Part shown: one piece after another, positions 1 through 32,000 of the stretch
Layout: every line of letters begins with the position of its first letter
Position numbering within the stretch: position 1 is the stretch's first letter
Assembly (NCBI GenBank): GCA_002421785.1
Contig: DIRZ01000003.1
Span: 250,700 to 282,699, forward strand
Length of the DNA stretch: 32,000 nucleotides
Origin: Candidatus Saccharimonadota bacterium
GTDB taxonomy: Bacteria; Patescibacteriota; Saccharimonadia; Saccharimonadales; Saccharimonadaceae
Direction: 5' to 3'
The notes under the pieces: generated by a model
Database searches by the model: none
Told to the model about the DNA's origin: nothing
The model's input: only the letters and a program-made list of their open reading frames with translations
Position numbers and translations under genes: made by a program

Positions 1-126
1 ACGTTGCGAATAAATTTAGGGTCTTTCATAAAATAGTGGCCTGTGCATTTCGACAGACCTTCCTCTTGTAAACCATTATACCACAAACAGGTAGGTTTAA
101 CTAGTAGCTGACTATAGGCTGAGCTA

Positions 127-714
127 TTACATACTTAATTCAATTGAACAAATATTCCCATTAACGTAATACCCGGTCACCCATTCTACCGAGCTGCCAG
201 GACAGTCGTCAGCGGGCACCGCAAATGACACCGATGCAGCCCTATAGAGGGCAGAGCCAAGGCGTGTATACCAGTACCCTCGCACCGCATGCTGATACCC
301 GTCTGTATCGCTTAGCTGGATTACCGGATATGACATTGCGCCACTGCTGATTGTCGTCGACAGTAGTGAGCTCATGCTCGTCGGGCTTTGAACACTGGCC
401 TGGTCCCATACAGTGGCGCCCTGCCGTATATTCCAACAACGCGTAGCATTATTCGTGGCAGTGGCTGGAAAAAGCGCTGCGTCACCAAAGCACGACATGG
501 AAAAGTTCGGAAATGAGCCGGCGCTCTGTCCGTACATGACTACAGCCGTAGCCAACTGCTTTGCATTCGCATAAATGGCTGCGGTTCTACTACGCTTTTG
601 GATGCCACTTGCCGTTGTGACCGAGAGAGTAACCAGGATTCCAATCACAACAATAACGATGAGAAGCTCGACAATCGTAAAGCCGCGTCCGATTGCACGT
701 GGTATTCCGCTCAT
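127..714 (-). CDS. type IV pilin-like protein (prepilin-type N-terminal cleavage/methylation domain)
   Basis: ORF 127..861 trimmed to the ATG at 714, because the upstream part of the ORF reads through the tRNA-Ala gene. The N-terminus MSGIPRAIGRGFTIVELLIVIVVIGILVTL is a classic prepilin leader: G|FT..E followed by a hydrophobic helix. Confidence 0.8.
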   Translation of the reverse strand: MSGIPRAIGRGFTIVELLIVIVVIGILVTLSVTTASGIQKRSRTAAIYANAKQLATAVVMYGQSAGSFPNFSMSCFGDAALFPATATNNATRCWNIRQGATVWDQASVQSPTSMSSLLSTTISSGAMSYPVIQLSDTDGYQHAVRGYWYTRLGSALYRAASVSFAVPADDCPGSSVEWVTGYYVNGNICSIELSM

Positions 715-758
715 ACTAATATCATAGCACGAGCATTTGCATCCAATACATTGAAAAA

Positions 759-834
759 TGGTGGAGCACAGGAGATTCGAACTCCTCACCTCTTCCATGC
801 CATGGAAGCGCTCTACCAAATGAGCTAGTGCCCC
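759..834 (-). tRNA. tRNA-Ala (anticodon GGC), CCA encoded
   Basis: Reverse complement is GGGGCACTAGCTCATTTGGTAGAGCGCTTCCATGGCATGGAAGAGGTGAGGAGTTCGAATCTCCTGTGCTCCACCA. It folds as a cloverleaf with acceptor GGGGCAC/GTGCTCC carrying the G3:U70 Ala identity pair. The anticodon stem is CTTCC/GGAAG with loop ATGGCAT, and the T-loop is TTCGAAT. Confidence 0.9.
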
Positions 835-845
835 GCGTCTATGCA

Positions 846-854
846 AGTATATCA
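846..854 (-). promoter_or_regulatory. candidate extended -10 promoter element for tRNA-Ala
   Basis: The minus strand reads TGATATACT (TGn + TATACT) about 12 nt upstream of the tRNA 5' end. No good -35 element is present. Confidence 0.35.
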
Positions 855-883
855 AATACACTTCCTGGCTGGGAAGTGTATTT
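854..883. repeat. perfect 12-bp inverted repeat (AAATACACTTCC-N6-GGAAGTGTATTT)
   Basis: Read directly from the sequence: arms at 854-865 and 872-883, loop TGGCTG. It lies in the divergent region between tRNA-Ala (-) and the 1011 gene (+), so no upstream gene on either strand could use it as a terminator. Confidence 0.6.
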
Positions 884-1010
884 GTGCTGCTACGCGCCCA
901 CCCGGGGCACGGATTTTGTTTTTCATGTTTATGTTGTCAAACGCATCGGGCTACCCCGTTTGCGTACCAGCATACGACTAGTATGCCGTAAAAATCATTA
1001 AAACACAAGC

Positions 1011-1283
1011 ATGTTATACTACGTCGTAGCTATGAACAAAAAACAAAAAAATATCCAACCAGTTGAAGCCGCCGCTTGGGCGGGTACCGCTCTGATTATC
1101 ATCGGCTATGGACTCTTTAGCCTTGGCTTGTTGCCAAGCGCGCTGCCCTACCATGTAATGAACCTTTTGGGCTCGGCTGCAGTCGCAGCAATATCCTACC
1201 GACGCAAAGTATGGCAGCCCTTTGTCGTCAACGCATGCTTCACTGTTTTTGCCGCTTTCGCCATCATGCTCTCCCTTGCATAA
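1011..1283 (+). CDS. small integral membrane protein (2-3 TM helices), function unknown
   Basis: 90-aa ORF starting at an ATG, with an alternative ATG at 1032 (MNKKQKN...). It has hydrophobic helices (AAAWAGTALIIIGYGLFSLGLL, ACFTVFAAFAIMLSLA). From memory it resembles the small CBU_0592-type membrane proteins; this is not verified. Confidence 0.55.
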   Translation: MLYYVVAMNKKQKNIQPVEAAAWAGTALIIIGYGLFSLGLLPSALPYHVMNLLGSAAVAAISYRRKVWQPFVVNACFTVFAAFAIMLSLA

Positions 1284-1459
1284 TATTGCACTATCTTTTC
1301 TGCTTTAATTGTGTTTAACTAAAGATGTTCAGAAGTACAAGCGAGAAAAGCGAGTAGTTCTCACTCAAGTGAAAACTCTTTCTTACACAAAATTCGCCGA
1401 AATGGTCGATCTGACAAAGTAAAAGAAGAATTTTAGTATAAGAAAAGAGAATTACAATT

Positions 1460-1804
1460 ATGGCTAAACAAAACCTATTTATCGGTAGTCTTGCATATGC
1501 AACAACCGACGACTCACTCAAAGCATTTTTCGAAACCGTTGGACCTGTTTCTAGCGCACGCGTTATCACTGACCGCGAAAGCGGCCGCAGCAAGGGCTTC
1601 GGCTTTGTTGAATTCGAAAACGAAGACGACAACCAAAAAGCTGTTGACCAGCTAAACGGCAAAGACCTTGACGGTCGCGCAATCGCTGTTAGCATTGCAC
1701 GTCCAAAAGAAGATCGCCCACAGGGCGGCAACGGCGGCGGTTACCGTGGCGGCAACGACCGTGGCGGCAACGGCGGCGGTTCTTTCCGTCAGCGTAGCTG
1801 GTAG
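1460..1804 (+). CDS. RRM-type RNA-binding protein with Gly/Arg-rich C-terminal tail
   Basis: RNP-2 motif LFIGSL and RNP-1 motif KGFGFVEF are present. The tail reads GGNGGGYRGGNDRGGNGGGSFRQRSW. Confidence 0.9.
   Translation: MAKQNLFIGSLAYATTDDSLKAFFETVGPVSSARVITDRESGRSKGFGFVEFENEDDNQKAVDQLNGKDLDGRAIAVSIARPKEDRPQGGNGGGYRGGNDRGGNGGGSFRQRSW
1724..1780 (+). repeat. exact 18-nt direct repeat (GGCGGCAACGGCGGCGGT) inside the Gly-rich tail coding region
   Basis: Copies at 1724-1741 and 1763-1780, separated by 21 nt. They encode the repeated GGNGGG units. Confidence 0.7.
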
Positions 1805-1822
1805 TCTTACTACCTTCGCATT

Positions 1823-1851
1823 AAATAACCTCGGCACTCCCGAGGTTATTT
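1823..1851. terminator. bidirectional intrinsic terminator between convergent genes
   Basis: AAATAACCTCGG-CACTC-CCGAGGTTATTT forms a 12-bp stem with A/T-rich flanks on both strands. It lies between the RRM gene (+) and the ABC gene (-) and overlaps the last codons of the ABC gene. Confidence 0.7.
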
Positions 1852-3663
1852 AATTTGGCTTTCAAACATGCGGTAAAACGCGCCGCGCCTGGCAATAAGC
1901 TCCTGTGCAGTCCCCTGTTCAATCAGCTCCCCATCCTGCAGCATGTAGACGACATCGGCTTTTTCTACAGTTGTTAATCGGTGACTAATCGTAATAATTG
2001 TTTTGTCCTGCATCGCAAATAAATGCTTAAAAATTCGGCTTTCTGCCAGCGCGTCAATTGCACTTGTCGGTTCATCAAGAATGATAATCGGTGCATCCCT
2101 GTAGAAATTTCGCGCCAAAGCCACTCGTTGCCATTGCCCGCCAGACAAATCTTGGCCCTTGTTTCCCTTATCATCTTCCATCCACTGATCAACATAATTT
2201 GCGAGCCCGCGCGGCAATTTGTGCAAAAACCCGGCTTCCGCAGTCGTAATAGCGCGCGCTAACCTGGCCTCATCTTCAGGCTGAGAGGTGTCGCCATAAG
2301 TAATATTGTGTCGCGCGTCAGCAAAGTCATAACGCACGAATTCTTGGCCCAACACGCCCAGCAGGCGATGCCACGAAGCAATATCGAACGCACGCAGGGG
2401 TTGATCGTCCAACATAATAGACCCCGTCGTCGGCTGGTATAGCCCCGTAATGATTTTAACGAGTGTAGATTTGCCCGCGCCGTTTTCACCAACGATCGCA
2501 ATATGTTGCCCACGCTCGATTGAGAGGGAAATATTACGCAACACCCGCTGCTCCTGCTGGGGATAGCGGAAGGAAACATCGTCAACTCGCACTACCTGGG
2601 GCACCGATGCAATCTCGCCACCACTTGATTCTGCCTCAGGCAATTCCATGAACACTTGATAGTCAAATAAGTTCGCTATGTCTTCGTCGAGCGAGCTGAT
2701 TGCTCCGACTAGACTTGAAGCACCCCCTAACGCTCGACTCACCACCTGCTGAACGTAAATGAACTGGCCGATAGGCTGCTGGCGCGCAATAATCTGCAGC
2801 GTTACCCACAGCAACGCTACTACTTCTGCACCCGCTTCAAGCACGTCAGTCCCCAGTCGCTTCCAAATATAGCTTCGCTCAAACTCGATACGAGCTTTTT
2901 CGTCTTTGTCACGCATCACCAGGCGCAAATCGAGCAGATGTCGCACGAGCCCGTATAGTCGCAGCTCTGCAATCTTGTCAGGCTGCATAATCCCCCATTC
3001 AATCCAGTTCACCACACGGCGCGCCTCGATGTTATTATTCCAGTGTTTGGTTTGTAGACGGCTGAGCTTCAACTGAATGGCAAGTCCAGGAATAATCGCA
3101 ACGAGTGCAATCAGCGAAAGCCAACCGCTTACAAGCGCGAGCGCAACGATTCCCGCAAACATAGATATAACAGCGGTGACAAGACTACTAAGTCGCTCGA
3201 ATATATAGGGAAAGAACTGACCAAATTTACGCGCTTTATCGTACAAATCAACCGTTGTCTTGTCGTCATACCGCCAAAAGTCGAGACGCAAAAAATGCTC
3301 ATACATTCGATCGGTCATCGCAGCTTCAATCCTGTAGCGCATGGCCTGCGATAAATAATTTTCCAGGCTTCGCCATGCTGTCATAGCAACACCCAACACC
3401 GCCGTAATAACTACATAGGTAATGGCCTGACGCCCAGCGTCGGGCTGGCCCGCGTAGGCGTCTGCCAGCGACGTAGTTGTTGCGGCGGCGAAATAGGTTG
3501 TGACGAGTGGCAAGATTGCGCTCACGAGCGAACCAAATACTTGCACGATCACCGCCAATGGCGCGGCACGATATGTCGTGGCGCCCACACGGAGTAGCGC
3601 GGATAAGTACTGACGCGTCGTCAGCTTAGCTTTATCGTTATTCGAACGACGTCGTCGTGGCAT
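1846..3663 (-). CDS. ABC transporter, fused permease/ATP-binding protein (MsbA-like exporter half-transporter)
   Basis: 605 aa. The N-terminal half is a multi-TM domain. The C-terminal NBD has Walker A GENGAGKST, signature LSGGQWQR and Walker B IIILDEPTSAID. Confidence 0.9.
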   Translation of the reverse strand: MPRRRRSNNDKAKLTTRQYLSALLRVGATTYRAAPLAVIVQVFGSLVSAILPLVTTYFAAATTTSLADAYAGQPDAGRQAITYVVITAVLGVAMTAWRSLENYLSQAMRYRIEAAMTDRMYEHFLRLDFWRYDDKTTVDLYDKARKFGQFFPYIFERLSSLVTAVISMFAGIVALALVSGWLSLIALVAIIPGLAIQLKLSRLQTKHWNNNIEARRVVNWIEWGIMQPDKIAELRLYGLVRHLLDLRLVMRDKDEKARIEFERSYIWKRLGTDVLEAGAEVVALLWVTLQIIARQQPIGQFIYVQQVVSRALGGASSLVGAISSLDEDIANLFDYQVFMELPEAESSGGEIASVPQVVRVDDVSFRYPQQEQRVLRNISLSIERGQHIAIVGENGAGKSTLVKIITGLYQPTTGSIMLDDQPLRAFDIASWHRLLGVLGQEFVRYDFADARHNITYGDTSQPEDEARLARAITTAEAGFLHKLPRGLANYVDQWMEDDKGNKGQDLSGGQWQRVALARNFYRDAPIIILDEPTSAIDALAESRIFKHLFAMQDKTIITISHRLTTVEKADVVYMLQDGELIEQGTAQELIARRGAFYRMFESQIK

Positions 3664-3676
3664 ATATATTATTCTA

Positions 3677-4036
3677 TCATTTTACAAACGGCGAATTGAG
3701 CCAATCCCAGCCTAGGTTGAACCATGCGCTCATAATGCCATAGCCGTTGACTAACCACACGGTTACGACGACCGTCATTGCCGTGAGGAGCCAAAAAATC
3801 GCCTTGATGTACATAGGCTGGGCACGAAGCCATTTTTGCCACGCATGGTAACGACTATGTGTATAGTCATGGACATCACTCGCCCACTGAAACTCACGGG
3901 CTAATATCGACAACCCGATAAACACCACCACCCAACCAGGTCCAGGATATGGTATCATGACCGCGCCAAGGAGTAATACTGACCAGCCGACAAATGCGAC
4001 AAGCGCTTTACGTGTTTTACCCGCTAATCTTGCCAT
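3677..4036 (-). CDS. PGPGW-domain small membrane protein
   Basis: Start moved to the ATG at 4036 (MARLAGKTRK...), since the track start at 4048 is TTG. The signature IPYPGPGWVVVFIGLSILAREFQWA matches the PGPGW transmembrane family, recalled from memory. Confidence 0.65.
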   Translation of the reverse strand: MARLAGKTRKALVAFVGWSVLLLGAVMIPYPGPGWVVVFIGLSILAREFQWASDVHDYTHSRYHAWQKWLRAQPMYIKAIFWLLTAMTVVVTVWLVNGYGIMSAWFNLGWDWLNSPFVK

Positions 4037-4295
4037 ATATCCCCGCAATCTTCTGCTGCAATGAGCTTAGGGCTGGTTGGCTGTAGTAGCTGGGCAGCAC
4101 CTCGCCAGCTAGAATAATAGCTAATAAAACCGCAAACCCGCACATTATTGACGGGATACCAGCGAGCGTCGCCGGATTAATCAGGTTTACGGCAGTAGTC
4201 GGCACAATAAATGCCAGCGCAATTTCGACACCGAACGTTGCTATCATCACCGGTGGAGAAAAACAGCTCAGACGATTCACCTTCATATATCTCAT
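4017..4295 (-). CDS. hypothetical small membrane protein
   Basis: Hydrophobic ORF with possible ATGs at 4295 and 4286. It overlaps the downstream gene by about 20 nt. No recognisable motif, so this is a weak call. Confidence 0.35.
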   Translation of the reverse strand: MRYMKVNRLSCFSPPVMIATFGVEIALAFIVPTTAVNLINPATLAGIPSIMCGFAVLLAIILAGEVLPSYYSQPALSSLQQKIAGIYGKISG

Positions 4296-4338
4296 ACCCT
4301 TGATTATACGCACTTCGGTACCGTTCGGAGATATTTTG

Positions 4339-4378
4339 TTAGTGTAGTATTGACACTTTCTATTCTATGGTTCATACT
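4339..4378 (+). promoter_or_regulatory. nadE promoter overlapped by a candidate NrtR operator
   Basis: -35 TTGACA (4350-4355), 17-nt spacer, -10 CATACT (4373-4378). The 21-bp box TTAGTGT-AGTATTG-ACACTTT (4339-4359) covers the -35 element. Confidence 0.5.
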
Positions 4379-4424
4379 CGCAAGTGAAAAGGCTCAGCCC
4401 TTTGCCATTAACCAAGGAGGATAT

Positions 4425-5237
4425 ATGCGCAAACAACAGCACGACATCATTACAGAACTCGGCAGCCAGCCAACAATCGACCCCGCCTATGAAATAGCGC
4501 GCAGAACTGAGTTTCTCGCAAGCTACTTGGCGAACACTGGCTTAAAAGGCTACATACTGGGCATATCAGGCGGGCAAGACTCGTTACTGGCCGGCATCCT
4601 CGCAAAGCGTGCAGTGGAGCAACGGCGCGAACTTGGCGATGACGCAACATTCCATGCCGTGCTCCTGCCCTATGGCGAACAGGCAGACCGTGCCGATGCG
4701 CTCCTCGCCCTCGAGACCATCCAGCCAGACGTTACCCACGACATCAACATCAAACCTGCGACCGATGCATTCGTGGAGTCATTCAACAGCTTAGGCGACC
4801 GTCCGCTCACCGATTTCAACAAAGGTAATGTAAAAGCACGCATGCGGATGATTGCTCAGTACGCGCTCGCTGGCCAACATAAACTGCTCGTGCTCGGCAC
4901 CGATCACGCAGCCGAAGCGGTGACTGGCTTCTTCACGAAATTTGGTGACGGAGGAGCTGACGTCCTGCCGCTCTCCGGTCTTACGAAGCGGCAAGGCCGA
5001 CAAATGCTCGCACAGCTCGGTGTGCCCGAAGTGTTTATTCGTAAGCAGCCAACAGCCGATTTACTCGACGCTCGTCCTGGTCAGCCGGATGAAACCGAAC
5101 TTGCGCTAAGCTACGAAACCATCGACGATTACCTAGAAGGACGGTCTGTCGATGAGCGCGCGGCAGAACAAATCGAACAACGCTTTGCAGCCACTATCCA
5201 TAAGCGCAGTCTTCCCGTGGCTGCGCCTAGCCTGTAA
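4425..5237 (+). CDS. nadE: NH3-dependent NAD+ synthetase
   Basis: Start set to the ATG at 4425, preceded by AAGGAGG; the track start at 4350 is a TTG inside the promoter. The PP-loop motif GISGGQDS is present, and the ~270-aa length is typical of single-domain NadE. Confidence 0.9.
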   Translation: MRKQQHDIITELGSQPTIDPAYEIARRTEFLASYLANTGLKGYILGISGGQDSLLAGILAKRAVEQRRELGDDATFHAVLLPYGEQADRADALLALETIQPDVTHDINIKPATDAFVESFNSLGDRPLTDFNKGNVKARMRMIAQYALAGQHKLLVLGTDHAAEAVTGFFTKFGDGGADVLPLSGLTKRQGRQMLAQLGVPEVFIRKQPTADLLDARPGQPDETELALSYETIDDYLEGRSVDERAAEQIEQRFAATIHKRSLPVAAPSL

Positions 5238-5269
5238 ACGCTGGCTAAAACTCGCCCATTCATGTAGAC

Positions 5270-5290
5270 TTAGTGTATGAAATACAGTAC
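5270..5290 (+). promoter_or_regulatory. weaker NrtR-box-like site overlapping the nrtR start codon
   Basis: TTAGTGT-ATGAAAT-ACAGTAC. The left arm is perfect and the right arm matches 5 of 7 positions. The ATG of nrtR lies at 5277, inside the spacer. Confidence 0.3.
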
Positions 5291-5954
5291 ACCTTATGTA
5301 CCCCCTACACTAACGGTTGACGCCGTCATCTTCCAATTGAACGGCACCGAACTCGAAGTACTGCTGACACAGCGACAAGAAGAGCCGTTTAAAGGGGAGT
5401 GGGCGCTACCCGGCGGCTACAACCCATCAGGTCAAACAACCCTCGAAGCCCTGTCGGCAATTGTTCGGCGCAAAGTCGGCCTTGACCTCGATGCCCAGCT
5501 TCCCTACATTGAGCAGCTGTATACCTTTGACACCGTTGCCCGTGACCCCCGTGGCCACGCAGTCTCGGTGACCTACATGGGCTGCGGCCGAGCCATCGAA
5601 CTAAGTGGTGGTAGCCAAAATGCAGAATTCTTCCCCGTCGACCGACTGCCTGGCCTGGCATACGACCATGAAAAGATTATCGAATATGCACGGGACCGCC
5701 TAGGCGCAAAGCTTACCTACACCAATGCCGTTTCTGGCCTACTGGAATCTAAATTTACTCTTAGCCAGCTACAGACCGCCTACGAAGCCGTCATGGGACG
5801 CGAAATCGATAAACGAAACTTCCGTAAAAAATTCCTGAGCCTTGGGCTCATTCACGAAACGCCAGACATGTGGCGCGAAGGCGCTCACCGCCCCGCTAAG
5901 CTCTACGCCTTCAACAACGAATCACTCGAAGTGCTCGCTCGTAGCTTCGAATAA
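5277..5954 (+). CDS. nrtR: NrtR-family Nudix-related transcriptional regulator (N-terminal Nudix-like domain + C-terminal winged helix)
   Basis: The Nudix-like N-domain contains GEWALPGG and a degenerate Nudix box. The C-terminal ~80 aa (FTLSQLQTAYEAVMGREIDKRNFRKKFLSLGLI) is the characteristic NrtR wHTH. It sits in an NAD gene cluster. Confidence 0.8.
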   Translation: MKYSTPYVPPTLTVDAVIFQLNGTELEVLLTQRQEEPFKGEWALPGGYNPSGQTTLEALSAIVRRKVGLDLDAQLPYIEQLYTFDTVARDPRGHAVSVTYMGCGRAIELSGGSQNAEFFPVDRLPGLAYDHEKIIEYARDRLGAKLTYTNAVSGLLESKFTLSQLQTAYEAVMGREIDKRNFRKKFLSLGLIHETPDMWREGAHRPAKLYAFNNESLEVLARSFE

Positions 5955-5958
5955 GCTC

Positions 5959-7512
5959 CTACGCGTCGTACGGTGTACGCTTTTGAGCCACAAGAAGTGT
6001 ATTTGTCGTGGGCTGCGGTAATTCGTTTAGCGATCCATCAACGCGCTCATACACACGACCTGCCGGTACGAACCGGTTGTCAATCAACCAAGGATTAGTG
6101 ATCCGACGTGAAGCGGCTGTCATAACAAAGCCTGCAGCTTCCAGCACCTCACACCACTCTTCGTGAGAGTAAAAGCAGAATTTTTCATGCATCTCACTCC
6201 GCCAGCTCGTCAAATAATCTTTTTTGGCCAAAAATTCACACAAGTCACCGTGCGACATCACTGCATACTCAGTGCCATCAACATACTCACGACGCACTAC
6301 AATACCATCACCTTCGTCCTGACGAAAATCACGCTCAAACCGACGAAGCCTCGCAGCAGTCGAGAGCGTCCCCAAAAAGCCAGCCAGTTCATCGCCCTCA
6401 AGCTCCCACTGCAGATCATCAGGATTTTCGCCATCATCACTTGTAGGCGCGAAGTATACTTCCTTTGTCCGATCATCTGGCCCGACCACATCGTAATTAA
6501 TGTAGACGCCTCCCGGGGCAAGCATATCGTGAGCGCGCGCAATAAACTGATGCAGTGCGTCGTGCCCCAGGTATGACTCCACTTCATGCGTCAACGCCAT
6601 CGTGATAACCGTCGTAAGAGACGCTGGCTTAAATAACTCACTCTGCATAATATTACGTTGGTAAAAATACACATTCGTGTCGCCAAATTCTCCGTTTGTC
6701 TTGCGCTGCTGGCAAATCTCGTAGAGTGGCCGTGCTGCTTCGACCCCATAGAAATCTGATTCGAATAACTCCGGGCGCTCGCCGAGCAACTTGATAGTCT
6801 GCCCAGTCGCACATCCCACATCAAGTATTTTGCCTGGCAGCACATAGTCAGCGAAGTCGTTCACTTTGCGCCACGCATTATCTTCGAATGCCGCACGGTA
6901 TGATGTATAGTCACGGGAAAGCGTAATATCACCGTCGTCCGACCCAATAAGGGGATCAGCGTAGATTGTTTGCACTAGCTCTGCCACAGCATATCGCTCG
7001 TAAAGCGTTTTGCACACTGGGTGCATCGCTTCGGTAATTGTCGGGTCAGCACTCCACTCAGGGCCACGCGCGATAATACGCCTCACGACATCCCAGGGCA
7101 TCTCGGCCCGAGATTCCTGCTCGACGGTCGCGATACCAAAGCCAAGGGATTCGTACTGCGCGATGACCGCATCAGTCGAGCATGCAACGATAGTGTTGTC
7201 TGGCCGCATATCCACGCGACCACTCGTCTGTGTGCGAATTTCTTCGATGAGGTAATGCGCAAAGTTGGAACGGTATCGTACGTTGCTAATCAGATACACT
7301 TGGCTCGGCAACTGCTCTACGGCTGCGACAGCTTCAATCATACCGAGTCGTCGCGCGCCTGCAATAGGGTTACGCTGCGTACCAGTATGATCTGCCGACG
7401 TCACAGCCCAAACGACCTCGGCATCTGGGTATTGCGCCAATAGGTTCTTCAGGTAGGCCGCCTGAAAACGCGTCACAAGGTGGTGCCGACCCGGTATCAG
7501 CACGTATTTCAC
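5959..7512 (-). CDS. fusion protein: archaeal-NMNAT (NadM)-like nucleotidyltransferase-fold domain + class I SAM-dependent methyltransferase
   Basis: GTG start overlapping the upstream stop (GTGA). The N-terminus MKYVLIPGRHHLVTRFQ...VWAVTSADHTGTQRNPIAGARRLGMI aligns by eye with archaeal NMNAT (GRFQPFHKGH...IGSAQ.SHT..NPFTAGER). The canonical H-x-G-H motif is not present. The C-terminal half has SAM motif I, ILDVGCATGQT. Confidence 0.75.
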   Translation of the reverse strand: MKYVLIPGRHHLVTRFQAAYLKNLLAQYPDAEVVWAVTSADHTGTQRNPIAGARRLGMIEAVAAVEQLPSQVYLISNVRYRSNFAHYLIEEIRTQTSGRVDMRPDNTIVACSTDAVIAQYESLGFGIATVEQESRAEMPWDVVRRIIARGPEWSADPTITEAMHPVCKTLYERYAVAELVQTIYADPLIGSDDGDITLSRDYTSYRAAFEDNAWRKVNDFADYVLPGKILDVGCATGQTIKLLGERPELFESDFYGVEAARPLYEICQQRKTNGEFGDTNVYFYQRNIMQSELFKPASLTTVITMALTHEVESYLGHDALHQFIARAHDMLAPGGVYINYDVVGPDDRTKEVYFAPTSDDGENPDDLQWELEGDELAGFLGTLSTAARLRRFERDFRQDEGDGIVVRREYVDGTEYAVMSHGDLCEFLAKKDYLTSWRSEMHEKFCFYSHEEWCEVLEAAGFVMTAASRRITNPWLIDNRFVPAGRVYERVDGSLNELPQPTTNTLLVAQKRTPYDA

Positions 7513-8519
7513 GAATTCTGTAACGCTCTCTGCGCAAATTCGTGCGATAGACGCGTCAATCGCTCGTAATCTTGCACCTGTTCGAACCCGGTAGGGGTCA
7601 CGAATTCACCCGATGCGTGCGCATTTGCCATCGTGCCAGCAATCGAAGCGATACTGTCGGTATCACCCCCCAGGTTAACCGCGTAGTTCACCGCGGTCGT
7701 GTAATCACCTCGGGCAGCCACCAGCACATCATAGGTCATCGCTACCGTACTAGGTACAAAAAATCCATAGCGTCCATTAGCATGCCCGATGGCGTAACGG
7801 CCAACGAGCTGTGTCAGCGACGTCACAGGAAAACGCATGGCGCGCTCAATTCGACCCTTTGGATCGGCGTTCGGTTCACTCGCCAGGACATCAAGCGCTT
7901 TCGTTCGGAACGCATCTAGCGATGCATCTGGATGTTCCAGTAGCCAATGTGTCACCTCGCCGTGTAGTCGCGTACACGCGCGAGCAATCTCACTATCATG
8001 CGTCATCGTGGTTAACTCGTCATACTGCTGCCGGCGTGTGGGCTCGTCAATTTGCCGAGCGACCTGCCAATAGACGAGAGGCGCCATCTTCATCAATATA
8101 CCGTTCCCGGCACCTTCTGGTTCTCCTGATTCAAGTGGGGACATGCCCGCTGCCATACGCTCCATGCTAGCAGTCGTCGACCCTCCCCAGCCGCGTACCG
8201 ACCACTCGCCTTTGTAGTTTTTGGTCTTCGTTATCGCATGGTATGCGCTCAAATGTGCTTCGGCTTGCGCATCGATATCAAACCCATCTGCTGCCAACAG
8301 GCCTTCGGCCACCGCAACTGACAACTGCGTGTCGTCGCTCGTCGTGCCAGCAGGGAAATTACCCGGGTAGTAGGGATTGTGAAGTGGTGGAATTAAATGG
8401 TCAAGCCGGCCATACCGCCCCGCAATTTCAGATGCTGACATCGTTTCAGTGGGGAGCCCCATTGCATCGCCATACGCAATCGAGGGTAATAACCGTTCGC
8501 CAACACGTTTCATCGTCAT
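7509..8519 (-). CDS. ADP-ribosylglycohydrolase family protein (DraG/ARH-like)
   Basis: Start set to the ATG at 8519, which forms an ATGA overlap with the upstream stop. Motifs AYGDAMGLPTE, TSDDTQL and GGDTDSIASIAG are the di-metal site signatures of the ARH family. Confidence 0.85.
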   Translation of the reverse strand: MTMKRVGERLLPSIAYGDAMGLPTETMSASEIAGRYGRLDHLIPPLHNPYYPGNFPAGTTSDDTQLSVAVAEGLLAADGFDIDAQAEAHLSAYHAITKTKNYKGEWSVRGWGGSTTASMERMAAGMSPLESGEPEGAGNGILMKMAPLVYWQVARQIDEPTRRQQYDELTTMTHDSEIARACTRLHGEVTHWLLEHPDASLDAFRTKALDVLASEPNADPKGRIERAMRFPVTSLTQLVGRYAIGHANGRYGFFVPSTVAMTYDVLVAARGDYTTAVNYAVNLGGDTDSIASIAGTMANAHASGEFVTPTGFEQVQDYERLTRLSHEFAQRALQNS

Positions 8520-9337
8520 GGTTGTGTGAGTCTTTCTGCAGCACTTGCCTGCGCCAGTAGTTCTTCGCCAGTATACCTTCTTCGGGCAGAAAGCTCTACC
8601 CATTTACCCTCGAATGGTGAGCTTGCAGGGTCAAACGGATATGTATAGCGCCGCCATTGCAACTTTTCGCGCACATCATGTGGGTCATCGGGGTTAACTC
8701 TCGTATAGTGAAGAATCGTACAATTGCGCAGTGCGTAGGTATGGTCTGCGTCTATCTTCTCCCACTCTTCGGGTGTCATTCGCTCAATGCCATAGCGTGC
8801 CGCATTAATGAAGTCGCCATGTGTCACCACGCAGACACGCTTGCCGGCCTGCTCACGGTGCAATGTTCCCTGAAAATCACGAAAGCGGGCGTATACATCC
8901 GGCATACTCTCGCCACCATCAAGGCGCGTGTACCATGGATTCTGCGCCTTCTCCTGGGCCGTCATAGGGAAAAGTGCACGCTGTTCGGCGGTCGGTCGCT
9001 TTCCATACACGCCCCAACTCCGTTCAACAACCCGGTCATCAATCGTCCAGCCACCCAGTTCCGGGCCACCAAGGCAGGCAGCCGTTTCACGGGTTCGGTA
9101 AAATGGCGAAACATACAATGCGTCAAACGACGCCAGGCCCCCGACATTCTCGTCAAGCCATCGTTTAGCTGTTTCTGCTTGCGCCACACCATTCTGCGTA
9201 AGACGGTGCTGCCAATCTGGCCTGCCAAAAATTGCCTGCACCGTGTTGTCATCCAGGCCATGGTCGTCACTCTTCTGAACAGTGTTCGCTTCAGACTGGC
9301 CGTGTCTGATAAAAATTAAGTCGTTAGGCATCGCCAT
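8516..9337 (-). CDS. histidine phosphatase superfamily protein (phosphoglycerate-mutase-like, branch 1)
   Basis: The catalytic motif LIFIRHGQSEAN (RHG) is present, together with RTRETA, ERSWG and VTHGDF. An AAAGGAG RBS precedes the ATG at 9337. Confidence 0.85.
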   Translation of the reverse strand: MAMPNDLIFIRHGQSEANTVQKSDDHGLDDNTVQAIFGRPDWQHRLTQNGVAQAETAKRWLDENVGGLASFDALYVSPFYRTRETAACLGGPELGGWTIDDRVVERSWGVYGKRPTAEQRALFPMTAQEKAQNPWYTRLDGGESMPDVYARFRDFQGTLHREQAGKRVCVVTHGDFINAARYGIERMTPEEWEKIDADHTYALRNCTILHYTRVNPDDPHDVREKLQWRRYTYPFDPASSPFEGKWVELSARRRYTGEELLAQASAAERLTQP

Positions 9338-9391
9338 TTTTACATCTCCTTTTGCATGTACTACCTGTATTGTACTACATAATTCGCATAA

Positions 9392-9455
9392 ATAGTGTTG
9401 ACATTACAATAACTATTCGCTAGGATGAAGCTAGTAAGTGTATAAAGTACAATAA
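9392..9455 (+). promoter_or_regulatory. pnuC promoter with two candidate NrtR operators, in the divergent region shared with the histidine-phosphatase operon
   Basis: -35 TTGACA (9398-9403), 17-nt spacer, -10 TAGGAT (9421-9426). Box 1, ATAGTGT-TGACATT-ACAATAA (9392-9412), covers the -35 element. Box 2, TAAGTGT-ATAAAGT-ACAATAA (9435-9455), lies downstream of the -10 element. Confidence 0.5.
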
Positions 9456-9474
9456 GTACAGAAAGTGAATCATC

Positions 9475-10197
9475 ATGAAATTACAACTTAATCCTAAAGG
9501 TGCCAGCCTCACACGGCACATCACAGAAAGCATCATCATTGGTGTCGTACTGACATTCCTCTCCTATGCAGTCGGTATCTTTGCAGGCTGGCTCACCCCT
9601 GCCGGGCTTAACTGGCTTGAGGTATTCGCCGTCCTCACATCATATGCCTGTACCTATCTGTGTGTGGTTGAGCGACGCATCAACTACCCCATCGGTGCAA
9701 TCAGCTCGGCCGCCTATGCGGTGCTCTTTATGCAGAGCGGGTTGCTATCAAGCGCCATTCTGAACGCCTACTTGGCACCAACGCTCATTTACGGCTGGCT
9801 CCGTTGGCGCAAAGATGCCAATGCTCGCCCAGTTACTCACGTCGAGCTGAAGTGGCTTCCCGTGTACGTCATCGTGGCAGCCGCTGGGTATGTAGGCGCC
9901 AGCCTGATTAGCAAATCGTTTGGCGGGGCGATGGCCTGGACGGACTCGATCATATTGGCTGGGACTATCCTGGCACAGTTCTTGCTCGATAATAAAAAGC
10001 TTGAAAACTGGGCAGTGTGGGCTATGGTAAATGTCTTCGCTATCTACACCTACTGGACAATTGGCCTCCCACTTGTCGCCTTCCAGTACATCTTTTTCCT
10101 CGCAAACACCGTCTACGGCTATATCACCTGGAAGCGCAGCAAGGAGCAGGCTCATGAGACCTCAACCCTCAAAGAACCCGTCCTCACCGAAGCCTAA
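9475..10197 (+). CDS. pnuC: nicotinamide riboside transporter PnuC
   Basis: 240-aa polytopic membrane protein with W/Y-rich helices and a C-terminal motif FQYIFFLANTVYGYITW typical of PnuC. It lies directly upstream of RNK/NadR genes. Confidence 0.8.
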   Translation: MKLQLNPKGASLTRHITESIIIGVVLTFLSYAVGIFAGWLTPAGLNWLEVFAVLTSYACTYLCVVERRINYPIGAISSAAYAVLFMQSGLLSSAILNAYLAPTLIYGWLRWRKDANARPVTHVELKWLPVYVIVAAAGYVGASLISKSFGGAMAWTDSIILAGTILAQFLLDNKKLENWAVWAMVNVFAIYTYWTIGLPLVAFQYIFFLANTVYGYITWKRSKEQAHETSTLKEPVLTEA

Positions 10198-10762
10198 GTC
10201 CTTTACTATCACCATCTTTGGCGCCGAGTCGACTGGCAAAACGACACTCAGCCGTGAACTTGCGACAGTACTCGGTGCCCAGTGGCTGTACGAATTCGCC
10301 CGCCCCTACCTTGAGCTGACGAGTGCACCCATCACCCCCAGCTCGATGACGGCAATTTGGCACGGCCAGCAGGTGCTACAGACGATGCGCGAAGGCCATG
10401 TCATCGTGCAGGATACCGACCTGTTCTCAACAGTTGGATACTGGCAGTTCCCGCACTGGCACCCGGTCCTCGGCGACTGCCCCGCTGCGCTCATTCGTGA
10501 CGCCAAGCACCTTCAGTCAGACCTTTACCTTATTACGCCAAGCAACATCCCCTTCGAACATGACCCACTTCGCTACGGCGGGGATGCACGAGAAGGGACC
10601 GATGACTACTGGGTAGCGGTCTGTGAACAATATCAATTACCGTACGTCGTGCTGAACTCCAGCGACCCGTCAGCACGCGTCACCGAAGCACTCACTATTA
10701 TGCAAACAAAGGAGAATCTATGCGCGGCCTCGTCATTGGCAAATTTTACCCACCCCACCTAG
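10154..10762 (+). CDS. stand-alone NadR-C-terminal-like P-loop ATPase (putative ribosylnicotinamide kinase)
   Basis: Start set to the ATG at 10154, preceded by AAGGAG; the upstream part of the track ORF is an out-of-frame reading of pnuC. Walker A is FGAESTGKTTLSRELA and a Walker-B-like VQDTDL follows. It is a paralogue of the C-terminal domain of the next gene. Confidence 0.7.
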   Translation: MRPQPSKNPSSPKPKSFTITIFGAESTGKTTLSRELATVLGAQWLYEFARPYLELTSAPITPSSMTAIWHGQQVLQTMREGHVIVQDTDLFSTVGYWQFPHWHPVLGDCPAALIRDAKHLQSDLYLITPSNIPFEHDPLRYGGDAREGTDDYWVAVCEQYQLPYVVLNSSDPSARVTEALTIMQTKENLCAASSLANFTHPT

Positions 10763-11691
10763 GGCACAACTACCTCATCGATACAGCGCTAGCCAACAGC
10801 GACGAAGTTGACGTACTAGTCGTTGATAACCCCGCCTATCGTCTACCTGCCGCCAAGCGTGCAGCCTGGCTAAGAGCACGCCACCCAGCGGCCCATGTCA
10901 AAATCATCCCTGACATATATGATGATGCCAACTCAATCTCATGGGGCAAGCATACCATCGACTTCCTCGGGTACCGTCCGGACACCGTGTTTAGCTCTGA
11001 AGACTACGGCAAGCCGTGGGCAGATGCCATGAACTGCAAAAGCGTGCTCGTCGACCTGGATCGACTGACCTTTCCCGTGTCGGGCACCCTTGTCCGTCAG
11101 GATATGCTGAACTCGTGGCATATGCTATCTGACGAGACAAAAGCCGGCCTAGCCCTCCGCGTTGTCATCGTGGGTGCTGAATCAACTGGCACGACAACGC
11201 TTTCCCGTGACCTCGCCGCCGCGCTCCATGTGCCATGGGTCCCTGAAGTTGGTCGGTACTACACCGAATCAATTCTGACAGATGGCTACGAATGGCGTGA
11301 TGAGGACTTCTATCGAATCGGGCGATTGCAGCAACACTATGAAAACGAAATTGCCGCGCGGAGTAAGGGCGTCATCGTGTGCGACACGAATGCCGTCGCG
11401 ACAGAGCTATGGCAGCGGCGCTACATGGGCAAAACGACGTCTGAGATGCGCGAGATTGCTGCAAACGACAAAGCCGATCTGTACATCATCACCGGTGACG
11501 AGATACCCTTCGTGCAGGATGGCATCCGCGACGGCGAACACATCCGCCACCGCATGCACCGTTGGTTCCTGGCACACATTAAAAAATCCGGTATACCCTA
11601 CCTGGTAGTTACCGGTACGCCAGAGGAGCGCCTTGCCGCGGCACGCACTGCCGCCGAAGCAATGATTCGCGACAGACGCGTCATTACATAA
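10720..11691 (+). CDS. nadR: bifunctional NMN adenylyltransferase / ribosylnicotinamide kinase (NadR type, no HTH domain)
   Basis: The N-terminus GKFYPPHLGH is the nucleotidyltransferase G-x-F-x-P-x-H-x-G-H motif. The C-terminal domain has Walker A GAESTGTTTLSRDLA. An AAGGAG RBS is present, and the gene overlaps the previous gene by 43 nt. Confidence 0.85.
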   Translation: MRGLVIGKFYPPHLGHNYLIDTALANSDEVDVLVVDNPAYRLPAAKRAAWLRARHPAAHVKIIPDIYDDANSISWGKHTIDFLGYRPDTVFSSEDYGKPWADAMNCKSVLVDLDRLTFPVSGTLVRQDMLNSWHMLSDETKAGLALRVVIVGAESTGTTTLSRDLAAALHVPWVPEVGRYYTESILTDGYEWRDEDFYRIGRLQQHYENEIAARSKGVIVCDTNAVATELWQRRYMGKTTSEMREIAANDKADLYIITGDEIPFVQDGIRDGEHIRHRMHRWFLAHIKKSGIPYLVVTGTPEERLAAARTAAEAMIRDRRVIT

Positions 11692-11723
11692 TGTTGCAAT
11701 AACTACATCATTATTTTACATAG

Positions 11724-11790
11724 TTAGTGTTGACTTTACACTAACAACGCGTTACACTCAGTTTATAAGTTAGTGTATATATCACACTAA
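11724..11790 (+). promoter_or_regulatory. pncA promoter with two perfect 21-bp palindromes (candidate NrtR operators)
   Basis: Box 1 is TTAGTGT-TGACTTT-ACACTAA (11724-11744) and box 2 is TTAGTGT-ATATATC-ACACTAA (11770-11790). The -35 TTGACT (11730-11735) lies inside box 1, followed by a 17-nt spacer and -10 TACACT (11753-11758). Confidence 0.6.
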
Positions 11791-11816
11791 CAATAAGAAT
11801 AAAGGAGTTGACCACT

Positions 11817-12539
11817 ATGAATACCCTCAAAGCCCCCCAAGTATACGGCGAAGTTATGCTAGGCAACATCGATGTGCAGAACGACTTCTGCCCTGGCGGC
11901 ACACTCGCCGTTAGGGATGGAGACAAAGTCGTAGGACCACTCAATGCTGTCGGTGAATTTGTCGCCGAGCATGACGGCTTCGTCTTTAATACAGGCGACT
12001 TCCACGATCCACGCACAGCACACTTCGACACAAACGGCGGCCCATGGCCTGTCCACTGCGTAGAGTACCGCGCCGGTGCAGCTTTTCACGAAGACCTGAC
12101 TATCCGTCCTAATGATAGCGTCGCCTACAAAGGCACAAGCCTGGTTGACGACGGCTACTCTGGTGCTGAAGCGGTTATCCAGCGCGGTCGCCTCGAGTCC
12201 ATCGTGTCAAACCTCCCCGCAAGCGAACGGACGATAGGTGCTGCGATTGAGCGCATTGAGCAAGTAACTGAACAGTACAAACGACGCCTGGCGGTGTTAA
12301 TCGGCGGACTTGCGACAGACTACTGTGTGAAGGCGACCGTTCTCGACGTACTCGCCATTACAAATCGGGAAACAACCGATGTTATTGTGCTCCGTGATGC
12401 AATTCGTGCCGTCAACATCAATGAAACAGACGGTGAAGATGCAATCAACGCGATGCTTGAAGCTGGCGCACTAGCAATGACAACTGAAGAAATTCTTGCG
12501 GGCGGCATCGTTATTGATCATACACGGCTGGAGCGCTAA
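11817..12539 (+). CDS. pncA: nicotinamidase (isochorismatase family)
   Basis: Start at the ATG at 11817, 9 nt after AAAGGAG. Motifs DVQNDFCPGGTLAV and the catalytic-Cys motif LATDYCVKAT are present. Confidence 0.85.
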   Translation: MNTLKAPQVYGEVMLGNIDVQNDFCPGGTLAVRDGDKVVGPLNAVGEFVAEHDGFVFNTGDFHDPRTAHFDTNGGPWPVHCVEYRAGAAFHEDLTIRPNDSVAYKGTSLVDDGYSGAEAVIQRGRLESIVSNLPASERTIGAAIERIEQVTEQYKRRLAVLIGGLATDYCVKATVLDVLAITNRETTDVIVLRDAIRAVNINETDGEDAINAMLEAGALAMTTEEILAGGIVIDHTRLER

Positions 12540-12549
12540 GGTGAGCGCT

Positions 12550-13851
12550 ATGAACAAACGCGAGACACCTTCCCTTTCCCAAGGCCTCGACTATTACAAA
12601 GCCACAATGGGGCAGGTTGAATTCGATAAACACCCCGACACAATCGTTACCTTTGAGCTAAAGAATCGTGGAGCCAACAAGCTATCGACCTACGTGACTC
12701 CTGAGCAGTTATCGGCACGACTAGCCGAGCTCCAGGACGGATGGAGCCCAGAAGAAGTTGCCTACCTGGCTGGCCTCACCAACCAAGACGGTGGTGCTCG
12801 CTTCACCCCAGAGTATCTCGACTTCCTCGCGGACAATCCACTTCCCCCCGTGCAGGTCGGCTATGATGAACACCATGAGCTTACCGTCAAAACGACTGGT
12901 GCGTGGCCGCTCGTGACCTTTTGGGAAACAGTCGTGATGAGCGAGCTTAATGAGCTCTACTTCGCTGGCAAATTAGCCGCAGAAGGCAGCTCACTCGATG
13001 AACTTTATGCCGAAGGCGAACGGCGTCTTGATAGCAAGATCGCCACGCTCCGCGACCGACCTGATATTAAATTTTCAGACTTCGGTACACGCCGACGCTT
13101 CAGCTACGACTGGCAGAAGCACGTTATCGAACGTGTCGCCCAGGAGCTACCTAGCCAATTCCTTGGTACCTCAAACATTTTCCTGGCGCATGAGCTCAAC
13201 CTGAAACCAATCGGCACCTACGCACACGAGATGCCCATGGTATACGGCGCCATCGAACAAATGAATGGCAACGACCCGCTCGACGGTCATCACAAAATGC
13301 TCCGCGACTGGGAAACGACCCACCGTGGCGACCTTGCAACTGCGTTGACCGATACCTGGACAACTGACTACTTCTTCACCGACTTCACCCCAGAACAAGC
13401 CGAAGCTTGGGGCGGCCTACGACACGATTCTGGTGACCCATTTGAATTCGGCGAACGTGTTATTACGTTTTACCAGCAATACAATATCGATCCACGCGCC
13501 CACACCATTGTCTACAGTGACGGCCTCGACATCGACATGATTGTCGCCCTGGCAGACCGCTTTAGGGGCCGCGTCAATCTCGTGTTTGGCTGGGGCACTA
13601 CGCTCACCAACGACCTGGGGGTTAAAGCGAACAACTTCGTCATGAAAGCCACTACAGTTGCAGAAGCCTCCCTGCCGCAGTACGAGCAAGGTACCGTCAA
13701 GCTGAGTGACGCCGAAGGCAAGCACATGGGCAGCCCTGAAGATGTCGAACTCTATGGACAACGCGTCAAACGTGCTGTCGCCATGGGCGCTCGAGCCTAC
13801 CAGTTGAGTGTCGCGAATAACGCACATGAAAAACAGCTGGTGGCTGTATGA
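12550..13851 (+). CDS. pncB: nicotinate phosphoribosyltransferase
   Basis: Start at the ATG at 12550, after AAGGTGA. Motifs YYKATMGQ, DFGTRRRFS, GTYAHEMPM, SDGLD and FGWGTTLTND are typical of PncB. Confidence 0.85.
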   Translation: MNKRETPSLSQGLDYYKATMGQVEFDKHPDTIVTFELKNRGANKLSTYVTPEQLSARLAELQDGWSPEEVAYLAGLTNQDGGARFTPEYLDFLADNPLPPVQVGYDEHHELTVKTTGAWPLVTFWETVVMSELNELYFAGKLAAEGSSLDELYAEGERRLDSKIATLRDRPDIKFSDFGTRRRFSYDWQKHVIERVAQELPSQFLGTSNIFLAHELNLKPIGTYAHEMPMVYGAIEQMNGNDPLDGHHKMLRDWETTHRGDLATALTDTWTTDYFFTDFTPEQAEAWGGLRHDSGDPFEFGERVITFYQQYNIDPRAHTIVYSDGLDIDMIVALADRFRGRVNLVFGWGTTLTNDLGVKANNFVMKATTVAEASLPQYEQGTVKLSDAEGKHMGSPEDVELYGQRVKRAVAMGARAYQLSVANNAHEKQLVAV

Positions 13852-15329
13852 AGTGTCCCGAACTTCGCGCAAACACAGCGAACGTCGAACTACCAACTCA
13901 TGAGGAGCAAGAGGGCTTTCTTGCCCTTGGCCTTACTACTGATAACAATGGACGCCCTTTGCACCCATGGCGCTACGATATCCCCGACCTGCCCTCCACC
14001 AAAGGCGATTTATGGAAATGGGGACCAAATTATACTGTAGACCCCATCGTTCTGTCCCAGGACAACGACGGTCCAGTAATACTGCTTATCCAGCGAGGCG
14101 ACTGCGGACAATGGGCGCTACCTGGCGGCTTTGTCGATAGTGGCGAAAACCCCCTCGAAGCAGCGCGCCGCGAGCTCCGCGAAGAAACCAGTTTGGAGAT
14201 CACGGACGGTGAGTCGACGGCACATGTTTGCTATCAAGGGCCAGTCCACGACAGACGAAGCACCATGTACGCATGGCCAGAAACGACATCGATCTTGATG
14301 CATGTCCCTACCGCGCCCGTTGCCGCTGGGGATGATGCCATGACCGCCCAATGGGTGCCCCTAAAAGACGTCCGCCTACTGCCGGGCCTTTATGGGTCAC
14401 ATGGTACACTAATTGATATGGCAATTCGAGACAGCGGTACATTTCATGAGCAACTCGAATACTTTAGTAACCAAGTTGAGTTTAGCCAACCTACTGGTGG
14501 GCACATGGGCTACACTCGGCACATCGCATCACTACCCACAGGCAGGCGCGTATTCATTAAGCGGCACGACGCCGACAAGTTCACCGATGAGACGCGCGCT
14601 CAACATTCAAAACGCTATCTACACAAGGAGCATCACGTCTACCAGCAGCTATCAGACACATCCCCTCATACTCCTGACCACATTGAATTGACTAATGACA
14701 GTACTCTGCTGCTCGAAGCATACGACCCACGTGATGGATGGCAGTGGAAAGCACCACTGGACATTACTGAGCGTAGACGATATATCCATGAAGTAATCGA
14801 GGCTCTGCGCACCATTGAACCTGCGAGGTATGAGCCATTTGTTGACGTAAAACCGTCATATCATACGATTATCGATGAGGGTTGGGGCGCCTACCCTACA
14901 GCCCGCACACGCATTATCGAAAAGCTGCACAGATCCTCAGTCGAAGGAGCCCGGGCACTTGCCGATAGCCTGGATGAGCTATACGAACGTACTCAGCATC
15001 TCCCGTCACCAGAGCTTACCCACTTCGCTCATTATGACGTCCGCCAATCAAACATCGCCTGGCATCCCGAGCATGGCGTACGCATTGTTGATTGGAGTTG
15101 GGCGGATCCCGCCCCTAAAGGCGTAGATACCACGAGCTTTCTGATTGACATACATAAAGCCGGATATTCTATCGATGAGCATATGCCGGATTTTAATGCC
15201 GAACACGCACTGATACTTATAGGATTCTGGCTAGGCCACAGCATATGGCCGACACCAACACACGATCAAACCGTTCGCGAGCATCAAATCAGTTCAGCGG
15301 TTGCCGCTTTTCAGCTACTTAACCAGTAG
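13848..15329 (+). CDS. fusion protein: NUDT9-like Nudix (ADP-ribose pyrophosphatase-like) + protein-kinase-like/APH-fold phosphotransferase
   Basis: ATGA overlap with the pncB stop. The N-terminal half has KWGPNYTVDPIVL (NUDT9-type upstream motif, from memory) and the Nudix box GGFVDSGENPLEAARRELREETSL. The C-terminal half has FIKRHD (putative beta3 Lys), catalytic loop HYDVRQSNIAW (H-x-D-x4-N) and metal-binding IVDWSWA. Confidence 0.8.
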   Translation: MKCPELRANTANVELPTHEEQEGFLALGLTTDNNGRPLHPWRYDIPDLPSTKGDLWKWGPNYTVDPIVLSQDNDGPVILLIQRGDCGQWALPGGFVDSGENPLEAARRELREETSLEITDGESTAHVCYQGPVHDRRSTMYAWPETTSILMHVPTAPVAAGDDAMTAQWVPLKDVRLLPGLYGSHGTLIDMAIRDSGTFHEQLEYFSNQVEFSQPTGGHMGYTRHIASLPTGRRVFIKRHDADKFTDETRAQHSKRYLHKEHHVYQQLSDTSPHTPDHIELTNDSTLLLEAYDPRDGWQWKAPLDITERRRYIHEVIEALRTIEPARYEPFVDVKPSYHTIIDEGWGAYPTARTRIIEKLHRSSVEGARALADSLDELYERTQHLPSPELTHFAHYDVRQSNIAWHPEHGVRIVDWSWADPAPKGVDTTSFLIDIHKAGYSIDEHMPDFNAEHALILIGFWLGHSIWPTPTHDQTVREHQISSAVAAFQLLNQ

Positions 15330-15342
15330 TAGCGGCTGAGGC

Positions 15343-17364
15343 CTACAACTGTCGAACAAATTCCTGGAATTCTCCCTCAGAGATAACTTTCGTTCCATAG
15401 CGCTTAGCTTTCGCAAGCTTACTCGCCCCAACCTTACCGCCTGCAACAAGGTATGTCGTATCCTTCGCGACAGAACTTTGAAATACTCCGCCCTGCGCGC
15501 GAATCATTTCTGCTGCTTCATCGCGCGTCATTGATTCTAGACTACCCGTAATGACAAAGCTCTGCCCGACGAGCTTGCCCGATTTTGGTGTATAGTGAGG
15601 CACAACGCCAAGCAGGTTAAATTTTTCAAGCAATGCCATATTGTCATCGTCCGCAAACCACGCCGCGATACTTTCCGCAACAACGACACCGATACCGTCA
15701 ACATCAGTCAGTTGATCAAGGGTTGATTGCGCTAAAATATCGAGAGATTTAAACCGAGCAACCAAATCAATAGCTGTCTGAACGCCAACGTGGCGGATGC
15801 CCAGGCCAAAAAGAAATCGTTCAAGTGGCGGCTGTTTCTTCTCAGCAATCGCATCAATAAGCTTACGTGCCGAAATATCCCCAAAGCGATCAATCTGCAA
15901 CAGATCTTCCACAGAAAGCGTGTAAATATCAGCCAAATCTTTCACCAGACCGGCATCGACAAGCGCCACCACATTTTTCTCGCCGAGTGTGTCAATGTCA
16001 AGAGCACCTTTGCTCGCAAAATGTTGAAGCGCTCGCTTTAGAATCAATGGTCCCGTAAGGCCTTTTACTCGGTACACCACCTCGCCCTCTGGGCGCTCAA
16101 ACTCCAACTCCGGGTACTGCCTGGCAAGCTCGGCGTTGTAGTCAATGGGTTGCGCATCAACCTGCCGTAGGTCTGTAATGACGCCTTCGACTTGCGGAAT
16201 AATATCCCCGGCCTTAAAAATAACAACCGTGTCTCCACGACGAATGTCCAAACGCGCAATTTCGTCGGCGTTGTGCAGACTGGCGTGCCGAACGGTCGTA
16301 CCCGCCACTTGTACAGGATCGAAAACTGCAACGGGAGTAGCGGCACCTGTGCGGCCAATCGAGATAACGATATCACGCACTACTGTTGTCGCCTGCTCGG
16401 CGGCATATTTATAAGCAACCGCACCACGGGGTTGCTTACCAACAATTCCAAGTTTATTATAGAGATCGCGGTCATTAACTTTAACGACAAGTCCATCTGT
16501 ATTAAAAGGTAGCTCGTGTCGGGCATCATCCCAATGACGCACAAAAGACATCACATCATGTAACGAGGTGAATACCGCTGCCTCCGGATTACGAGTAATG
16601 CCAAGTGCCGTCAGCGCCTCGTAGGCGAACATATTCGTTGGCACCTCGTCAGCATGATCACGAATGAGGTCGTATCCTCGAAAATGAAGCGGTCGGCTCG
16701 CCACCAGTGCCGGGTCAAGCTGACGTACCGTACCCGCTGATAGGTTACGCGGGTTAGCAAACTCGGGCTTTCCTGCTGCGCGTTGCTGCTCATTCAGCGC
16801 AGCAAAATCTTTCTTCAACATCACCACTTCTCCTCGAATTTCCGTACGCCCCTCAAGAAAACCCTCATACCCAGCCGCGCGCCTGAGGCGGAGAGGTACG
16901 TTCTTTATGGTACGGACATTGGCAGTCACATCTTCGCCCTCATAGCTATCACCACGAGTAACCGCCTGCCGCAAAATACCATCTTCGTAGATAAGCGCAC
17001 AGGCAAGGCCATCCATCTTGATATCAGCAAAAAACTCATGCCTTACACCGGGTAGCTGTTTATCAATTCGTTTTACCCATGCCTCGACCTCTGCCGTGTC
17101 AAACACATCATTCAAACTGATCATTCGCGTGCGATGCCTTACTTTTGCAAAACCATCCAGTAACTTGTTACCAACTCGCTGAGTGGGGCTATCGGGCGTA
17201 ACAAGCTCAGGATGTTCACGTTCAATGGTCTTTAATTCGCCAAACAGTCCGTCGTAAACTGCATCGCTGACACTCGGCTGGTCGAGCACATGATATTCAT
17301 AGCTATAGCGCTCGATAACCTGGCGAAGCTCTGCAACGCGATCACTAGGCTGGTTTTGCGTCAT
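15343..17364 (-). CDS. ligA: NAD+-dependent DNA ligase
   Basis: 673 aa. The adenylation motif is DIKMDGLA (KxDG). OB, Zn, HhH and C-terminal BRCT-like regions follow in the typical order. Confidence 0.95.
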   Translation of the reverse strand: MTQNQPSDRVAELRQVIERYSYEYHVLDQPSVSDAVYDGLFGELKTIEREHPELVTPDSPTQRVGNKLLDGFAKVRHRTRMISLNDVFDTAEVEAWVKRIDKQLPGVRHEFFADIKMDGLACALIYEDGILRQAVTRGDSYEGEDVTANVRTIKNVPLRLRRAAGYEGFLEGRTEIRGEVVMLKKDFAALNEQQRAAGKPEFANPRNLSAGTVRQLDPALVASRPLHFRGYDLIRDHADEVPTNMFAYEALTALGITRNPEAAVFTSLHDVMSFVRHWDDARHELPFNTDGLVVKVNDRDLYNKLGIVGKQPRGAVAYKYAAEQATTVVRDIVISIGRTGAATPVAVFDPVQVAGTTVRHASLHNADEIARLDIRRGDTVVIFKAGDIIPQVEGVITDLRQVDAQPIDYNAELARQYPELEFERPEGEVVYRVKGLTGPLILKRALQHFASKGALDIDTLGEKNVVALVDAGLVKDLADIYTLSVEDLLQIDRFGDISARKLIDAIAEKKQPPLERFLFGLGIRHVGVQTAIDLVARFKSLDILAQSTLDQLTDVDGIGVVVAESIAAWFADDDNMALLEKFNLLGVVPHYTPKSGKLVGQSFVITGSLESMTRDEAAEMIRAQGGVFQSSVAKDTTYLVAGGKVGASKLAKAKRYGTKVISEGEFQEFVRQL

Positions 17365-18475
17365 CGTCGACTACCTTTCTATAAAGTAAGTACACGTATG
17401 CCGCCAGCCACACGCTTGAGGCAGCGCTCATCACCGCAGCAGCCATAGGCATAGTTGGGACATCAGACACGGCACTCCATGCATCTTTTACTGCAGTATC
17501 TAAGATGAGCAGTGGAATAAATACTACAGCCCAGGCGACAACGATCATAAACATGCCCCACAGTAGTCGGTACATGATACGCAACCGACGCCCTACTACC
17601 AAGTCACCTGATGATTTTAGCGCGCGTAGCGGATACATACCAGGAAGCGTAACGACAACCAGGGCAATTATTGTGCTTGTTACCCAGTAAAGTACAAGCG
17701 CGCCGACTGTCACTGCAAAAATCCAAAATAGCATGGAGCTAAACCCATTTTCCAGGAGGCCAACAGAGCTAAGCGCGGCATATATAAGTGCAACAATACC
17801 CGCTGGCAAGCATTGCAGAATCAGGACGAACACAACAATAAACGTAGAGACAAACGGCGATCCTGAATTATACAACCCGTCACGAAGCCGAGGGCGACGA
17901 CCCAAAAGATACTCACGCAGCAGCCAGACCGTCGTAAGCCACGCGAGCAACAACGCCAGACCAAGGAATATTTGCTGCTCCACCGTCAACGCACCAGGAC
18001 CAGATGCAAATGTTGAAAGCAACAACAGGCCTGCCTCTCCTAGTTTACCTGTGCCTCCGGTGAACACTTCAGGACCCGCCTCTTGCAGCAGCTCACTAAT
18101 TTGGCTATATGCCTGCTGGTTTGTAATACCCCCTAGTGCCATCATTGCAAATCCGTACAAAAGAACCAGGAGCAAAAAGGTGCGACGGTGTCGCTGTAGC
18201 GTCCGCCATACGAACAATGTAAACGAAATATATCCGGGAAGCCGTAGTGACCGAACGTAATCGCGTCGTCTTGTAAGCTGGAAACTACGGTGAGGACGAC
18301 GGTCAAGGAAGCCCTGGTAGCGACGCGTCAGGCGTGCGTTTGTTCGCCCCAGCCAACTGTTGAATCTACGCCCAGGAGATGTTCGCACGCGCGCTGTCGT
18401 TATCGTTTTTTTTGAACGTGTCTTCGCAGTATTCTTCGTTTTTTTCAGCACCATACTCACTTTAGTATACCGCAT
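17345..18475 (-). CDS. polytopic membrane protein with ~100-aa Arg/Lys-rich N-terminal region, function unknown
   Basis: Track ORF trimmed to the ATG at 18475 (RBS GGGGGAG 5 nt upstream), because the upstream part reads through tRNA-Leu. The alternative ATG at 18454 is also possible. Several long hydrophobic helices are present, and the stop overlaps the ligA start by 20 nt. Confidence 0.6.
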   Translation of the reverse strand: MRYTKVSMVLKKTKNTAKTRSKKTITTARVRTSPGRRFNSWLGRTNARLTRRYQGFLDRRPHRSFQLTRRRDYVRSLRLPGYISFTLFVWRTLQRHRRTFLLLVLLYGFAMMALGGITNQQAYSQISELLQEAGPEVFTGGTGKLGEAGLLLLSTFASGPGALTVEQQIFLGLALLLAWLTTVWLLREYLLGRRPRLRDGLYNSGSPFVSTFIVVFVLILQCLPAGIVALIYAALSSVGLLENGFSSMLFWIFAVTVGALVLYWVTSTIIALVVVTLPGMYPLRALKSSGDLVVGRRLRIMYRLLWGMFMIVVAWAVVFIPLLILDTAVKDAWSAVSDVPTMPMAAAVMSAASSVWLAAYVYLLYRKVVDDDAKPA

Positions 18476-18491
18476 CTCGACTCCCCCGCAC

Positions 18492-18528
18492 CAACAAAAC
18501 ACCCTTGGACAAGCCAAGGGAATTTTGT
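18492..18528 (-). terminator. terminator-like stem-loop immediately 3' of tRNA-Leu(TAA)
   Basis: The minus strand reads CAACAAAATTCCCTTGG-CTTGT-CCAAGGGTGTTTTGTTG. The GC core CCCTTGG/CCAAGGG is followed by TGTTTTGTT. The hairpin abuts the RBS of the next CDS, so it may attenuate transcription or act as a processing site. Confidence 0.45.
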
Positions 18529-18614
18529 TGGTGCGCAGAGCGGGAATCGAACCCGCACGACTTTTGGTCAAGGGATTTTAAGTCCCTCGCGTCTACCTAT
18601 TCCGCCATCCGCGC
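18529..18614 (-). tRNA. tRNA-Leu (anticodon TAA), long variable arm, CCA encoded
   Basis: Reverse complement is GCGCGGATGGCGGAATAGGTAGACGCGAGGGACTTAAAATCCCTTGACCAAAAGTCGTGCGGGTTCGAATCCCGCTCTGCGCACCA. The anticodon stem is AGGGA/TCCCT with loop CTTAAAA, and the T-loop is TTCGAAT. Confidence 0.9.
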
Positions 18615-18737
18615 ATATAGTGGATACCATTTAACATCATCTATACCAGAGCTGCGACTCTGTGCGATACGCGACTACGATTACTTGCGCTTCACCCGAG
18701 ACGCTCATCAGCGCATACACCGATACAGATAAATTCG

Positions 18738-18811
18738 TGGAGGCACGTACGGGAGTTGCACCCGTCTACGCGGTTTTGCAGACCGCTGCGTAACTGCTCC
18801 GCCAACGCGCC
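18738..18811 (-). tRNA. tRNA-Cys (anticodon GCA), CCA encoded
   Basis: Reverse complement is GGCGCGTTGGCGGAGCAGTTACGCAGCGGTCTGCAAAACCGCGTAGACGGGTGCAACTCCCGTACGTGCCTCCA. The anticodon stem is GCGGT/ACCGC with loop CTGCAAA, and the discriminator is U. The T-loop reads TGCAACT rather than the canonical TTCRAnY. Confidence 0.8.
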
Positions 18812-18820
18812 ACTTCTAGT

Positions 18821-18829
18821 ATTATAGCA
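18821..18829 (-). promoter_or_regulatory. candidate extended -10 promoter (TGCTATAAT) for the tRNA-Cys/tRNA-Leu unit
   Basis: The minus strand reads TTGCTATAATACT about 10 nt upstream of the tRNA-Cys 5' end. The same GCTATAAT core appears upstream of tRNA-Leu(GAG). Confidence 0.4.
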
Positions 18830-18859
18830 AATGATTTGAGCTATGGAGGTTATTCTGTT

Positions 18860-19462
18860 TTATGAGCTCGGGCCAGGGACAGTTACCCAGCACAGTGTCT
18901 TCCCGAGGCTACTGATATTCCCCAAACTATACCCAGTGGTCGAAGCAATAAAATTTGGCCAAGTATACTGAACGACATTTCCAACTCCGCAGTTTTGGTT
19001 CGTTCCTAGCAGATGATAGGTTAGCCGCATCGGCTGTGTAGTACCGCCGTAGGTCATGGTTGTATTATATGTGAACCACATACCCGCCCCATTCGCTGAG
19101 CCAGTTTTCGGAATACTCAACGGAACCACACCGACAGTCGCAATATTCGTATTAAATGTTGTTGAAGAATCCTTAACAACTCCCGCACTGTCTATACATC
19201 CAGAATCAATCGTAATGCACGCATCTCCAATTGTCGCAAATGGATACGCATCATTTGCCGCTATATACGCTTGCATCATGCGAAGCGATTTACTCGCAGC
19301 ATCGATTGTAGCGGTATTATTAGCACGCTGCTGAATGCCATTATAAGAAGCGATGGAGATGGCGGCCAGTATCGCAATCACTACGATGACTATAAGAAGC
19401 TCAACGATTGTAAAGCCTGTGGCGGTACCAGGCGTGCGATTTGGTGTGCTAAGCATAAGCAT
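18860..19462 (-). CDS. type IV pilin-like protein (prepilin-type N-terminal cleavage/methylation domain)
   Basis: The N-terminus is MLMLSTPNRTPGTATGFTIVELLIVIVVIAILAAISIASYNGIQQRANN. The mature N-terminal helix is nearly identical to that of the 127..714 gene. The alternative ATG at 19456 is also possible. Confidence 0.8.
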   Translation of the reverse strand: MLMLSTPNRTPGTATGFTIVELLIVIVVIAILAAISIASYNGIQQRANNTATIDAASKSLRMMQAYIAANDAYPFATIGDACITIDSGCIDSAGVVKDSSTTFNTNIATVGVVPLSIPKTGSANGAGMWFTYNTTMTYGGTTQPMRLTYHLLGTNQNCGVGNVVQYTWPNFIASTTGYSLGNISSLGKTLCWVTVPGPSS

Positions 19463-19470
19463 CTACCTTC

Positions 19471-19499
19471 ATTTAAACACCCTCGCCAGCAGGAGTCAA
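19471..19499 (-). promoter_or_regulatory. candidate sigma70-type promoter of the pilin gene
   Basis: Minus strand: -35 TTGACT (19499-19494), 17-nt spacer, -10 TTAAAT (19476-19471). GAAGG follows just before the ATG. Confidence 0.4.
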
Positions 19500-19522
19500 C
19501 CGCGCCCGAACTCAACCAAGCT

Positions 19523-19549
19523 CAACAAAAAGGATGTCCAAAGGACATC
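19523..19549 (-). terminator. intrinsic terminator
   Basis: The minus strand reads GATGTCC-TTT-GGACATC followed by CTTTTTGTTG. It closes the non-coding unit that ends in the tRNA-like ...GTGCACCA. Confidence 0.55.
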
Positions 19550-19556
19550 AAATTTG

Positions 19557-19579
19557 TTTGGTGCACTGAAGAGGACTTG
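19557..19579 (-). repeat. relic copy of the 3' end of tRNA-Leu(GAG) (21/23 identity to 19751..19773)
   Basis: The plus strand reads tttggtgcactgAagaGgacttg at 19557-19579 and tttggtgcactgGagaAgacttg at 19751-19773. It contains the acceptor 3' strand plus CCA, but I could not find a matching 5' acceptor strand or a D or anticodon arm nearby. Confidence 0.6.
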
Positions 19580-19713
19580 GTGACCTTATGGCGACCCCGA
19601 CTCGACATACTTGAAGCATAGCTTCAAATCTATCTCCGTCCTTGCGGTTCGCTACATAGCGAAGAGGACTTTCGCTCCTCACCTCCACACGTGTCGGTTC
19701 AAGCAGTTTTATG

Positions 19714-19745
19714 CCAAAATAAAAACCCAAGCAAATGCTCGGGTT
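19714..19745 (-). terminator. intrinsic terminator of tRNA-Leu(GAG)
   Basis: The minus strand reads AACCCGAGC-ATTT-GCTTGGGTT followed by TTTTATTTT, beginning 8 nt after the tRNA CCA end. Confidence 0.65.
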
Positions 19746-19752
19746 AATATTT

Positions 19753-19840
19753 TGGTGCACTGGAGAAGACTTGAACTTCCACGATCGCAATGATCACCAG
19801 CCCCTCAAGCTGACGCGTCTACCAATTTCGCCACCAGTGC
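19753..19840 (-). tRNA. tRNA-Leu (anticodon GAG), long variable arm, CCA encoded
   Basis: Reverse complement is GCACTGGTGGCGAAATTGGTAGACGCGTCAGCTTGAGGGGCTGGTGATCATTGCGATCGTGGAAGTTCAAGTCTTCTCCAGTGCACCA. The anticodon loop is TTGAGGG, and the variable arm has a GATC...GATC stem. Confidence 0.9.
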
Positions 19841-19870
19841 ATATAACCAATTCTGAAAGTACAGCTATGG

Positions 19871-19899
19871 ATTATAGCGAATTTAGGGTGTTTTGTAAA
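19871..19899 (-). promoter_or_regulatory. sigma70-type promoter of tRNA-Leu(GAG)
   Basis: Minus strand: -35 TTTACA (19899-19894), exactly 17-nt spacer, -10 TATAAT (19876-19871), about 30 nt upstream of the tRNA 5' end. It lies inside the 3' end of the SBP gene. Confidence 0.55.
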
Positions 19900-21679
19900 C
19901 CGTATCTGAATGAACGGTCCAATAAAGCACATTTGCATAACGATCCGCTTCACTAACCAGCTGTGCACCAGGTCGAACCGCATCAACATTCTCATTAGAA
20001 ACGTACTCCAGTACTGGCTGGTAAAGCGCCAACGCCGGAGCATCCTCCTGCCACTGCCTCACGAATTGTTTATACTTCGCATTGCGTAGTTCAGGTTCCA
20101 GGCGGGAACGGGCGCTCGCCAAGCTTGCGTCAACAGCCTTATTAGAATAGCTTGTAAAATTGTACCCTGTTTGCCCGATTTGTGATGAGTGCCAATATGC
20201 GTATACATCTGGGTCTGCTCCGATGGCAAGTTCATACAGAAGCATATCAAAGTTTCGCGCCTGAAGTGTATCTTGTACAAAAGTTGACGCAATGCCGCTT
20301 GTATCAACTATCTTCCGTTCAATATTAACGCCAATTTTTTGCCACTGCTTCACAAGGTTGTCAATCGAACGTACATTTTCGCTATTCTTTGTGGTTGTGA
20401 TTGTGAAGCTAAGTGCTTGACCATCGCGCACGCGCCCACTGCCCGACAATTTCCACCCGGCTTCATCCAGCAGCGCCTGTGCGCGCGCAATATCTGGTGG
20501 CGCTACCTTTGGAATATCCGCGCCTTCAAGTTGGCTACGTAAAACAGGCGCATCAAGCGGAAGCACACCGCCACCAATATCAGAACGGAGGGCGGCAGTG
20601 TCCGTGGCAGCTTGCAGTGCCTTTCGCACCTTTACGTCTTTGAGTATCGGGTTATTCATGTTGAATAATAGGTAGACACCGCTATTGAGCGCCTGTGGCG
20701 TCAATTTATATCGCGCTGTATCGATACTAGGCGCCACAGTAGGCGAAAGTCCCGAAGCCCCGCTCAGCTCACCACTTCGAAGCGCTTTTAGCAAAGATGC
20801 TTCGTCCGGGTAGGCATGAATTTCAAAACGGTCCAACTTCGGAGCACCAGCATAGTACGCAGGGTTAGCTGCCAAGTGAACGACTTTGTGTCTGCTGACG
20901 TTGTCGGCTGCCTGAAGCAAACGAAAAGTGAACGGCCCACTGCCAACGGGTGAACGACTAAACGCACTTTCGCGAATTGCACCTGGAGCTACAGTCTTCA
21001 GGATATGTTCGGGAAGTATTGGAAATGTGAGTGCATGAGGAAAAGCCGCATACGTTGCAGGCAGAGTGAACTGAACGGTTGTGTTGTTTACCGCGGCAAC
21101 CGTTACGTCCAGCCAGTTAATGCGCAACGGAGAGCGAGCCGAAGGGTTCTTAATAAGATTGACGGTATACACGATATCACTCGCGAGAAGCGGCGTTTTA
21201 TCATGCCACGCCACGTCATCCCGAATCGTCGCAGTATACACACGCCCGCTTGCGTCGACTGTCAGACTTTTTATAATGTCCTGACGCAGATGCCCTGTCT
21301 CGTCATAGTTGTACAATGACGAAAAAAGCAAGCGACTCACAGACGCCTCCGATGGAGTCGTTAAGTAGAGCGGGTTCATTGTGTCGATTTGTCCGATAGT
21401 GCCTTCAACGAACGTACCGCCTTCAGCCCGCGCCGTAGCCGTAAATTGCGGCTTACTAACCAAGAGTTGAACACCAAGCGCAGCAATAATAATCCCCACA
21501 AGTACAAGCCAGGTCGTCACCTCGCGGGCAACAAGGCGTATATTATCGATTCGACGAACAATAAACCGATGGGCATGTCGCTGGGTAGCACCCTCAGCTT
21601 TTTGCATACGACGAGCGAGCCGCTTGCGGTCAAGCTTGATTCGTTTAAATTGATTCCACCCTGGCTTTTTCTCTTCCAC
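19883..21679 (-). CDS. ABC-transporter substrate-binding protein, family 5 (peptide/nickel/oligosaccharide type), N-terminally membrane-anchored
   Basis: 598 aa with a GTG start after AAGGA. It has a basic N-terminus followed by one TM helix (TTWLVLVGIIIAALGVQLLV). The large periplasmic-type domain has the length and general features of SBP_bac_5 proteins. Confidence 0.75.
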   Translation of the reverse strand: MEEKKPGWNQFKRIKLDRKRLARRMQKAEGATQRHAHRFIVRRIDNIRLVAREVTTWLVLVGIIIAALGVQLLVSKPQFTATARAEGGTFVEGTIGQIDTMNPLYLTTPSEASVSRLLFSSLYNYDETGHLRQDIIKSLTVDASGRVYTATIRDDVAWHDKTPLLASDIVYTVNLIKNPSARSPLRINWLDVTVAAVNNTTVQFTLPATYAAFPHALTFPILPEHILKTVAPGAIRESAFSRSPVGSGPFTFRLLQAADNVSRHKVVHLAANPAYYAGAPKLDRFEIHAYPDEASLLKALRSGELSGASGLSPTVAPSIDTARYKLTPQALNSGVYLLFNMNNPILKDVKVRKALQAATDTAALRSDIGGGVLPLDAPVLRSQLEGADIPKVAPPDIARAQALLDEAGWKLSGSGRVRDGQALSFTITTTKNSENVRSIDNLVKQWQKIGVNIERKIVDTSGIASTFVQDTLQARNFDMLLYELAIGADPDVYAYWHSSQIGQTGYNFTSYSNKAVDASLASARSRLEPELRNAKYKQFVRQWQEDAPALALYQPVLEYVSNENVDAVRPGAQLVSEADRYANVLYWTVHSDTVYKTP

Positions 21680-21687
21680 GGATATCC

Positions 21688-21921
21688 TTATTTAAGGTTT
21701 GGGAGGACAAGTCCTACGAGAATTGAGAGAACAAACGTAATTGCTAAAAAGATTGTGACTTCAAACAAATTCTTATCAAGTCCACGACGTGTCGTGTAAA
21801 GCTCGCTGGAGCCACCGAAGCCTGCACCCAGGCTTGCGCCACGCTGCTGTAGCAGAATCGCCAGAATCATTAAAACGGCCGATCCGATAGTTATAGTCTG
21901 CAATATGCTATCAATACTCAC
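21688..21921 (-). CDS. secG: preprotein translocase subunit SecG
   Basis: 77 aa with two TM helices flanking the Gly-rich loop LLQQRGASLGAGFGGSSELYTTRRG, which is typical of SecG. The GTG start overlaps the upstream stop (GTGA). Confidence 0.8.
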   Translation of the reverse strand: MSIDSILQTITIGSAVLMILAILLQQRGASLGAGFGGSSELYTTRRGLDKNLFEVTIFLAITFVLSILVGLVLPNLK

Positions 21922-22316
21922 TTGGTCTCCTCTCGTACGCGCATATATTCAAGTTCGAGCGCACTACTTACTATATAGTTTACCAGACTGAGCACCAATC
22001 CGGTAAGTACGGAATTCCAAAAAGTCATCGTAAGGTCACCCGGAGCAAGCTTCAAGGATATATACACCATTAGCCCATTGACAATAATCGTAAACAACCC
22101 GAGTGTAAGCAAAATCGCAGGAAGTGCCAAAATAATAACCGCCGGCTTAAGGATTGCGTTTACTAATGAGAATATCAGGCCTGCCATCAAGAATGCCCAA
22201 ATATTAGCATCGATTTCGGCGCCGGAATAGCCCGTTCCAAATATACGCACTGCGATCCACAGCCCAAATGAATTCAGCATCCATCGGATAGTAAAAATGA
22301 GAAATTGTCGTTTCAT
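21918..22316 (-). CDS. DUF360 / phage-holin-4_2 family membrane protein
   Basis: 132 aa with 4 TM helices. The motif LVNAILKPAVIILALPAILLTLGLFTIIVNGLMVY is characteristic of this family, recalled from memory. Confidence 0.65.
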   Translation of the reverse strand: MKRQFLIFTIRWMLNSFGLWIAVRIFGTGYSGAEIDANIWAFLMAGLIFSLVNAILKPAVIILALPAILLTLGLFTIIVNGLMVYISLKLAPGDLTMTFWNSVLTGLVLSLVNYIVSSALELEYMRVREETK

Positions 22317-22340
22317 TATTACTTTCAGTATAGCGTATTG

Positions 22341-23531
22341 CTAAAGGCTTGTCGATAAAGCAGCCGTCAGGTTCAGGTGCCCCGTTTCGGTTACCAGAAT
22401 ATCATCTTCGATGCGCACACCGATTCCCTCTTCAGCAATATAAATTCCCGGCTCAACAGTTAGTACCATACCGGGCTGTAAGTACCGAGGTCTGCCCAGG
22501 CTATCGTGTACGTCCACTCCGAGCCCGTGACTTACCGAATGTGGAAAATACCGCCGGTACGTTGTCTCGTCTGATCGCGCTTCGAGTAACCCCAGCTCAC
22601 ACAATGCGTCCTTCATTATCTCATCCACCGCATGCATGTATTCGGCAACAGTGAGATTGGGCTGTATCAGTTCAATAATTCGATGGTGCGCGGCCTCAAC
22701 TGCGCCGTGGACTGCCCGCTGTCGCTTGGTGGGGTTAATGCAATAGGTGCGCGTAATGTCCGCACAGTAGCCATTAACACGTGCACCGATATCAATAAGG
22801 ACCAATTTGTTCTTGGATAGTCTGTCGTTATTTTCTATGTAATGTAGTGTTACTGCATTTGCCCCCGAAGCAACAATGGGTTCGTAAGCATGTGTAGCGT
22901 TATGCCTGCGAAAATACTGCGTAAAATCAGCTTCAATCTCGTACTCGTGGGCATACTGCGATAGTCTATCGCGTACGTCAGCGAACGCAGCGCATGTCAG
23001 TTTTGCCGCCTGTTTCATCACGGCAATCTCGTTAGCGTCTTTAAGTGCTCTCAGACTCGCAAGTTGCACTCCGCAGTCCTGAACTGAAGTAAATATCCGC
23101 GACAATACCGCGTAGAGTTCCCGCTGCGCAGGGTTGTGTGCAAATCCGTAGTCAGTTTTATCGACATACGTGCGGACCACACTATGTACGTTACTTAGTC
23201 TCGCCAAATATTTCTCAAAATCTTTGTGTAAGATTATTTCGTGTGCACCGCTTTGCGCAAGCAAGCGTTCGTCGCTGGCTTCTCCATCAAAAATCCGATG
23301 TATCTCATCAATTTCTGGTCGAACAAGCACCACATTGCGCCGCGCACCATCGATAATCACCTTCCATCCAGGCTGGGTAACCTGCATAAGCCACCAAAAG
23401 TTTCCTTCCTGCAAGAAGGGTGCCGCCATATCCCCAGACAGCTGTACCTGATCATAGGCAGTTAGTACAGCTAACCCGCCATCGATCGCGTCAATAAATC
23501 GCTGAGTATGCTCATTAACCATTTTCATCAT
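22341..23531 (-). CDS. M24-family Xaa-Pro aminopeptidase
   Basis: The pita-bread-fold metal ligand motifs are present: LIDIGARVNGYCADITRT, HSVSHGLGVDVHD, LTVEPGIY and RIEDDI. Confidence 0.85.
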   Translation of the reverse strand: MMKMVNEHTQRFIDAIDGGLAVLTAYDQVQLSGDMAAPFLQEGNFWWLMQVTQPGWKVIIDGARRNVVLVRPEIDEIHRIFDGEASDERLLAQSGAHEIILHKDFEKYLARLSNVHSVVRTYVDKTDYGFAHNPAQRELYAVLSRIFTSVQDCGVQLASLRALKDANEIAVMKQAAKLTCAAFADVRDRLSQYAHEYEIEADFTQYFRRHNATHAYEPIVASGANAVTLHYIENNDRLSKNKLVLIDIGARVNGYCADITRTYCINPTKRQRAVHGAVEAAHHRIIELIQPNLTVAEYMHAVDEIMKDALCELGLLEARSDETTYRRYFPHSVSHGLGVDVHDSLGRPRYLQPGMVLTVEPGIYIAEEGIGVRIEDDILVTETGHLNLTAALSTSL

Positions 23532-23547
23532 CTACCGTGATTATACA

Positions 23548-23922
23548 CTACGTACAGGCGGTAGCAGTGGGTGTTGAAATCGCCTGCGTCATGTACAGCA
23601 CTACCGATGGAACCAGAAGACTGTTGCCGCGCAAACAGTACGTCGATGCTGTTCCTGAGACATACGTAATCGTTACACCTTGCGCCGGATCATAGCTCGA
23701 TGGCATCGTCGGCGGTGATCCTGTCGGGTAGCCGTTGTTAAATATTTTATGATTTTTTAGGGCCGTCGCCGCTGAAGATAATGCATGCGTCACCTCCGTC
23801 TTTGCCGTACGTGTTCGCCATGAACCGATAGCAAAAATGGTAATGGTAGCAAGCCCAACAATAATCACGACAACCACAATAAGCTCGACGACAGTAAACC
23901 CACGAAGGCGACGTAATTTCAT
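23548..23922 (-). CDS. type IV pilin-like protein (prepilin-type N-terminal cleavage/methylation domain)
   Basis: Start moved to the ATG at 23922, since the track start is TTG. The N-terminus reads MKLRRLRGFTVVELIVVVVIIVGLATITIFAI. Confidence 0.75.
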   Translation of the reverse strand: MKLRRLRGFTVVELIVVVVIIVGLATITIFAIGSWRTRTAKTEVTHALSSAATALKNHKIFNNGYPTGSPPTMPSSYDPAQGVTITYVSGTASTYCLRGNSLLVPSVVLYMTQAISTPTATACT

Positions 23923-23949
23923 ACGTCTACTATACCACAAGCACTTTCG

Positions 23950-25425
23950 TTACCCCAGATGACTCCGAATGACCGCGGCACGCGCTTCACCGACTATTTT
24001 AGCGATTTCCCCATCCGTCGCCGAACGAATACCCCGAACGCTTCCAAACACTTTTAGTAGCTTTTTGCGTGTTACGGGACCTACCCCTGGAATATCATCA
24101 AGAAGACTTTTCGTCTGGGCGTTACGCTTCAATACAGTGTGGTAGCTCACTGCAAAACGGTGAGACTCATCACGAATCCGCTGCAATAATTTCATGATAT
24201 GAGTGTCATGCGGTAGGTTTATGAGCGTAAACGTATCACTGGTCATATAATGCCCCTGAAGCTCTGATAATTTCTGTTTGTTGAGGGTCAGGTGCGATCG
24301 TGTGTGATGGATGACAATCTGCTCTTCACGCTTGGCGAGTCCAATCATCGGAACTCGCTGTCCGCATTCATCGCGTGCGCGAGTCGCCGCGTCCAGCTGA
24401 CCTTTGCCGCCATCAATCAAGAATAGTTCAGGCAGACCCCAGCTTTTTATATTTTTGTCACTGAGCCGCCGCGTCATCGTTTCGTGCATATTGTAAAAGT
24501 CATTATTGTGCTCTTTGTGAGTTTTGAACTTTCGGTATTCCCCGCGGTCGCTTACCCCATTCGTAAATACCACCATGCTCGCTACAACATTTGTCCCACT
24601 CATATGGCTAATGTCATAACCTTCAATACGTTTGATTGGAACGGTAATACCCAGTAATTCCATTAAGTCGCTGAGCGCCTTGTCTTTACTAATATCAAGG
24701 AATTCCTTATCACCAAACATAATGCGGCGCTGCAGCTCCCGCAGGTTTGTCAGCTTGTTTCGTAACTCTGCCGCTACTTCAAACTCTTGTTCACGGGCGG
24801 CGCGCTTCATGTCTCGCTCGATTTCATTTGTGATAGTGGCTCTGCCGCCTTCGATATACTTGATTAGCTTCTTTAGCGAAGTTTTATACTCGGCGCTTGT
24901 CATGTCAGGCCGAGGGCTCAATCCCAAGTGCACATCGAGGTCGGGCCGACCCCCGGTTGGTGCCTTCGTATAGTAAGGAAAGACTTTACGTAAATACCGA
25001 AGGGCCTTTTTGACCGCGTAGCCGTTGTAAAATGGACCAATATATAACGCCTTATCGTCTGCAGGATTGCGAGTAAAACTTACGTGCGGCCACTCGCTTT
25101 TCATATCAATCCTTACAAAAGTCTGGGACTTGTCATCGCGGAGCAAAATATTGTAACGTGGCATATACCGCTTAACCATTTCACTCTCAAGGAATAACGC
25201 GTCGATTTCACTTTCAGTTTGAATCCAGTCGGTATCGTATATTTCGTTTACGAGCGAAAGAGTTTTTGCATCAAAATCCTTTTTGCTCTGAAAATATTGG
25301 CGCACGCGATTGCGCAACACCGCAGCTTTGCCAACGTACATAATCTCGCCGTCACGAGCCTTATGAAAATACACACCCGGTGAATTCGGCAGCGTTTTTA
25401 GTTTAGCCTCCAAAGCACGATTCAT
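23950..25425 (-). CDS. uvrC: excinuclease ABC subunit C (compact form)
   Basis: It has a GIY-YIG N-terminus (GVYFHKARDGEIMYVGKA...NRV), a UVR motif (EFEVAAELRNKLTNL), an RNase-H-like endonuclease region and a C-terminal HhH (IPGVGPVTRKKLL). At 491 aa it is roughly 100 aa shorter than typical UvrC. Confidence 0.9.
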   Translation of the reverse strand: MNRALEAKLKTLPNSPGVYFHKARDGEIMYVGKAAVLRNRVRQYFQSKKDFDAKTLSLVNEIYDTDWIQTESEIDALFLESEMVKRYMPRYNILLRDDKSQTFVRIDMKSEWPHVSFTRNPADDKALYIGPFYNGYAVKKALRYLRKVFPYYTKAPTGGRPDLDVHLGLSPRPDMTSAEYKTSLKKLIKYIEGGRATITNEIERDMKRAAREQEFEVAAELRNKLTNLRELQRRIMFGDKEFLDISKDKALSDLMELLGITVPIKRIEGYDISHMSGTNVVASMVVFTNGVSDRGEYRKFKTHKEHNNDFYNMHETMTRRLSDKNIKSWGLPELFLIDGGKGQLDAATRARDECGQRVPMIGLAKREEQIVIHHTRSHLTLNKQKLSELQGHYMTSDTFTLINLPHDTHIMKLLQRIRDESHRFAVSYHTVLKRNAQTKSLLDDIPGVGPVTRKKLLKVFGSVRGIRSATDGEIAKIVGEARAAVIRSHLG

Positions 25426-25467
25426 GATTCTATTATACCGCTAAAGGCTACGGTAGGATATGAGGAC

Positions 25468-25800
25468 TTATAGATGCTTTTTCAAAGCATCTTCCAGCGC
25501 AAGCTTAGGCATCGCACCGATTAAGGTGTCTACCGGTTTACCATTTTTGAACAATATCATATTTGGAATGCTGCGCACTTCATACTGGCCTGCAAGATTT
25601 GCGTTGTCAACGCCCGATTCTATGTCGACCTTCACGATATCCACCTGGCTATCCATTTCATCACCAACCTGATGCAAAATTGGAGCCATCGCTCGACATG
25701 GCGGGCACCATTCAGCCCAAAAATCAACCAGCACAAGTTTGTTGCTCTCGAGAACCTTCGATTTAAATTCCGCCGTTGTAAATGTATTGTGAACTGCCAT
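25468..25800 (-). CDS. trxA: thioredoxin
   Basis: 110 aa with the active site WAEWCPPCR. Confidence 0.9.
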   Translation of the reverse strand: MAVHNTFTTAEFKSKVLESNKLVLVDFWAEWCPPCRAMAPILHQVGDEMDSQVDIVKVDIESGVDNANLAGQYEVRSIPNMILFKNGKPVDTLIGAMPKLALEDALKKHL

Positions 25801-25820
25801 AATACCTTATTATACCCTAC

Positions 25821-26381
25821 CTAAAAAACGAGGTCGACCGGATCGGCAATCGAGAAGGCATCCGCATACACCCATTCGTATCGCTCAAGACATTGTGTCA
25901 CGATGTGGGTATATATCTCATATACATCCTCGAGCGCCGTGCCGCTCGCAACTTCACATTGCAATTCAGGAAGCGTCAGCCAACGAATGTCGTCCGCCTC
26001 GCCCTCTGCCTGAGCCCGGGCTGGAATCGCTCGCGCAATAAATGCATAGCATAAATCTGAATGGTAATGCTCAGCATTCACTCGGTGCGTATTTACAAGT
26101 AGGGGCACCGGGTGTATGACAGCATGCTCAAGAGTCGGCAACTGCTTCGTCGGCTGCAGCACGCTCAACTCATTCAGTTGATACCCTGTTTCCTCTGCCA
26201 ACTCATGTGCCAAGGCTGCCCAAGGTGTTTCGGCGAGCTCAATGTGACCTCCAGCCTGCATGAGCTTTCCAAGTTTGCGATGCATGTGCACTAGAACGAG
26301 CGGCTCATCATCCTGCATACGCACAATGTACGCGCTTACAGTAATGTCATGTTGGCCATCGAGTGTGTGGATATGCGGCAT
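25821..26381 (-). CDS. Nudix hydrolase (stand-alone)
   Basis: Nudix box GGHIELAETPWAALAHELAEETGY. Substrate unknown. Confidence 0.75.
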   Translation of the reverse strand: MPHIHTLDGQHDITVSAYIVRMQDDEPLVLVHMHRKLGKLMQAGGHIELAETPWAALAHELAEETGYQLNELSVLQPTKQLPTLEHAVIHPVPLLVNTHRVNAEHYHSDLCYAFIARAIPARAQAEGEADDIRWLTLPELQCEVASGTALEDVYEIYTHIVTQCLERYEWVYADAFSIADPVDLVF

Positions 26382-26384
26382 TGA

Positions 26385-27305
26385 TTATTCCTTCAGTTTA
26401 CCCTGCTGAGCGACTACCGTCGACTTTGGCCGGCACGCAGGTGAGTGATATAACAGTGCCGGCGTTTTCTTGCATGTGTCACATATGAGCACCAGCTCAT
26501 TACAGCTCGGGTCGGCGCAGTTTTCAAAATTACTCGTACTTGCGCCACAGTGGACACAGGATCCGATAACCGCGGTGTGGTCGCTAAAATTGACAGTCAT
26601 ACGCTTGTCAAACACCCTGAGGCTTCCTTCCCACAGGCCATCATCTCCGTATGCTTCGCCGTACTTCACAATACCGCCGTCGATTTGATAAATATCTTTG
26701 AAGCCACGCTTCTTCATCATACTGCTAATTACTTCGCAGCGGATTCCGCCCGTGCAATACGTAATGACTTTTTTATTTTTAATGTCGTCATACTTATCGC
26801 TTTCAAGCTCGGCAATAAAATCCCGGCTGGTCGTGGTATTTGGGACGACTGCATTTTTAAACTTACCAATTTTTGCCTCGTGCGCATTTCTTCCATCAAA
26901 AAACACGACATCATCGCCATATTTTTCAATAAGCTCATGCACCTGTGCTGGTTTAAGATGCGTGCCCCCACCAACAACGCCGTTTTCATCTACTTCAAAC
27001 TCATCATCGCTATTTTTAAAACCGACCAATTCCCGCCGAGCGCGCACGCTAAGCCGTGGGAAGTCGTCACGACTACCCTCGCTCCATTTCCACACGATAT
27101 CCCGAAAGCCCGCATACTGCTTGGTCGCTTTAACATACGCCTTAAGGTCTTCTATATCACCACCCACCGTACCATTCAAGCCATGCCGGCTCACGAGAAT
27201 CCTACCTCGCAAGTTCAGGCCTTCACATAACGATTTTTGCCACAACTTTACCGCCTCCGGGTCGGGAATCGGGGTAAATTTGTAGTACAGAAGAATCTTT
27301 TGCAT
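26385..27305 (-). CDS. trhO: rhodanese-domain protein TrhO/YceA (tRNA U34 hydroxylase family, UPF0176)
   Basis: Start at the ATG at 27305 ([10 protein letters not shown]...). It has the rhodanese active-site loop YCTGGIRCE and a C-terminal Cys cluster CVHCG...C..PSC.....CDTC. Confidence 0.8.
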
Positions 27306-27487
27306 ATATCCATTGTACCGCAATACTACCCCTGTTGTAAACGCAAGTGCTCATACACGTTGCATCATCTTGGTGTATTTAGTATACTTATAACACTATG
27401 AACTTGCGCTAGTTCCTCTACTCGTGAATGTTGGGACGGCCTAACCACTTGCGATACAAACAACTAAGAGAAAGGTTTTATTAACAC

Positions 27488-29263
27488 ATGTCCGCAGACC
27501 AACGCGATACCGACCCTAAAGCAATTAGACAAACACTACGCGTATATTTATCGCTCATGCTACAACATTGGCGCTATACGCTCGTAATCGTTATTACCGT
27601 AGCATTTGGTAGTACGCTCGTTTTCTACATTCCACCGCTTATCATTGCGGAACTAATCCGAATGCCAGCAGGGACACCCATGGCGTCCCTCTGGCCATAC
27701 GTCGCATGGTTTGGCGTGGCGTGGTTTGGCGGTGAAATGCTCTGGCGCCTCGCCCTGCACCTGATGATTCGGTTCGAGATTAATGTCATCCAAAAACTCT
27801 ACCGTGATGCGCTCACTGCCCTACTTCATAAAGATTTGCTATTCTTCCATAGTCGCTTCGCGGGCACCATCACAAAGAATACGCTCGCCTACGCCCGACG
27901 CTTCGAAGGATTCTTCGACACAATTATTTTTGAAGTTGTGTCTCAGCTTATCCCGGCTGTCTTTGCCGCCGTCATTCTGTGGTCAATCAGCCCGTGGCTC
28001 TCAATCACACTATTCATACTCCTTGGCCTGGGGCTCGCGATTATCGTTCCGCTAGTAAAACGCCGCATCAAACTCGTTAGACGCCGCGAAGCTGCGCACG
28101 CCATGATGTCTGGGCACATTTCTGACGTCATCTCCAACGTTGCAGCCGTCAAAGCGTATGGCGCCGAAGACGCAGAAGAAAAGACAAATCGCAAACACGT
28201 CGATACCTTCATCGCCCATGCCGCAAAGAGCTGGCACTACCAAAACAACCGTATCGACATGGCTATTTCGCCGCTCTACGTTGCCACCAACGTCATCGGG
28301 CTAATCATCGTGCTGAGTCTTGGCGTCGATAGCAGCACGAAAGCCAGTTTATTTATCGGTTTCACATATTTTGCCAATGTGACACGGTTTTTATGGTCGT
28401 TTAATAGCGTGTATCGTCGCCTTGAAGAGGCTATCACCGAAGCATCACTCTTTATTGCCTACACTATGGAGCCGACGCGCATACGTGACGCGGTAAACGC
28501 CAGCAAACTCCAGGTCACCGCAGGCGGCATCACGTTCGACAATGTTACTTTTACTCACACCGACAACGCCGAAGCGCTATTTAATAATTTCCAGCTTACC
28601 ATCAAGCCAGGTGAAAAAATTGGTCTTGTTGGTCAGTCAGGCGCGGGTAAGTCGACCGTGGTCAATCTGCTTCTCCGGTTCATGGACATTGATAGCGGCT
28701 CGATAATGATTGATGGGCAACGCATTGCAGAGGTCACCCAGAAGAGTCTCCACACATCCATCGCTTACGTTCCGCAGGAGCCAGCGCTCTTCCATCGCAC
28801 TCTGCGCGAAAACATCGCTTATGGCAATCCATCAGCGACCGAAGAAGCGATTATTGAAGCAACCCGTAAGGCAAACGCCTGGGACTTCATACGCGACCTC
28901 CCGCATGGTCTTGACACACTCGTGGGTGAGCGCGGCGTAAAGCTAAGTGGTGGCCAACGGCAGCGCATTGCGATTGCCCGCGCGATACTGAAAGATTCCC
29001 CTATCCTGGTACTTGATGAAGCGACAAGTGCGCTTGATAGCGAGAGCGAGAAACTTATCCAGGACGCACTCGACGATTTGATGCAAAACCGCACGAGCGT
29101 CGTCATCGCTCACCGTCTGAGCACCATCGCAAAGCTTGATCGTATCATTGTCATCGATCACGGAACAATCATCGAAGATGGTTCTCATGATGAGCTACTG
29201 CGGAAGAATGGGGTATACAGCAAACTCTGGAAGCGACAAAGCGGCGGCTTCATAGAGGAATAA
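27488..29263 (+). CDS. ABC transporter, fused permease/ATP-binding protein (exporter half-transporter)
   Basis: 591 aa. The TM domain is followed by an NBD with Walker A GQSGAGKST, signature LSGGQRQR and Walker B ILVLDEATSALD. Confidence 0.9.
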   Translation: MSADQRDTDPKAIRQTLRVYLSLMLQHWRYTLVIVITVAFGSTLVFYIPPLIIAELIRMPAGTPMASLWPYVAWFGVAWFGGEMLWRLALHLMIRFEINVIQKLYRDALTALLHKDLLFFHSRFAGTITKNTLAYARRFEGFFDTIIFEVVSQLIPAVFAAVILWSISPWLSITLFILLGLGLAIIVPLVKRRIKLVRRREAAHAMMSGHISDVISNVAAVKAYGAEDAEEKTNRKHVDTFIAHAAKSWHYQNNRIDMAISPLYVATNVIGLIIVLSLGVDSSTKASLFIGFTYFANVTRFLWSFNSVYRRLEEAITEASLFIAYTMEPTRIRDAVNASKLQVTAGGITFDNVTFTHTDNAEALFNNFQLTIKPGEKIGLVGQSGAGKSTVVNLLLRFMDIDSGSIMIDGQRIAEVTQKSLHTSIAYVPQEPALFHRTLRENIAYGNPSATEEAIIEATRKANAWDFIRDLPHGLDTLVGERGVKLSGGQRQRIAIARAILKDSPILVLDEATSALDSESEKLIQDALDDLMQNRTSVVIAHRLSTIAKLDRIIVIDHGTIIEDGSHDELLRKNGVYSKLWKRQSGGFIEE

Positions 29264-29337
29264 CTAAAGTTGACTTTACTAGATACATACCGTTCGCGTC
29301 TGATATCGTTTGAGTAATACATTCAACAAGGAGAATT

Positions 29338-30045
29338 ATGAGTTACGAACCAGACGTTCACAGCGCACAAATAGCGATTTTACGGCACCTTTTATTTGTG
29401 CCAACCGCCGGCTTTGCCGAATTACAAAAATCAACCGACCTTACAAGTGACCACTTCAATTTTCATATTCGTAAGTTAGTCGATTCGGACATGATCAAGA
29501 AAACGGATGACCGGTACGAACTGACACCACGCGGCAAAGAATATGCGAACCGTATGGATACCGATGAAAACGAAATTGAAAAACAGCCTAAGGTTTCAGT
29601 GGCATTGATTGTCGAAAGACAAAATGGTGATCGTCGCGAGTTCATCGTACAAAAGCGACTGAAGCAACCCTATTACGGGTTCTACGGACGCCTCGGGGGC
29701 AAAGTGCGCTGGGGCGAATCATTTGAGCAAGCAGCAGCAAGGGAGCTCCAGGAAGAAACGGGCCTTAACGGCTCCTTTACGTTCAGCCACATCTTTCATA
29801 AAAAAGATTACCGTAAGTCTGATGGCAAATTACTCGAAGACAAACTATTCCTCGTGATGTATTGCAACGACGCAAGGGGCGAGATGCTTTCCGTGTTTGA
29901 AGGTGGCGAAAACCACTGGATGACACAGGAGGAGCTCGTCTTGCAAGATAAAGTATTCGAAAGCGCACGCGATTTTGTGACCTATCACGACCAAGGCATA
30001 CCGTATCACGCTCAAGACTATACATACGACGATAGTGAATACTAA
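29338..30045 (+). CDS. winged-helix (ArsR/MarR-like) DNA-binding domain fused to a Nudix hydrolase domain
   Basis: An AAGGAG RBS precedes the start. The N-terminal ~70 aa (AQIAILRHLLFVPTAGFAELQKSTDLTSDHFNFHIRKLVDSDMIKK...YELTPRG) looks like a wHTH. The C-terminal domain has the Nudix box GGKVRWGESFEQAAARELQEETGL. Confidence 0.7.
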   Translation: MSYEPDVHSAQIAILRHLLFVPTAGFAELQKSTDLTSDHFNFHIRKLVDSDMIKKTDDRYELTPRGKEYANRMDTDENEIEKQPKVSVALIVERQNGDRREFIVQKRLKQPYYGFYGRLGGKVRWGESFEQAAARELQEETGLNGSFTFSHIFHKKDYRKSDGKLLEDKLFLVMYCNDARGEMLSVFEGGENHWMTQEELVLQDKVFESARDFVTYHDQGIPYHAQDYTYDDSEY

Positions 30046-30073
30046 AAAATGGCTCCCGACAGGGAGCCATTTT
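30046..30073. terminator. bidirectional intrinsic terminator between convergent genes
   Basis: AAAATGGCTCCC-GACA-GGGAGCCATTTT forms a perfect 12-bp stem with A/T runs on both sides. It lies between the wHTH-Nudix gene (+) and rplY (-). Confidence 0.75.
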
Positions 30074-30089
30074 ATGAAAGAGCTATTAC

Positions 30090-30818
30090 CTACTCTGCTT
30101 TTTCCGTATCTTCGCCAACTGGTGCTTCCTCGGCGCCGTTCTCGGCCTCTACAGCACTCTCGTCCGTAGCATCACCCGCCGCCGCTTCGTTAGCCGCCTG
30201 CAACGCTCCCGGCTCATAGACGTTGGCGACAACAAGATCTGTCACCGATGGACGTTCTTCGCCCTCTTCTATATCTTCTTCGCTGCGACCATCATGATGC
30301 TCAACGAATTCGACACCCTTTTCAAGCACAGCATCTGCAAGTGTTACGCGGTCACCAACTTCAGTGAGCCCCACAATCGAGATTTCGATTGCTTCAGGCA
30401 AGTCCATTGGGAGTGCCTTAACCTGTACTTTATCGAGTGCCTGCAAGACAATCAGCCCGGCTTTTTCAGCAGCTGATTCGCCCTCACCAACCAAGTGAAT
30501 CGGCACCTCGGCAACTACTGGCTCGTTTGCCTTTACGGCGTGAAATGAGATGTGGCGAATATAACCGTGACGTATTGGGTCATAGTCAACGTCCTTGATC
30601 ATGGCGATGCGCTTTTTCGCACCAGTCAGCATCACGGGCGTGTGCTTGCCTGCAGCGGCAACAACCTTGCGCACTTCGCCTGAATCAGCCTGAACGGGTG
30701 TTGCATCGACACCCTGGCCATACACAACGCCTGGCGTTAGGCCCTGTGCGCGGAGTGACGCGACTTTCTTTCCCTGCACCTCTCGCGCATCAATTCTCAG
30801 TGTAATCTTATCTCCCAT
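30090..30818 (-). CDS. rplY: 50S ribosomal protein L25 / general stress protein Ctc (long form with acidic tail)
   Basis: The N-terminus LRIDAREVQGKKVASLRAQGLTPGVVYG is typical of L25/Ctc. The C-terminus is acidic and Ala/Glu-rich. A GGAG RBS is present. Confidence 0.85.
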   Translation of the reverse strand: MGDKITLRIDAREVQGKKVASLRAQGLTPGVVYGQGVDATPVQADSGEVRKVVAAAGKHTPVMLTGAKKRIAMIKDVDYDPIRHGYIRHISFHAVKANEPVVAEVPIHLVGEGESAAEKAGLIVLQALDKVQVKALPMDLPEAIEISIVGLTEVGDRVTLADAVLEKGVEFVEHHDGRSEEDIEEGEERPSVTDLVVANVYEPGALQAANEAAAGDATDESAVEAENGAEEAPVGEDTEKAE

Positions 30819-30931
30819 CTCTCTTCTCCTCTCTAGAGAATACCTTTACGGAGGTATATATACAATTAGTACTAATACTATCTTAACACTTTGTCGCGTT
30901 CAATGCCACTCATGCTACAATATAGTGAGTT

Positions 30932-31603
30932 ATGAAATCACCCAAAAACGCACCAGACTTTAATGAATTCGAACAGACAAAGCCCGACTTCCTGTTGCTC
31001 GAATGGCTTGCAGCTCCAAGAAGATGGATGAGGCGAGCTTATTATTGGGTTGTCGGCTGGGCCGAAAAGCCTCAGGCCGAAAAAGCACTCGCAGGCCTCA
31101 GTTTTGCTGAAAGCTCTTTTTTTCCTATTCCACCCGACCCGCTACTCATTGCTATTGTCACAGCTCGCCCTAAGCAATGGCTGCGCTTTGCAACTATCAC
31201 GACAGTCGCCTCGGTCTTGGGGGGTATGCTCGGTTACATCATTGGCGCAGCAGCGATAAATGCCGTCATGCCAATTATCGTACAGGTTGGCTATGAAGAT
31301 GCTTACAAGTCCGCTGTCGAATGGTTCGCAAACTACGGCGCACTTGCCGTCATCGTTGCTGGATTCACCCCTATTCCCTACAAGATTTTTACCATTGCTG
31401 GCGGCGCAGCCGGTATGTCCATACCCTTGTTTCTTCTCGGTTCACTCATCGGGCGTGGTGGTAGGTTTTTCCTTGTGGCGTTCCTGATGCAGCACTTCGG
31501 CAGAAGGTATAAAGATAAAATTGAAAAATATATTGACGTGCTAGGGATTGCGTTCGTCCTTCTCCTCGTACTCGGCTTTGTTGTTATCAAATACGCGCTA
31601 TAG
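30932..31603 (+). CDS. YqaA/DedA-related (SNARE-associated domain) membrane protein
   Basis: The motif [17 protein letters not shown] and 4-5 TM helices match the YqaA subfamily, recalled from memory. Confidence 0.7.
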
Positions 31604-32000
31604 GGACCCGAGTAATACCTTAAGATATGCTCCTGTGTAGCTTGTTTCTACTTTGGCGACTTGTTCAGGAGTTCCAGTGGCAACAATCTGTCCGCCACCT
31701 TGTCCACCCTCAGGGCCTAGATCTATCAAGTGGTCCGCGCACTTGATCACCTCGAGGTTGTGCTCAATGATAATCATGGTATTTCCACCTTCAACGAGTT
31801 TTTGCAGAATTTCAAGTAACTTCTTAACATCAGCGGTGTGGAGTCCGGTCGTTGGCTCATCAAGAATGTACAATGTCTTGCCTGTGCTCCGACGGCTTAG
31901 TTCACTTGCGAGCTTGATACGTTGCGCCTCACCACCACTAAACGTGGTCGCAGGCTGACCCAGCGTAATATAACCAAGGCCAACATCATTAAGAGTGTCC
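31598..32000 (-). CDS. uvrA: excinuclease ABC subunit A, C-terminal fragment (gene continues beyond the window)
   Basis: I translated the frame by hand up to the window edge: ...[54 protein letters not shown]...[24 protein letters not shown]. This is the second UvrA ABC signature, Walker B and H-loop. The track M at 31873 is an internal TTG (Leu). Confidence 0.9.

Follow-up and report, generated by a model that had tools for sequence, protein, structure and literature searches.

A probable NrtR regulon for NAD salvage with uncharacterised accessory enzymes in a Saccharibacterium

Background

The closest described counterparts of this locus are the NrtR regulons reconstructed by Rodionov et al. 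(2008, NAR 36:2047; PMC2330246). The locus resembles them in its Nudix-like/winged-helix repressor with a degenerate Nudix box, its 21-bp palindromic operators with a GT-N7-AC core, its predicted autoregulation and its targets (nadE, pncA, pncB, pnuC and nadR, with nadD in relatives). Pairing of nrtR with draG, encoding an ADP-ribosylglycohydrolase (ARH), was reported in Streptomyces, and the same work noted targets of unknown function, nrtX-nrtY (PMC2330246). Saccharibacteria and Patescibacteria are not among the published reconstructions. Unlike those regulons, the locus packs all of its units into one 11-kb stretch and adds three unlisted proteins: a histidine phosphatase (HisPhos), a NUDT9-APH kinase fusion (NudixKin) and a NadM-like/methyltransferase fusion (NTMT). 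It is a genuine regulon of a known general type, with new members.

Phages restore NAD after its cleavage by NARP1 (Adps plus Namat), NARP2 (Nampt plus a bifunctional NMNAT/Nudix enzyme) and NARP3 (PnuC plus a NadR-like protein). The pnuC and NadR-type pair of the locus is composed as in NARP3, and NARP2 also includes a Nudix ADP-ribose (ADPR) pyrophosphatase domain. However, the locus is cellular and repressor-controlled rather than phage-borne, lacks a PRPS-like Adps, Namat or NAMPT, and is predicted to hydrolyse ADPR rather than pyrophosphorylate and religate it; NTMT has no matches in 50,697 phage records.

The NadM-Nudix enzymes of Synechocystis and Francisella (NMNAT/ADPR pyrophosphatase; 2qjo, 2qjt, 2r5w) likewise bring an NMNAT fold and an ADPR pyrophosphatase into NrtR-controlled salvage. 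Their Nudix half is structurally similar to that of NudixKin, and the NTMT N-terminal domain is a remote NadM homologue. In contrast, the locus carries these folds on separate proteins with new partners (an APH-like kinase and a methyltransferase, respectively), and HxGH is gone from its NadM-like domain. The top sequence and structure match to the Nudix half of NudixKin is given by human NUDT9 and the NUDT9-homology domain of TRPM2 and takes in both the N-terminal region GRP..W..WGPN.t.DP and the Nudix box, which is intact, but NudixKin is bacterial and fused to a 290-aa choline-kinase/APH-like kinase. No description of a bacterial fusion of this type was found in the literature.

Results and discussion

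Organization of the island

The island occupies 4.3-15.3 kb of a 32-kb stretch of Candidatus Saccharibacteria bacterium 32-50-10 DNA (the window, all of which was analysed). Pfam and NCBIfam searches combined with ORF coordinates define 11 genes in four units: nadE-nrtR, HisPhos-ARH-NTMT, pnuC-AAA_28-nadR-type and pncA-pncB-NudixKin. Because intergenic gaps are 5-140 bp and several gene pairs overlap by 4 nt, the block is contiguous. The profile searches reproduced all eleven domain assignments of an earlier sequence-only reading, which had also proposed a single NrtR-centred regulon; this proposal gains support from predicted operators at each promoter region, in positions that are orthologous in ~17 other Saccharibacteria loci. 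The block is very likely an NrtR regulon for NAD salvage/recycling, repressed by NrtR, induced by ADPR and equipped with accessory enzymes for the ADPR half of the cofactor. The analysis establishes which domains are present, how enriched and conserved the operators are, and how far gene order is kept; repression by NrtR is inferred, and its binding at the sites and response to ADPR are extrapolated from Synechocystis and Shewanella NrtR. Three or four of the enzymes are uncharacterised, and NTMT accompanies NrtR in several other phyla. Of most interest are NTMT, the fusion of Nudix and kinase domains, and HisPhos with its very high conservation.

NrtR and its predicted operators

NrtR (5277..5954, plus strand) has a winged-helix DNA-binding domain and a Nudix-like effector domain (NrtR_WHD, E-value: 4.5e-24, plus NUDIX). 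The catalytic E/RE/EE residues of its Nudix box are replaced by Q/AI/RK; the box of NudixKin is intact. The window does contain the four Nudix genes counted previously (5277, 13848, 25821 on the minus strand, and 29338).

The motif TTAGTGT-N7-ACACTAA, a 21-bp palindrome, is found at every promoter region of the island and has the core of published NrtR operators (GT-N7-AC; PMC2330246). The pattern occurs 9 times in the window versus 1.02 expected, and no shuffle among 100 reached 9. The first site, TTAGTGTAGTATTGACACTTT (4339..4359), lies in the divergent region common to nadE and the minus-strand orf98-PGPGW-ABC genes, where it overlaps the -35 box of TTGACA-17-CATACT (4350-4378), the nadE promoter; coordinate 4339 is the first base of an operator and not a gene start. 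A weaker site with 2 mismatches (5270..5290) overlaps the nrtR start codon and has counterparts at the nrtR 5' end in two related loci (L002 and L004). In the HisPhos<>pnuC divergent region, the pnuC promoter (TTGACA-17-TAGGAT) has its -35 box overlapped by ATAGTGTTGACATTACAATAA (9392..9412), and 43 bp downstream of this site TAAGTGTATAAAGTACAATAA (9435..9455) falls after the -10 box but ahead of the pnuC start. Two perfect operators precede pncA: TTAGTGTTGACTTTACACTAA (11724..11744), overlapping the -35 box of its promoter (TTGACT-17-TACACT), and TTAGTGTATATATCACACTAA (11770..11790), 46 bp downstream. For all three top plus-strand promoter matches among island genes (4350, 9398 and 11730), the -35 box falls within an operator. 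The promoter scan gave no minus-strand match above threshold for HisPhos-ARH-NTMT; its presumed control through the operator region common with pnuC is therefore judged from position and conservation.

About 20 other Saccharibacteria loci repeat these operators and gene pairs. Among 19 loci anchored on NTMT, 17 have the motif between the divergent pncA and HisPhos genes, mostly as two copies spaced ~43 bp, as well as ahead of nadE, nrtR and nadD. HisPhos is adjacent in 12/19 of these loci, pncA in 11/19, pncB in 13/19, NudixKin in 11/19 and nrtR in 12/19. Five of the seven loci anchored on NudixKin (L081-L087) have HisPhos<>pncA-pncB-NudixKin. Only about one in three related loci carries ARH, and most lack pnuC/nadR. 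The non-canonical genes (HisPhos, NudixKin, NTMT and, sporadically, ARH) are thus linked to pncAB/nrtR in relatives, the reverse of what the sequence-only reading had named as a sign of chance adjacency. Long syntenic blocks are usual in small genomes, and ligA and a membrane protein are syntenic here without operators, so that a fortuitous grouping, with the non-canonical genes unrelated to NAD, might be imagined. It is extremely improbable, however, given operators at every unit, their conserved orthologous positions and an NTMT-nrtR linkage that arose independently in at least four phyla. The arrangement exceeds chance in both operator enrichment and linkage conserved across related genomes.

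Canonical salvage genes

The canonical members match the profiles expected for Preiss-Handler and nicotinamide riboside salvage, as had been assigned. NadE (4425..5237, plus strand) is an NH3-dependent NAD synthetase (NAD_synthase, E-value: 5.9e-65); its start is probably ATG 4425, preceded by AAGGAGG, rather than the mechanical ORF start at 4350. PnuC (9475..10197, plus strand) is a nicotinamide riboside transporter (E-value: 1.4e-40). It is followed by an AAA_28-only P-loop protein (10154..10762, plus strand; GAESTGKTT), a paralogue of the NadR ribosylnicotinamide kinase (RNK) domain whose start is uncertain (about 10154 or later; the S. aalborgensis orthologue has 179 aa). The NadR-type protein (10720..11691, plus strand; TIGR01526, E-value: 4e-50) combines an NMNAT with intact GKFYPPHLGH and an AAA_28 RNK and has no HTH domain. 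PncA (11817..12539, plus strand) is a nicotinamidase (PRK11609, E-value: 1.5e-29) with a probable start at ATG 11817, downstream of AAAGGAG. PncB (12550..13851, plus strand; probable start ATG 12550) is a nicotinate phosphoribosyltransferase (NAPRTase, E-value: 5.7e-54).

HisPhos, ARH and NudixKin

HisPhos (8516..9337, minus strand) belongs to branch 1 of the histidine phosphatase superfamily (His_Phos_1, E-value: 3.4e-29), with RHG...RxxET...HG intact. No other protein of the island is as well conserved: identity does not fall below 63% in the 120 best of 420 homologues. ARH (7509..8519, minus strand; probable start ATG 8519, overlapping the HisPhos stop by 4 nt) is an ARH/DraG family protein (ADP_ribosyl_GH, E-value: 1.7e-45) with the metal-binding motifs GDAMG, SDDT and GGDTDS. 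NudixKin (13848..15329, plus strand) joins a NUDT9-type ADPR pyrophosphatase to a C-terminal choline-kinase/APH-like small-molecule kinase, in which K238, E261, H395-x-D397-x4-N402 and D415 are invariant. The closest solved relative of its Nudix half is human NUDT9 (hmm E-value: 1.6e-27; Foldseek E-value: 3.4e-13; 32% identity). The proposed connection of this domain and ARH to ADPR is thereby upheld.

The sequence-only reading went further and suggested that NAD is rebuilt from ADPR plus nicotinamide, as in the NARP pathways. In the fullest form of this idea, the Nudix-kinase would use ADPR to supply PncB with an activated ribose phosphate on the way to PRPP, and NTMT would provide the missing NaMN adenylyltransferase through its NadM-like domain. 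Anomeric sugar kinases are common among APH-fold kinases, and conversion of ribose-5-phosphate to ribose-1,5-bisphosphate would be chemically plausible; moreover, pncA-pncB-NudixKin are translationally coupled (pncB and NudixKin overlap by 4 nt). However, no PRPS-like, NAMPT-like or other enzyme leading from ADPR or ribose-5-phosphate to PRPP or NAD was identifiable in the window, nor was one for ribose-1,5-bisphosphate to PRPP. An oral Saccharibacteria locus retains only nrtR-NudixKin without pncAB, which argues against a kinase role solely feeding PncB. The closed loop is improbable, and from the island genes only ADPR hydrolysis, not its reuse, can be inferred.

A role in anti-phage defence or counter-defence, or as an ADP-ribosylating toxin-antitoxin-type island, was also considered, with ARH, Nudix and methyltransferase proteins acting in NAD-depletion conflict. 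NAD/ADPR enzymes are frequent in defence and anti-defence systems (NARP1-3 papers), and the pnuC and NadR-type pair matches NARP3 in composition. Nonetheless, PADLOC returned only generic methyltransferase and Nudix matches, no toxin, NADase or mobile-element genes are present, and the synteny is chromosomal and kept across the class. NTMT is unmatched in the phage records, and NudixKin is matched there through its Nudix domain alone. Such a role is very unlikely.

NTMT

NTMT (5959..7512, minus strand; 517 aa) overlaps the ARH stop with its start by 4 nt. Residues 1-185 form a divergent NadM-like domain without HxGH, followed by a highly conserved linker, and residues 205-517 form a class I SAM methyltransferase (core 216-343) with a large lid insertion. 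The earlier NadM-like call holds, as the N-terminal profile matches only archaeal-type NMNAT structures (1f9a, E-value: 4e-6). NadD is absent from the window (Pfam/NCBIfam scans, and tblastn with a Saccharibacterial NadD), and the sequence-only reading had suggested that the NadM-like domain might fill the NadD step. That proposal is not supported: the (H/T)xGH motif of NMNATs (GxFxPxHxGH) is replaced by PGRHHxxTxFQ, a bona fide nadM-Nudix lies beside the same fusion in Bacteroidota, and operator-linked nadD accompanies NTMT in four Saccharibacteria loci (L011, L022, L025 and L072). Since NTMT-bearing relatives also have nadD, NTMT is unlikely to be the missing enzyme, a role that would also leave its invariant methyltransferase half unexplained. 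The intact NadR-type NMNAT is the better and more economical candidate, and the NTMT N-terminal domain is probably non-catalytic, binding pyridine/adenine nucleotides.

Proximity of NTMT and nrtR extends to Bacteroidota, Spirochaetota and Actinomycetota. Outside Saccharibacteria, 18 loci have a full-length nrtR next to NTMT, accompanied by nadV, prs, nadM-Nudix or an NAD-kinase-like gene. Spirochaetes have NrtR-like operators ahead of nrtR-SPFH-NADK-like-NTMT, and Micrococcales have them ahead of nrtR-NTMT. In Bacteroidota the operators are downstream of NTMT, which is therefore co-located there but not demonstrably co-regulated. Of the NTMT loci outside Saccharibacteria, roughly two in three lack any NAD gene within 10 kb.

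These partners, which differ greatly between phyla and are most commonly NAD-kinase-like and SPFH proteins outside Saccharibacteria, raise the possibility that HisPhos-ARH-NTMT (elsewhere SPFH-NADK-like-NTMT) is not a salvage unit but a separate module for modification of, or signalling by, NAD derivatives, merely having the ADPR-responsive regulator in common. Such a module might, for instance, methylate NAD(P), ADPR or a pyridine base, or undo the ADP-ribosylation of proteins or nucleic acids. The nrtR-draG pairs and nrtX-nrtY (Rodionov 2008) fit this reading, as does S. aalborgensis, in which nadE-nrtR-pnuC-AAA_28-nadR-pncA-pncB-NudixKin are contiguous without the unit. However, HisPhos and pncA sit on one operator region in nearly every Saccharibacteria locus, the tightest linkage of the island; neither target nor product can be named, and a PADLOC defence signature is absent. 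A separate module is possible but rather unlikely.

Proposed model

The proposed model for the NrtR regulon is as follows. The bacterium, a tiny symbiont, is an obligate epibiont unable to make NAD de novo. NrtR, presumably a Nudix-derived repressor with a catalytically dead Nudix box, would bind the palindromes over the -35 box, and the second site ~45 bp downstream, at the nadE-nrtR, pnuC-AAA_28-nadR and pncA-pncB-NudixKin promoters. By analogy with characterised NrtR proteins, ADPR from NAD-consuming enzymes would lift repression and open two salvage routes. PnuC would import nicotinamide riboside, which the NadR-type protein would convert to NAD with its RNK and NMNAT domains. PncA and PncB would convert nicotinamide to NaMN, with NadE acting last and the adenylyltransferase step most likely performed by the intact NadR-type NMNAT or by the product of a nadD in another part of the genome. 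The accessory enzymes, whose substrates are predicted, would deal with what else is left of the cleaved cofactor. The NUDT9-type Nudix domain would cleave ADPR to AMP and ribose-5-phosphate, removing the inducer in a negative feedback, and ARH would release ADPR from ADP-ribosylated substrates or O-acyl-ADPR. The kinase and HisPhos may add and remove phosphate on a ribosyl intermediate; as a guess, the kinase could convert ribose-5-phosphate to ribose-1,5-bisphosphate or act on NR/NaR, and HisPhos could act on 2'-phospho-ADPR, NADP or NaMN. NTMT would be a SAM-dependent methyltransferase with a NadM-derived nucleotide-binding domain.

The NAD-dependent DNA ligase gene ligA (15343..17364, minus strand) directly follows the island, as had been pointed out, and this adjacency is conserved in relatives. 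It is convergent and operator-free and so is left outside the regulon count. The neighbouring membrane protein gene shows the same synteny without operators.

Organization of the NAD gene island

Eleven NAD-related genes are contiguous between 4.3 and 15.3 kb, as the sequence-only reading had described, and profile searches against Pfam and NCBIfam reproduced each of its assignments for the encoded proteins. On the forward strand, nadE (likely 4425-5237) is followed by nrtR (5277-5954). HisPhos (8516-9337, encoding a histidine phosphatase), ARH (7509-8519, encoding an ADP-ribosylglycohydrolase) and NTMT (5959-7512, encoding a 517-aa NadM-like/methyltransferase fusion) are on the minus strand. 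The other genes are on the forward strand: pnuC (9475-10197), a gene for a P-loop protein with an AAA_28 domain only (about 10154-10762), a gene for a NadR-type NMNAT/ribosylnicotinamide kinase (RNK) lacking an HTH domain (10720-11691), pncA (11817-12539), pncB (12550-13851) and NudixKin (13848-15329), which encodes a 493-aa fusion of a Nudix domain and an APH-like kinase. Because HisPhos and ARH, ARH and NTMT, and pncB and NudixKin overlap by 4 nt, the HisPhos/ARH/NTMT and pncB/NudixKin sets are operons. The ligA gene (15343-17364), previously described as following directly, lies only 14 bp after the island but is on the minus strand, convergent with it. A hypothetical protein of Candidatus Saccharibacteria bacterium 32-50-10 matches NTMT with 100% identity, and NudixKin has 99% identity to a second protein from this assembly.

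NrtR and its predicted operators

NrtR has a C-terminal winged-helix domain (PF21906; E-value: 4.5e-24) and an N-terminal Nudix-like domain (PF00293), and matches the NCBIfam model NF050029 with an E-value of 3e-37, which is under the equivalog cut-off. Its Nudix box is perturbed, as would be expected of an NrtR regulator: Q, AI and RK occupy the positions of the catalytic E, RE and EE. A 21-bp palindrome, TTAGTGT-N7-ACACTAA, is common to the three forward-strand promoter regions. It agrees with the consensus published for NrtR, which is likewise palindromic, 21 bp long and built around a GT-N7-AC core (PMC2330246). Predicted operators without mismatches are found at 11724 and 11770 (upstream of pncA), while those at 9392 and 9435 (in the divergent HisPhos/pnuC region), 4339 (5' of nadE) and 5270 (overlapping the start of nrtR) have two mismatches each. 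When up to three mismatches are allowed, the motif has 9 matches in the window versus 1.02 expected, a number reached in none of 100 shuffles.

The best forward-strand promoter matches of the island in a promoter scan are TTGACA-17-CATACT (4350), TTGACA-17-TAGGAT (9398) and TTGACT-17-TACACT (11730). In all three, the -35 hexamer falls within an operator, and at pnuC and pncA a second operator is located 43-46 bp downstream of the first. This combination of a predicted operator over the -35 box with a second downstream site is a classical repressor layout. With Rfam, no NAD riboswitch of the nadA or pnuC motif was identified across the whole window. The regulator architecture, the GT-N7-AC operators and the conservation of these operators in relatives all match those of NrtR regulons. 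Judged by these features, the island is a predicted member of this known class, with conserved uncharacterised members. No published description of NrtR regulons in this phylum was found in the literature searched.

Salvage enzymes and the adenylyltransferase step

PnuC has the conserved domain PF04973 (E-value: 1.4e-40). The NadR-type protein matches TIGR01526 (E-value: 4e-50) and has the motifs GKFYPPHLGH and GAESTGTTT (P-loop). The sequence-only reading saw no NadD in the window, where none was found in this analysis either, and proposed that the NadM-like domain of NTMT might fill this step. The N-terminal domain of NTMT does have an NMNAT-homologous nucleotidyltransferase fold. A profile of its first 185 residues, built from 24 homologues, matches only archaeal-type NMNATs in the PDB (MJ0541/1f9a, E-value: 4.2e-6, followed by 1m8g and others), hhalign aligns it with a Bacteroidota NadM domain at 88% probability, and the NadM motif GSAQ...T..NPFT..ER is kept as TSA.H.GT.RNP....R. 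The catalytic (H/T)xGH of GxFxPxHxGH is absent in both possible registers, and PGRHHxxTxFQ stands in place of this motif throughout the family. Because of this family-wide replacement, the domain, although apparently NadM-derived, should not be filed as an adenylyltransferase.

NTMT also co-occurs with nadD and nadM, and its proposed role as the missing NadD is rejected as the main reading on both grounds. Several relatives have a 190-aa NadD-type gene (GGAFNPPTLAH...SSTLVRE) that is divergent from nadE or nrtR and directly behind predicted NrtR operators. Among loci from other genomes (L-numbers, from searches anchored on NTMT or NudixKin), this gene is found at L011:11847-12374, L022:3813-3944, L025:19244-19768 and L072:15957-16478 and in L082 and L083 (5' ends); four of these loci also carry NTMT. 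In no locus examined do nadD and the pnuC-nadR unit occur together, and the loci with a NadR-type gene (the window and Candidatus Saccharimonas aalborgensis) have no nadD adjoining nadE. The simplest reading is that the step would be performed by the NadR-type NMNAT, whose motif is intact, or by a nadD elsewhere in the genome; NTMT is unlikely to be the source.

NudixKin, HisPhos and ARH

The Nudix half of NudixKin has an intact box (GGFVDSGE-x7-RELREETSL). The "NUDT9-like" label given to it earlier is correct, since its best solved relatives are human NUDT9, the top match in both sequence and structure (hmm E-value: 1.6e-27; Foldseek E-value: 3.4e-13, 32% identity), and the NUDT9-homology domains of TRPM2. 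Both the intact Nudix box and the NUDT9-specific flanking regions that define the type are present, and the structure model is confident (pLDDT 92). The C-terminal 290 residues form a choline-kinase/APH-type small-molecule kinase: Pfam Choline_kinase matches nine of nine family members and APH six of nine, and among PDB structures, choline kinases are matched at approximately 2e-3. The beta3 K238, alphaC E261, H395-D397-N402 (Brenner HxDxxxxN) and metal-binding D415 are invariant in 21 sequences. NudixKin is apparently confined to the Saccharibacteria.

HisPhos has the motifs RHG, RxxET and HG. It is the most conserved protein of the island, with at least 63% identity among the best 120 of 420 homologues, nearly all of which are from Saccharibacteria. 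It falls below the threshold of every named equivalog and can be assigned to His_Phos_1 alone. Classification as a CobC alpha-ribazole phosphatase was rejected (TIGR03162; 71.6 bits versus a cut-off of 162.9), and an analogy with ADP-ribose (ADPR)-1''-phosphate phosphatase has no family support because the known phage enzyme is a macrodomain. ARH has the conserved domain PF03747 (156 bits versus a cut-off of 26) and the di-metal motifs GDAMG, SDDT and GGDTDS; its best PDB matches are Lmo0067 and the ARH of T. thermophilus.

Conservation in Saccharibacteria

An NTMT-anchored scan of genome collections gave 79 loci, 19 of them from Saccharibacteria, and their neighbourhoods were read by tblastn with the window proteins and by clustering of neighbouring ORFs. 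HisPhos, NudixKin and NTMT recur with nrtR and pncAB in the Saccharibacteria loci, as the regulon interpretation had anticipated: the neighbours of NTMT include HisPhos (12/19), pncA (11/19), pncB (13/19), NudixKin (11/19) and nrtR (12/19), as well as nadE and often ligA. ARH is found with the NAD salvage genes in some of these loci, but its occurrence is sporadic. The usual order is NudixKin<-pncB<-pncA <operators> HisPhos->(ARH)->NTMT. The operator motif (up to two mismatches) is present in 17 of the 19 loci, usually as a pair approximately 43 bp apart in the divergent pncA/HisPhos region; further copies precede nadE, nrtR and nadD.

L085, from a close relative, has the same layout as the window. 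The complete genome of Ca. Saccharimonas aalborgensis has the order nadE-nrtR-pnuC-AAA_28-nadR-pncA-pncB-NudixKin, without the HisPhos-ARH-NTMT insert. When NudixKin was used as the anchor, HisPhos divergent from pncA-pncB-NudixKin was found in five of seven loci. L084, a human oral metagenome contig from a reduced Saccharibacterium, has nrtR-NudixKin (438 aa) alone, with no pncA, pncB, nadE or HisPhos nearby, which indicates that NudixKin has a role independent of PncB. In L004 (11643-16400), L005, L025 and L051, a further operator-preceded operon is located downstream of NTMT and ends at a convergent nrtR; it encodes a PP2C-like phosphatase, a 622-aa kinase-like protein, a 352-aa PNC1-like nicotinamidase and a vWA-like protein.

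NTMT in other phyla

The NTMT family is small and specific: among 1.84 billion representatives, 143 clusters (50% identity) belong to it at E<1e-30, and most are full-length fusions of 500-560 aa. Every source annotates it merely as a "class I SAM-dependent methyltransferase". SAM motif I (LDVGCATG) is intact in the methyltransferase core, which also has the acidic E258 and a large lid insertion. In a Foldseek search of the PDB, the model matches only generic class I methyltransferases (Rv2258c, METTL6, RebM and others), which give no clue to the substrate and among which the N-terminal domain is not represented.

Full-length NTMT proteins are encoded in Actinomycetota, Bacteroidota, Spirochaetota, Planctomycetota, Myxococcota and other taxa. 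In 18 loci outside the Saccharibacteria, a full-length nrtR homologue (37-41% identity, winged helix covered) is within 10 kb of NTMT and mostly adjacent to it. About two-thirds of the non-Saccharibacteria loci have no NAD neighbour, and NTMT is solitary in the neighbourhoods of Salana and Tessaracoccus. The gene orders are NTMT-nrtR-nadM/Nudix-nadV-(146 aa)-(SPFH-NADK-like)-prs in Bacteroidota, nrtR-SPFH-NADK-like-NTMT in spirochaetes, NADK-like<-SPFH <> nrtR->NTMT in Micrococcales and SPFH-NADK-like-NTMT in Solirubrobacteraceae. NrtR-type palindromes are located upstream of the spirochaete operons, where they differ from the Saccharibacteria consensus by one to two mismatches, and of the nrtR-NTMT pairs in Micrococcales. 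Tessaracoccus rhinocerotis, in which NTMT is solitary, has a related site in front of this gene. In Marivirga, sites follow NTMT and precede both nrtR and the next gene after it, so the evidence there is of co-location only.

Of the recurring neighbours, a 307-aa protein matches only NAD kinase 2 structures (NADK-like) and a 335-aa protein belongs to SPFH/Band 7. This pair recurs beside nrtR and NTMT in Actinomycetota, Spirochaetota and Bacteroidota (L024, L026, L028, L055, L069, L071, L031, L043 and L054). Its arrangement, nrtR<#>SPFH-NADK-like, resembles the nrtR<#>nrtX-nrtY described for two unknown NrtR targets (Rodionov 2008, PMC2330246), and the SPFH and NADK-like proteins may be nrtX-nrtY. 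The conserved protein of approximately 146 aa between nadV and prs/SPFH (L031:14741-15175, L054:14759-15175 and four other Bacteroidota loci) has no Pfam match.

Comparison with phage pathways and proposed model

The island had been likened to the phage NAD reconstitution pathways NARP1 and NARP2. The logic is shared, but the enzymes are not: NARP1 requires a PRPS-like ADPR pyrophosphokinase (Adps) and the NAMPT-like Namat, NARP2 requires NAMPT, and no Pribosyltran/Pribosyl_synth or NAMPT-type protein was found among the window ORFs scanned. The pnuC/NadR-type pair has the composition of NARP3 but represents ordinary cellular salvage and is not phage-encoded. PADLOC made no defence-system assignment. 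NTMT is absent from the phage records searched, where the Nudix domain alone accounts for the matches of NudixKin, which lie within NMNAT/Nudix genes. Of the earlier interpretation as a whole, the NrtR regulon and its salvage routes are supported, while NARP-type rebuilding of NAD and NTMT as NadD are not.

The best-supported model for the island is as follows. NrtR, predicted to respond to ADPR, would repress the four transcription units from operators over their -35 boxes. Derepression would allow nicotinamide riboside to be imported and converted by PnuC, RNK and NMNAT, and nicotinamide to be recycled by PncA, PncB and NadE. The NUDT9-type domain is predicted to clear ADPR and would thereby also remove the inducer, while ARH would supply ADPR from ADP-ribosylated substrates. 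The NudixKin kinase, HisPhos and NTMT would act on NAD-derived substrates.

A joint reading, tentative and on balance doubtful, is that NTMT, NudixKin and HisPhos are three new NAD-recycling activities inside NrtR regulons. NTMT may be the founder of an as yet unrecognised SAM methyltransferase family directed at NAD or ADPR, in which the same fusion is nearly always present and the degenerate NadM domain may bind a dinucleotide or mononucleotide; it may act within NrtR regulons of Saccharibacteria, Spirochaetota and Actinomycetota and beside nrtR-nadV-prs-nadM in Bacteroidota. NudixKin may be a Saccharibacteria-specific enzyme that hydrolyses ADPR and, as a coupled step, phosphorylates either the ribosyl product set free or nicotinamide riboside. 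HisPhos may supply the phosphatase activity that is missing for a phosphorylated product of NAD breakdown, either 2'-phospho-ADPR/NADP or a mononucleotide.

Saccharibacteria and other Patescibacteria obtain cofactors from a host bacterium, and upkeep of the NAD pool is therefore central to their parasitic lifestyle. The island offers a compact, testable model with one predicted ADPR-sensing repressor, two import/salvage routes and a predicted ADPR-clearing enzyme, and it puts forward three strongly conserved uncharacterised enzymes for NAD biochemistry. The most striking of these is NTMT, whose link to NrtR is found again in distant phyla and whose annotation stops at class I SAM-dependent methyltransferase. 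If their substrates are NAD derivatives, new steps would be added to a pathway map generally held complete, and long-unnamed NrtR targets could be identified. The literature searched contains nothing on an NrtR-methyltransferase link, Saccharibacteria nadD, NUDT9-kinase fusions or the identity of nrtX; the cross-phylum NrtR-NTMT linkage, the Saccharibacteria-wide divergon of HisPhos with pncAB-NudixKin and the NUDT9-APH fusion appear to be undescribed there.

Other features of the window

Genes for orf98, a PGPGW membrane protein and a 605-aa ABC transporter (1846-4313, minus strand) are divergent from nadE, with the operator region at 4339 common to both. Their homologues adjoin NAD genes in varying arrangements in L004, L005, L007, L010, L051, L081-L083 and L087, and the set may be an additional regulon unit or a pathway-related transporter. 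The G+C content of positions 4000-15000 is 0.51-0.55, versus 0.46-0.52 for most of the remaining window. Outside the Saccharibacteria, the closest matches of NTMT are proteins of Tessaracoccus and Arachnia (Propionibacteriales), with approximately 60% identity. Gene exchange may have taken place.

Four tRNA genes are on the minus strand: Ala-GGC (759-834), Leu-TAA (18529-18614), Cys-GCA (18738-18811) and Leu-GAG (19753-19840). A mechanically called 408-aa ORF upstream of ligA (17345-18571) overlaps a tRNA-Leu, and its true start must therefore lie further downstream.

An MDR-NUDIX RNA motif (RF02918; 65.7 bits versus a gathering score of 54.9) is present at 27395-27454 on the forward strand. 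Weak NrtR-like sites at 27370 and 27379, just 5' of this RNA, were rejected as regulon sites on account of their two to three mismatches, their overlap with each other and the non-NAD genes beside them. Directly 3' of the RNA are genes for an MDR-type ABC transporter (27488-29263) and a winged-helix and Nudix protein (29338-30045), the latter being the fourth Nudix gene counted in the sequence-only reading. Because the RNA precedes this transporter-Nudix pair, the fourth Nudix gene belongs to a different, RNA-associated unit.

Follow-up and report, generated by a model that had tools for sequence, protein, structure and literature searches.

The question raised by this locus is whether three adjoining minus-strand genes, encoding a histidine phosphatase (HisP), an ADP-ribosylglycohydrolase (ARH) and a NadM-like domain fused to a SAM methyltransferase (hereafter the fusion), form a single pathway for ADP-ribose (ADPR) or NAD derivatives, or a set of separable enzymes. 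Within the window, that is, the whole 32,000-nt stretch of Candidatus Saccharimonadota DNA analysed, all three reading frames are intact and, as the preliminary description had stated, joined by 4-nt overlaps, the hisP/ARH junction being an ATGA (8519-8516) and the ARH/fusion junction a GTGA (7512-7509). The operon converges on nrtR, with 4 bp separating the nrtR stop (TAA, 5952-5954) from that of the fusion (TAG, cta on the plus strand, 5959-5961), and a consensus scan found no terminator-like site in this gap. Each gene start is backed by the length of a homologue, namely 517 aa for the fusion (P0001, 100 % identity), 336 aa for ARH (P0241) and 273 aa for HisP (P0121). A longer ARH frame starting at 8603 finds no support. 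The overlaps suggest co-transcription from the arrangement of the reading frames, and possibly translational coupling. The stoichiometric co-expression earlier read from them does not follow, as overlaps are silent on stoichiometry and also vary among loci: at L045 only that between ARH and the fusion is retained, and at L014 the same three genes are separated by gaps of ~130 and ~190 nt.

Table 1. Features of the trio and of the surrounding NAD-salvage island (positions counted from the first letter of the window)
Feature	Position	Strand	Details
Candidate NrtR box upstream of nadE	4339-4359
Candidate NrtR boxes at nrtR start	5270-5313
nrtR, Nudix-wHTH ADP-ribose-responsive repressor	5277-5954	(+)	NF050029 3e-37, PF21906 4.5e-24
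NadM-like/SAM-methyltransferase fusion gene	5959-7512	(-)	517 aa
Fusion linker, class-I SAM methyltransferase with C-terminal lid, stop	5959-6942	(-)	aa 191-517
Fusion N-terminal domain, NadM/archaeal-NMNAT fold	6943-7512	(-)	aa 1-190
ARH/ARG-family ADP-ribosylglycohydrolase gene	7509-8519	(-)	336 aa, PF03747
hisP, histidine-phosphatase superfamily branch 1	8516-9337	(-)	273 aa, first gene of operon
NrtR operator 1 (predicted)	9392-9412	.	ATAGTGTTGACATTACAATAA on + strand; ~55-75 nt upstream of hisP ATG
NrtR operator 2 (predicted)	9435-9455	.	43 nt from operator 1, pnuC-proximal
Divergent salvage genes, pnuC to Nudix/kinase	9475-15329	(+)
pnuC	9475-10197	(+)
RNK-like gene	~10200-10762	(+)
nadR-like, NMNAT+RNK	10720-11691	(+)
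Two perfect NrtR boxes at pncA	11724-11790
pncA	11808-12539	(+)
pncB	12496-13851	(+)
Nudix + APH-like kinase	13848-15329	(+)

The trio sits within a conserved island comprising nadE-nrtR, pnuC-rnk-nadR-pncA-pncB-Nudix/kinase and ligA. A palindrome, TTAGTGT-N7-ACACTAA, is matched nine times in the window against 1.02 expected, with none of 100 shuffles reaching nine, and matches lie upstream of nadE, nrtR, hisP/pnuC and pncA; it agrees with the GT-N7-AC core described for such sites of NrtR (PMC2330246). The first of the two operators between hisP and pnuC overlaps the putative -35 elements of both divergent promoters. Amongst related Saccharibacteria loci, all 34 carry an NrtR box in the 200 nt that precede the unit's first gene (background, 0.043 per 200 nt), and 33 of these have two boxes ~44 nt apart; no Rfam riboswitch is present. 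The hisP-ARH-fusion operon is, as judged from its conserved predicted operators, part of the NrtR regulon, and the NAD/ADPR theme first proposed for it is borne out by these operators and by pnuC, nadR, pncA, pncB and nadE as neighbours. From established NrtR biology, NAD consumption would lead ADPR to accumulate and NrtR to leave the two hisP/pnuC operators, upon which hisP-ARH-fusion would be expressed together with pnuC-nadR-pncA-pncB-Nudix/kinase. We consider it probable that the trio is an NrtR-repressed accessory unit of the Saccharibacteria NAD-salvage island, made up of separable enzymes with a shared regulator and theme.

HisP is the basal and most conserved member of the island, being 63-87 % identical across Saccharibacteria and present in some islands without ARH or fusion partners (L042, L101, L102). 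It matches PF00300 (3e-29, 102 bits in a profile search), and its catalytic RHG, two Arg, Glu and second His-Gly are all intact (FIRHGQSE, SPFYRTRET, VERSWG and VVTHGD, following the pattern RHG, SPxxRTxxT, E, HG), a core shared with CobC, PhoE, PspA and dPGM. The best equivalog match is CobC (TIGR03162, 5e-20), with 71.6 against a cut-off of 162.9; no equivalog cut-off is passed, and other families score lower still. CobC dephosphorylates an N-ribosyl-base 5′-phosphate (alpha-ribazole-5′-phosphate), but HisP differs from it in having a 70-aa C-terminal extension and a context of NAD salvage, not cobamide synthesis. To our knowledge HisP has no characterised orthologue. The enzyme may be a phosphomonoesterase of CobC type whose substrate is a ribosyl-phosphate from the pyridine-nucleotide cycle. 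Our best guess, itself a doubtful one, is an NMN/NaMN 5′-phosphatase that would clear NMN from the neighbouring NAD-dependent ligase; a phosphatase of NADP or 2′-phospho-ADPR is a fainter prospect.

ARH is a clear family member by profile (PF03747, 1e-45; 156.7 bits, cut-off 26.2), and its metal-binding and catalytic motifs (GDAxGxPxE, TSDDT, GNG and GGDTDS) are intact and align with those of Lmo0067 (8za7) and T. thermophilus ARH (2cwc), the di-metal motifs being invariant in 20 homologues. It is neither a DraG equivalog (TIGR02662, 51 vs cut-off 337) nor a Tri1 equivalog (NF041672, 40 vs cut-off 490). With its active site intact, ARH would be expected, at the level of its family, to cleave ADPR from ADP-ribosylated acceptors or from O-acyl-ADPR.

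It is possible, albeit rather unlikely, that ARH with HisP instead provides immunity or repair against foreign ADP-ribosyltransferase (ART) toxins, with salvage merely refilling the NAD pool. A survey of 49 metagenome loci centred on ARH shows that its presence varies and that it changes position within the island, and such patchiness and mobility are a conflict-system hallmark according to PMC9503650, where the set of ARG, phosphatase and Nudix-HTH without a cognate ART is predicted to have this role. ARH also weakly resembles Tri1, an immunity hydrolase (NF041672, 1.6e-10), and the window has no ART gene, with neither ART nor sirtuin domains found in the ORFs scanned. Nevertheless, PADLOC returned no matches for ARH or HisP, and regulation falls to the housekeeping regulator of NAD metabolism, whose boxes lie at nadE, pncA and pnuC; HisP, which is also found where ARH is missing, is the better conserved of the two. 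The chaperones and nucleases that accompany ARG-centric systems are likewise absent, Pfam scans of the window revealing no vWA, SseB, TY-Chap, REase or ARPP; nor is the rapid evolution of such systems seen, ARH being 42-78 % identical across the phylum. An actinobacterial host, competitors and phages can be proposed as sources of the toxins.

Whilst HisP and ARH are ordinary-looking hydrolases within the NrtR-repressed accessory unit, the third member, the NadM-like/methyltransferase fusion, is uncharacterised. Its N-terminal domain gives a weak NMNAT profile match (NF002243, 1.4e-3, aa 18-155) and a profile match to 1f9a (E=1.1e-4), and falls below the curated NadM cut-offs (NF002243, 18.3 bits vs 127; TIGR01527, 15.9 vs 181). 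In Foldseek comparisons of the domain model with the PDB, Mth/Mj NMNAT and NadM take the first 19 places (E 3e-8 to 5e-5), with PPAT and NadD next; the fold, a Rossmann-like nucleotidyltransferase fold of the HIGH superfamily, is common to NadM (2qjo, 2qjt) and archaeal NMNAT (1f9a, 1ej2), with TMt up to 0.82 (1ej2, rmsd 2.8 Å). The term NadM-like, as first applied, suits the fold, though not the catalytic motifs. The (H/T)xGH ATP-binding motif that follows strand 1 is absent, with TxFQ in its place (T14-x-x-Q17): GRMQPFHRGH of 1ej2 aligns with GRHHLVTRFQ of the fusion, the model's strand and helix boundaries fit this alignment, and T14 and Q17 are invariant in alignments of 74 and 18 sequences. 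The C-terminal SxTxxR (ISST-type) motif, which opens the last core helix, appears to be similarly replaced by PWDxx, SGTEIR of MJ0541 falling against P139-W140-D-V-V-R/E in a low-confidence stretch of an hhalign alignment, for which the MJ0541 sequence was verified over residues 14-118. Two features of NadM and archaeal NMNATs are retained, namely the GR that follows strand 1 and the loop S-x-x-x-H/S-T-x-x-NP-x-x-x-x-R (here S..H..T.RNP....R). A phmmer search with this domain against 1.84 billion representatives yielded just 162 clusters (50 % identity) with E<=1e-3. The majority are 480-560 aa long and so match the fusion in size; from the number and length of these matches we provisionally take the fusion to be a separate small clade.

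The same fold invites the reading that the fusion acts as a true NMN/NaMN adenylyltransferase supplying NAD, with Nudix swapped for methyltransferase and a variant motif, GRHH..T..Q; this we judge unlikely. The pocket residues of the domain are invariant across 35 %-identical members, which argues for an active site and against a decayed domain. In Spongiivirga, NrtR lies directly downstream of the fusion, followed by prs, an NDT-like gene and nadV, and nadM is the usual occupant of such prs-nadV clusters. Against this, the second His of (H/T)xGH has given way to an invariant Gln and the C-terminal SxT to PWD, and changing the equivalent His of E. coli NadD to Ala (H19A) leaves 0.62 % activity (PMC1249556); moreover, the strongly conserved methyltransferase half would be left without a role. 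Loss of HxGH is no proof of lost activity, since the invariant R9, H10, H42 and R47 could make an alternative nucleotidyl-transfer site. A canonical-motif NadD or NadR is, however, encoded in seven fusion-bearing islands (L001, L010, L024, L034, L036, L045 and the window), and the fusion is therefore probably not the cell's NMNAT. Like NadM, it is a two-domain protein of NrtR-linked NAD clusters, but in place of Nudix it carries a lidded SAM methyltransferase at its C-terminus, and it co-exists with canonical NMNATs.

A linker with conserved DDGDIT..RDY..YR (aa 191-210) leads into this methyltransferase half (aa ~211-517), for which PF13489, PF13649 and PF08241 all score above cut-off, the first two at aa 216-345. 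Motif I (DVGCATG) and E258, the acidic residue that closes strand 2, are conserved, and many charged residues are invariant. With the fusion modelled at a pLDDT of 91.9, the half has 779 PDB fold matches at E<=1e-3, of which the best 50 are mostly of the class-I methyltransferase fold, and it resembles the small-molecule methyltransferases Rv2258c, RebM and PMT. Taken together, sequence and model indicate that the fusion is most likely a nucleotide-binding methyltransferase. It would be a self-contained enzyme, in which the NadM-derived domain keeps a nucleotide pocket minus the two adenylyl-transfer signature motifs. Tentatively, and with somewhat less than an even chance, that domain may hold an ADPR-type ligand or a pyridine nucleotide, mono- or di-, so that the C-terminal half can methylate it with SAM.

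With regard to gene order, the three genes occur together at no fewer than 13 other loci (L009, L014, L030, L036, L045/46, L053, L069-71, L073, L074, L086 and L096), so that a lack of synteny in other genomes, which the preliminary description named as counting against its idea, is not borne out. Of the 17 Saccharibacteria species loci that were informative, 12 have HisP directly upstream of the fusion. Other arrangements nonetheless exist, with HisP-ARH or ARH-HisP lacking the fusion (L049, L054, L061, L075, L077, L081, L084, L088), the fusion lacking both HisP and ARH (L001, L013, L015, L019), HisP-fusion and NrtR-fusion pairs, and an order alternating between HisP-ARH-fusion and HisP-fusion-ARH. 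Outside Saccharibacteria, neither HisP nor ARH occurs within 8 kb of the fusion at any of 17 loci, and no Saccharibacteria-type NrtR box was found upstream of it there. NrtR directly precedes the fusion in Timonella, Populibacterium and Ruaniaceae, nrtR being adjacent in three phyla in all, and NAD-related neighbours are lacking in Tessaracoccus, Arachnia, Salana and Leptospira. These arrangements bear on the original idea of an obligatory stoichiometric pathway, in which one ADPR/NAD derivative would be hydrolysed, dephosphorylated and then adenylylated or methylated. Its favourable points are the 4-nt overlaps in the window and L045 and the recurrence of the trio, yet we hold it improbable: each gene is found without the others, order switches, overlaps give way to gaps of >100 nt at L014, and the fusion has neither partner in any of the 17 non-Saccharibacteria loci. 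As each member occurs without the others, the trio forms no obligatory single pathway. A phospho-base pathway, in which a cytidylyltransferase-like domain and a phosphoethanolamine-N-methyltransferase-like half would make CDP-choline-type compounds, HisP being a phospho-base phosphatase and the NAD context coincidental, is highly improbable: the methyltransferase half counts phosphoethanolamine N-methyltransferases among its best structural matches, NMNATs and cytidylyltransferases share a superfamily, and Leptospira and several actinobacterial loci lack NAD context, but the 19 leading N-domain matches are NMNAT/NadM, no choline or glycerol-phosphate cytidylyltransferase appears among the best 50, and nrtR adjacency and the Saccharibacteria boxes point elsewhere.

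An NrtR-repressed accessory unit of separable enzymes is not wholly new, as pairings of ARH with NrtR, and of ARH with a phosphatase and Nudix-HTH, are already described or predicted. For the three domain assignments of the preliminary description, namely histidine phosphatase, ARH, and nucleotidyltransferase fold with SAM methyltransferase, profile and fold matches agree, and none of the proteins has a close characterised orthologue. The biochemical roles it put forward, phospho-ADPR recycling, reversal of foreign ADP-ribosylation and synthesis of a methylated pyridine nucleotide, may each still apply. Its view of the combination as undescribed holds in part: NrtR-ARH (PMC2330246) and ARH with phosphatase and Nudix-HTH (PMC9503650) are known, whilst a His-phosphatase is listed in neither account and the fusion is not listed in the text of the former. 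In the NrtR regulon as described by Rodionov et al. (2008; PMC2330246), a Nudix-wHTH repressor acts with a 21-bp palindromic operator of GT-N7-AC core, and operators lie upstream of pncA-pncB, nadE, pnuC-nadR and nrtR, all as here; Streptomyces nrtR1-draG-SCO1765 already places an ARH in that regulon. The survey, going by its text, differs in that Saccharibacteria (CPR) fall outside it and the His-phosphatase, the NadM-like/methyltransferase fusion and the Nudix/APH-kinase fusion are not listed there, targets nrtX and nrtY being left unnamed.

By analogy, ARH, HisP and NrtR match the ARG-centric ADPr-processing module of Iyer, Burroughs, Anantharaman and Aravind (2022; PMC9503650, section 3.8), itself a prediction, with a His-phosphatase as its phosphatase. 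Common to both are an ARG without a cognate ART, a tightly coupled phosphatase and a Nudix-HTH (NrtR-type) regulator. The phosphatase partner is replaceable in those systems and here, where ARH is coupled to HisP, to IMPase (L051) or to Nudix-GpmA (L047), the last being weak evidence because its Nudix-fused His_Phos domain is of true GpmA type and no HisP orthologue. The phosphatases named for ARG-centric systems are rhodanese-phosphatase, calcineurin-like, HD and HAD, whereas the present one belongs to the histidine-phosphatase superfamily; the module here has no chaperone, REase, Macro, NADAR or ARPP partners. Rather than forming a stand-alone conflict island, the module described here lies inside a housekeeping NAD-salvage regulon.

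Saccharibacteria are ultra-small epibionts that do not make most of their own cofactors, and NAD maintenance is therefore central to their dependence on a host. The locus studied here belongs to a conserved NAD-salvage island, in which it forms an accessory unit under predicted NrtR control; it does not constitute a fixed three-step pathway. It consists of minus-strand genes for a histidine phosphatase (HisP), an ADP-ribosylglycohydrolase (ARH) and a NadM-like/SAM methyltransferase fusion protein (hereafter the fusion), and is convergent with nrtR, which encodes the Nudix-winged-helix repressor of NAD metabolism. The positions of the three reading frames were borne out, as were their 4-nt overlaps (caaccATGAcg, 8519-8516; ttcGTGAaa, 7512-7509), and the domain assignments were confirmed by Pfam and NCBIfam. 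Just 4 bp separate the stop codon of nrtR (TAA, 5952-5954) from that of the fusion (5959-5961), with no terminator between them by consensus scan. The chosen start codons are supported by homologue lengths of 517, 336 and 273 aa, and both ARH and HisP retain complete catalytic motifs. The preliminary description had read the overlaps as implying stoichiometric co-expression, but stoichiometry cannot be read from an overlap of 4 nt, and the overlaps are not kept in relatives, with the genes of one related locus (L014) separated by gaps of ~130 and ~190 nt. A terminator-like hairpin with a T-run (5836-5850, minus strand) lies within the nrtR coding region, ~110 nt past the stop codon of the fusion, and could mark the end of the hisP-ARH-fusion transcript; terminator-like sites in that region number 7 against 4.9 expected, which is near chance.

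Features of the NAD island and predicted NrtR boxes in the window
Feature	Position	Strand	Length	Description
NrtR box	4339-4359			upstream of nadE
nadE	about 4425-5237			upstream of nrtR in island
NrtR boxes	5270-5313			at nrtR
nrtR	5277-5954			between nadE and trio
Fusion	5959-7512	-	517 aa	class-I methyltransferase (aa 216-345) and weak archaeal-NMNAT signal
ARH	7509-8519	-	336 aa	ADP_ribosyl_GH, 1e-45 (Pfam/NCBIfam)
HisP	8516-9337	-	273 aa	His_Phos_1, 3e-29 (Pfam/NCBIfam)
NrtR boxes	9392-9412 and 9435-9455			between hisP and pnuC
NrtR boxes	11724-11790			two perfect sites upstream of pncA
Nudix/APH-like kinase fusion	13848-15329	+	493 aa	NadM-type (ADPR-pyrophosphatase-like) Nudix and APH/thiamine-kinase-like C-terminal domain
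NrtR-like boxes	27370-27399			two overlapping, upstream of ABC exporter ORF 27488-29263 (+)

Divergent from the trio lie pnuC, an RNK-like gene, a nadR-like NMNAT/RNK, pncA, pncB and a Nudix/APH-like kinase fusion, and the NAD-dependent ligase gene ligA is a convergent member of the island, which recurs across Saccharibacteria with its gene order unchanged. The mechanically called nadE frame begins at a TTG (4350) inside an NrtR box, and homologues of 270 aa indicate a predicted start at the ATG at 4425; the RNK-like frame (10031-10762) probably begins near 10200, just past the pnuC stop. The Nudix/APH-like protein, whose C-terminal domain shows an HxDxxxxN catalytic loop, follows pncB in nearly every Saccharibacteria NAD island (PF00293 and PF01636 in L049, L101 and L102) and may link ADPR breakdown to the supply of ribose-phosphate or PRPP for PncB. 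Also in the window are a winged-HTH and Nudix protein with domain order reversed relative to NrtR (29338-30045, plus strand) and a small stand-alone Nudix protein (25821-26381, minus strand), both of which may be additional sensors or hydrolases of the Nudix type close to the island. In several loci (L003, at 9643-14383; also L004, L010, L024, L030, L049, L078 and L080) nrtR is separated from the fusion or ARH by an insertion of ~5 kb, which encodes a PP2C phosphatase together with two large proteins that have no Pfam domains (about 620 and 350 aa); this block is absent from the window.

The proposal of a single module depended on the trio being found together in other genomes, and such synteny was found. 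The trio does recur, but its members are separable and vary in order and partners. Amongst 37 fusion-centred loci from GTDB species representatives, 17 Saccharibacteria loci are informative, and in 12 of these HisP directly precedes the fusion. ARH is found between the two genes in L014 and L030, downstream of the fusion in L036, and beside nrtR at a distance of 7 kb in L009; four loci (L001, L013, L015 and L019) have the fusion with neither partner, and none of the 17 loci outside Saccharibacteria has HisP or ARH within 8 kb. A second survey, centred on ARH in 49 metagenome loci, placed about 29 in the NAD island, 17 of these with HisP, 10 with the fusion and 8 with all three. Both gene orders occur, HisP-ARH-fusion (L053) and HisP-fusion-ARH (L069-71, L073, L074 and L086), as do HisP-ARH without the fusion (L054, L077, L081, L084 and L088) and the order ARH-HisP (L061 and L075), and in all three HisP-centred loci (L042, L101 and L102) HisP stands alone between pncA and nrtR. 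Such variability in both surveys argues for independent members of one regulon, the pattern being that HisP is basal and that ARH and the fusion are frequent add-ons.

Alignment of the regions upstream of the unit's first gene in 17 loci revealed a conserved 21-bp palindrome, TTAGTGT-N7-ACACTAA, with the same GT-N7-AC core as published NrtR sites (PMC2330246). It has nine matches in the window against 1.02 expected, a number reached by 0 of 100 shuffles. A box lies ≤200 nt upstream of the unit in 34/34 island loci, with two boxes ~44 nt apart in 33 of these, against a background frequency of 0.043 per 200 nt, and it is present whichever of HisP, ARH or the fusion stands first. Boxes with an NrtR-type core make the unit, by sequence evidence, a predicted member of the NrtR regulon, and a putative Saccharibacteria NrtR operator and regulon are defined here. 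By analogy with known NrtR behaviour, ADPR would derepress the unit. Control by a riboswitch was rejected, as no Rfam family matched at E ≤ 1 within 3500-16000 of the window. The fusion genes of Actinobacteria, Bacteroidota and Leptospira were also searched for upstream boxes of the Saccharibacteria type; no site was convincing, and the sole weak palindrome lay at -99 in Tessaracoccus rhinocerotis. The frame downstream of the distal NrtR-like boxes encodes an MsbA-like ABC exporter, possibly an additional NrtR target; a paralogous exporter (1846-3663, minus strand) flanks the NAD island in the window and in L003, L042, L045 and L094.

A CobC-like phosphatase is shown here to be a core member of the Saccharibacteria salvage island, and no histidine phosphatase within an NrtR regulon was found in a literature search. 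HisP has no characterised orthologue: its best family match, CobC, scores 71.6 bits against a cut-off of 162.9, and the best match in the PDB is a phosphoserine phosphatase (2e-5). As it is the constant partner of pncA, pncB and the Nudix/kinase gene beside ligA, and resembles an N-ribosyl-base 5′-phosphatase, our favoured guess is that HisP acts as an NMN/NaMN phosphatase in the pyridine-nucleotide cycle, a phosphatase of NADP or 2′-phospho-ADPR being the alternative guess. In many islands (L045, 12246-12887; L051, 2640-3269; L069-71, L082-84 and L096-99) a further CobC-like histidine phosphatase, shorter at 209-213 aa, lies between nrtR and nadE; the window lacks it.

The fusion represents an uncharacterised family with remodelled active-site motifs. 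Its residues 18-155 gave a weak archaeal-NMNAT match (NF002243, 1.4e-3), and the sequence profile of this N-domain matches the MJ0541 NMNAT (E=1.1e-4). The AlphaFold model has a pLDDT of 91.9 (89.5 for the N-domain alone), and the top 19 PDB matches of the N-domain model are archaeal NMNAT and bacterial NadM structures, 2qjo amongst them; superposition on 1ej2 gives a TMt of 0.82 and an rmsd of 2.8 Å. The GR dipeptide (G8-R9) and the SAxxSHTxxNP....R loop (T38-S39-..H42..T45.R47-N48-P49....R55) are kept, and their residues do not vary even where identity between members falls to 35 %. Two signatures are not retained: the HxGH position reads T14-x-x-Q17, and the SxTxxR position appears, in a lower-confidence alignment, as P139-W140-D. 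A global hhalign alignment, which shifted the N-terminal motif by pairing RFQ tripeptides, was rejected; the ungapped HMMER alignment was preferred because it agrees with the secondary structure of the model. In Escherichia coli NadD, replacing the second His with Ala leaves 0.62 % activity (PMC1249556). The C-terminal half structurally resembles small-molecule class-I methyltransferases (Rv2258c, RebM/AtmM and phosphoethanolamine N-MT) and contains many invariant Lys, Arg, His and Glu residues.

Searching 1.84 billion representatives with the N-domain (phmmer) returned 162 clusters at E ≤ 1e-3, mostly of 480-560 aa, so that, judged by length, most would share the fusion architecture and the family appears small. 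Homologues are annotated solely as hypothetical protein, transferase or methyltransferase, and no characterised NadM-methyltransferase fusion was found in the literature. Carriers include Saccharibacteria, Komeilibacteria, Leptospira, the Bacteroidota Spongiivirga and Sporocytophaga, and the actinobacterial Tessaracoccus, Arachnia, Salana, Ruaniaceae, Timonella, Populibacterium and Jonesiaceae; a protein of Candidatus Saccharibacteria bacterium 32-50-10 matches the fusion of the window at 100 % identity. A neighbour-joining tree, which carries no bootstrap values, places the actinobacterial fusions (L005, L007, L008, L012, L020, L022, L023, L025 and L027; 57-62 % identical to the window protein) in one clade nested within Saccharibacteria diversity, which suggests passage of the gene between epibiont phylum and host phylum. 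In Arachnia and Salana it lies beside transposases; a mobile or phage origin was rejected on the lack of any tblastn match to plasmids or phages and on an unremarkable base composition.

Linkage between the fusion and nrtR extends over three phyla. In Saccharibacteria nrtR is convergent with or adjacent to the fusion, and in Ruaniaceae, Timonella and Populibacterium directly upstream. In Spongiivirga citrea (L028, 7983-13155) the fusion is followed by nrtR, a prs-like gene, a nucleoside 2-deoxyribosyltransferase-like gene (PF15891) and nadV, and occupies the place usually held by nadM. The idea that it supplies an NMNAT otherwise missing from the island was rejected: neither NadD nor NadR should then be present, yet a canonical one co-occurs in at least seven fusion-bearing islands, making the fusion dispensable in that role. 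We infer instead that the NadM scaffold has taken on a new role, as a nucleotide-binding or variant catalytic domain from which the methyltransferase would receive a ligand of the pyridine-nucleotide or ADPR type. The family is a small and widely transferred one in which, judged from its motifs, an NMNAT scaffold has shed those for adenylyl transfer and gained a methyltransferase. A fuller but doubtful proposal is that the fusion is a new NAD enzyme, induced by ADP-ribose through NrtR, whose remodelled pocket binds and methylates NMN, NaMN, NAD or ADPR species, with HisP trimming a phosphate from substrate or product, and whose gene moved between the epibiont and actinobacterial phyla; that it makes a methylated pyridine nucleotide is similarly tentative. 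If true, a methylated pyridine nucleotide or ADPR derivative would be a product not described in bacteria and a notable addition to NAD biochemistry; were the fusion a variant NMNAT, the residue requirements of that fold would be redefined. The family is a clonable candidate for an undescribed reaction of NAD/ADP-ribose chemistry and deserves experiments.

Overall, the observation made in the preliminary description is confirmed and its interpretation partly supported. The combination was there put forward as a candidate undescribed module, but an ARH-phosphatase-NrtR grouping had already been predicted. Rodionov et al. (2008) described Streptomyces nrtR1-draG-SCO1765 as an NrtR-controlled 'ADPR' unit (PMC2330246), their target names nrtX and nrtY not being used in later literature. 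Iyer et al. (2022) predicted widespread 'ARG-centric' systems (PMC9503650, section 3.8) in which >55 % of neighbourhoods couple an ARH without a cognate transferase to a phosphatase, and >42 % to a Nudix-HTH or WYL regulator, the proposal being that foreign ADP-ribosylation is stripped and the released ADPR processed. A defence-system identity was also sought with PADLOC, which did not recognise the module and gave just a generic MTase match.

The Saccharibacteria arrangement fits the core ARG-centric template, including replacement of the phosphatase partner, which is HisP in many loci, an IMPase-family enzyme after ARH in L051, and a Nudix and GpmA-type phosphoglycerate-mutase fusion in one lineage. 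The last precedes ARH with an 8-nt overlap (L047/L048, 7821-10041), lies outside the NAD island adjoining RNase Y, and is also found in 13 near-identical metagenome loci (L055, L056, L058, L060, L062, L063, L065-L068, L085, L090 and L091). Its value as proof that HisP works with Nudix is weakened because the His_Phos domain of L047 is of true GpmA type (TIGR01258, 177 bits) and just 32 % identical to HisP. The Saccharibacteria unit differs from the ARG-centric systems in that its phosphatase is of another superfamily, the chaperone and nuclease accessories are absent, and the module is integrated into a housekeeping NAD regulon. The pairing of ARH with HisP extends the predicted ARH-phosphatase-NrtR module to another phosphatase superfamily and phylum.

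Follow-up and report, generated by a model that had tools for sequence, protein, structure and literature searches.

Bacterial NAD salvage is considered to be well mapped. In nucleotidyltransferases the motifs HxGH, Gx(D/N) and xxSSTxxR are conserved, and activity depends critically on them (PMC3509593), and in the regulon of the repressor NrtR an arrangement nrtR<>X-Y, with the unexplained regulon members nrtX and nrtY, was reported in 2008 (PMC2330246). In plants, nicotinate methyltransferases serve the Preiss-Handler pathway as valves for homeostasis or detoxification (PMC13510662). The window analysed here, a 32-kb stretch of DNA, forms an NAD island with PncA, PncB and NadE, yet it also holds a conserved predicted regulon member without an assigned reaction, hereafter the target, in which a domain resembling NMN adenylyltransferase (NMNAT) is fused to a SAM methyltransferase. 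A literature search found no paper on such a fusion; the NrtR paper (PMC2330246) leaves it unmentioned, the word "methyltransferase" having no occurrence in its text. Proteins of this family are currently annotated as "class I SAM-dependent methyltransferase" only.

The target gene and its operon

The features of the locus are collected in Table 1. The GTG start codon of the target is backed by homologues opening with MKY, MNY or MRY and by the overlap with the stop codon of the upstream gene. The target is the last gene of an operon in the order histidine phosphatase, ADP-ribosylglycohydrolase (ARH), target, with the overlaps ATGA and GTGA, and the three genes are predicted to be translationally coupled. 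The window further encodes a canonical NadR-type NMNAT and, in a different fusion as the original prediction had it, an ADPR-type Nudix domain resembling that of NadM. NadD was searched for within the window and was not found.

Table 1. Features of the target locus (positions in the window; residues of the target protein).
Feature	Position	Strand	Remarks
Target ORF	5959..7512	minus	517 aa; NMNAT-like domain and class I SAM methyltransferase
Target start and stop codons	GTG 7512-7510; stop 5961-5959	minus	
N-terminal NMNAT-fold domain, residues 1-185	6958..7512	minus	AlphaFold, Foldseek (best hits archaeal NMNAT, E 8e-7, TM 0.69-0.77), alignment; five parallel strands
Degenerate (H/T)xGH region GRHHLVTRFQ, residues 8-17	7462..7491	minus	profile, hhalign, family alignments
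Most conserved N-domain loop WAVTSADHTGTQRNPIAGARR, residues 35-55	7348..7410	minus	matches IGSAQxSHxxR47[D/N]PFTAGER
Post-strand-3 segment N77..F84..H86	7255..7284	minus	equivalent of archaeal D80..N84..W87 (alignment)
Lost SxTxxR site, MPWDVVRR, residues 138-145	7078..7101	minus	alignments
Linker and N-terminal methyltransferase helix, residues 186-222 (DPLIGSDDGDITLSRDY..YR.AFED.AWRKV)	6847..6957	minus	highly conserved
Class I SAM methyltransferase core, residues 223-345	6478..6846	minus	Pfam, alignments, Foldseek
Motif I ILDVGCATGQT, residues 229-239	6796-6828	minus	
Family-specific C-terminal lid, residues 346-517	5962..6477	minus	alignments
ADP-ribosylglycohydrolase (ARH) gene	7509..8519	minus	stop overlaps target start (GTGA)
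Histidine-phosphatase (branch 1) gene	8516..9337	minus	first in operon; stop overlaps ARH start (ATGA)
nrtR	5277..5954	plus	Nudix domain and NrtR winged helix; convergent with target, stops 4 nt apart
Two predicted NrtR operators TTAGTGT-N7-ACACTAA	9392-9412, 9435-9455 (span 9392..9455)		divergent control region, phosphatase-ARH-target operon / pnuC
NadR-like NMNAT-kinase ORF	10720-11691		canonical motifs GKFYPPHLGH, SGTLVRQ
Fusion ORF with NadM-like ADPR-type Nudix domain	13848-15329		separate from target

Fold and active-site residues of the N-terminal domain

No Pfam model matched residues 1-185, and no family was assigned to this domain by NCBIfam, PHROGs or PADLOC. Its AlphaFold model (pLDDT 91; strands 3-8, 32-38, 70-75, 107-111 and 126-129) and the Foldseek matches both place it in the Rossmann-like alpha/beta fold of the nucleotidylyltransferase (HIGH / cytidylyltransferase-like) superfamily. 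The best matches in the PDB were all NMNATs of M. thermoautotrophicum or M. jannaschii (E 8e-7 to 1e-5, TMq 0.64-0.71, TMt 0.70-0.77), the ranking continuing with NadM, PPAT and NadD; there were 42 matches at E<=1e-3, and those listed all belonged to the superfamily. Comparison of profiles by hhalign linked the domain to archaeal NMNAT with an E of 6.7e-5, and a search of PDB sequences with the family profile brought MJ0541 and the M. thermoautotrophicum enzyme into the top five (E 0.2-1.6), placing GRHHLVTRFQ on GRFQPFHKGH. Aligned by MAFFT together with three distant family members, the domain was collinear with both archaeal enzymes from end to end. Scores against the curated archaeal NMNAT/NadM models lay far under the cut-offs for membership (PRK01153 at E 1.4e-3 and TIGR01527 at E 7e-3 in NCBIfam; 18.3 and 15.9 bits, where the respective cut-offs are 127 and 181.2). 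The N-terminal domain is a true homologue of archaeal/NadM NMN adenylyltransferase, with a likeness far beyond chance, which bears out the resemblance first seen by eye in GRHHLVTRFQ (residues 8-17) and V.A.TSA..TGT..NPI.G..R (residues 33-55, VVWAVTSADHTGTQRNPIAGARR), both present in the protein, as is the methyltransferase string ILDVGCATGQT (residues 229-239).

The catalytic motifs of this homologue are gone, as had been anticipated for both. R9 is equivalent to archaeal R11, and T14, F16 and Q17 stand for H16, G18 and H19, so that the first motif reads T14-R-F16-Q17 instead of (H/T)xGH; the Gly and the second His are replaced across the family, the Gly position being bulky in most members. 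Q17 itself gives way to E, V or F in a few of them; it is therefore not strictly invariant, which argues against a catalytic role, and the site is not the conserved core of the domain. At the second motif MPWDVV is aligned to SGTEVR136, the position of R136 being occupied by V, L or M in all aligned members. Mutants at R11, H19 and R136 are the subject of PDB entries 1m8f, 1m8g, 1m8j and 1m8k. The loss of the ATP-side motifs holds across a family spanning 27-74% identity. The proposal that GRHH could supply the missing histidines finds no support in the alignments and was rejected: H10 and H11 pair with archaeal M12 and Q13 instead of the catalytic histidines, close homologues have either H or Q at position 11, echoing the Q of GRFQ, and neither position is conserved in the wider family.

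What has been kept lies elsewhere in the domain and comprises R9, T38-S39, R47, P49, R55, a D or N at 77 and an aromatic residue at 84, with P49 and R55 invariant throughout the family. At the positions of archaeal D80 and W87 the window protein has N77 and F84, and distant members have D and W. We take R11, R47, D80 and W87 (M. thermoautotrophicum numbering) to form the NMN or mononucleotide side of the pocket. After strand 4, where archaeal NMNAT has SGNP, the Gx(D/N) motif corresponds to C-S-T-D in the window protein and to SSNP, SANR or SSTP in distant members. In the alignment of close homologues the invariant residues after strands 1, 2, 4 and 5 occupy the first positions following the strand, and those after strand 3 reach E90, within the helix modelled at 84-95. 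Conservation in the domain is strongest at polar or charged residues, located in the loops that make up the nucleotide crevice of the fold.

Judged from these alignments, the residues of NMNAT that bind and activate ATP are lost and those assigned to the mononucleotide side appear to be retained; the N-terminal domain is therefore read as a binding module and not as an adenylyltransferase, and we infer that it binds a pyridine nucleotide and is non-catalytic. Of the two roles originally proposed for it, the evidence favours nucleotide binding, be it as a sensor or to hold a substrate. A point against this reading is that catalysis tolerates Thr as the first residue of the motif, as its H/TxGH form implies; His at the second position might in part be replaced by an amide side chain, as is reportedly the case in His48 mutants of TyrRS.

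The conservation of the crevice loops also bears on a purely architectural role, in which the NMNAT-like domain would serve only structure or oligomerisation, the substrate of the methyltransferase would have nothing to do with pyridine nucleotides, and the linkage to NAD genes would reflect co-regulation only. Archaeal NMNATs are hexamers, the methyltransferase resembles others only generically, and NAD context is missing at the target in Leptospira, Planctomycetes and several Actinobacteria, all of which would suit such a role. The residues under strongest conservation are nevertheless those of the nucleotide crevice and not of a generic surface, and linkage to nrtR recurs over several arrangements and phyla; we regard this explanation as improbable.

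The methyltransferase half and the distribution of the fusion

The partner domain is, as predicted, a class I methyltransferase: in residues 216-343 Pfam found class I methyltransferase models only, Methyltransf_23, _25 and _11 exceeding their gathering scores. Beyond motif I, an acidic residue after strand 2 (E258), N287 and THE..SY (308-314) could be recognised, and D231-x-G233-x-x-x-G237, E258 and N287 are conserved family-wide; by these motifs the predicted methyltransferase is intact. Model confidence is low for residues 188-200 of the linker, a region that may act as a mobile lid. In the C-terminal lid F427, Y433, E440 and E443 are invariant and W437 nearly so, and the mean pairwise identity of the methyltransferase lid (54%) is close to that of the N-terminal domain (55%).

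A phmmer search of PDB sequences with the whole protein gave weak methyltransferase matches only, and both full-length Foldseek and a profile of methyltransferase plus lid returned from the PDB only class I enzymes acting on small molecules, a generic likeness and not a specific orthology, so that no substrate can be inferred from them. Membership of the NNMT/PNMT or plant NANMT families did not appear among the Pfam, NCBIfam or PDB matches. Those of Foldseek included phosphoethanolamine N-methyltransferases and METTL6, and the core matched PADLOC mad2 (E 2.9e-9) and a PHROG tRNA methyltransferase weakly.

Since phosphoethanolamine N-methyltransferases and CTP:phosphocholine cytidylyltransferase are both among the Foldseek matches, a different phospho-substrate was considered, the N-terminal domain being, say, a cytidylyltransferase for a phospho-alcohol and the second domain methylating it in the manner of phosphoethanolamine N-methyltransferase, towards a head group of CDP-choline type. 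Cytidylyltransferases reached a TMq of only 0.40-0.50 against the N-terminal domain, compared with 0.64-0.71 for NMNAT; they would require the same catalytic motifs that are missing here, and the linkage to nrtR, pncA, pncB and nadE would be left unexplained. Such a pathway is very improbable in our judgement.

Fusion proteins of this type were found in Saccharibacteria, Actinobacteria, Spirochaetes, Bacteroidota, Planctomycetes, Elusimicrobia and Naegleria. Exact look-ups of two Tessaracoccus proteins gave no match. A search of 1.84 billion representatives with the profile of the N-terminal domain yielded 211 clusters only, and all of the longer members that were retrieved and read (22 of 22) carried the methyltransferase; in the same 1.84 billion proteins the family profile did not reach canonical NMNATs. 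The fusion defines a small, uncharacterised and widely distributed family of two-domain enzymes.

NAD-related context, proposed role and known systems

Related loci were collected with the close-homologue alignment. The predicted operator occurs 9 times in the window, compared with 1.0 expected, and 84 times in 68 related loci, compared with 4 expected, in many cases immediately upstream of the target or a phosphatase-target pair. A homologue of NrtR is encoded at most 6 kb from the target in 30 of 67 related loci, in several arrangements, the phyla with this linkage being Saccharibacteria, Actinobacteria, Bacteroidota, Elusimicrobia and Spirochaetes. The target is thus a predicted member of the NrtR regulon, on the strength of operators and gene linkage. 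In the Bacteroidota loci a palindrome also lies inside the nrtR coding region; we attribute it to conservation of the coding sequence and not to an operator.

Other neighbourhoods vary. Beside nrtR and the target, Actinobacteria and one spirochaete carry two further genes in the nrtR<>X-Y order, one of Band_7/SPFH type and one resembling NAD kinase but divergent; we infer that these are nrtX and nrtY. NAD-related neighbours are absent at the target in Leptospira, Planctomycetes, Tessaracoccus and Arachnia; those in Leptospira (a thiolase, an LpxA-like protein, an epimerase and an ABC exporter) reflect synteny of the lineage and were set aside as uninformative. Transposases or restriction-modification-like genes adjoin the target in Salana and Arachnia.

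A methyltransferase modifying RNA or DNA, or taking part in phage defence, with an N-terminal domain that binds an NAD-derived signal or NAD-capped nucleic acid, could draw on these last neighbours and on the matches to mad2, the tRNA methyltransferase and METTL6. The matches are confined to the generic SAM-binding core, and the context in Saccharibacteria and others is metabolic and under operator control, so that there is little probability in this explanation.

More weight attaches to a bifunctional enzyme, in which the N-terminal domain would be an active, divergent NaMN/NMN adenylyltransferase using T14/Q17 and R54/R55 to bridge PncB and NadE, and the methyltransferase a second NAD-related activity comparable to the Nudix domain of NadM or the riboside kinase of NadR. 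A 30%-identical subfamily (loci L069-L071) has the operon target-nrtR-pncA-pncB-nadE without nadD, and the window likewise has PncA, PncB and NadE without NadD; PncB and NadE without an NaMN adenylyltransferase fit an active transferase equally well. The strong conservation of the active-site loops, the sequence GRFHALTRGQ retained by a distant member, near GRFQPxHxGH, and the name given by IMG to the subfamily of this type were also counted in its favour. Against it, none of the members examined has the second His or the SxTxxR arginine, most have a bulky residue in place of the Gly, the window already encodes an NMNAT of NadR type, and NadD-like genes with intact motifs (GGAFNPPTLAH, SSTEVR) share target loci in five Saccharibacteria and one actinobacterium. 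Members in Leptospira and Tessaracoccus, which presumably possess NadD, have no NAD-related neighbours. The earlier idea that the target is the missing NaMN adenylyltransferase is accordingly weakened by NadD in six related loci while keeping the operons and the window that lack it; we consider the bifunctional enzyme unlikely.

We give about an even chance to a reading in which the target is a methyltransferase acting in nicotinate/nicotinamide salvage and its NMNAT-derived domain serves to bind a pyridine nucleotide and not to adenylylate it. The N-terminal domain would have descended from a NadM/archaeal-type NMN adenylyltransferase, minus its ATP-activating residues, and would serve as a binding module for a pyridine mono- or dinucleotide or a related ligand (NaMN, NMN, NaAD, NAD or ADP-ribose). 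It would either present a nucleotide substrate to the methyltransferase or gate its activity by nucleotide level; the methyl group of SAM would pass to a metabolite of the nicotinamide/nicotinate branch, and release of NrtR from its operators would raise expression of the target together with the other salvage genes. More narrowly, and only tentatively, the target may be a methyltransferase that recognises pyridine nucleotides and makes a methylated nicotinate or nicotinamide derivative (the acceptor being for example nicotinate, NaMN, NMN or ADP-ribose), a catalytically dead NMNAT capturing the substrate or gating the reaction. Were this so, a new NrtR-controlled branch of the Preiss-Handler pathway, for overflow, detoxification or signalling, would extend over at least six bacterial phyla and Naegleria, and the family would show plainly how an NMNAT can become a ligand-binding module.

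The target probably stands for a methylation step, or a point of control, in NAD metabolism that has so far gone undescribed. Should the methyltransferase use a salvage intermediate as its substrate, both a new metabolite and a new point of control would follow, of relevance above all for Saccharibacteria, ultra-small epibionts that need scavenged vitamins and have nearly all of their NAD genes in the island of the target. If the N-terminal domain is instead active without HxGH and SxTxxR, the essentials of catalysis in the superfamily would have to be revised and the NaMNAT gap in the target-nrtR-pncA-pncB-nadE operons would be filled. Either outcome, salvage methyltransferase or active adenylyltransferase, would provide a function for generically annotated proteins.

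Compared with known systems, the N-terminal domain agrees with archaeal NMNAT (1EJ2/1M8x; MJ0541, 1F9A; TIGR01527/PRK01153) and with the N-terminal domain of NadM in fold, strand order and collinear alignment (TM 0.64-0.77). With archaeal NMNAT it shares the G-R ending strand 1, the S-A...R-[D/N]-P loop, the D/N and aromatic residue after strand 3, the G[FY] before strand 5 and the terminal Trp; it differs in having T-R-F-Q for HxGH, xPWxxV for SGTxxR and an insertion of 11 residues before strand 4. In joining an NMNAT-type domain to a second enzyme under an NAD regulator, the target resembles NadM (NMNAT-Nudix) and NadR (NMNAT-ribosylnicotinamide kinase). The NMNAT domains of these two keep HxGH and SxTxxR and are catalytic, unlike that of the target, and in NadM the partner is a C-terminal ADP-ribose pyrophosphatase (Nudix) and not a methyltransferase. 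Methylation by SAM on the salvage branch is also carried out by animal nicotinamide N-methyltransferase and by the plant nicotinate N- and O-methyltransferases (trigonelline, methyl nicotinate), a functional analogy only; those enzymes have a single domain without a nucleotide-binding module and share no sequence kinship with the target beyond the class I fold. Like nrtX and nrtY (PMC2330246), the target is an unexplained member of the predicted NrtR regulon.

Architecture and origin of the fused protein

The target ORF codes for a 517-amino acid protein whose GTG start is supported by the N-termini of its homologues (MKY, MNY or MRY) and by its overlap, as GTGA, with the upstream stop codon. 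The identical protein in the record "Candidatus Saccharibacteria bacterium 32-50-10" is named only "hypothetical protein". Its sole Pfam matches, at residues 216-343, are to class I SAM-methyltransferase models, the fusion partner expected from the original prediction, and the SAM-binding motifs are intact. No Pfam, PHROGs or PADLOC model covers residues 1-185 (N-domain), and archaeal NMN adenylyltransferase (NMNAT) is the only NCBIfam family matched there, below cut-offs (PRK01153, E 1.4e-3, 18 bits against a cut-off of 127; TIGR01527, E 7e-3).

Examination of an AlphaFold model of residues 1-185, built from a 23-sequence alignment, revealed five parallel strands (mean pLDDT 91). Its best PDB matches by Foldseek were all NMNATs of M. 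thermoautotrophicum and M. jannaschii (E 8e-7 to 1e-5, TMq 0.64-0.71, TMt 0.70-0.77), with NadM, PPAT, NadD and cytidylyltransferases ranking next. Sequence-level support is weaker, yet consistent: MJ0541 and the M. thermoautotrophicum enzyme were within the top five PDB matches of the family profile, hhalign gave E 6.7e-5, and MAFFT, bridged by three distant members of the family, aligned the N-domain end to end with both archaeal sequences, themselves checked against PDB. The N-domain is a genuine NMNAT homologue; the resemblance read from sequence was accurate and the finding is real.

Numbering the window protein against M. thermoautotrophicum NMNAT, G8-R9 align with G10-R11, H10 and H/Q11 with M12 and Q13, T14 with H16, F16 with G18, Q17 with H19, T38-S39-A40...R47-N48-P49 with G-S39-A...R47-D-P, N77 with D80, F84 with W87, C-S-T with S-G-N, M-P-W-D-V-V with S-G-T-E-V-R136, and W153 with the terminal Trp. 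According to the 2001 structure paper, D80 and W87 reportedly hold NMN. Both HxGH and ISSTxxR are replaced, as had been noticed from the sequence. In nucleotidyltransferases generally, HxGH, Gx(D/N) and xxSSTxxR are conserved motifs on which ATP stabilisation and catalysis depend critically (PMC3509593); an H/TxGH form has also been described (PMC8745210), and PDB entries 1m8f/g/j/k carry mutations of R11, H19 and R136. In distant members the corresponding stretches are GRFHALTRGQ, D...W and SSNP, which makes descent from a GRFQPxHxGH-type enzyme plain. The ATP-side substitutions are present family-wide and thus represent an old, fixed state.

A whole-protein search yielded 669 relatives; the best 120 are nearly all 493-544 amino acids long with the same Pfam pattern, the three exceptions being N-terminally truncated (439-451 amino acids). 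An N-domain-only profile retrieved only 211 clusters from 1.84 billion representative proteins and reached no canonical NMNAT among them. All 22 longer members retrieved (428-994 amino acids) contain N-domain, linker, methyltransferase and the family-specific C-terminal lid. Among 28 members (27-74% identity), P49 and R55 are invariant in the N-domain, R9, T38, S39 and G124 nearly so, and T/S14, Q17 and R47 occur in most; conservation extends to the linker (D186, G194, R200, Y205, K216), the methyltransferase core (D231, G233, C234, G237, N287, H309, E310, S313, Y314, D341) and the lid (F427, Y433, W437, E440, E443). In the close-homologue alignment, invariant residues after strands 1, 2, 4 and 5 occupy the first post-strand positions, the nucleotide crevice of the fold, and those after strand 3 reach E90, inside helix 84-95. 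In mean pairwise identity the N-domain (55% among close homologues, 30% across the broad set) matches the lid (54% and 33%) and falls short of the methyltransferase core (75% and 43%), so the domain is under selection and not decaying.

Among genomes sampled at one per species, the family was located at 62 loci. It is present in Saccharibacteria, Actinobacteria (Tessaracoccus, Arachnia, Timonella, Populibacterium, Ruaniaceae, Jonesiaceae, Acidimicrobiales), spirochaetes (many Leptospira species and others), Planctomycetes, Bacteroidota (Agriterribacter, Flaviaesturariibacter, Cytophagales), Elusimicrobia and a few MAGs with odd labels. One member, P0218 (XP_044554412, 641 amino acids), is encoded on an 813-kb contig of Naegleria lovaniensis; together with P0205 (994 amino acids, Ala-rich insertions), it is eukaryotic or eukaryote-like, which suggests horizontal transfer or an origin older than the bacterial distribution implies. 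Source names are "methyltransferase" or "hypothetical", except IMG's own label on one distant subfamily, and we found no report of this fusion in the literature. The family is unstudied; it extends over several phyla and into at least one eukaryote, and constitutes a new architecture assembled from two known folds.

Genomic context and predicted NrtR operator

Features of the NAD island, the 21-bp palindrome and related loci
Feature	Location	Strand
nadE	4350-5237	+
nrtR	5277-5954	+
Target	5959-7512	-
ADP-ribosylglycohydrolase	7509-8519	-
Histidine phosphatase	8516-9337	-
pnuC	9475-10197	+
Riboside-kinase-like ORF	10031-10762	+
NadR-like NMNAT-kinase	10720-11691	+
pncA	11808-12539	+
pncB	12496-13851	+
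Nudix fusion	13848-15329	+
ligA	15343-17364	-
Stand-alone Nudix hydrolase	25821-26381	-
TrhO-like gene	26385-27323	-
ABC transporter	27488-29263	+
Winged-helix + Nudix protein	29338-30045	+
Palindrome, upstream of nadE	4339-4359	
Palindrome, nrtR start	5270-5313	
Palindrome x2 (at 9392 and 9435), phosphatase/pnuC divergent region	9392-9455	
Palindrome x2, upstream of pncA	11724-11790	
Palindrome, between TrhO-like gene and ABC transporter	27370-27399	
NadD-like gene (GGAFNPPTLAH, TxxH-type; SSTEVR)	L016 11805-12407	
NadD-like gene (same motifs)	L030 19214-19810	
NadD-like gene (same motifs)	L034 14225-14827	
NadD-like gene (same motifs)	L055 4216-4806	
NadD-like gene (same motifs)	L062 15933-16523	
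PP2C_2-like + 626-aa pair	L004 9601-12427	

ATGA and GTGA overlaps join the phosphatase, glycohydrolase and target genes into one operon. Nudix genes are unusually abundant in the window. The ADPR-type, NadM-like Nudix domain does lie in a separate fusion, as predicted (493 amino acids, domain at residues about 60-190, only a faint thiamine-kinase-like match C-terminally); many Saccharibacteria loci conserve a pncA-pncB-Nudix operon in which this gene comes third. The second winged-helix and Nudix protein carries its wHTH N-terminally, the opposite order to NrtR. AAA_28 (ribosylnicotinamide-kinase-like) domains occur in tandem, in a stand-alone ORF that overlaps pnuC at its listed start and in the NadR-like protein, which lacks the NadR HTH domain.

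We searched 68 fetched loci by phmmer with the proteins of the window; in 30 of 67 loci the target has an NrtR homologue no more than 6 kb away. Saccharibacteria carry pncA-pncB(-Nudix) in divergent orientation to (phosphatase-)target, and nrtR-nadE downstream; four actinobacterial loci have nrtR directly upstream in the same orientation as the target, Elusimicrobia have it immediately downstream, and in two loci of Bacteroidota it is divergent from the target and abuts it. One spirochaete has nrtR-Band_7-NAD-kinase-like-target as a single operon, and the target leads target-nrtR-pncA-pncB-nadE in the subfamily furthest removed (30% identity), which comes from soil metagenomes. The neighbours examined in Leptospira, Planctomycetes, Tessaracoccus and Arachnia gave no NAD context. 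The gene linkage in the other groups, repeated and independent, ties the family to NAD salvage.

Band_7/SPFH genes and divergent NAD-kinase-like genes, usually in divergent orientation to nrtR, accompany nrtR-target in Actinobacteria and the spirochaete (L006, L018, L029, L031, L033, L060 and L035); the latter gene matches PDB 1yt5 (E 2.4e-5) and no Pfam family. They are probably nrtX-nrtY, the unexplained NrtR-regulon genes of Rodionov et al. 2008. In Salana and Propionibacteriaceae (L002, L003: Salana, Arachnia), where NAD genes are missing around the target, an aminotransferase (Aminotran_1_2) recurs next to it on the upstream side, with transposases or restriction-modification-like genes nearby.

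The window contains nine copies of the palindrome TTAGTGT-N7-ACACTAA where 1.0 would be expected, and the fetched loci contain 84 against 4. Its copies in the window mark the promoters of nadE, nrtR, pncA and the pnuC/phosphatase operon pair; judging from this placement, we regard it as the probable saccharibacterial NrtR operator. In many Saccharibacteria it directly precedes the target or phosphatase-target, and it also stands in front of the spirochaete operon. The palindrome also occurs in an Elusimicrobia locus and others. In several Saccharibacteria, a copy directly downstream of the target is followed by a PP2C_2-like phosphatase gene and one for a 626-amino acid protein with only a weak zinc-ribbon match (equivalents in L008-L010, L012, L030, L045, L051), further candidate members of the regulon.

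Proposed function

The original prediction also raised the possibility that the N-domain is the missing NaMN adenylyltransferase. The window encodes PncB and NadE with no NadD within its 32 kb, nor any counterpart of the saccharibacterial NadD-like genes, and the operon of L069-L071 covers all Preiss-Handler steps except NaMNAT. Against this, the ATP-side motifs are gone throughout the family, the window's NadR-type NMNAT is canonical (GKFYPPHLGH and SGTLVRQ intact), and canonical NadD-like genes share loci with the target in five Saccharibacteria and one actinobacterium (adjoining rsfS). The target as NaMN adenylyltransferase is thus kept as the main rival reading, though an unlikely one. A copy of the palindrome precedes four of the five saccharibacterial NadD-like genes, all in loci with nadE.

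We give roughly even chances to a SAM-dependent methyltransferase of nicotinamide/nicotinate salvage with an NMNAT-derived, pyridine-nucleotide-binding domain. The target would transfer a methyl group in this branch, to an acceptor that we infer to belong to it, and would be co-induced with the salvage genes via NrtR. The N-domain, presumably non-catalytic, may bind a pyridine (di)nucleotide such as NaMN, NMN, NaAD, NAD or ADPR, either presenting it as substrate or sensing its level. PDB sequence, profile and Foldseek searches returned only generic class I matches for the methyltransferase part, which thus gives no clue to the substrate. The biochemical function of the family is directly testable. 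Although without sequence relationship to the target, the enzymes of nicotinate methylation in plants and nicotinamide methylation in animals provide a functional precedent for such a salvage valve.

What the first reader, a model, noticed from the sequence alone, without database searches (positions are those of the whole stretch)
13848..15329. NUDT9-like ADP-ribose pyrophosphatase fused to an APH/protein-kinase-fold phosphotransferase, translationally coupled to pncB
The N-terminal half carries a complete Nudix box plus the upstream WGPN..DP motif that I associate with NUDT9-type ADPR pyrophosphatases. The C-terminal ~260 aa carry the H-x-D-x4-N catalytic loop (HYDVRQSN) and the D-W metal site (IVDWSWA) of the aminoglycoside, choline and methylthioribose kinase fold. 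The ATG overlaps the pncB stop (ATGA). A hydrolase that yields AMP plus ribose-5-phosphate, joined to a small-molecule kinase and coupled to a PRPP-consuming enzyme, suggests substrate channelling. One route would channel the ribose moiety of ADPR toward an activated ribose phosphate. Another would phosphorylate nicotinamide or nicotinate riboside. I do not know of a characterised protein with this architecture.
Basis: partly seen in the sequence, partly recalled or inferred. Interest (0 to 1): 0.75.

Follow-up and report, generated by a model that had tools for sequence, protein, structure and literature searches.

The report
ADP-ribose hydrolase fused to unknown kinase
This is a real two-enzyme protein conserved in Saccharibacteria: a NUDT9-type ADP-ribose hydrolase joined to a divergent small-molecule kinase of unknown substrate, encoded as the last gene of an ADP-ribose-regulated NAD-recycling operon, so it points to an uncharacterised step in how these tiny symbiotic bacteria recycle NAD breakdown products.

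Summary
ORF 13848-15329(+) encodes 493 aa and its ATG overlaps the pncB stop codon (ATGA).

- **N-terminal half:** residues ~28-196 are a NUDT9-type Nudix domain. The best PDB matches by sequence and by fold are human NUDT9 and the active TRPM2 chanzyme. The catalytic box RELREE is canonical and invariant in 36 homologues.
- **C-terminal half:** residues ~197-493 are a divergent APH/choline-kinase-fold domain. The AF2 model has pLDDT 94 and all top fold hits are small-molecule kinases. K238, E261, H395xD397x4N402 and D415 are invariant.
- **Not an artefact:** there are more than 250 full-length homologues, almost all from Saccharibacteria. The two domains also occur as adjacent split genes and in reversed order, so they were joined at least twice.
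- **Operon and regulation:** the gene ends a conserved pncA-pncB-nudix/kinase operon. Tandem NrtR operators (TTAGTGT-N7-ACACTAA) precede it, inside an island that also encodes NadE, NrtR, ADP-ribosylglycohydrolase, PnuC, NadR and LigA.

The ADP-ribose hydrolase function (ADPR to AMP + ribose-5-P) is well supported. The kinase substrate is unresolved. My leading inference is phosphorylation of the ribose moiety released from ADPR. The rivals are a pyridine-riboside kinase or a regulatory role. I found no published characterisation of this protein.

The parts
13848..15329 (+). Complete gene for the 493-aa Nudix-kinase fusion protein (stop codon 15327-15329)
   Evidence: ORF list. A 99% identical protein is deposited elsewhere and >250 homologues exist. 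The AF2 full-length model has pLDDT 93.2 and pTM 0.87.
13929..14435 (+). NUDT9-type Nudix (ADP-ribose pyrophosphatase) domain, residues ~28-196
   Evidence: Pfam NUDIX E 1.2e-18. PDB 1q33 human NUDT9 E 4.6e-16 over residues 28-192. Foldseek top hits are 1qvj and the TRPM2 chanzyme.
14019..14045 (+). NUDT9-family upstream motif WGPNYTVDP (residues 58-66)
   Evidence: It aligns to WGPNHAADP of NUDT9. G59, N61 and D65 are invariant in 36 homologues.
14127..14195 (+). Nudix box G-x5-E-x7-RELREE-x-S-L (residues 94-116). The catalytic residues R108, E109, E112 and E113 are intact.
   Evidence: Read directly from the sequence. Invariance across the family. Published criterion: REUXEE is active and RILRQE is inactive (PMC6461439).
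14436..15326 (+). Divergent APH/choline-kinase-fold (protein-kinase-like) phosphotransferase domain, residues ~197-493
   Evidence: Family-level Pfam hits: APH 16/21 and Choline_kinase 15/21. AF2 pLDDT 93.9. Foldseek hits: LicA 4r77 TM 0.60, then MPH, APH, HSK, MtnK and FN3K.
14559..14561 (+). K238, the predicted ATP-binding beta3 lysine (FIK motif)
   Evidence: Invariant F236 and K238. The assignment to beta3 is inferred from the strand positions in the model.
15030..15053 (+). Catalytic loop HYDVRQSN (H395-x-D397-x4-N402)
   Evidence: Sequence. H395, D397 and N402 are invariant, and R399 and Q400 are >=90% conserved. The loop aligns to HNDLQENN of choline kinase 3c5i.
15090..15101 (+). Metal-binding DWSW (D415), the equivalent of DFG in protein kinases and IDFEY in choline kinase
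   Evidence: Invariant D415 W416 S417 W418. Aligned to IDFEY of 3c5i.
13848..13851 (+). ATGA: the start codon of the fusion gene overlaps the pncB stop codon
   Evidence: Sequence. The same overlap with the upstream gene is seen in 26 of 48 loci.
12496..13851 (+). pncB, nicotinate phosphoribosyltransferase. The likely true start is the ATG at 12550.
   Evidence: TIGR01514 NAPRTase 290.6 bits, above the cut-off of 269.55. Pfam NAPRTase E 5.7e-54.
11808..12539 (+). pncA, nicotinamidase, first gene of the operon
   Evidence: PRK11609 nicotinamidase E 1.5e-29, 103.4 bits against a cut-off of 174. Pfam Isochorismatase above cut-off. The order pncA-pncB-Nudix is conserved in ~45 loci.
11724..11790 (.). 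Two perfect 21-bp NrtR-type operators (TTAGTGTTGACTTTACACTAA at 11724-11744 and TTAGTGTATATATCACACTAA at 11770-11790) in the pncA promoter region
   Evidence: Palindrome scan. Window enrichment is 9 sites against 1.02 expected, with 0 of 100 shuffles reaching 9. The same placement is seen in ~48 of 60 loci. The motif matches the published 21-bp GT-N7-AC NrtR signature.
5277..5954 (+). nrtR, the Nudix + winged-helix ADPR-responsive repressor predicted to control the operon
   Evidence: Pfam NrtR_WHD E 4.5e-24 plus NUDIX. An NrtR gene is present in 31 of 60 related loci.

Best explanation
The gene encodes a genuine bifunctional enzyme specific to Saccharibacteria. It is the last gene of a pncA-pncB-(nudix/kinase) operon, which is predicted to be switched on by the repressor NrtR when free ADP-ribose (the main NAD breakdown product) accumulates.

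**Step 1 (well supported by homology).** The N-terminal NUDT9-type Nudix domain hydrolyses ADP-ribose to AMP and ribose-5-phosphate. This removes a reactive metabolite, consumes the NrtR inducer (negative feedback), and recovers the ribose phosphate.

**Step 2 (inferred).** The C-terminal domain is an active ATP-dependent small-molecule kinase of the APH/choline-kinase fold that works on the same metabolite stream as the Nudix domain. Most likely it phosphorylates the ribose moiety, either ribose-5-P or ADPR itself before cleavage, at the anomeric hydroxyl. Either order gives ribose-1,5-bisphosphate. This would keep the ADPR-derived pentose phosphorylated and direct it toward PRPP for the co-translated PncB, or toward pentose-bisphosphate metabolism.

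The domain identities, the conservation, the operon and the operator are shown. The catalytic competence of both domains is inferred from invariant residues. The identity of the phosphate acceptor is a hypothesis only.
For: **Nudix half.**
- NUDT9 is the top hit by sequence and by fold, including the R5P complex 1qvj.
- The REUXEE box and the NUDT9 motifs are invariant in 36 homologues.
- The published activity criterion is met.

**Kinase half.**
- The fold and all catalytic residues are conserved.
- The family is small: 242 clusters among 1.84e9 representatives.

**Coupling of the two domains.**
- They are fused as Nudix-kinase in about 27 loci and split into adjacent genes in at least 10 loci.
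- The order is reversed (kinase-Nudix) in L031, L033 and P0152.
- Stand-alone kinases with E<1e-60 lie immediately after a Nudix gene.
- The kinase stays with the Nudix gene even where the pair follows nadR rather than pncB.
- The full-length model has pTM 0.87, which suggests a fixed inter-domain arrangement.

**Operon and regulation.**
- The order pncA-pncB-Nudix is conserved.
- The ATGA overlap is present in 26 of 48 loci.
- Tandem NrtR-type operators are enriched in the window and conserved across loci.
- NrtR, NadE, ADP-ribosylglycohydrolase, PnuC, NadR and LigA are in the same island.

**Precedent.**
- The chain ADPR -> Rib-P (Nudix) -> PRPP -> phosphoribosyltransferase, with dedicated prs-nadV operons under NrtR, is published (PMC2330246).
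- From established knowledge, not tested here: APH-fold kinases that phosphorylate an anomeric hydroxyl exist. MtnK acts on a 5-substituted ribose, and NahK, AmgK and maltokinase are further examples.
Against: - No assay exists, so the acceptor substrate is not shown.
- The weak sequence matches lean to thiamine kinase (17/21) and choline kinase (15/21). MTR kinase is matched by only 1 of 21 members, at E 0.08.
- The best fold hit is LicA choline kinase. MtnK is rank 22.
- A gamma-phosphate transfer would give ribose-1,5-bisphosphate, not PRPP. No PhnN-like or Prs-like gene, nor any second kinase, co-occurs with the kinase within +/-8 kb of 60 loci.
- About 10 species keep pncA-pncB-Nudix without any kinase and without a replacement gene. 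The kinase step is therefore dispensable for the operon's core function.
- A few kinase homologues (L037, L044, L058) lie away from NAD genes and lack NrtR operators.
- I could not determine whether these genomes have a canonical PRPP synthase.
Confidence: 0.35

Rival explanations
1. The kinase is a non-canonical pyridine-riboside kinase (nicotinamide riboside and/or nicotinate riboside -> NMN/NaMN). The fusion to the ADPRase would then be analogous to NadM-Nudix: two NAD-salvage activities on one polypeptide with no channelling between them. Under this reading, every gene of the operon would feed the NaMN/NMN pool.
For: - The nearest characterised relatives by weak sequence and fold similarity are choline kinase, LicA and thiamine kinase. 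Both choline and thiamine carry a quaternary or aromatic cationic nitrogen plus a hydroxyl, like NR.
- In the ChoK alignment, the invariant W418 and D434 fall at the aromatic and acidic positions of the choline-kinase motif (IDFEY...FFIE). Their role as a cation cage is recalled from ChoK literature and was not tested.
- The context is strongly NAD-related.
- ADPRase fused to a salvage enzyme has a precedent in NadM-Nudix, whose Nudix domain is among the hits.
Against: - In the window and in at least 12 other loci, a NadR with its own ribosylnicotinamide-kinase domain is in the same cluster. The window has an extra RNK-like gene as well. In L030, L038, L054 and L065, NadR directly precedes Nudix-kinase, so an NR kinase would be redundant.
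- This reading does not explain why the kinase's constant partner, in either fusion order and in split genes, is the Nudix rather than PncA, PncB or PnuC.
Confidence: 0.2
2. The pairing is regulatory rather than metabolic. One possibility is that the Nudix domain senses ADPR (as in NrtR and human TRPM2) and gates the kinase. Another is that the kinase is a protein or self kinase that controls the ADPRase, PncB or another target in response to NAD turnover.
For: - NUDT9-type and Nudix domains are repeatedly used as ADPR sensors. The NrtR Nudix domain with ADPR (3gz8) and the TRPM2 NUDT9-H domain are among the structural hits (PMC2330246; PMC6461439).
- Some APH-fold relatives are protein kinases: 4 of 21 members hit RIO1 and 2 of 21 hit the CotS spore-coat protein family.
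- The rigid two-domain model (pTM 0.87) is compatible with allostery.
Against: - The Nudix catalytic residues are invariant, whereas dedicated sensors usually degenerate.
- All of the top 50 fold hits except phosphorylase kinase (2y7j, ranks 26 and 39) are small-molecule kinases, not protein kinases.
- Split-gene versions exist. That is harder to reconcile with intramolecular gating.
Confidence: 0.12
3. The kinase acts on an unrelated small molecule, for example an antibiotic (as classical APH and macrolide phosphotransferases do), choline or thiamine. Its association with the Nudix gene would then be historical and without pathway meaning.
For: - The fold hits include many resistance kinases and APH(3') matches 11 of 21 members.
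- A distant relative, P0229, is a GNAT-APH fusion like bifunctional resistance enzymes.
- The kinase is dispensable in some species.
Against: - Two independent fusion orders plus adjacent split genes, conserved across sequences only 37-50% identical, argue for selection on the pairing.
- The operon is under a conserved NAD/ADPR operator.
- Identity to any resistance enzyme is only 10-16%.
Confidence: 0.08
4. The fusion is an assembly or frameshift artefact that joins two separate genes.
For: In at least 10 related genomes the two domains are separate adjacent ORFs.
Against: - The 493-codon frame is uninterrupted.
- A 99% identical protein comes from an independent deposit, and more than 100 full-length homologues come from NCBI, ENA, JGI and Logan assemblies.
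- About 27 of the genome loci carry the fused form.
- AF2 models the whole chain confidently.
Confidence: 0.01

Closest known systems
Human NUDT9 (mitochondrial ADP-ribose pyrophosphatase) and the catalytically active NUDT9-H domain of invertebrate/choanoflagellate TRPM2 'chanzymes'
   Same: - They are the best sequence and fold matches, at about 30% identity over ~200 residues.
- They share the WGPN..DP, Y.G.V.D.R.T..AW.ET and GDDA motifs and a canonical REUXEE Nudix box.
- The expected chemistry is the same: ADPR -> AMP + ribose-5-P.
   Different: - The protein here is bacterial (Saccharibacteria) and lacks several NUDT9 insertions.
- It is fused to a kinase domain instead of standing alone or being attached to an ion channel.
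- It sits in an NrtR-controlled salvage operon.
NadM-Nudix (bifunctional NMN adenylyltransferase/ADP-ribose pyrophosphatase of Synechocystis and Francisella; PDB 2qjo, 2qjt, 2r5w) and the NrtR-regulated prs-nadV-nadM clusters
   Same: - An ADPR pyrophosphatase is fused to, or clustered with, NAD-salvage enzymes and a phosphoribosyltransferase under NrtR control.
- The Nudix domains are detectably similar.
- The published rationale is ADPR -> Rib-P -> PRPP -> salvage.
   Different: - The partner domain here is an APH/ChoK-fold kinase, not an NMNAT.
- No Prs gene is found in the cluster.
- The phosphoribosyltransferase is PncB, not NadV.
APH/choline-kinase family small-molecule kinases (Pfam PF01636/PF01633): LicA choline kinase, thiamine kinase ThiK, APH(3'), macrolide phosphotransferases, homoserine kinase II, 5-methylthioribose kinase MtnK, fructosamine-3-kinase
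   Same: - The bilobal protein-kinase-like fold is shared.
- The beta3 Lys, alphaC Glu, HxDx4N catalytic loop and metal-binding Asp are all conserved.
   Different: - Identity to any solved member is only 10-16%.
- The window protein is below the Pfam thresholds.
- It has family-specific invariant motifs: GGHMxY, DGWxW, EGW, the RQ in the catalytic loop, DWSW, and GFWL.
- The substrate is unknown.
- It forms a small clade (about 240 clusters at 50% identity) whose core members are tied to a NUDT9-like Nudix.
Phage NAD reconstitution pathways NARP1 (Adps + Namat), NARP2 and NARP3 (PnuC + NadR)
   Same: - The theme is the same: rebuilding NAD from its breakdown products ADPR and nicotinamide.
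- In NARP1, ATP-dependent phosphorylation of the ADPR ribose is coupled to a phosphoribosyltransferase-family enzyme.
- The window also has the NARP3-type PnuC + NadR pair.
   Different: - The kinase is not PRPS-like.
- The Nudix domain is predicted to destroy ADPR rather than preserve it.
- PncB scores as a bona fide NAPRTase equivalog.
- This is a chromosomal housekeeping operon of Saccharibacteria, not a phage counter-defence module.

Membership tests
Nudix hydrolase superfamily, NUDT9-type ADP-ribose pyrophosphatase | Nudix box GX5EX7REUXEEXGU with intact catalytic Glu residues | tested here: met
   The box reads G94-x5-E100-x7-R108 E109 L R E112 E113 T S L. The only deviation is G->S at the penultimate position, and most homologues have G there. 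R108, E109, E112 and E113 are invariant in 36 sequences. The activity criterion comes from PMC6461439.
Nudix hydrolase superfamily, NUDT9-type ADP-ribose pyrophosphatase | Closest relatives by sequence and by fold are NUDT9/NUDT9-H, with the family-specific motifs outside the Nudix box | tested here: met
   1q33 E 4.6e-16 and TRPM2 chanzyme E 2.5e-10. 1qvj is the top Foldseek hit at E 1.2e-12. WGPN..DP, D135, R137, W143, T146, GDDA and H185 are conserved.
Nudix hydrolase superfamily, NUDT9-type ADP-ribose pyrophosphatase | Mg2+-dependent hydrolysis of ADP-ribose to AMP + ribose-5-phosphate, with specificity for ADPR | not testable with these tools
   This needs an enzyme assay.
APH/choline-kinase phosphotransferases (Pfam PF01636 / PF01633; protein-kinase-like fold) | Significant match to the family profile | tested here: inconclusive
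   The window protein has no APH hit at E<0.01, and its Choline_kinase score is 15.5 bits against a cut-off of 29. However, 16 of 21 orthologous domains hit APH (best E 1.1e-13) and 15 of 21 hit Choline_kinase.
APH/choline-kinase phosphotransferases (Pfam PF01636 / PF01633; protein-kinase-like fold) | Bilobal kinase fold | tested here: met
   The AF2 model has pLDDT 93.9 and pTM 0.91. All 50 top PDB matches are protein-kinase-like-fold kinases. All but phosphorylase kinase 2y7j are APH/ChoK-type small-molecule kinases, and the best is LicA at TM 0.60.
APH/choline-kinase phosphotransferases (Pfam PF01636 / PF01633; protein-kinase-like fold) | Catalytic residues: ATP-binding Lys, alphaC Glu, HxDx4N loop, metal-binding Asp | tested here: met
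   K238, E261, H395, D397, N402 and D415 are invariant in 36 sequences. The catalytic loop and the Asp align to ChoK 3c5i.
5-methylthioribose kinase (MtnK) / anomeric sugar kinases | Specific sequence relationship to MtnK (TIGR01767) or another anomeric kinase | tested here: not met
   Only 1 of 21 members matches TIGR01767, at E 0.084. MtnK 2pyw is rank 22 in the fold search, at 10% identity. The 'works like MtnK on ribose-5-P' idea is therefore an analogy, not family membership.
Ribose-phosphate pyrophosphokinase (Prs / PRPS-like Adps of NARP1) | PRT-type fold with Prs signature motifs | tested here: not met
   The kinase domain has a protein-kinase-like fold. No Prs signature was found in the window or in 60 loci.
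NrtR regulon member | 21-bp palindromic operator with a GT-N7-AC core upstream of the operon, and an nrtR gene in the genome | tested here: met
   Two perfect TTAGTGT-N7-ACACTAA sites lie at 11724-11790. The window holds 9 sites against 1.02 expected. The placement is conserved in about 48 of 60 loci. NrtR is at 5277-5954. The motif definition comes from PMC2330246.
NrtR regulon member | NrtR binding to the site and release by ADP-ribose | not testable with these tools
   This needs EMSA or reporter assays.
NadM-Nudix bifunctional NMNAT/ADPR pyrophosphatase | N-terminal NadM-type NMN adenylyltransferase domain, and a score above the NCBIfam cut-off | tested here: not met
   Only the Nudix part matches: 39 bits against cut-offs of 350-450. 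There is no NMNAT domain.

The most novel reading that the evidence does not exclude
The Nudix-kinase is a self-contained 'ADP-ribose to activated ribose' module. It cleaves ADPR and phosphorylates the released (or still attached) ribose at C1. This gives ribose-1,5-bisphosphate, and ultimately PRPP for the co-translated PncB. That would be a PRPP-synthase-independent, kinase-fold route dedicated to NAD recycling in genome-reduced Saccharibacteria. In its strongest form, the APH-fold domain itself would make PRPP, which would be a non-homologous PRPP synthase.
Probability: 0.2. Interest if true: 0.85.

Novelty: new variant of a known kind. Interest (0 to 1): 0.62.

Why it matters
Saccharibacteria and other Patescibacteria are obligate epibionts with minimal metabolism, so how they keep cofactors such as NAD supplied is largely unknown. 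This locus shows a compact regulon, predicted to respond to ADP-ribose, that combines every known salvage route with an ADP-ribose hydrolase welded to a kinase that has no characterised relative.

The two domains were joined at least twice in evolution, so the kinase almost certainly catalyses a step tied to ADPR turnover that is missing from current NAD pathway maps. Identifying its substrate would do one of two things. It could reveal a new way to recycle the ribose of NAD, possibly a Prs-independent path toward PRPP. Or it could reveal a new class of pyridine-riboside kinase.

It would also give a function to a family now annotated only as 'NUDIX domain-containing protein', 'phosphotransferase' or 'hypothetical'. 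The question can be tested directly with one recombinant protein and LC-MS.

Tried and rejected
2. **Active-site geometry.** Model coordinates are not exposed to the scripting sandbox. I could not measure the distance or orientation between the two active sites, or inspect the acceptor pocket.
3. **Profile search against PDB sequences.** The kinase-domain profile gave only marginal hits: ChoK E 0.012 and APH(9) E 0.016. No close solved relative exists.
4. **Canonical PRPP synthase.** I looked for Prs and generic PRT-loop signatures in six-frame translations of the window and about 0.86 Mb of related loci and found none. These are neighbourhoods, not genomes, so this says nothing about presence elsewhere.
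5. **Non-homologous replacement of the kinase.** In species with Nudix only, the operon simply ends. The neighbours are IMPase-family, Ham1, ABC transporter and radical-SAM genes.
6. **Unbiased ORF clustering over 60 loci.** I looked for genes that co-occur with the kinase. No second kinase or PhnN-like gene emerged.
7. **Contexts of distant stand-alone kinase relatives** (P0177, P0184, P0186, P0200, P0222). These gave no NAD or ribose theme, or sat on contigs too short to tell.
8. **Literature.** I searched for the fusion, Saccharibacteria NAD/PRPP metabolism, NARP pathways, and R1,5P2/PhnN. No description of this protein turned up. NARP3 proved to be PnuC + NadR only.
9. **Thiamine-related reading.** I considered it and rejected it as primary, even though thiamine kinase is the commonest weak NCBIfam hit. 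The matches cover only the catalytic core, and every piece of context is NAD/ADPR.

Full report
**1. The observation**

The window holds an uninterrupted ORF at 13848..15329 on the + strand, 493 codons.
- WGPNYTVDP at residues 58-66
- a full Nudix box, GFVDSGENPLEAARRELREETSL, at residues 94-116
- HYDVRQSN at residues 395-402
- IVDWSWA at residues 413-419
- an ATG at 13848 that overlaps the TGA stop of the upstream gene (ATGA, 13848-13851)

The upstream gene is a bona fide nicotinate phosphoribosyltransferase. It scores 290.6 bits on TIGR01514 against a cut-off of 269.55.

**2. The N-terminal domain**

- Pfam NUDIX matches residues 68-182 at E 1.2e-18.
- Against all PDB sequences, the best match is human NUDT9 (1q33, E 4.6e-16, residues 28-192). 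The next matches are the catalytically active TRPM2 'chanzyme' NUDT9-H domains.
- An AlphaFold2 model of the whole protein, built on 36 homologues, is confident (pLDDT 93.2, pTM 0.87).
- The best structural matches of that model are NUDT9 bound to ribose-5-phosphate (1qvj, E 1.2e-12), the TRPM2 chanzyme, the ADPR-bound Nudix domain of NrtR, and NadM-Nudix.
- Across 36 homologues down to 37% identity, R108, E109, E112 and E113 of the Nudix box are invariant. So are the NUDT9-specific positions G59, N61, D65, D135, R137, W143, T146 and H185; the GDDA residues D162, D163 and A164 are at least 90% conserved.
- The literature criterion is that REUXEE boxes (NUDT9: REFGEE) are active, while RILRQE (human TRPM2) is dead (PMC6461439). 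The box here is RELREE.

I conclude with high confidence that this half is an ADP-ribose pyrophosphatase (ADPR -> AMP + ribose-5-P). The activity itself is inferred, not measured.

**3. The C-terminal domain**

The window protein alone gives only marginal kinase hits: thiamine kinase E 0.003, choline kinase E 0.011 and APH 4pdy E 0.013. I therefore cut out residues 197-493 from 21 homologues (alignment A2).
- Sixteen of 21 members hit Pfam APH (best E 1.1e-13) and 15 of 21 hit Choline_kinase.
- The AF2 model of this domain is confident (pLDDT 93.9, pTM 0.91).
- All of its top 50 PDB matches are protein-kinase-like-fold kinases. All but phosphorylase kinase (2y7j) are small-molecule kinases of the APH/ChoK superfamily.
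- The best match is LicA choline kinase (TM 0.60). It is followed by macrolide and aminoglycoside phosphotransferases, homoserine kinase II, MTR kinase and fructosamine-3-kinase, all at only 10-16% identity.
- The canonical catalytic set is invariant: K238, E261, H395-x-D397-x4-N402 and D415.

It has no close characterised relative. An exhaustive profile search of 1.84 billion cluster representatives finds only 242 clusters at E<=1e-3, so this is a small, distinct clade.

**4. The fusion is real, and the coupling is selected**

- A 99% identical protein is deposited for Candidatus Saccharibacteria bacterium 32-50-10. 253 homologues have E<=1e-3, and the 120 listed are nearly all full length, from independent sources.
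- A scan of one genome per species returned 60 loci, almost all Saccharibacteria/Saccharimonadia.
- Mapping the window's proteins onto these loci shows three arrangements. The fused form is in about 27 loci. The two domains are adjacent separate ORFs in at least 10 loci. The Nudix alone is present in about 10 loci.
- In L031, L033 and cluster P0152 the order is reversed, with the kinase N-terminal and the NUDT9-like Nudix C-terminal. The domains were therefore joined at least twice.
- Stand-alone kinases that score better than about 1e-60 sit directly after a Nudix gene.
- More distant members (E 1e-48 and weaker) have unrelated contexts.
- Where the pair follows nadR instead of pncB, the kinase still follows the Nudix, and the ATGA overlap is made with nadR.

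The constant partner of the kinase is thus the ADPRase, not PncB.

**5. Operon, island and regulation**

- The order pncA-pncB-Nudix(-kinase) is conserved in about 45 loci. A divergently transcribed histidine-phosphatase gene lies upstream, and often the NAD-dependent ligase gene ligA lies convergent downstream.
- The start of the Nudix gene overlaps the upstream stop as ATGA in 26 of 48 loci, and it lies within 15 nt in nearly all the others.
- The window is an NAD/ADPR island:
  - NadE, 4350-5237
  - NrtR, 5277-5954
  - a methyltransferase-domain protein
  - an ADP-ribosylglycohydrolase, 7509-8603
  - the histidine phosphatase
  - PnuC
  - an extra RNK-like P-loop kinase
  - NadR (NMNAT + RNK)
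  - PncA and PncB
  - the Nudix-kinase
  - LigA
- Two perfect 21-bp palindromes, TTAGTGT-N7-ACACTAA, lie at 11724-11744 and 11770-11790 in front of pncA. Near-copies lie in front of pnuC, nadE and nrtR.
- The window has 9 such sites against 1.02 expected, and 0 of 100 shuffles reach 9.
- This is the published NrtR signature, a 21-bp palindrome with a GT-N7-AC core (PMC2330246).
- The same operator is found in front of pncA or pnuC in about 48 of 60 loci, usually as a tandem pair with the first copy overlapping a TTGACA -35 box. It is absent from kinase-only loci and non-Saccharibacteria loci.
- NrtR is released from DNA by ADP-ribose (PMC2330246).

The operon is therefore predicted to be induced by the very metabolite that its last gene product destroys.

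**6. Mechanism**

*What is shown:* the domain identities, the conservation of catalytic residues, repeated fusion, operon structure and operator conservation.

*What is inferred:* ADPR accumulating from NAD-consuming reactions, or released by the island's ADP-ribosylglycohydrolase, lifts NrtR repression. PncA and PncB then recycle nicotinamide. The Nudix domain cleaves ADPR to AMP + ribose-5-P. This detoxifies ADPR, ends the inducing signal and recovers the pentose.

*For the kinase,* I favour at about 0.35 an acceptor from the same metabolite stream. The ribose anomeric hydroxyl of ribose-5-P, or of ADPR before cleavage, would in either order give ribose-1,5-bisphosphate.
- The rationale is the repeated physical coupling to the ADPRase.
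- A second support is the published chain ADPR -> Rib-P -> PRPP -> phosphoribosyltransferase, with dedicated prs-nadV operons.
- A third is the existence of APH-fold anomeric kinases such as MtnK. That point rests on established knowledge and was not tested here.

*Weaknesses of this model:*
- The weak sequence hits lean to thiamine kinase and choline kinase rather than MtnK.
- No enzyme that would convert R1,5P2 to PRPP is seen nearby.
- The kinase is dispensable in some species.

**7. Rivals**

- **(a) An NR/NaR kinase, about 0.2.** The ChoK/ThiK-like lean and the NAD context support it. The co-located NadR-RNK domains would make it redundant, and it gives no reason for the specific pairing with the Nudix.
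- **(b) A regulatory pairing (ADPR sensing or a protein kinase), about 0.12.** The invariant catalytic Nudix box and the small-molecule-kinase fold neighbours weaken it.
- **(c) An unrelated or xenobiotic kinase, about 0.08.** The two fusion orders and the regulon weaken it.
- **(d) An assembly artefact, about 0.01.** The orthologues refute it.

**8. Comparison with what is known, and novelty**

- The Nudix half is a new bacterial member of the NUDT9 family.
- The kinase half founds a distinct clade within the APH/ChoK superfamily.
- The architecture parallels NadM-Nudix (a salvage enzyme plus an ADPRase) and echoes the logic of NrtR-controlled prs-nadV and of phage NARP1. It is a member of none of these: it has no NMNAT domain and no PRPS-like fold, and its PncB is a true NAPRTase.
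- Database entries call these proteins 'NUDIX domain-containing protein', 'phosphotransferase', 'ADP-ribose pyrophosphatase YjhB' or 'hypothetical'.
- Seven literature searches found no characterisation.

I rate it a new variant of a known kind, with interest 0.62. It is not categorically new, but it is a well-defined and experimentally tractable gap in NAD/ADPR metabolism of an important, poorly understood bacterial lineage.

Noticed in passing
window 4339-4359, 5270-5313, 9392-9455, 11724-11790, 27370-27399: A predicted NrtR regulon. 21-bp operators TTAGTGT-N7-ACACTAA lie upstream of nadE, at the nrtR start, between the divergent histidine-phosphatase and pnuC genes, and upstream of pncA. 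There is also an unexpected overlapping pair upstream of an ABC transporter gene (27488-29263), which might therefore be NAD- or niacin-related.
   Followed up: partly
window 5959-9337 (- strand): An apparent operon of a histidine phosphatase (8516-9337), an ADP-ribosylglycohydrolase (7509-8603) and a 517-aa methyltransferase-domain protein (5959-7512) is transcribed divergently from pnuC and shares the NrtR operators. The phosphatase is conserved next to pncA in 29 of 60 loci and the glycohydrolase in 17. Their substrates are unknown. The phosphatase could oppose or complement the kinase.
   Followed up: partly
window 10031-10762 (+): A stand-alone P-loop kinase (AAA_28) resembling only the ribosylnicotinamide-kinase half of NadR lies between pnuC and the full nadR. 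The listed ORF overlaps pnuC, so the true start is probably downstream. It is present only in the closest relatives (L002, L008, L046, L051).
   Followed up: no
L031 7986-9440; L033 7968-9410; protein P0152: Reversed domain order: kinase at the N-terminus and the NUDT9-like Nudix at the C-terminus, at the same position after pncB. This is an independent fusion event.
   Followed up: yes
window 25821-26381 (-) and 29338-30045 (+): There are two further Nudix genes. The second carries an N-terminal winged-helix domain (domain order opposite to NrtR), so it may be another Nudix-type regulator.
   Followed up: no
L001 (labelled Acidobacteriota MAG) and L042 (labelled Chloroflexi MAG): These contigs carry the Saccharibacteria-type pncA-pncB-Nudix(-kinase) operon with the same NrtR operator. 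They are probably mis-binned Saccharibacteria contigs.
   Followed up: partly
L039 8604-9359 (-), L065 3293-4060 (-); L046 8795-9355 (-), L055 8465-9058 (-), L033 11105-12100 (-): An inositol-monophosphatase-family gene or a Ham1 (ITPase) gene often lies convergent just downstream of the Nudix(-kinase). The Ham1 gene is conserved in 15 loci. Both are nucleotide- or phosphate-handling enzymes, and their relevance is unknown.
   Followed up: no
L037 8899-9429 (-), L058 9152-9679 (-): Where the kinase homologue stands alone away from NAD genes, a small Nudix gene that is not NUDT9-like lies convergent immediately downstream. This could be coincidence or a looser kinase-Nudix association.
   Followed up: no
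window 127-861 (-) and 18860-19462 (-): Two type IV pilin-like genes with an N-terminal methylation motif, consistent with the epibiotic Saccharibacteria lifestyle.
   Followed up: no
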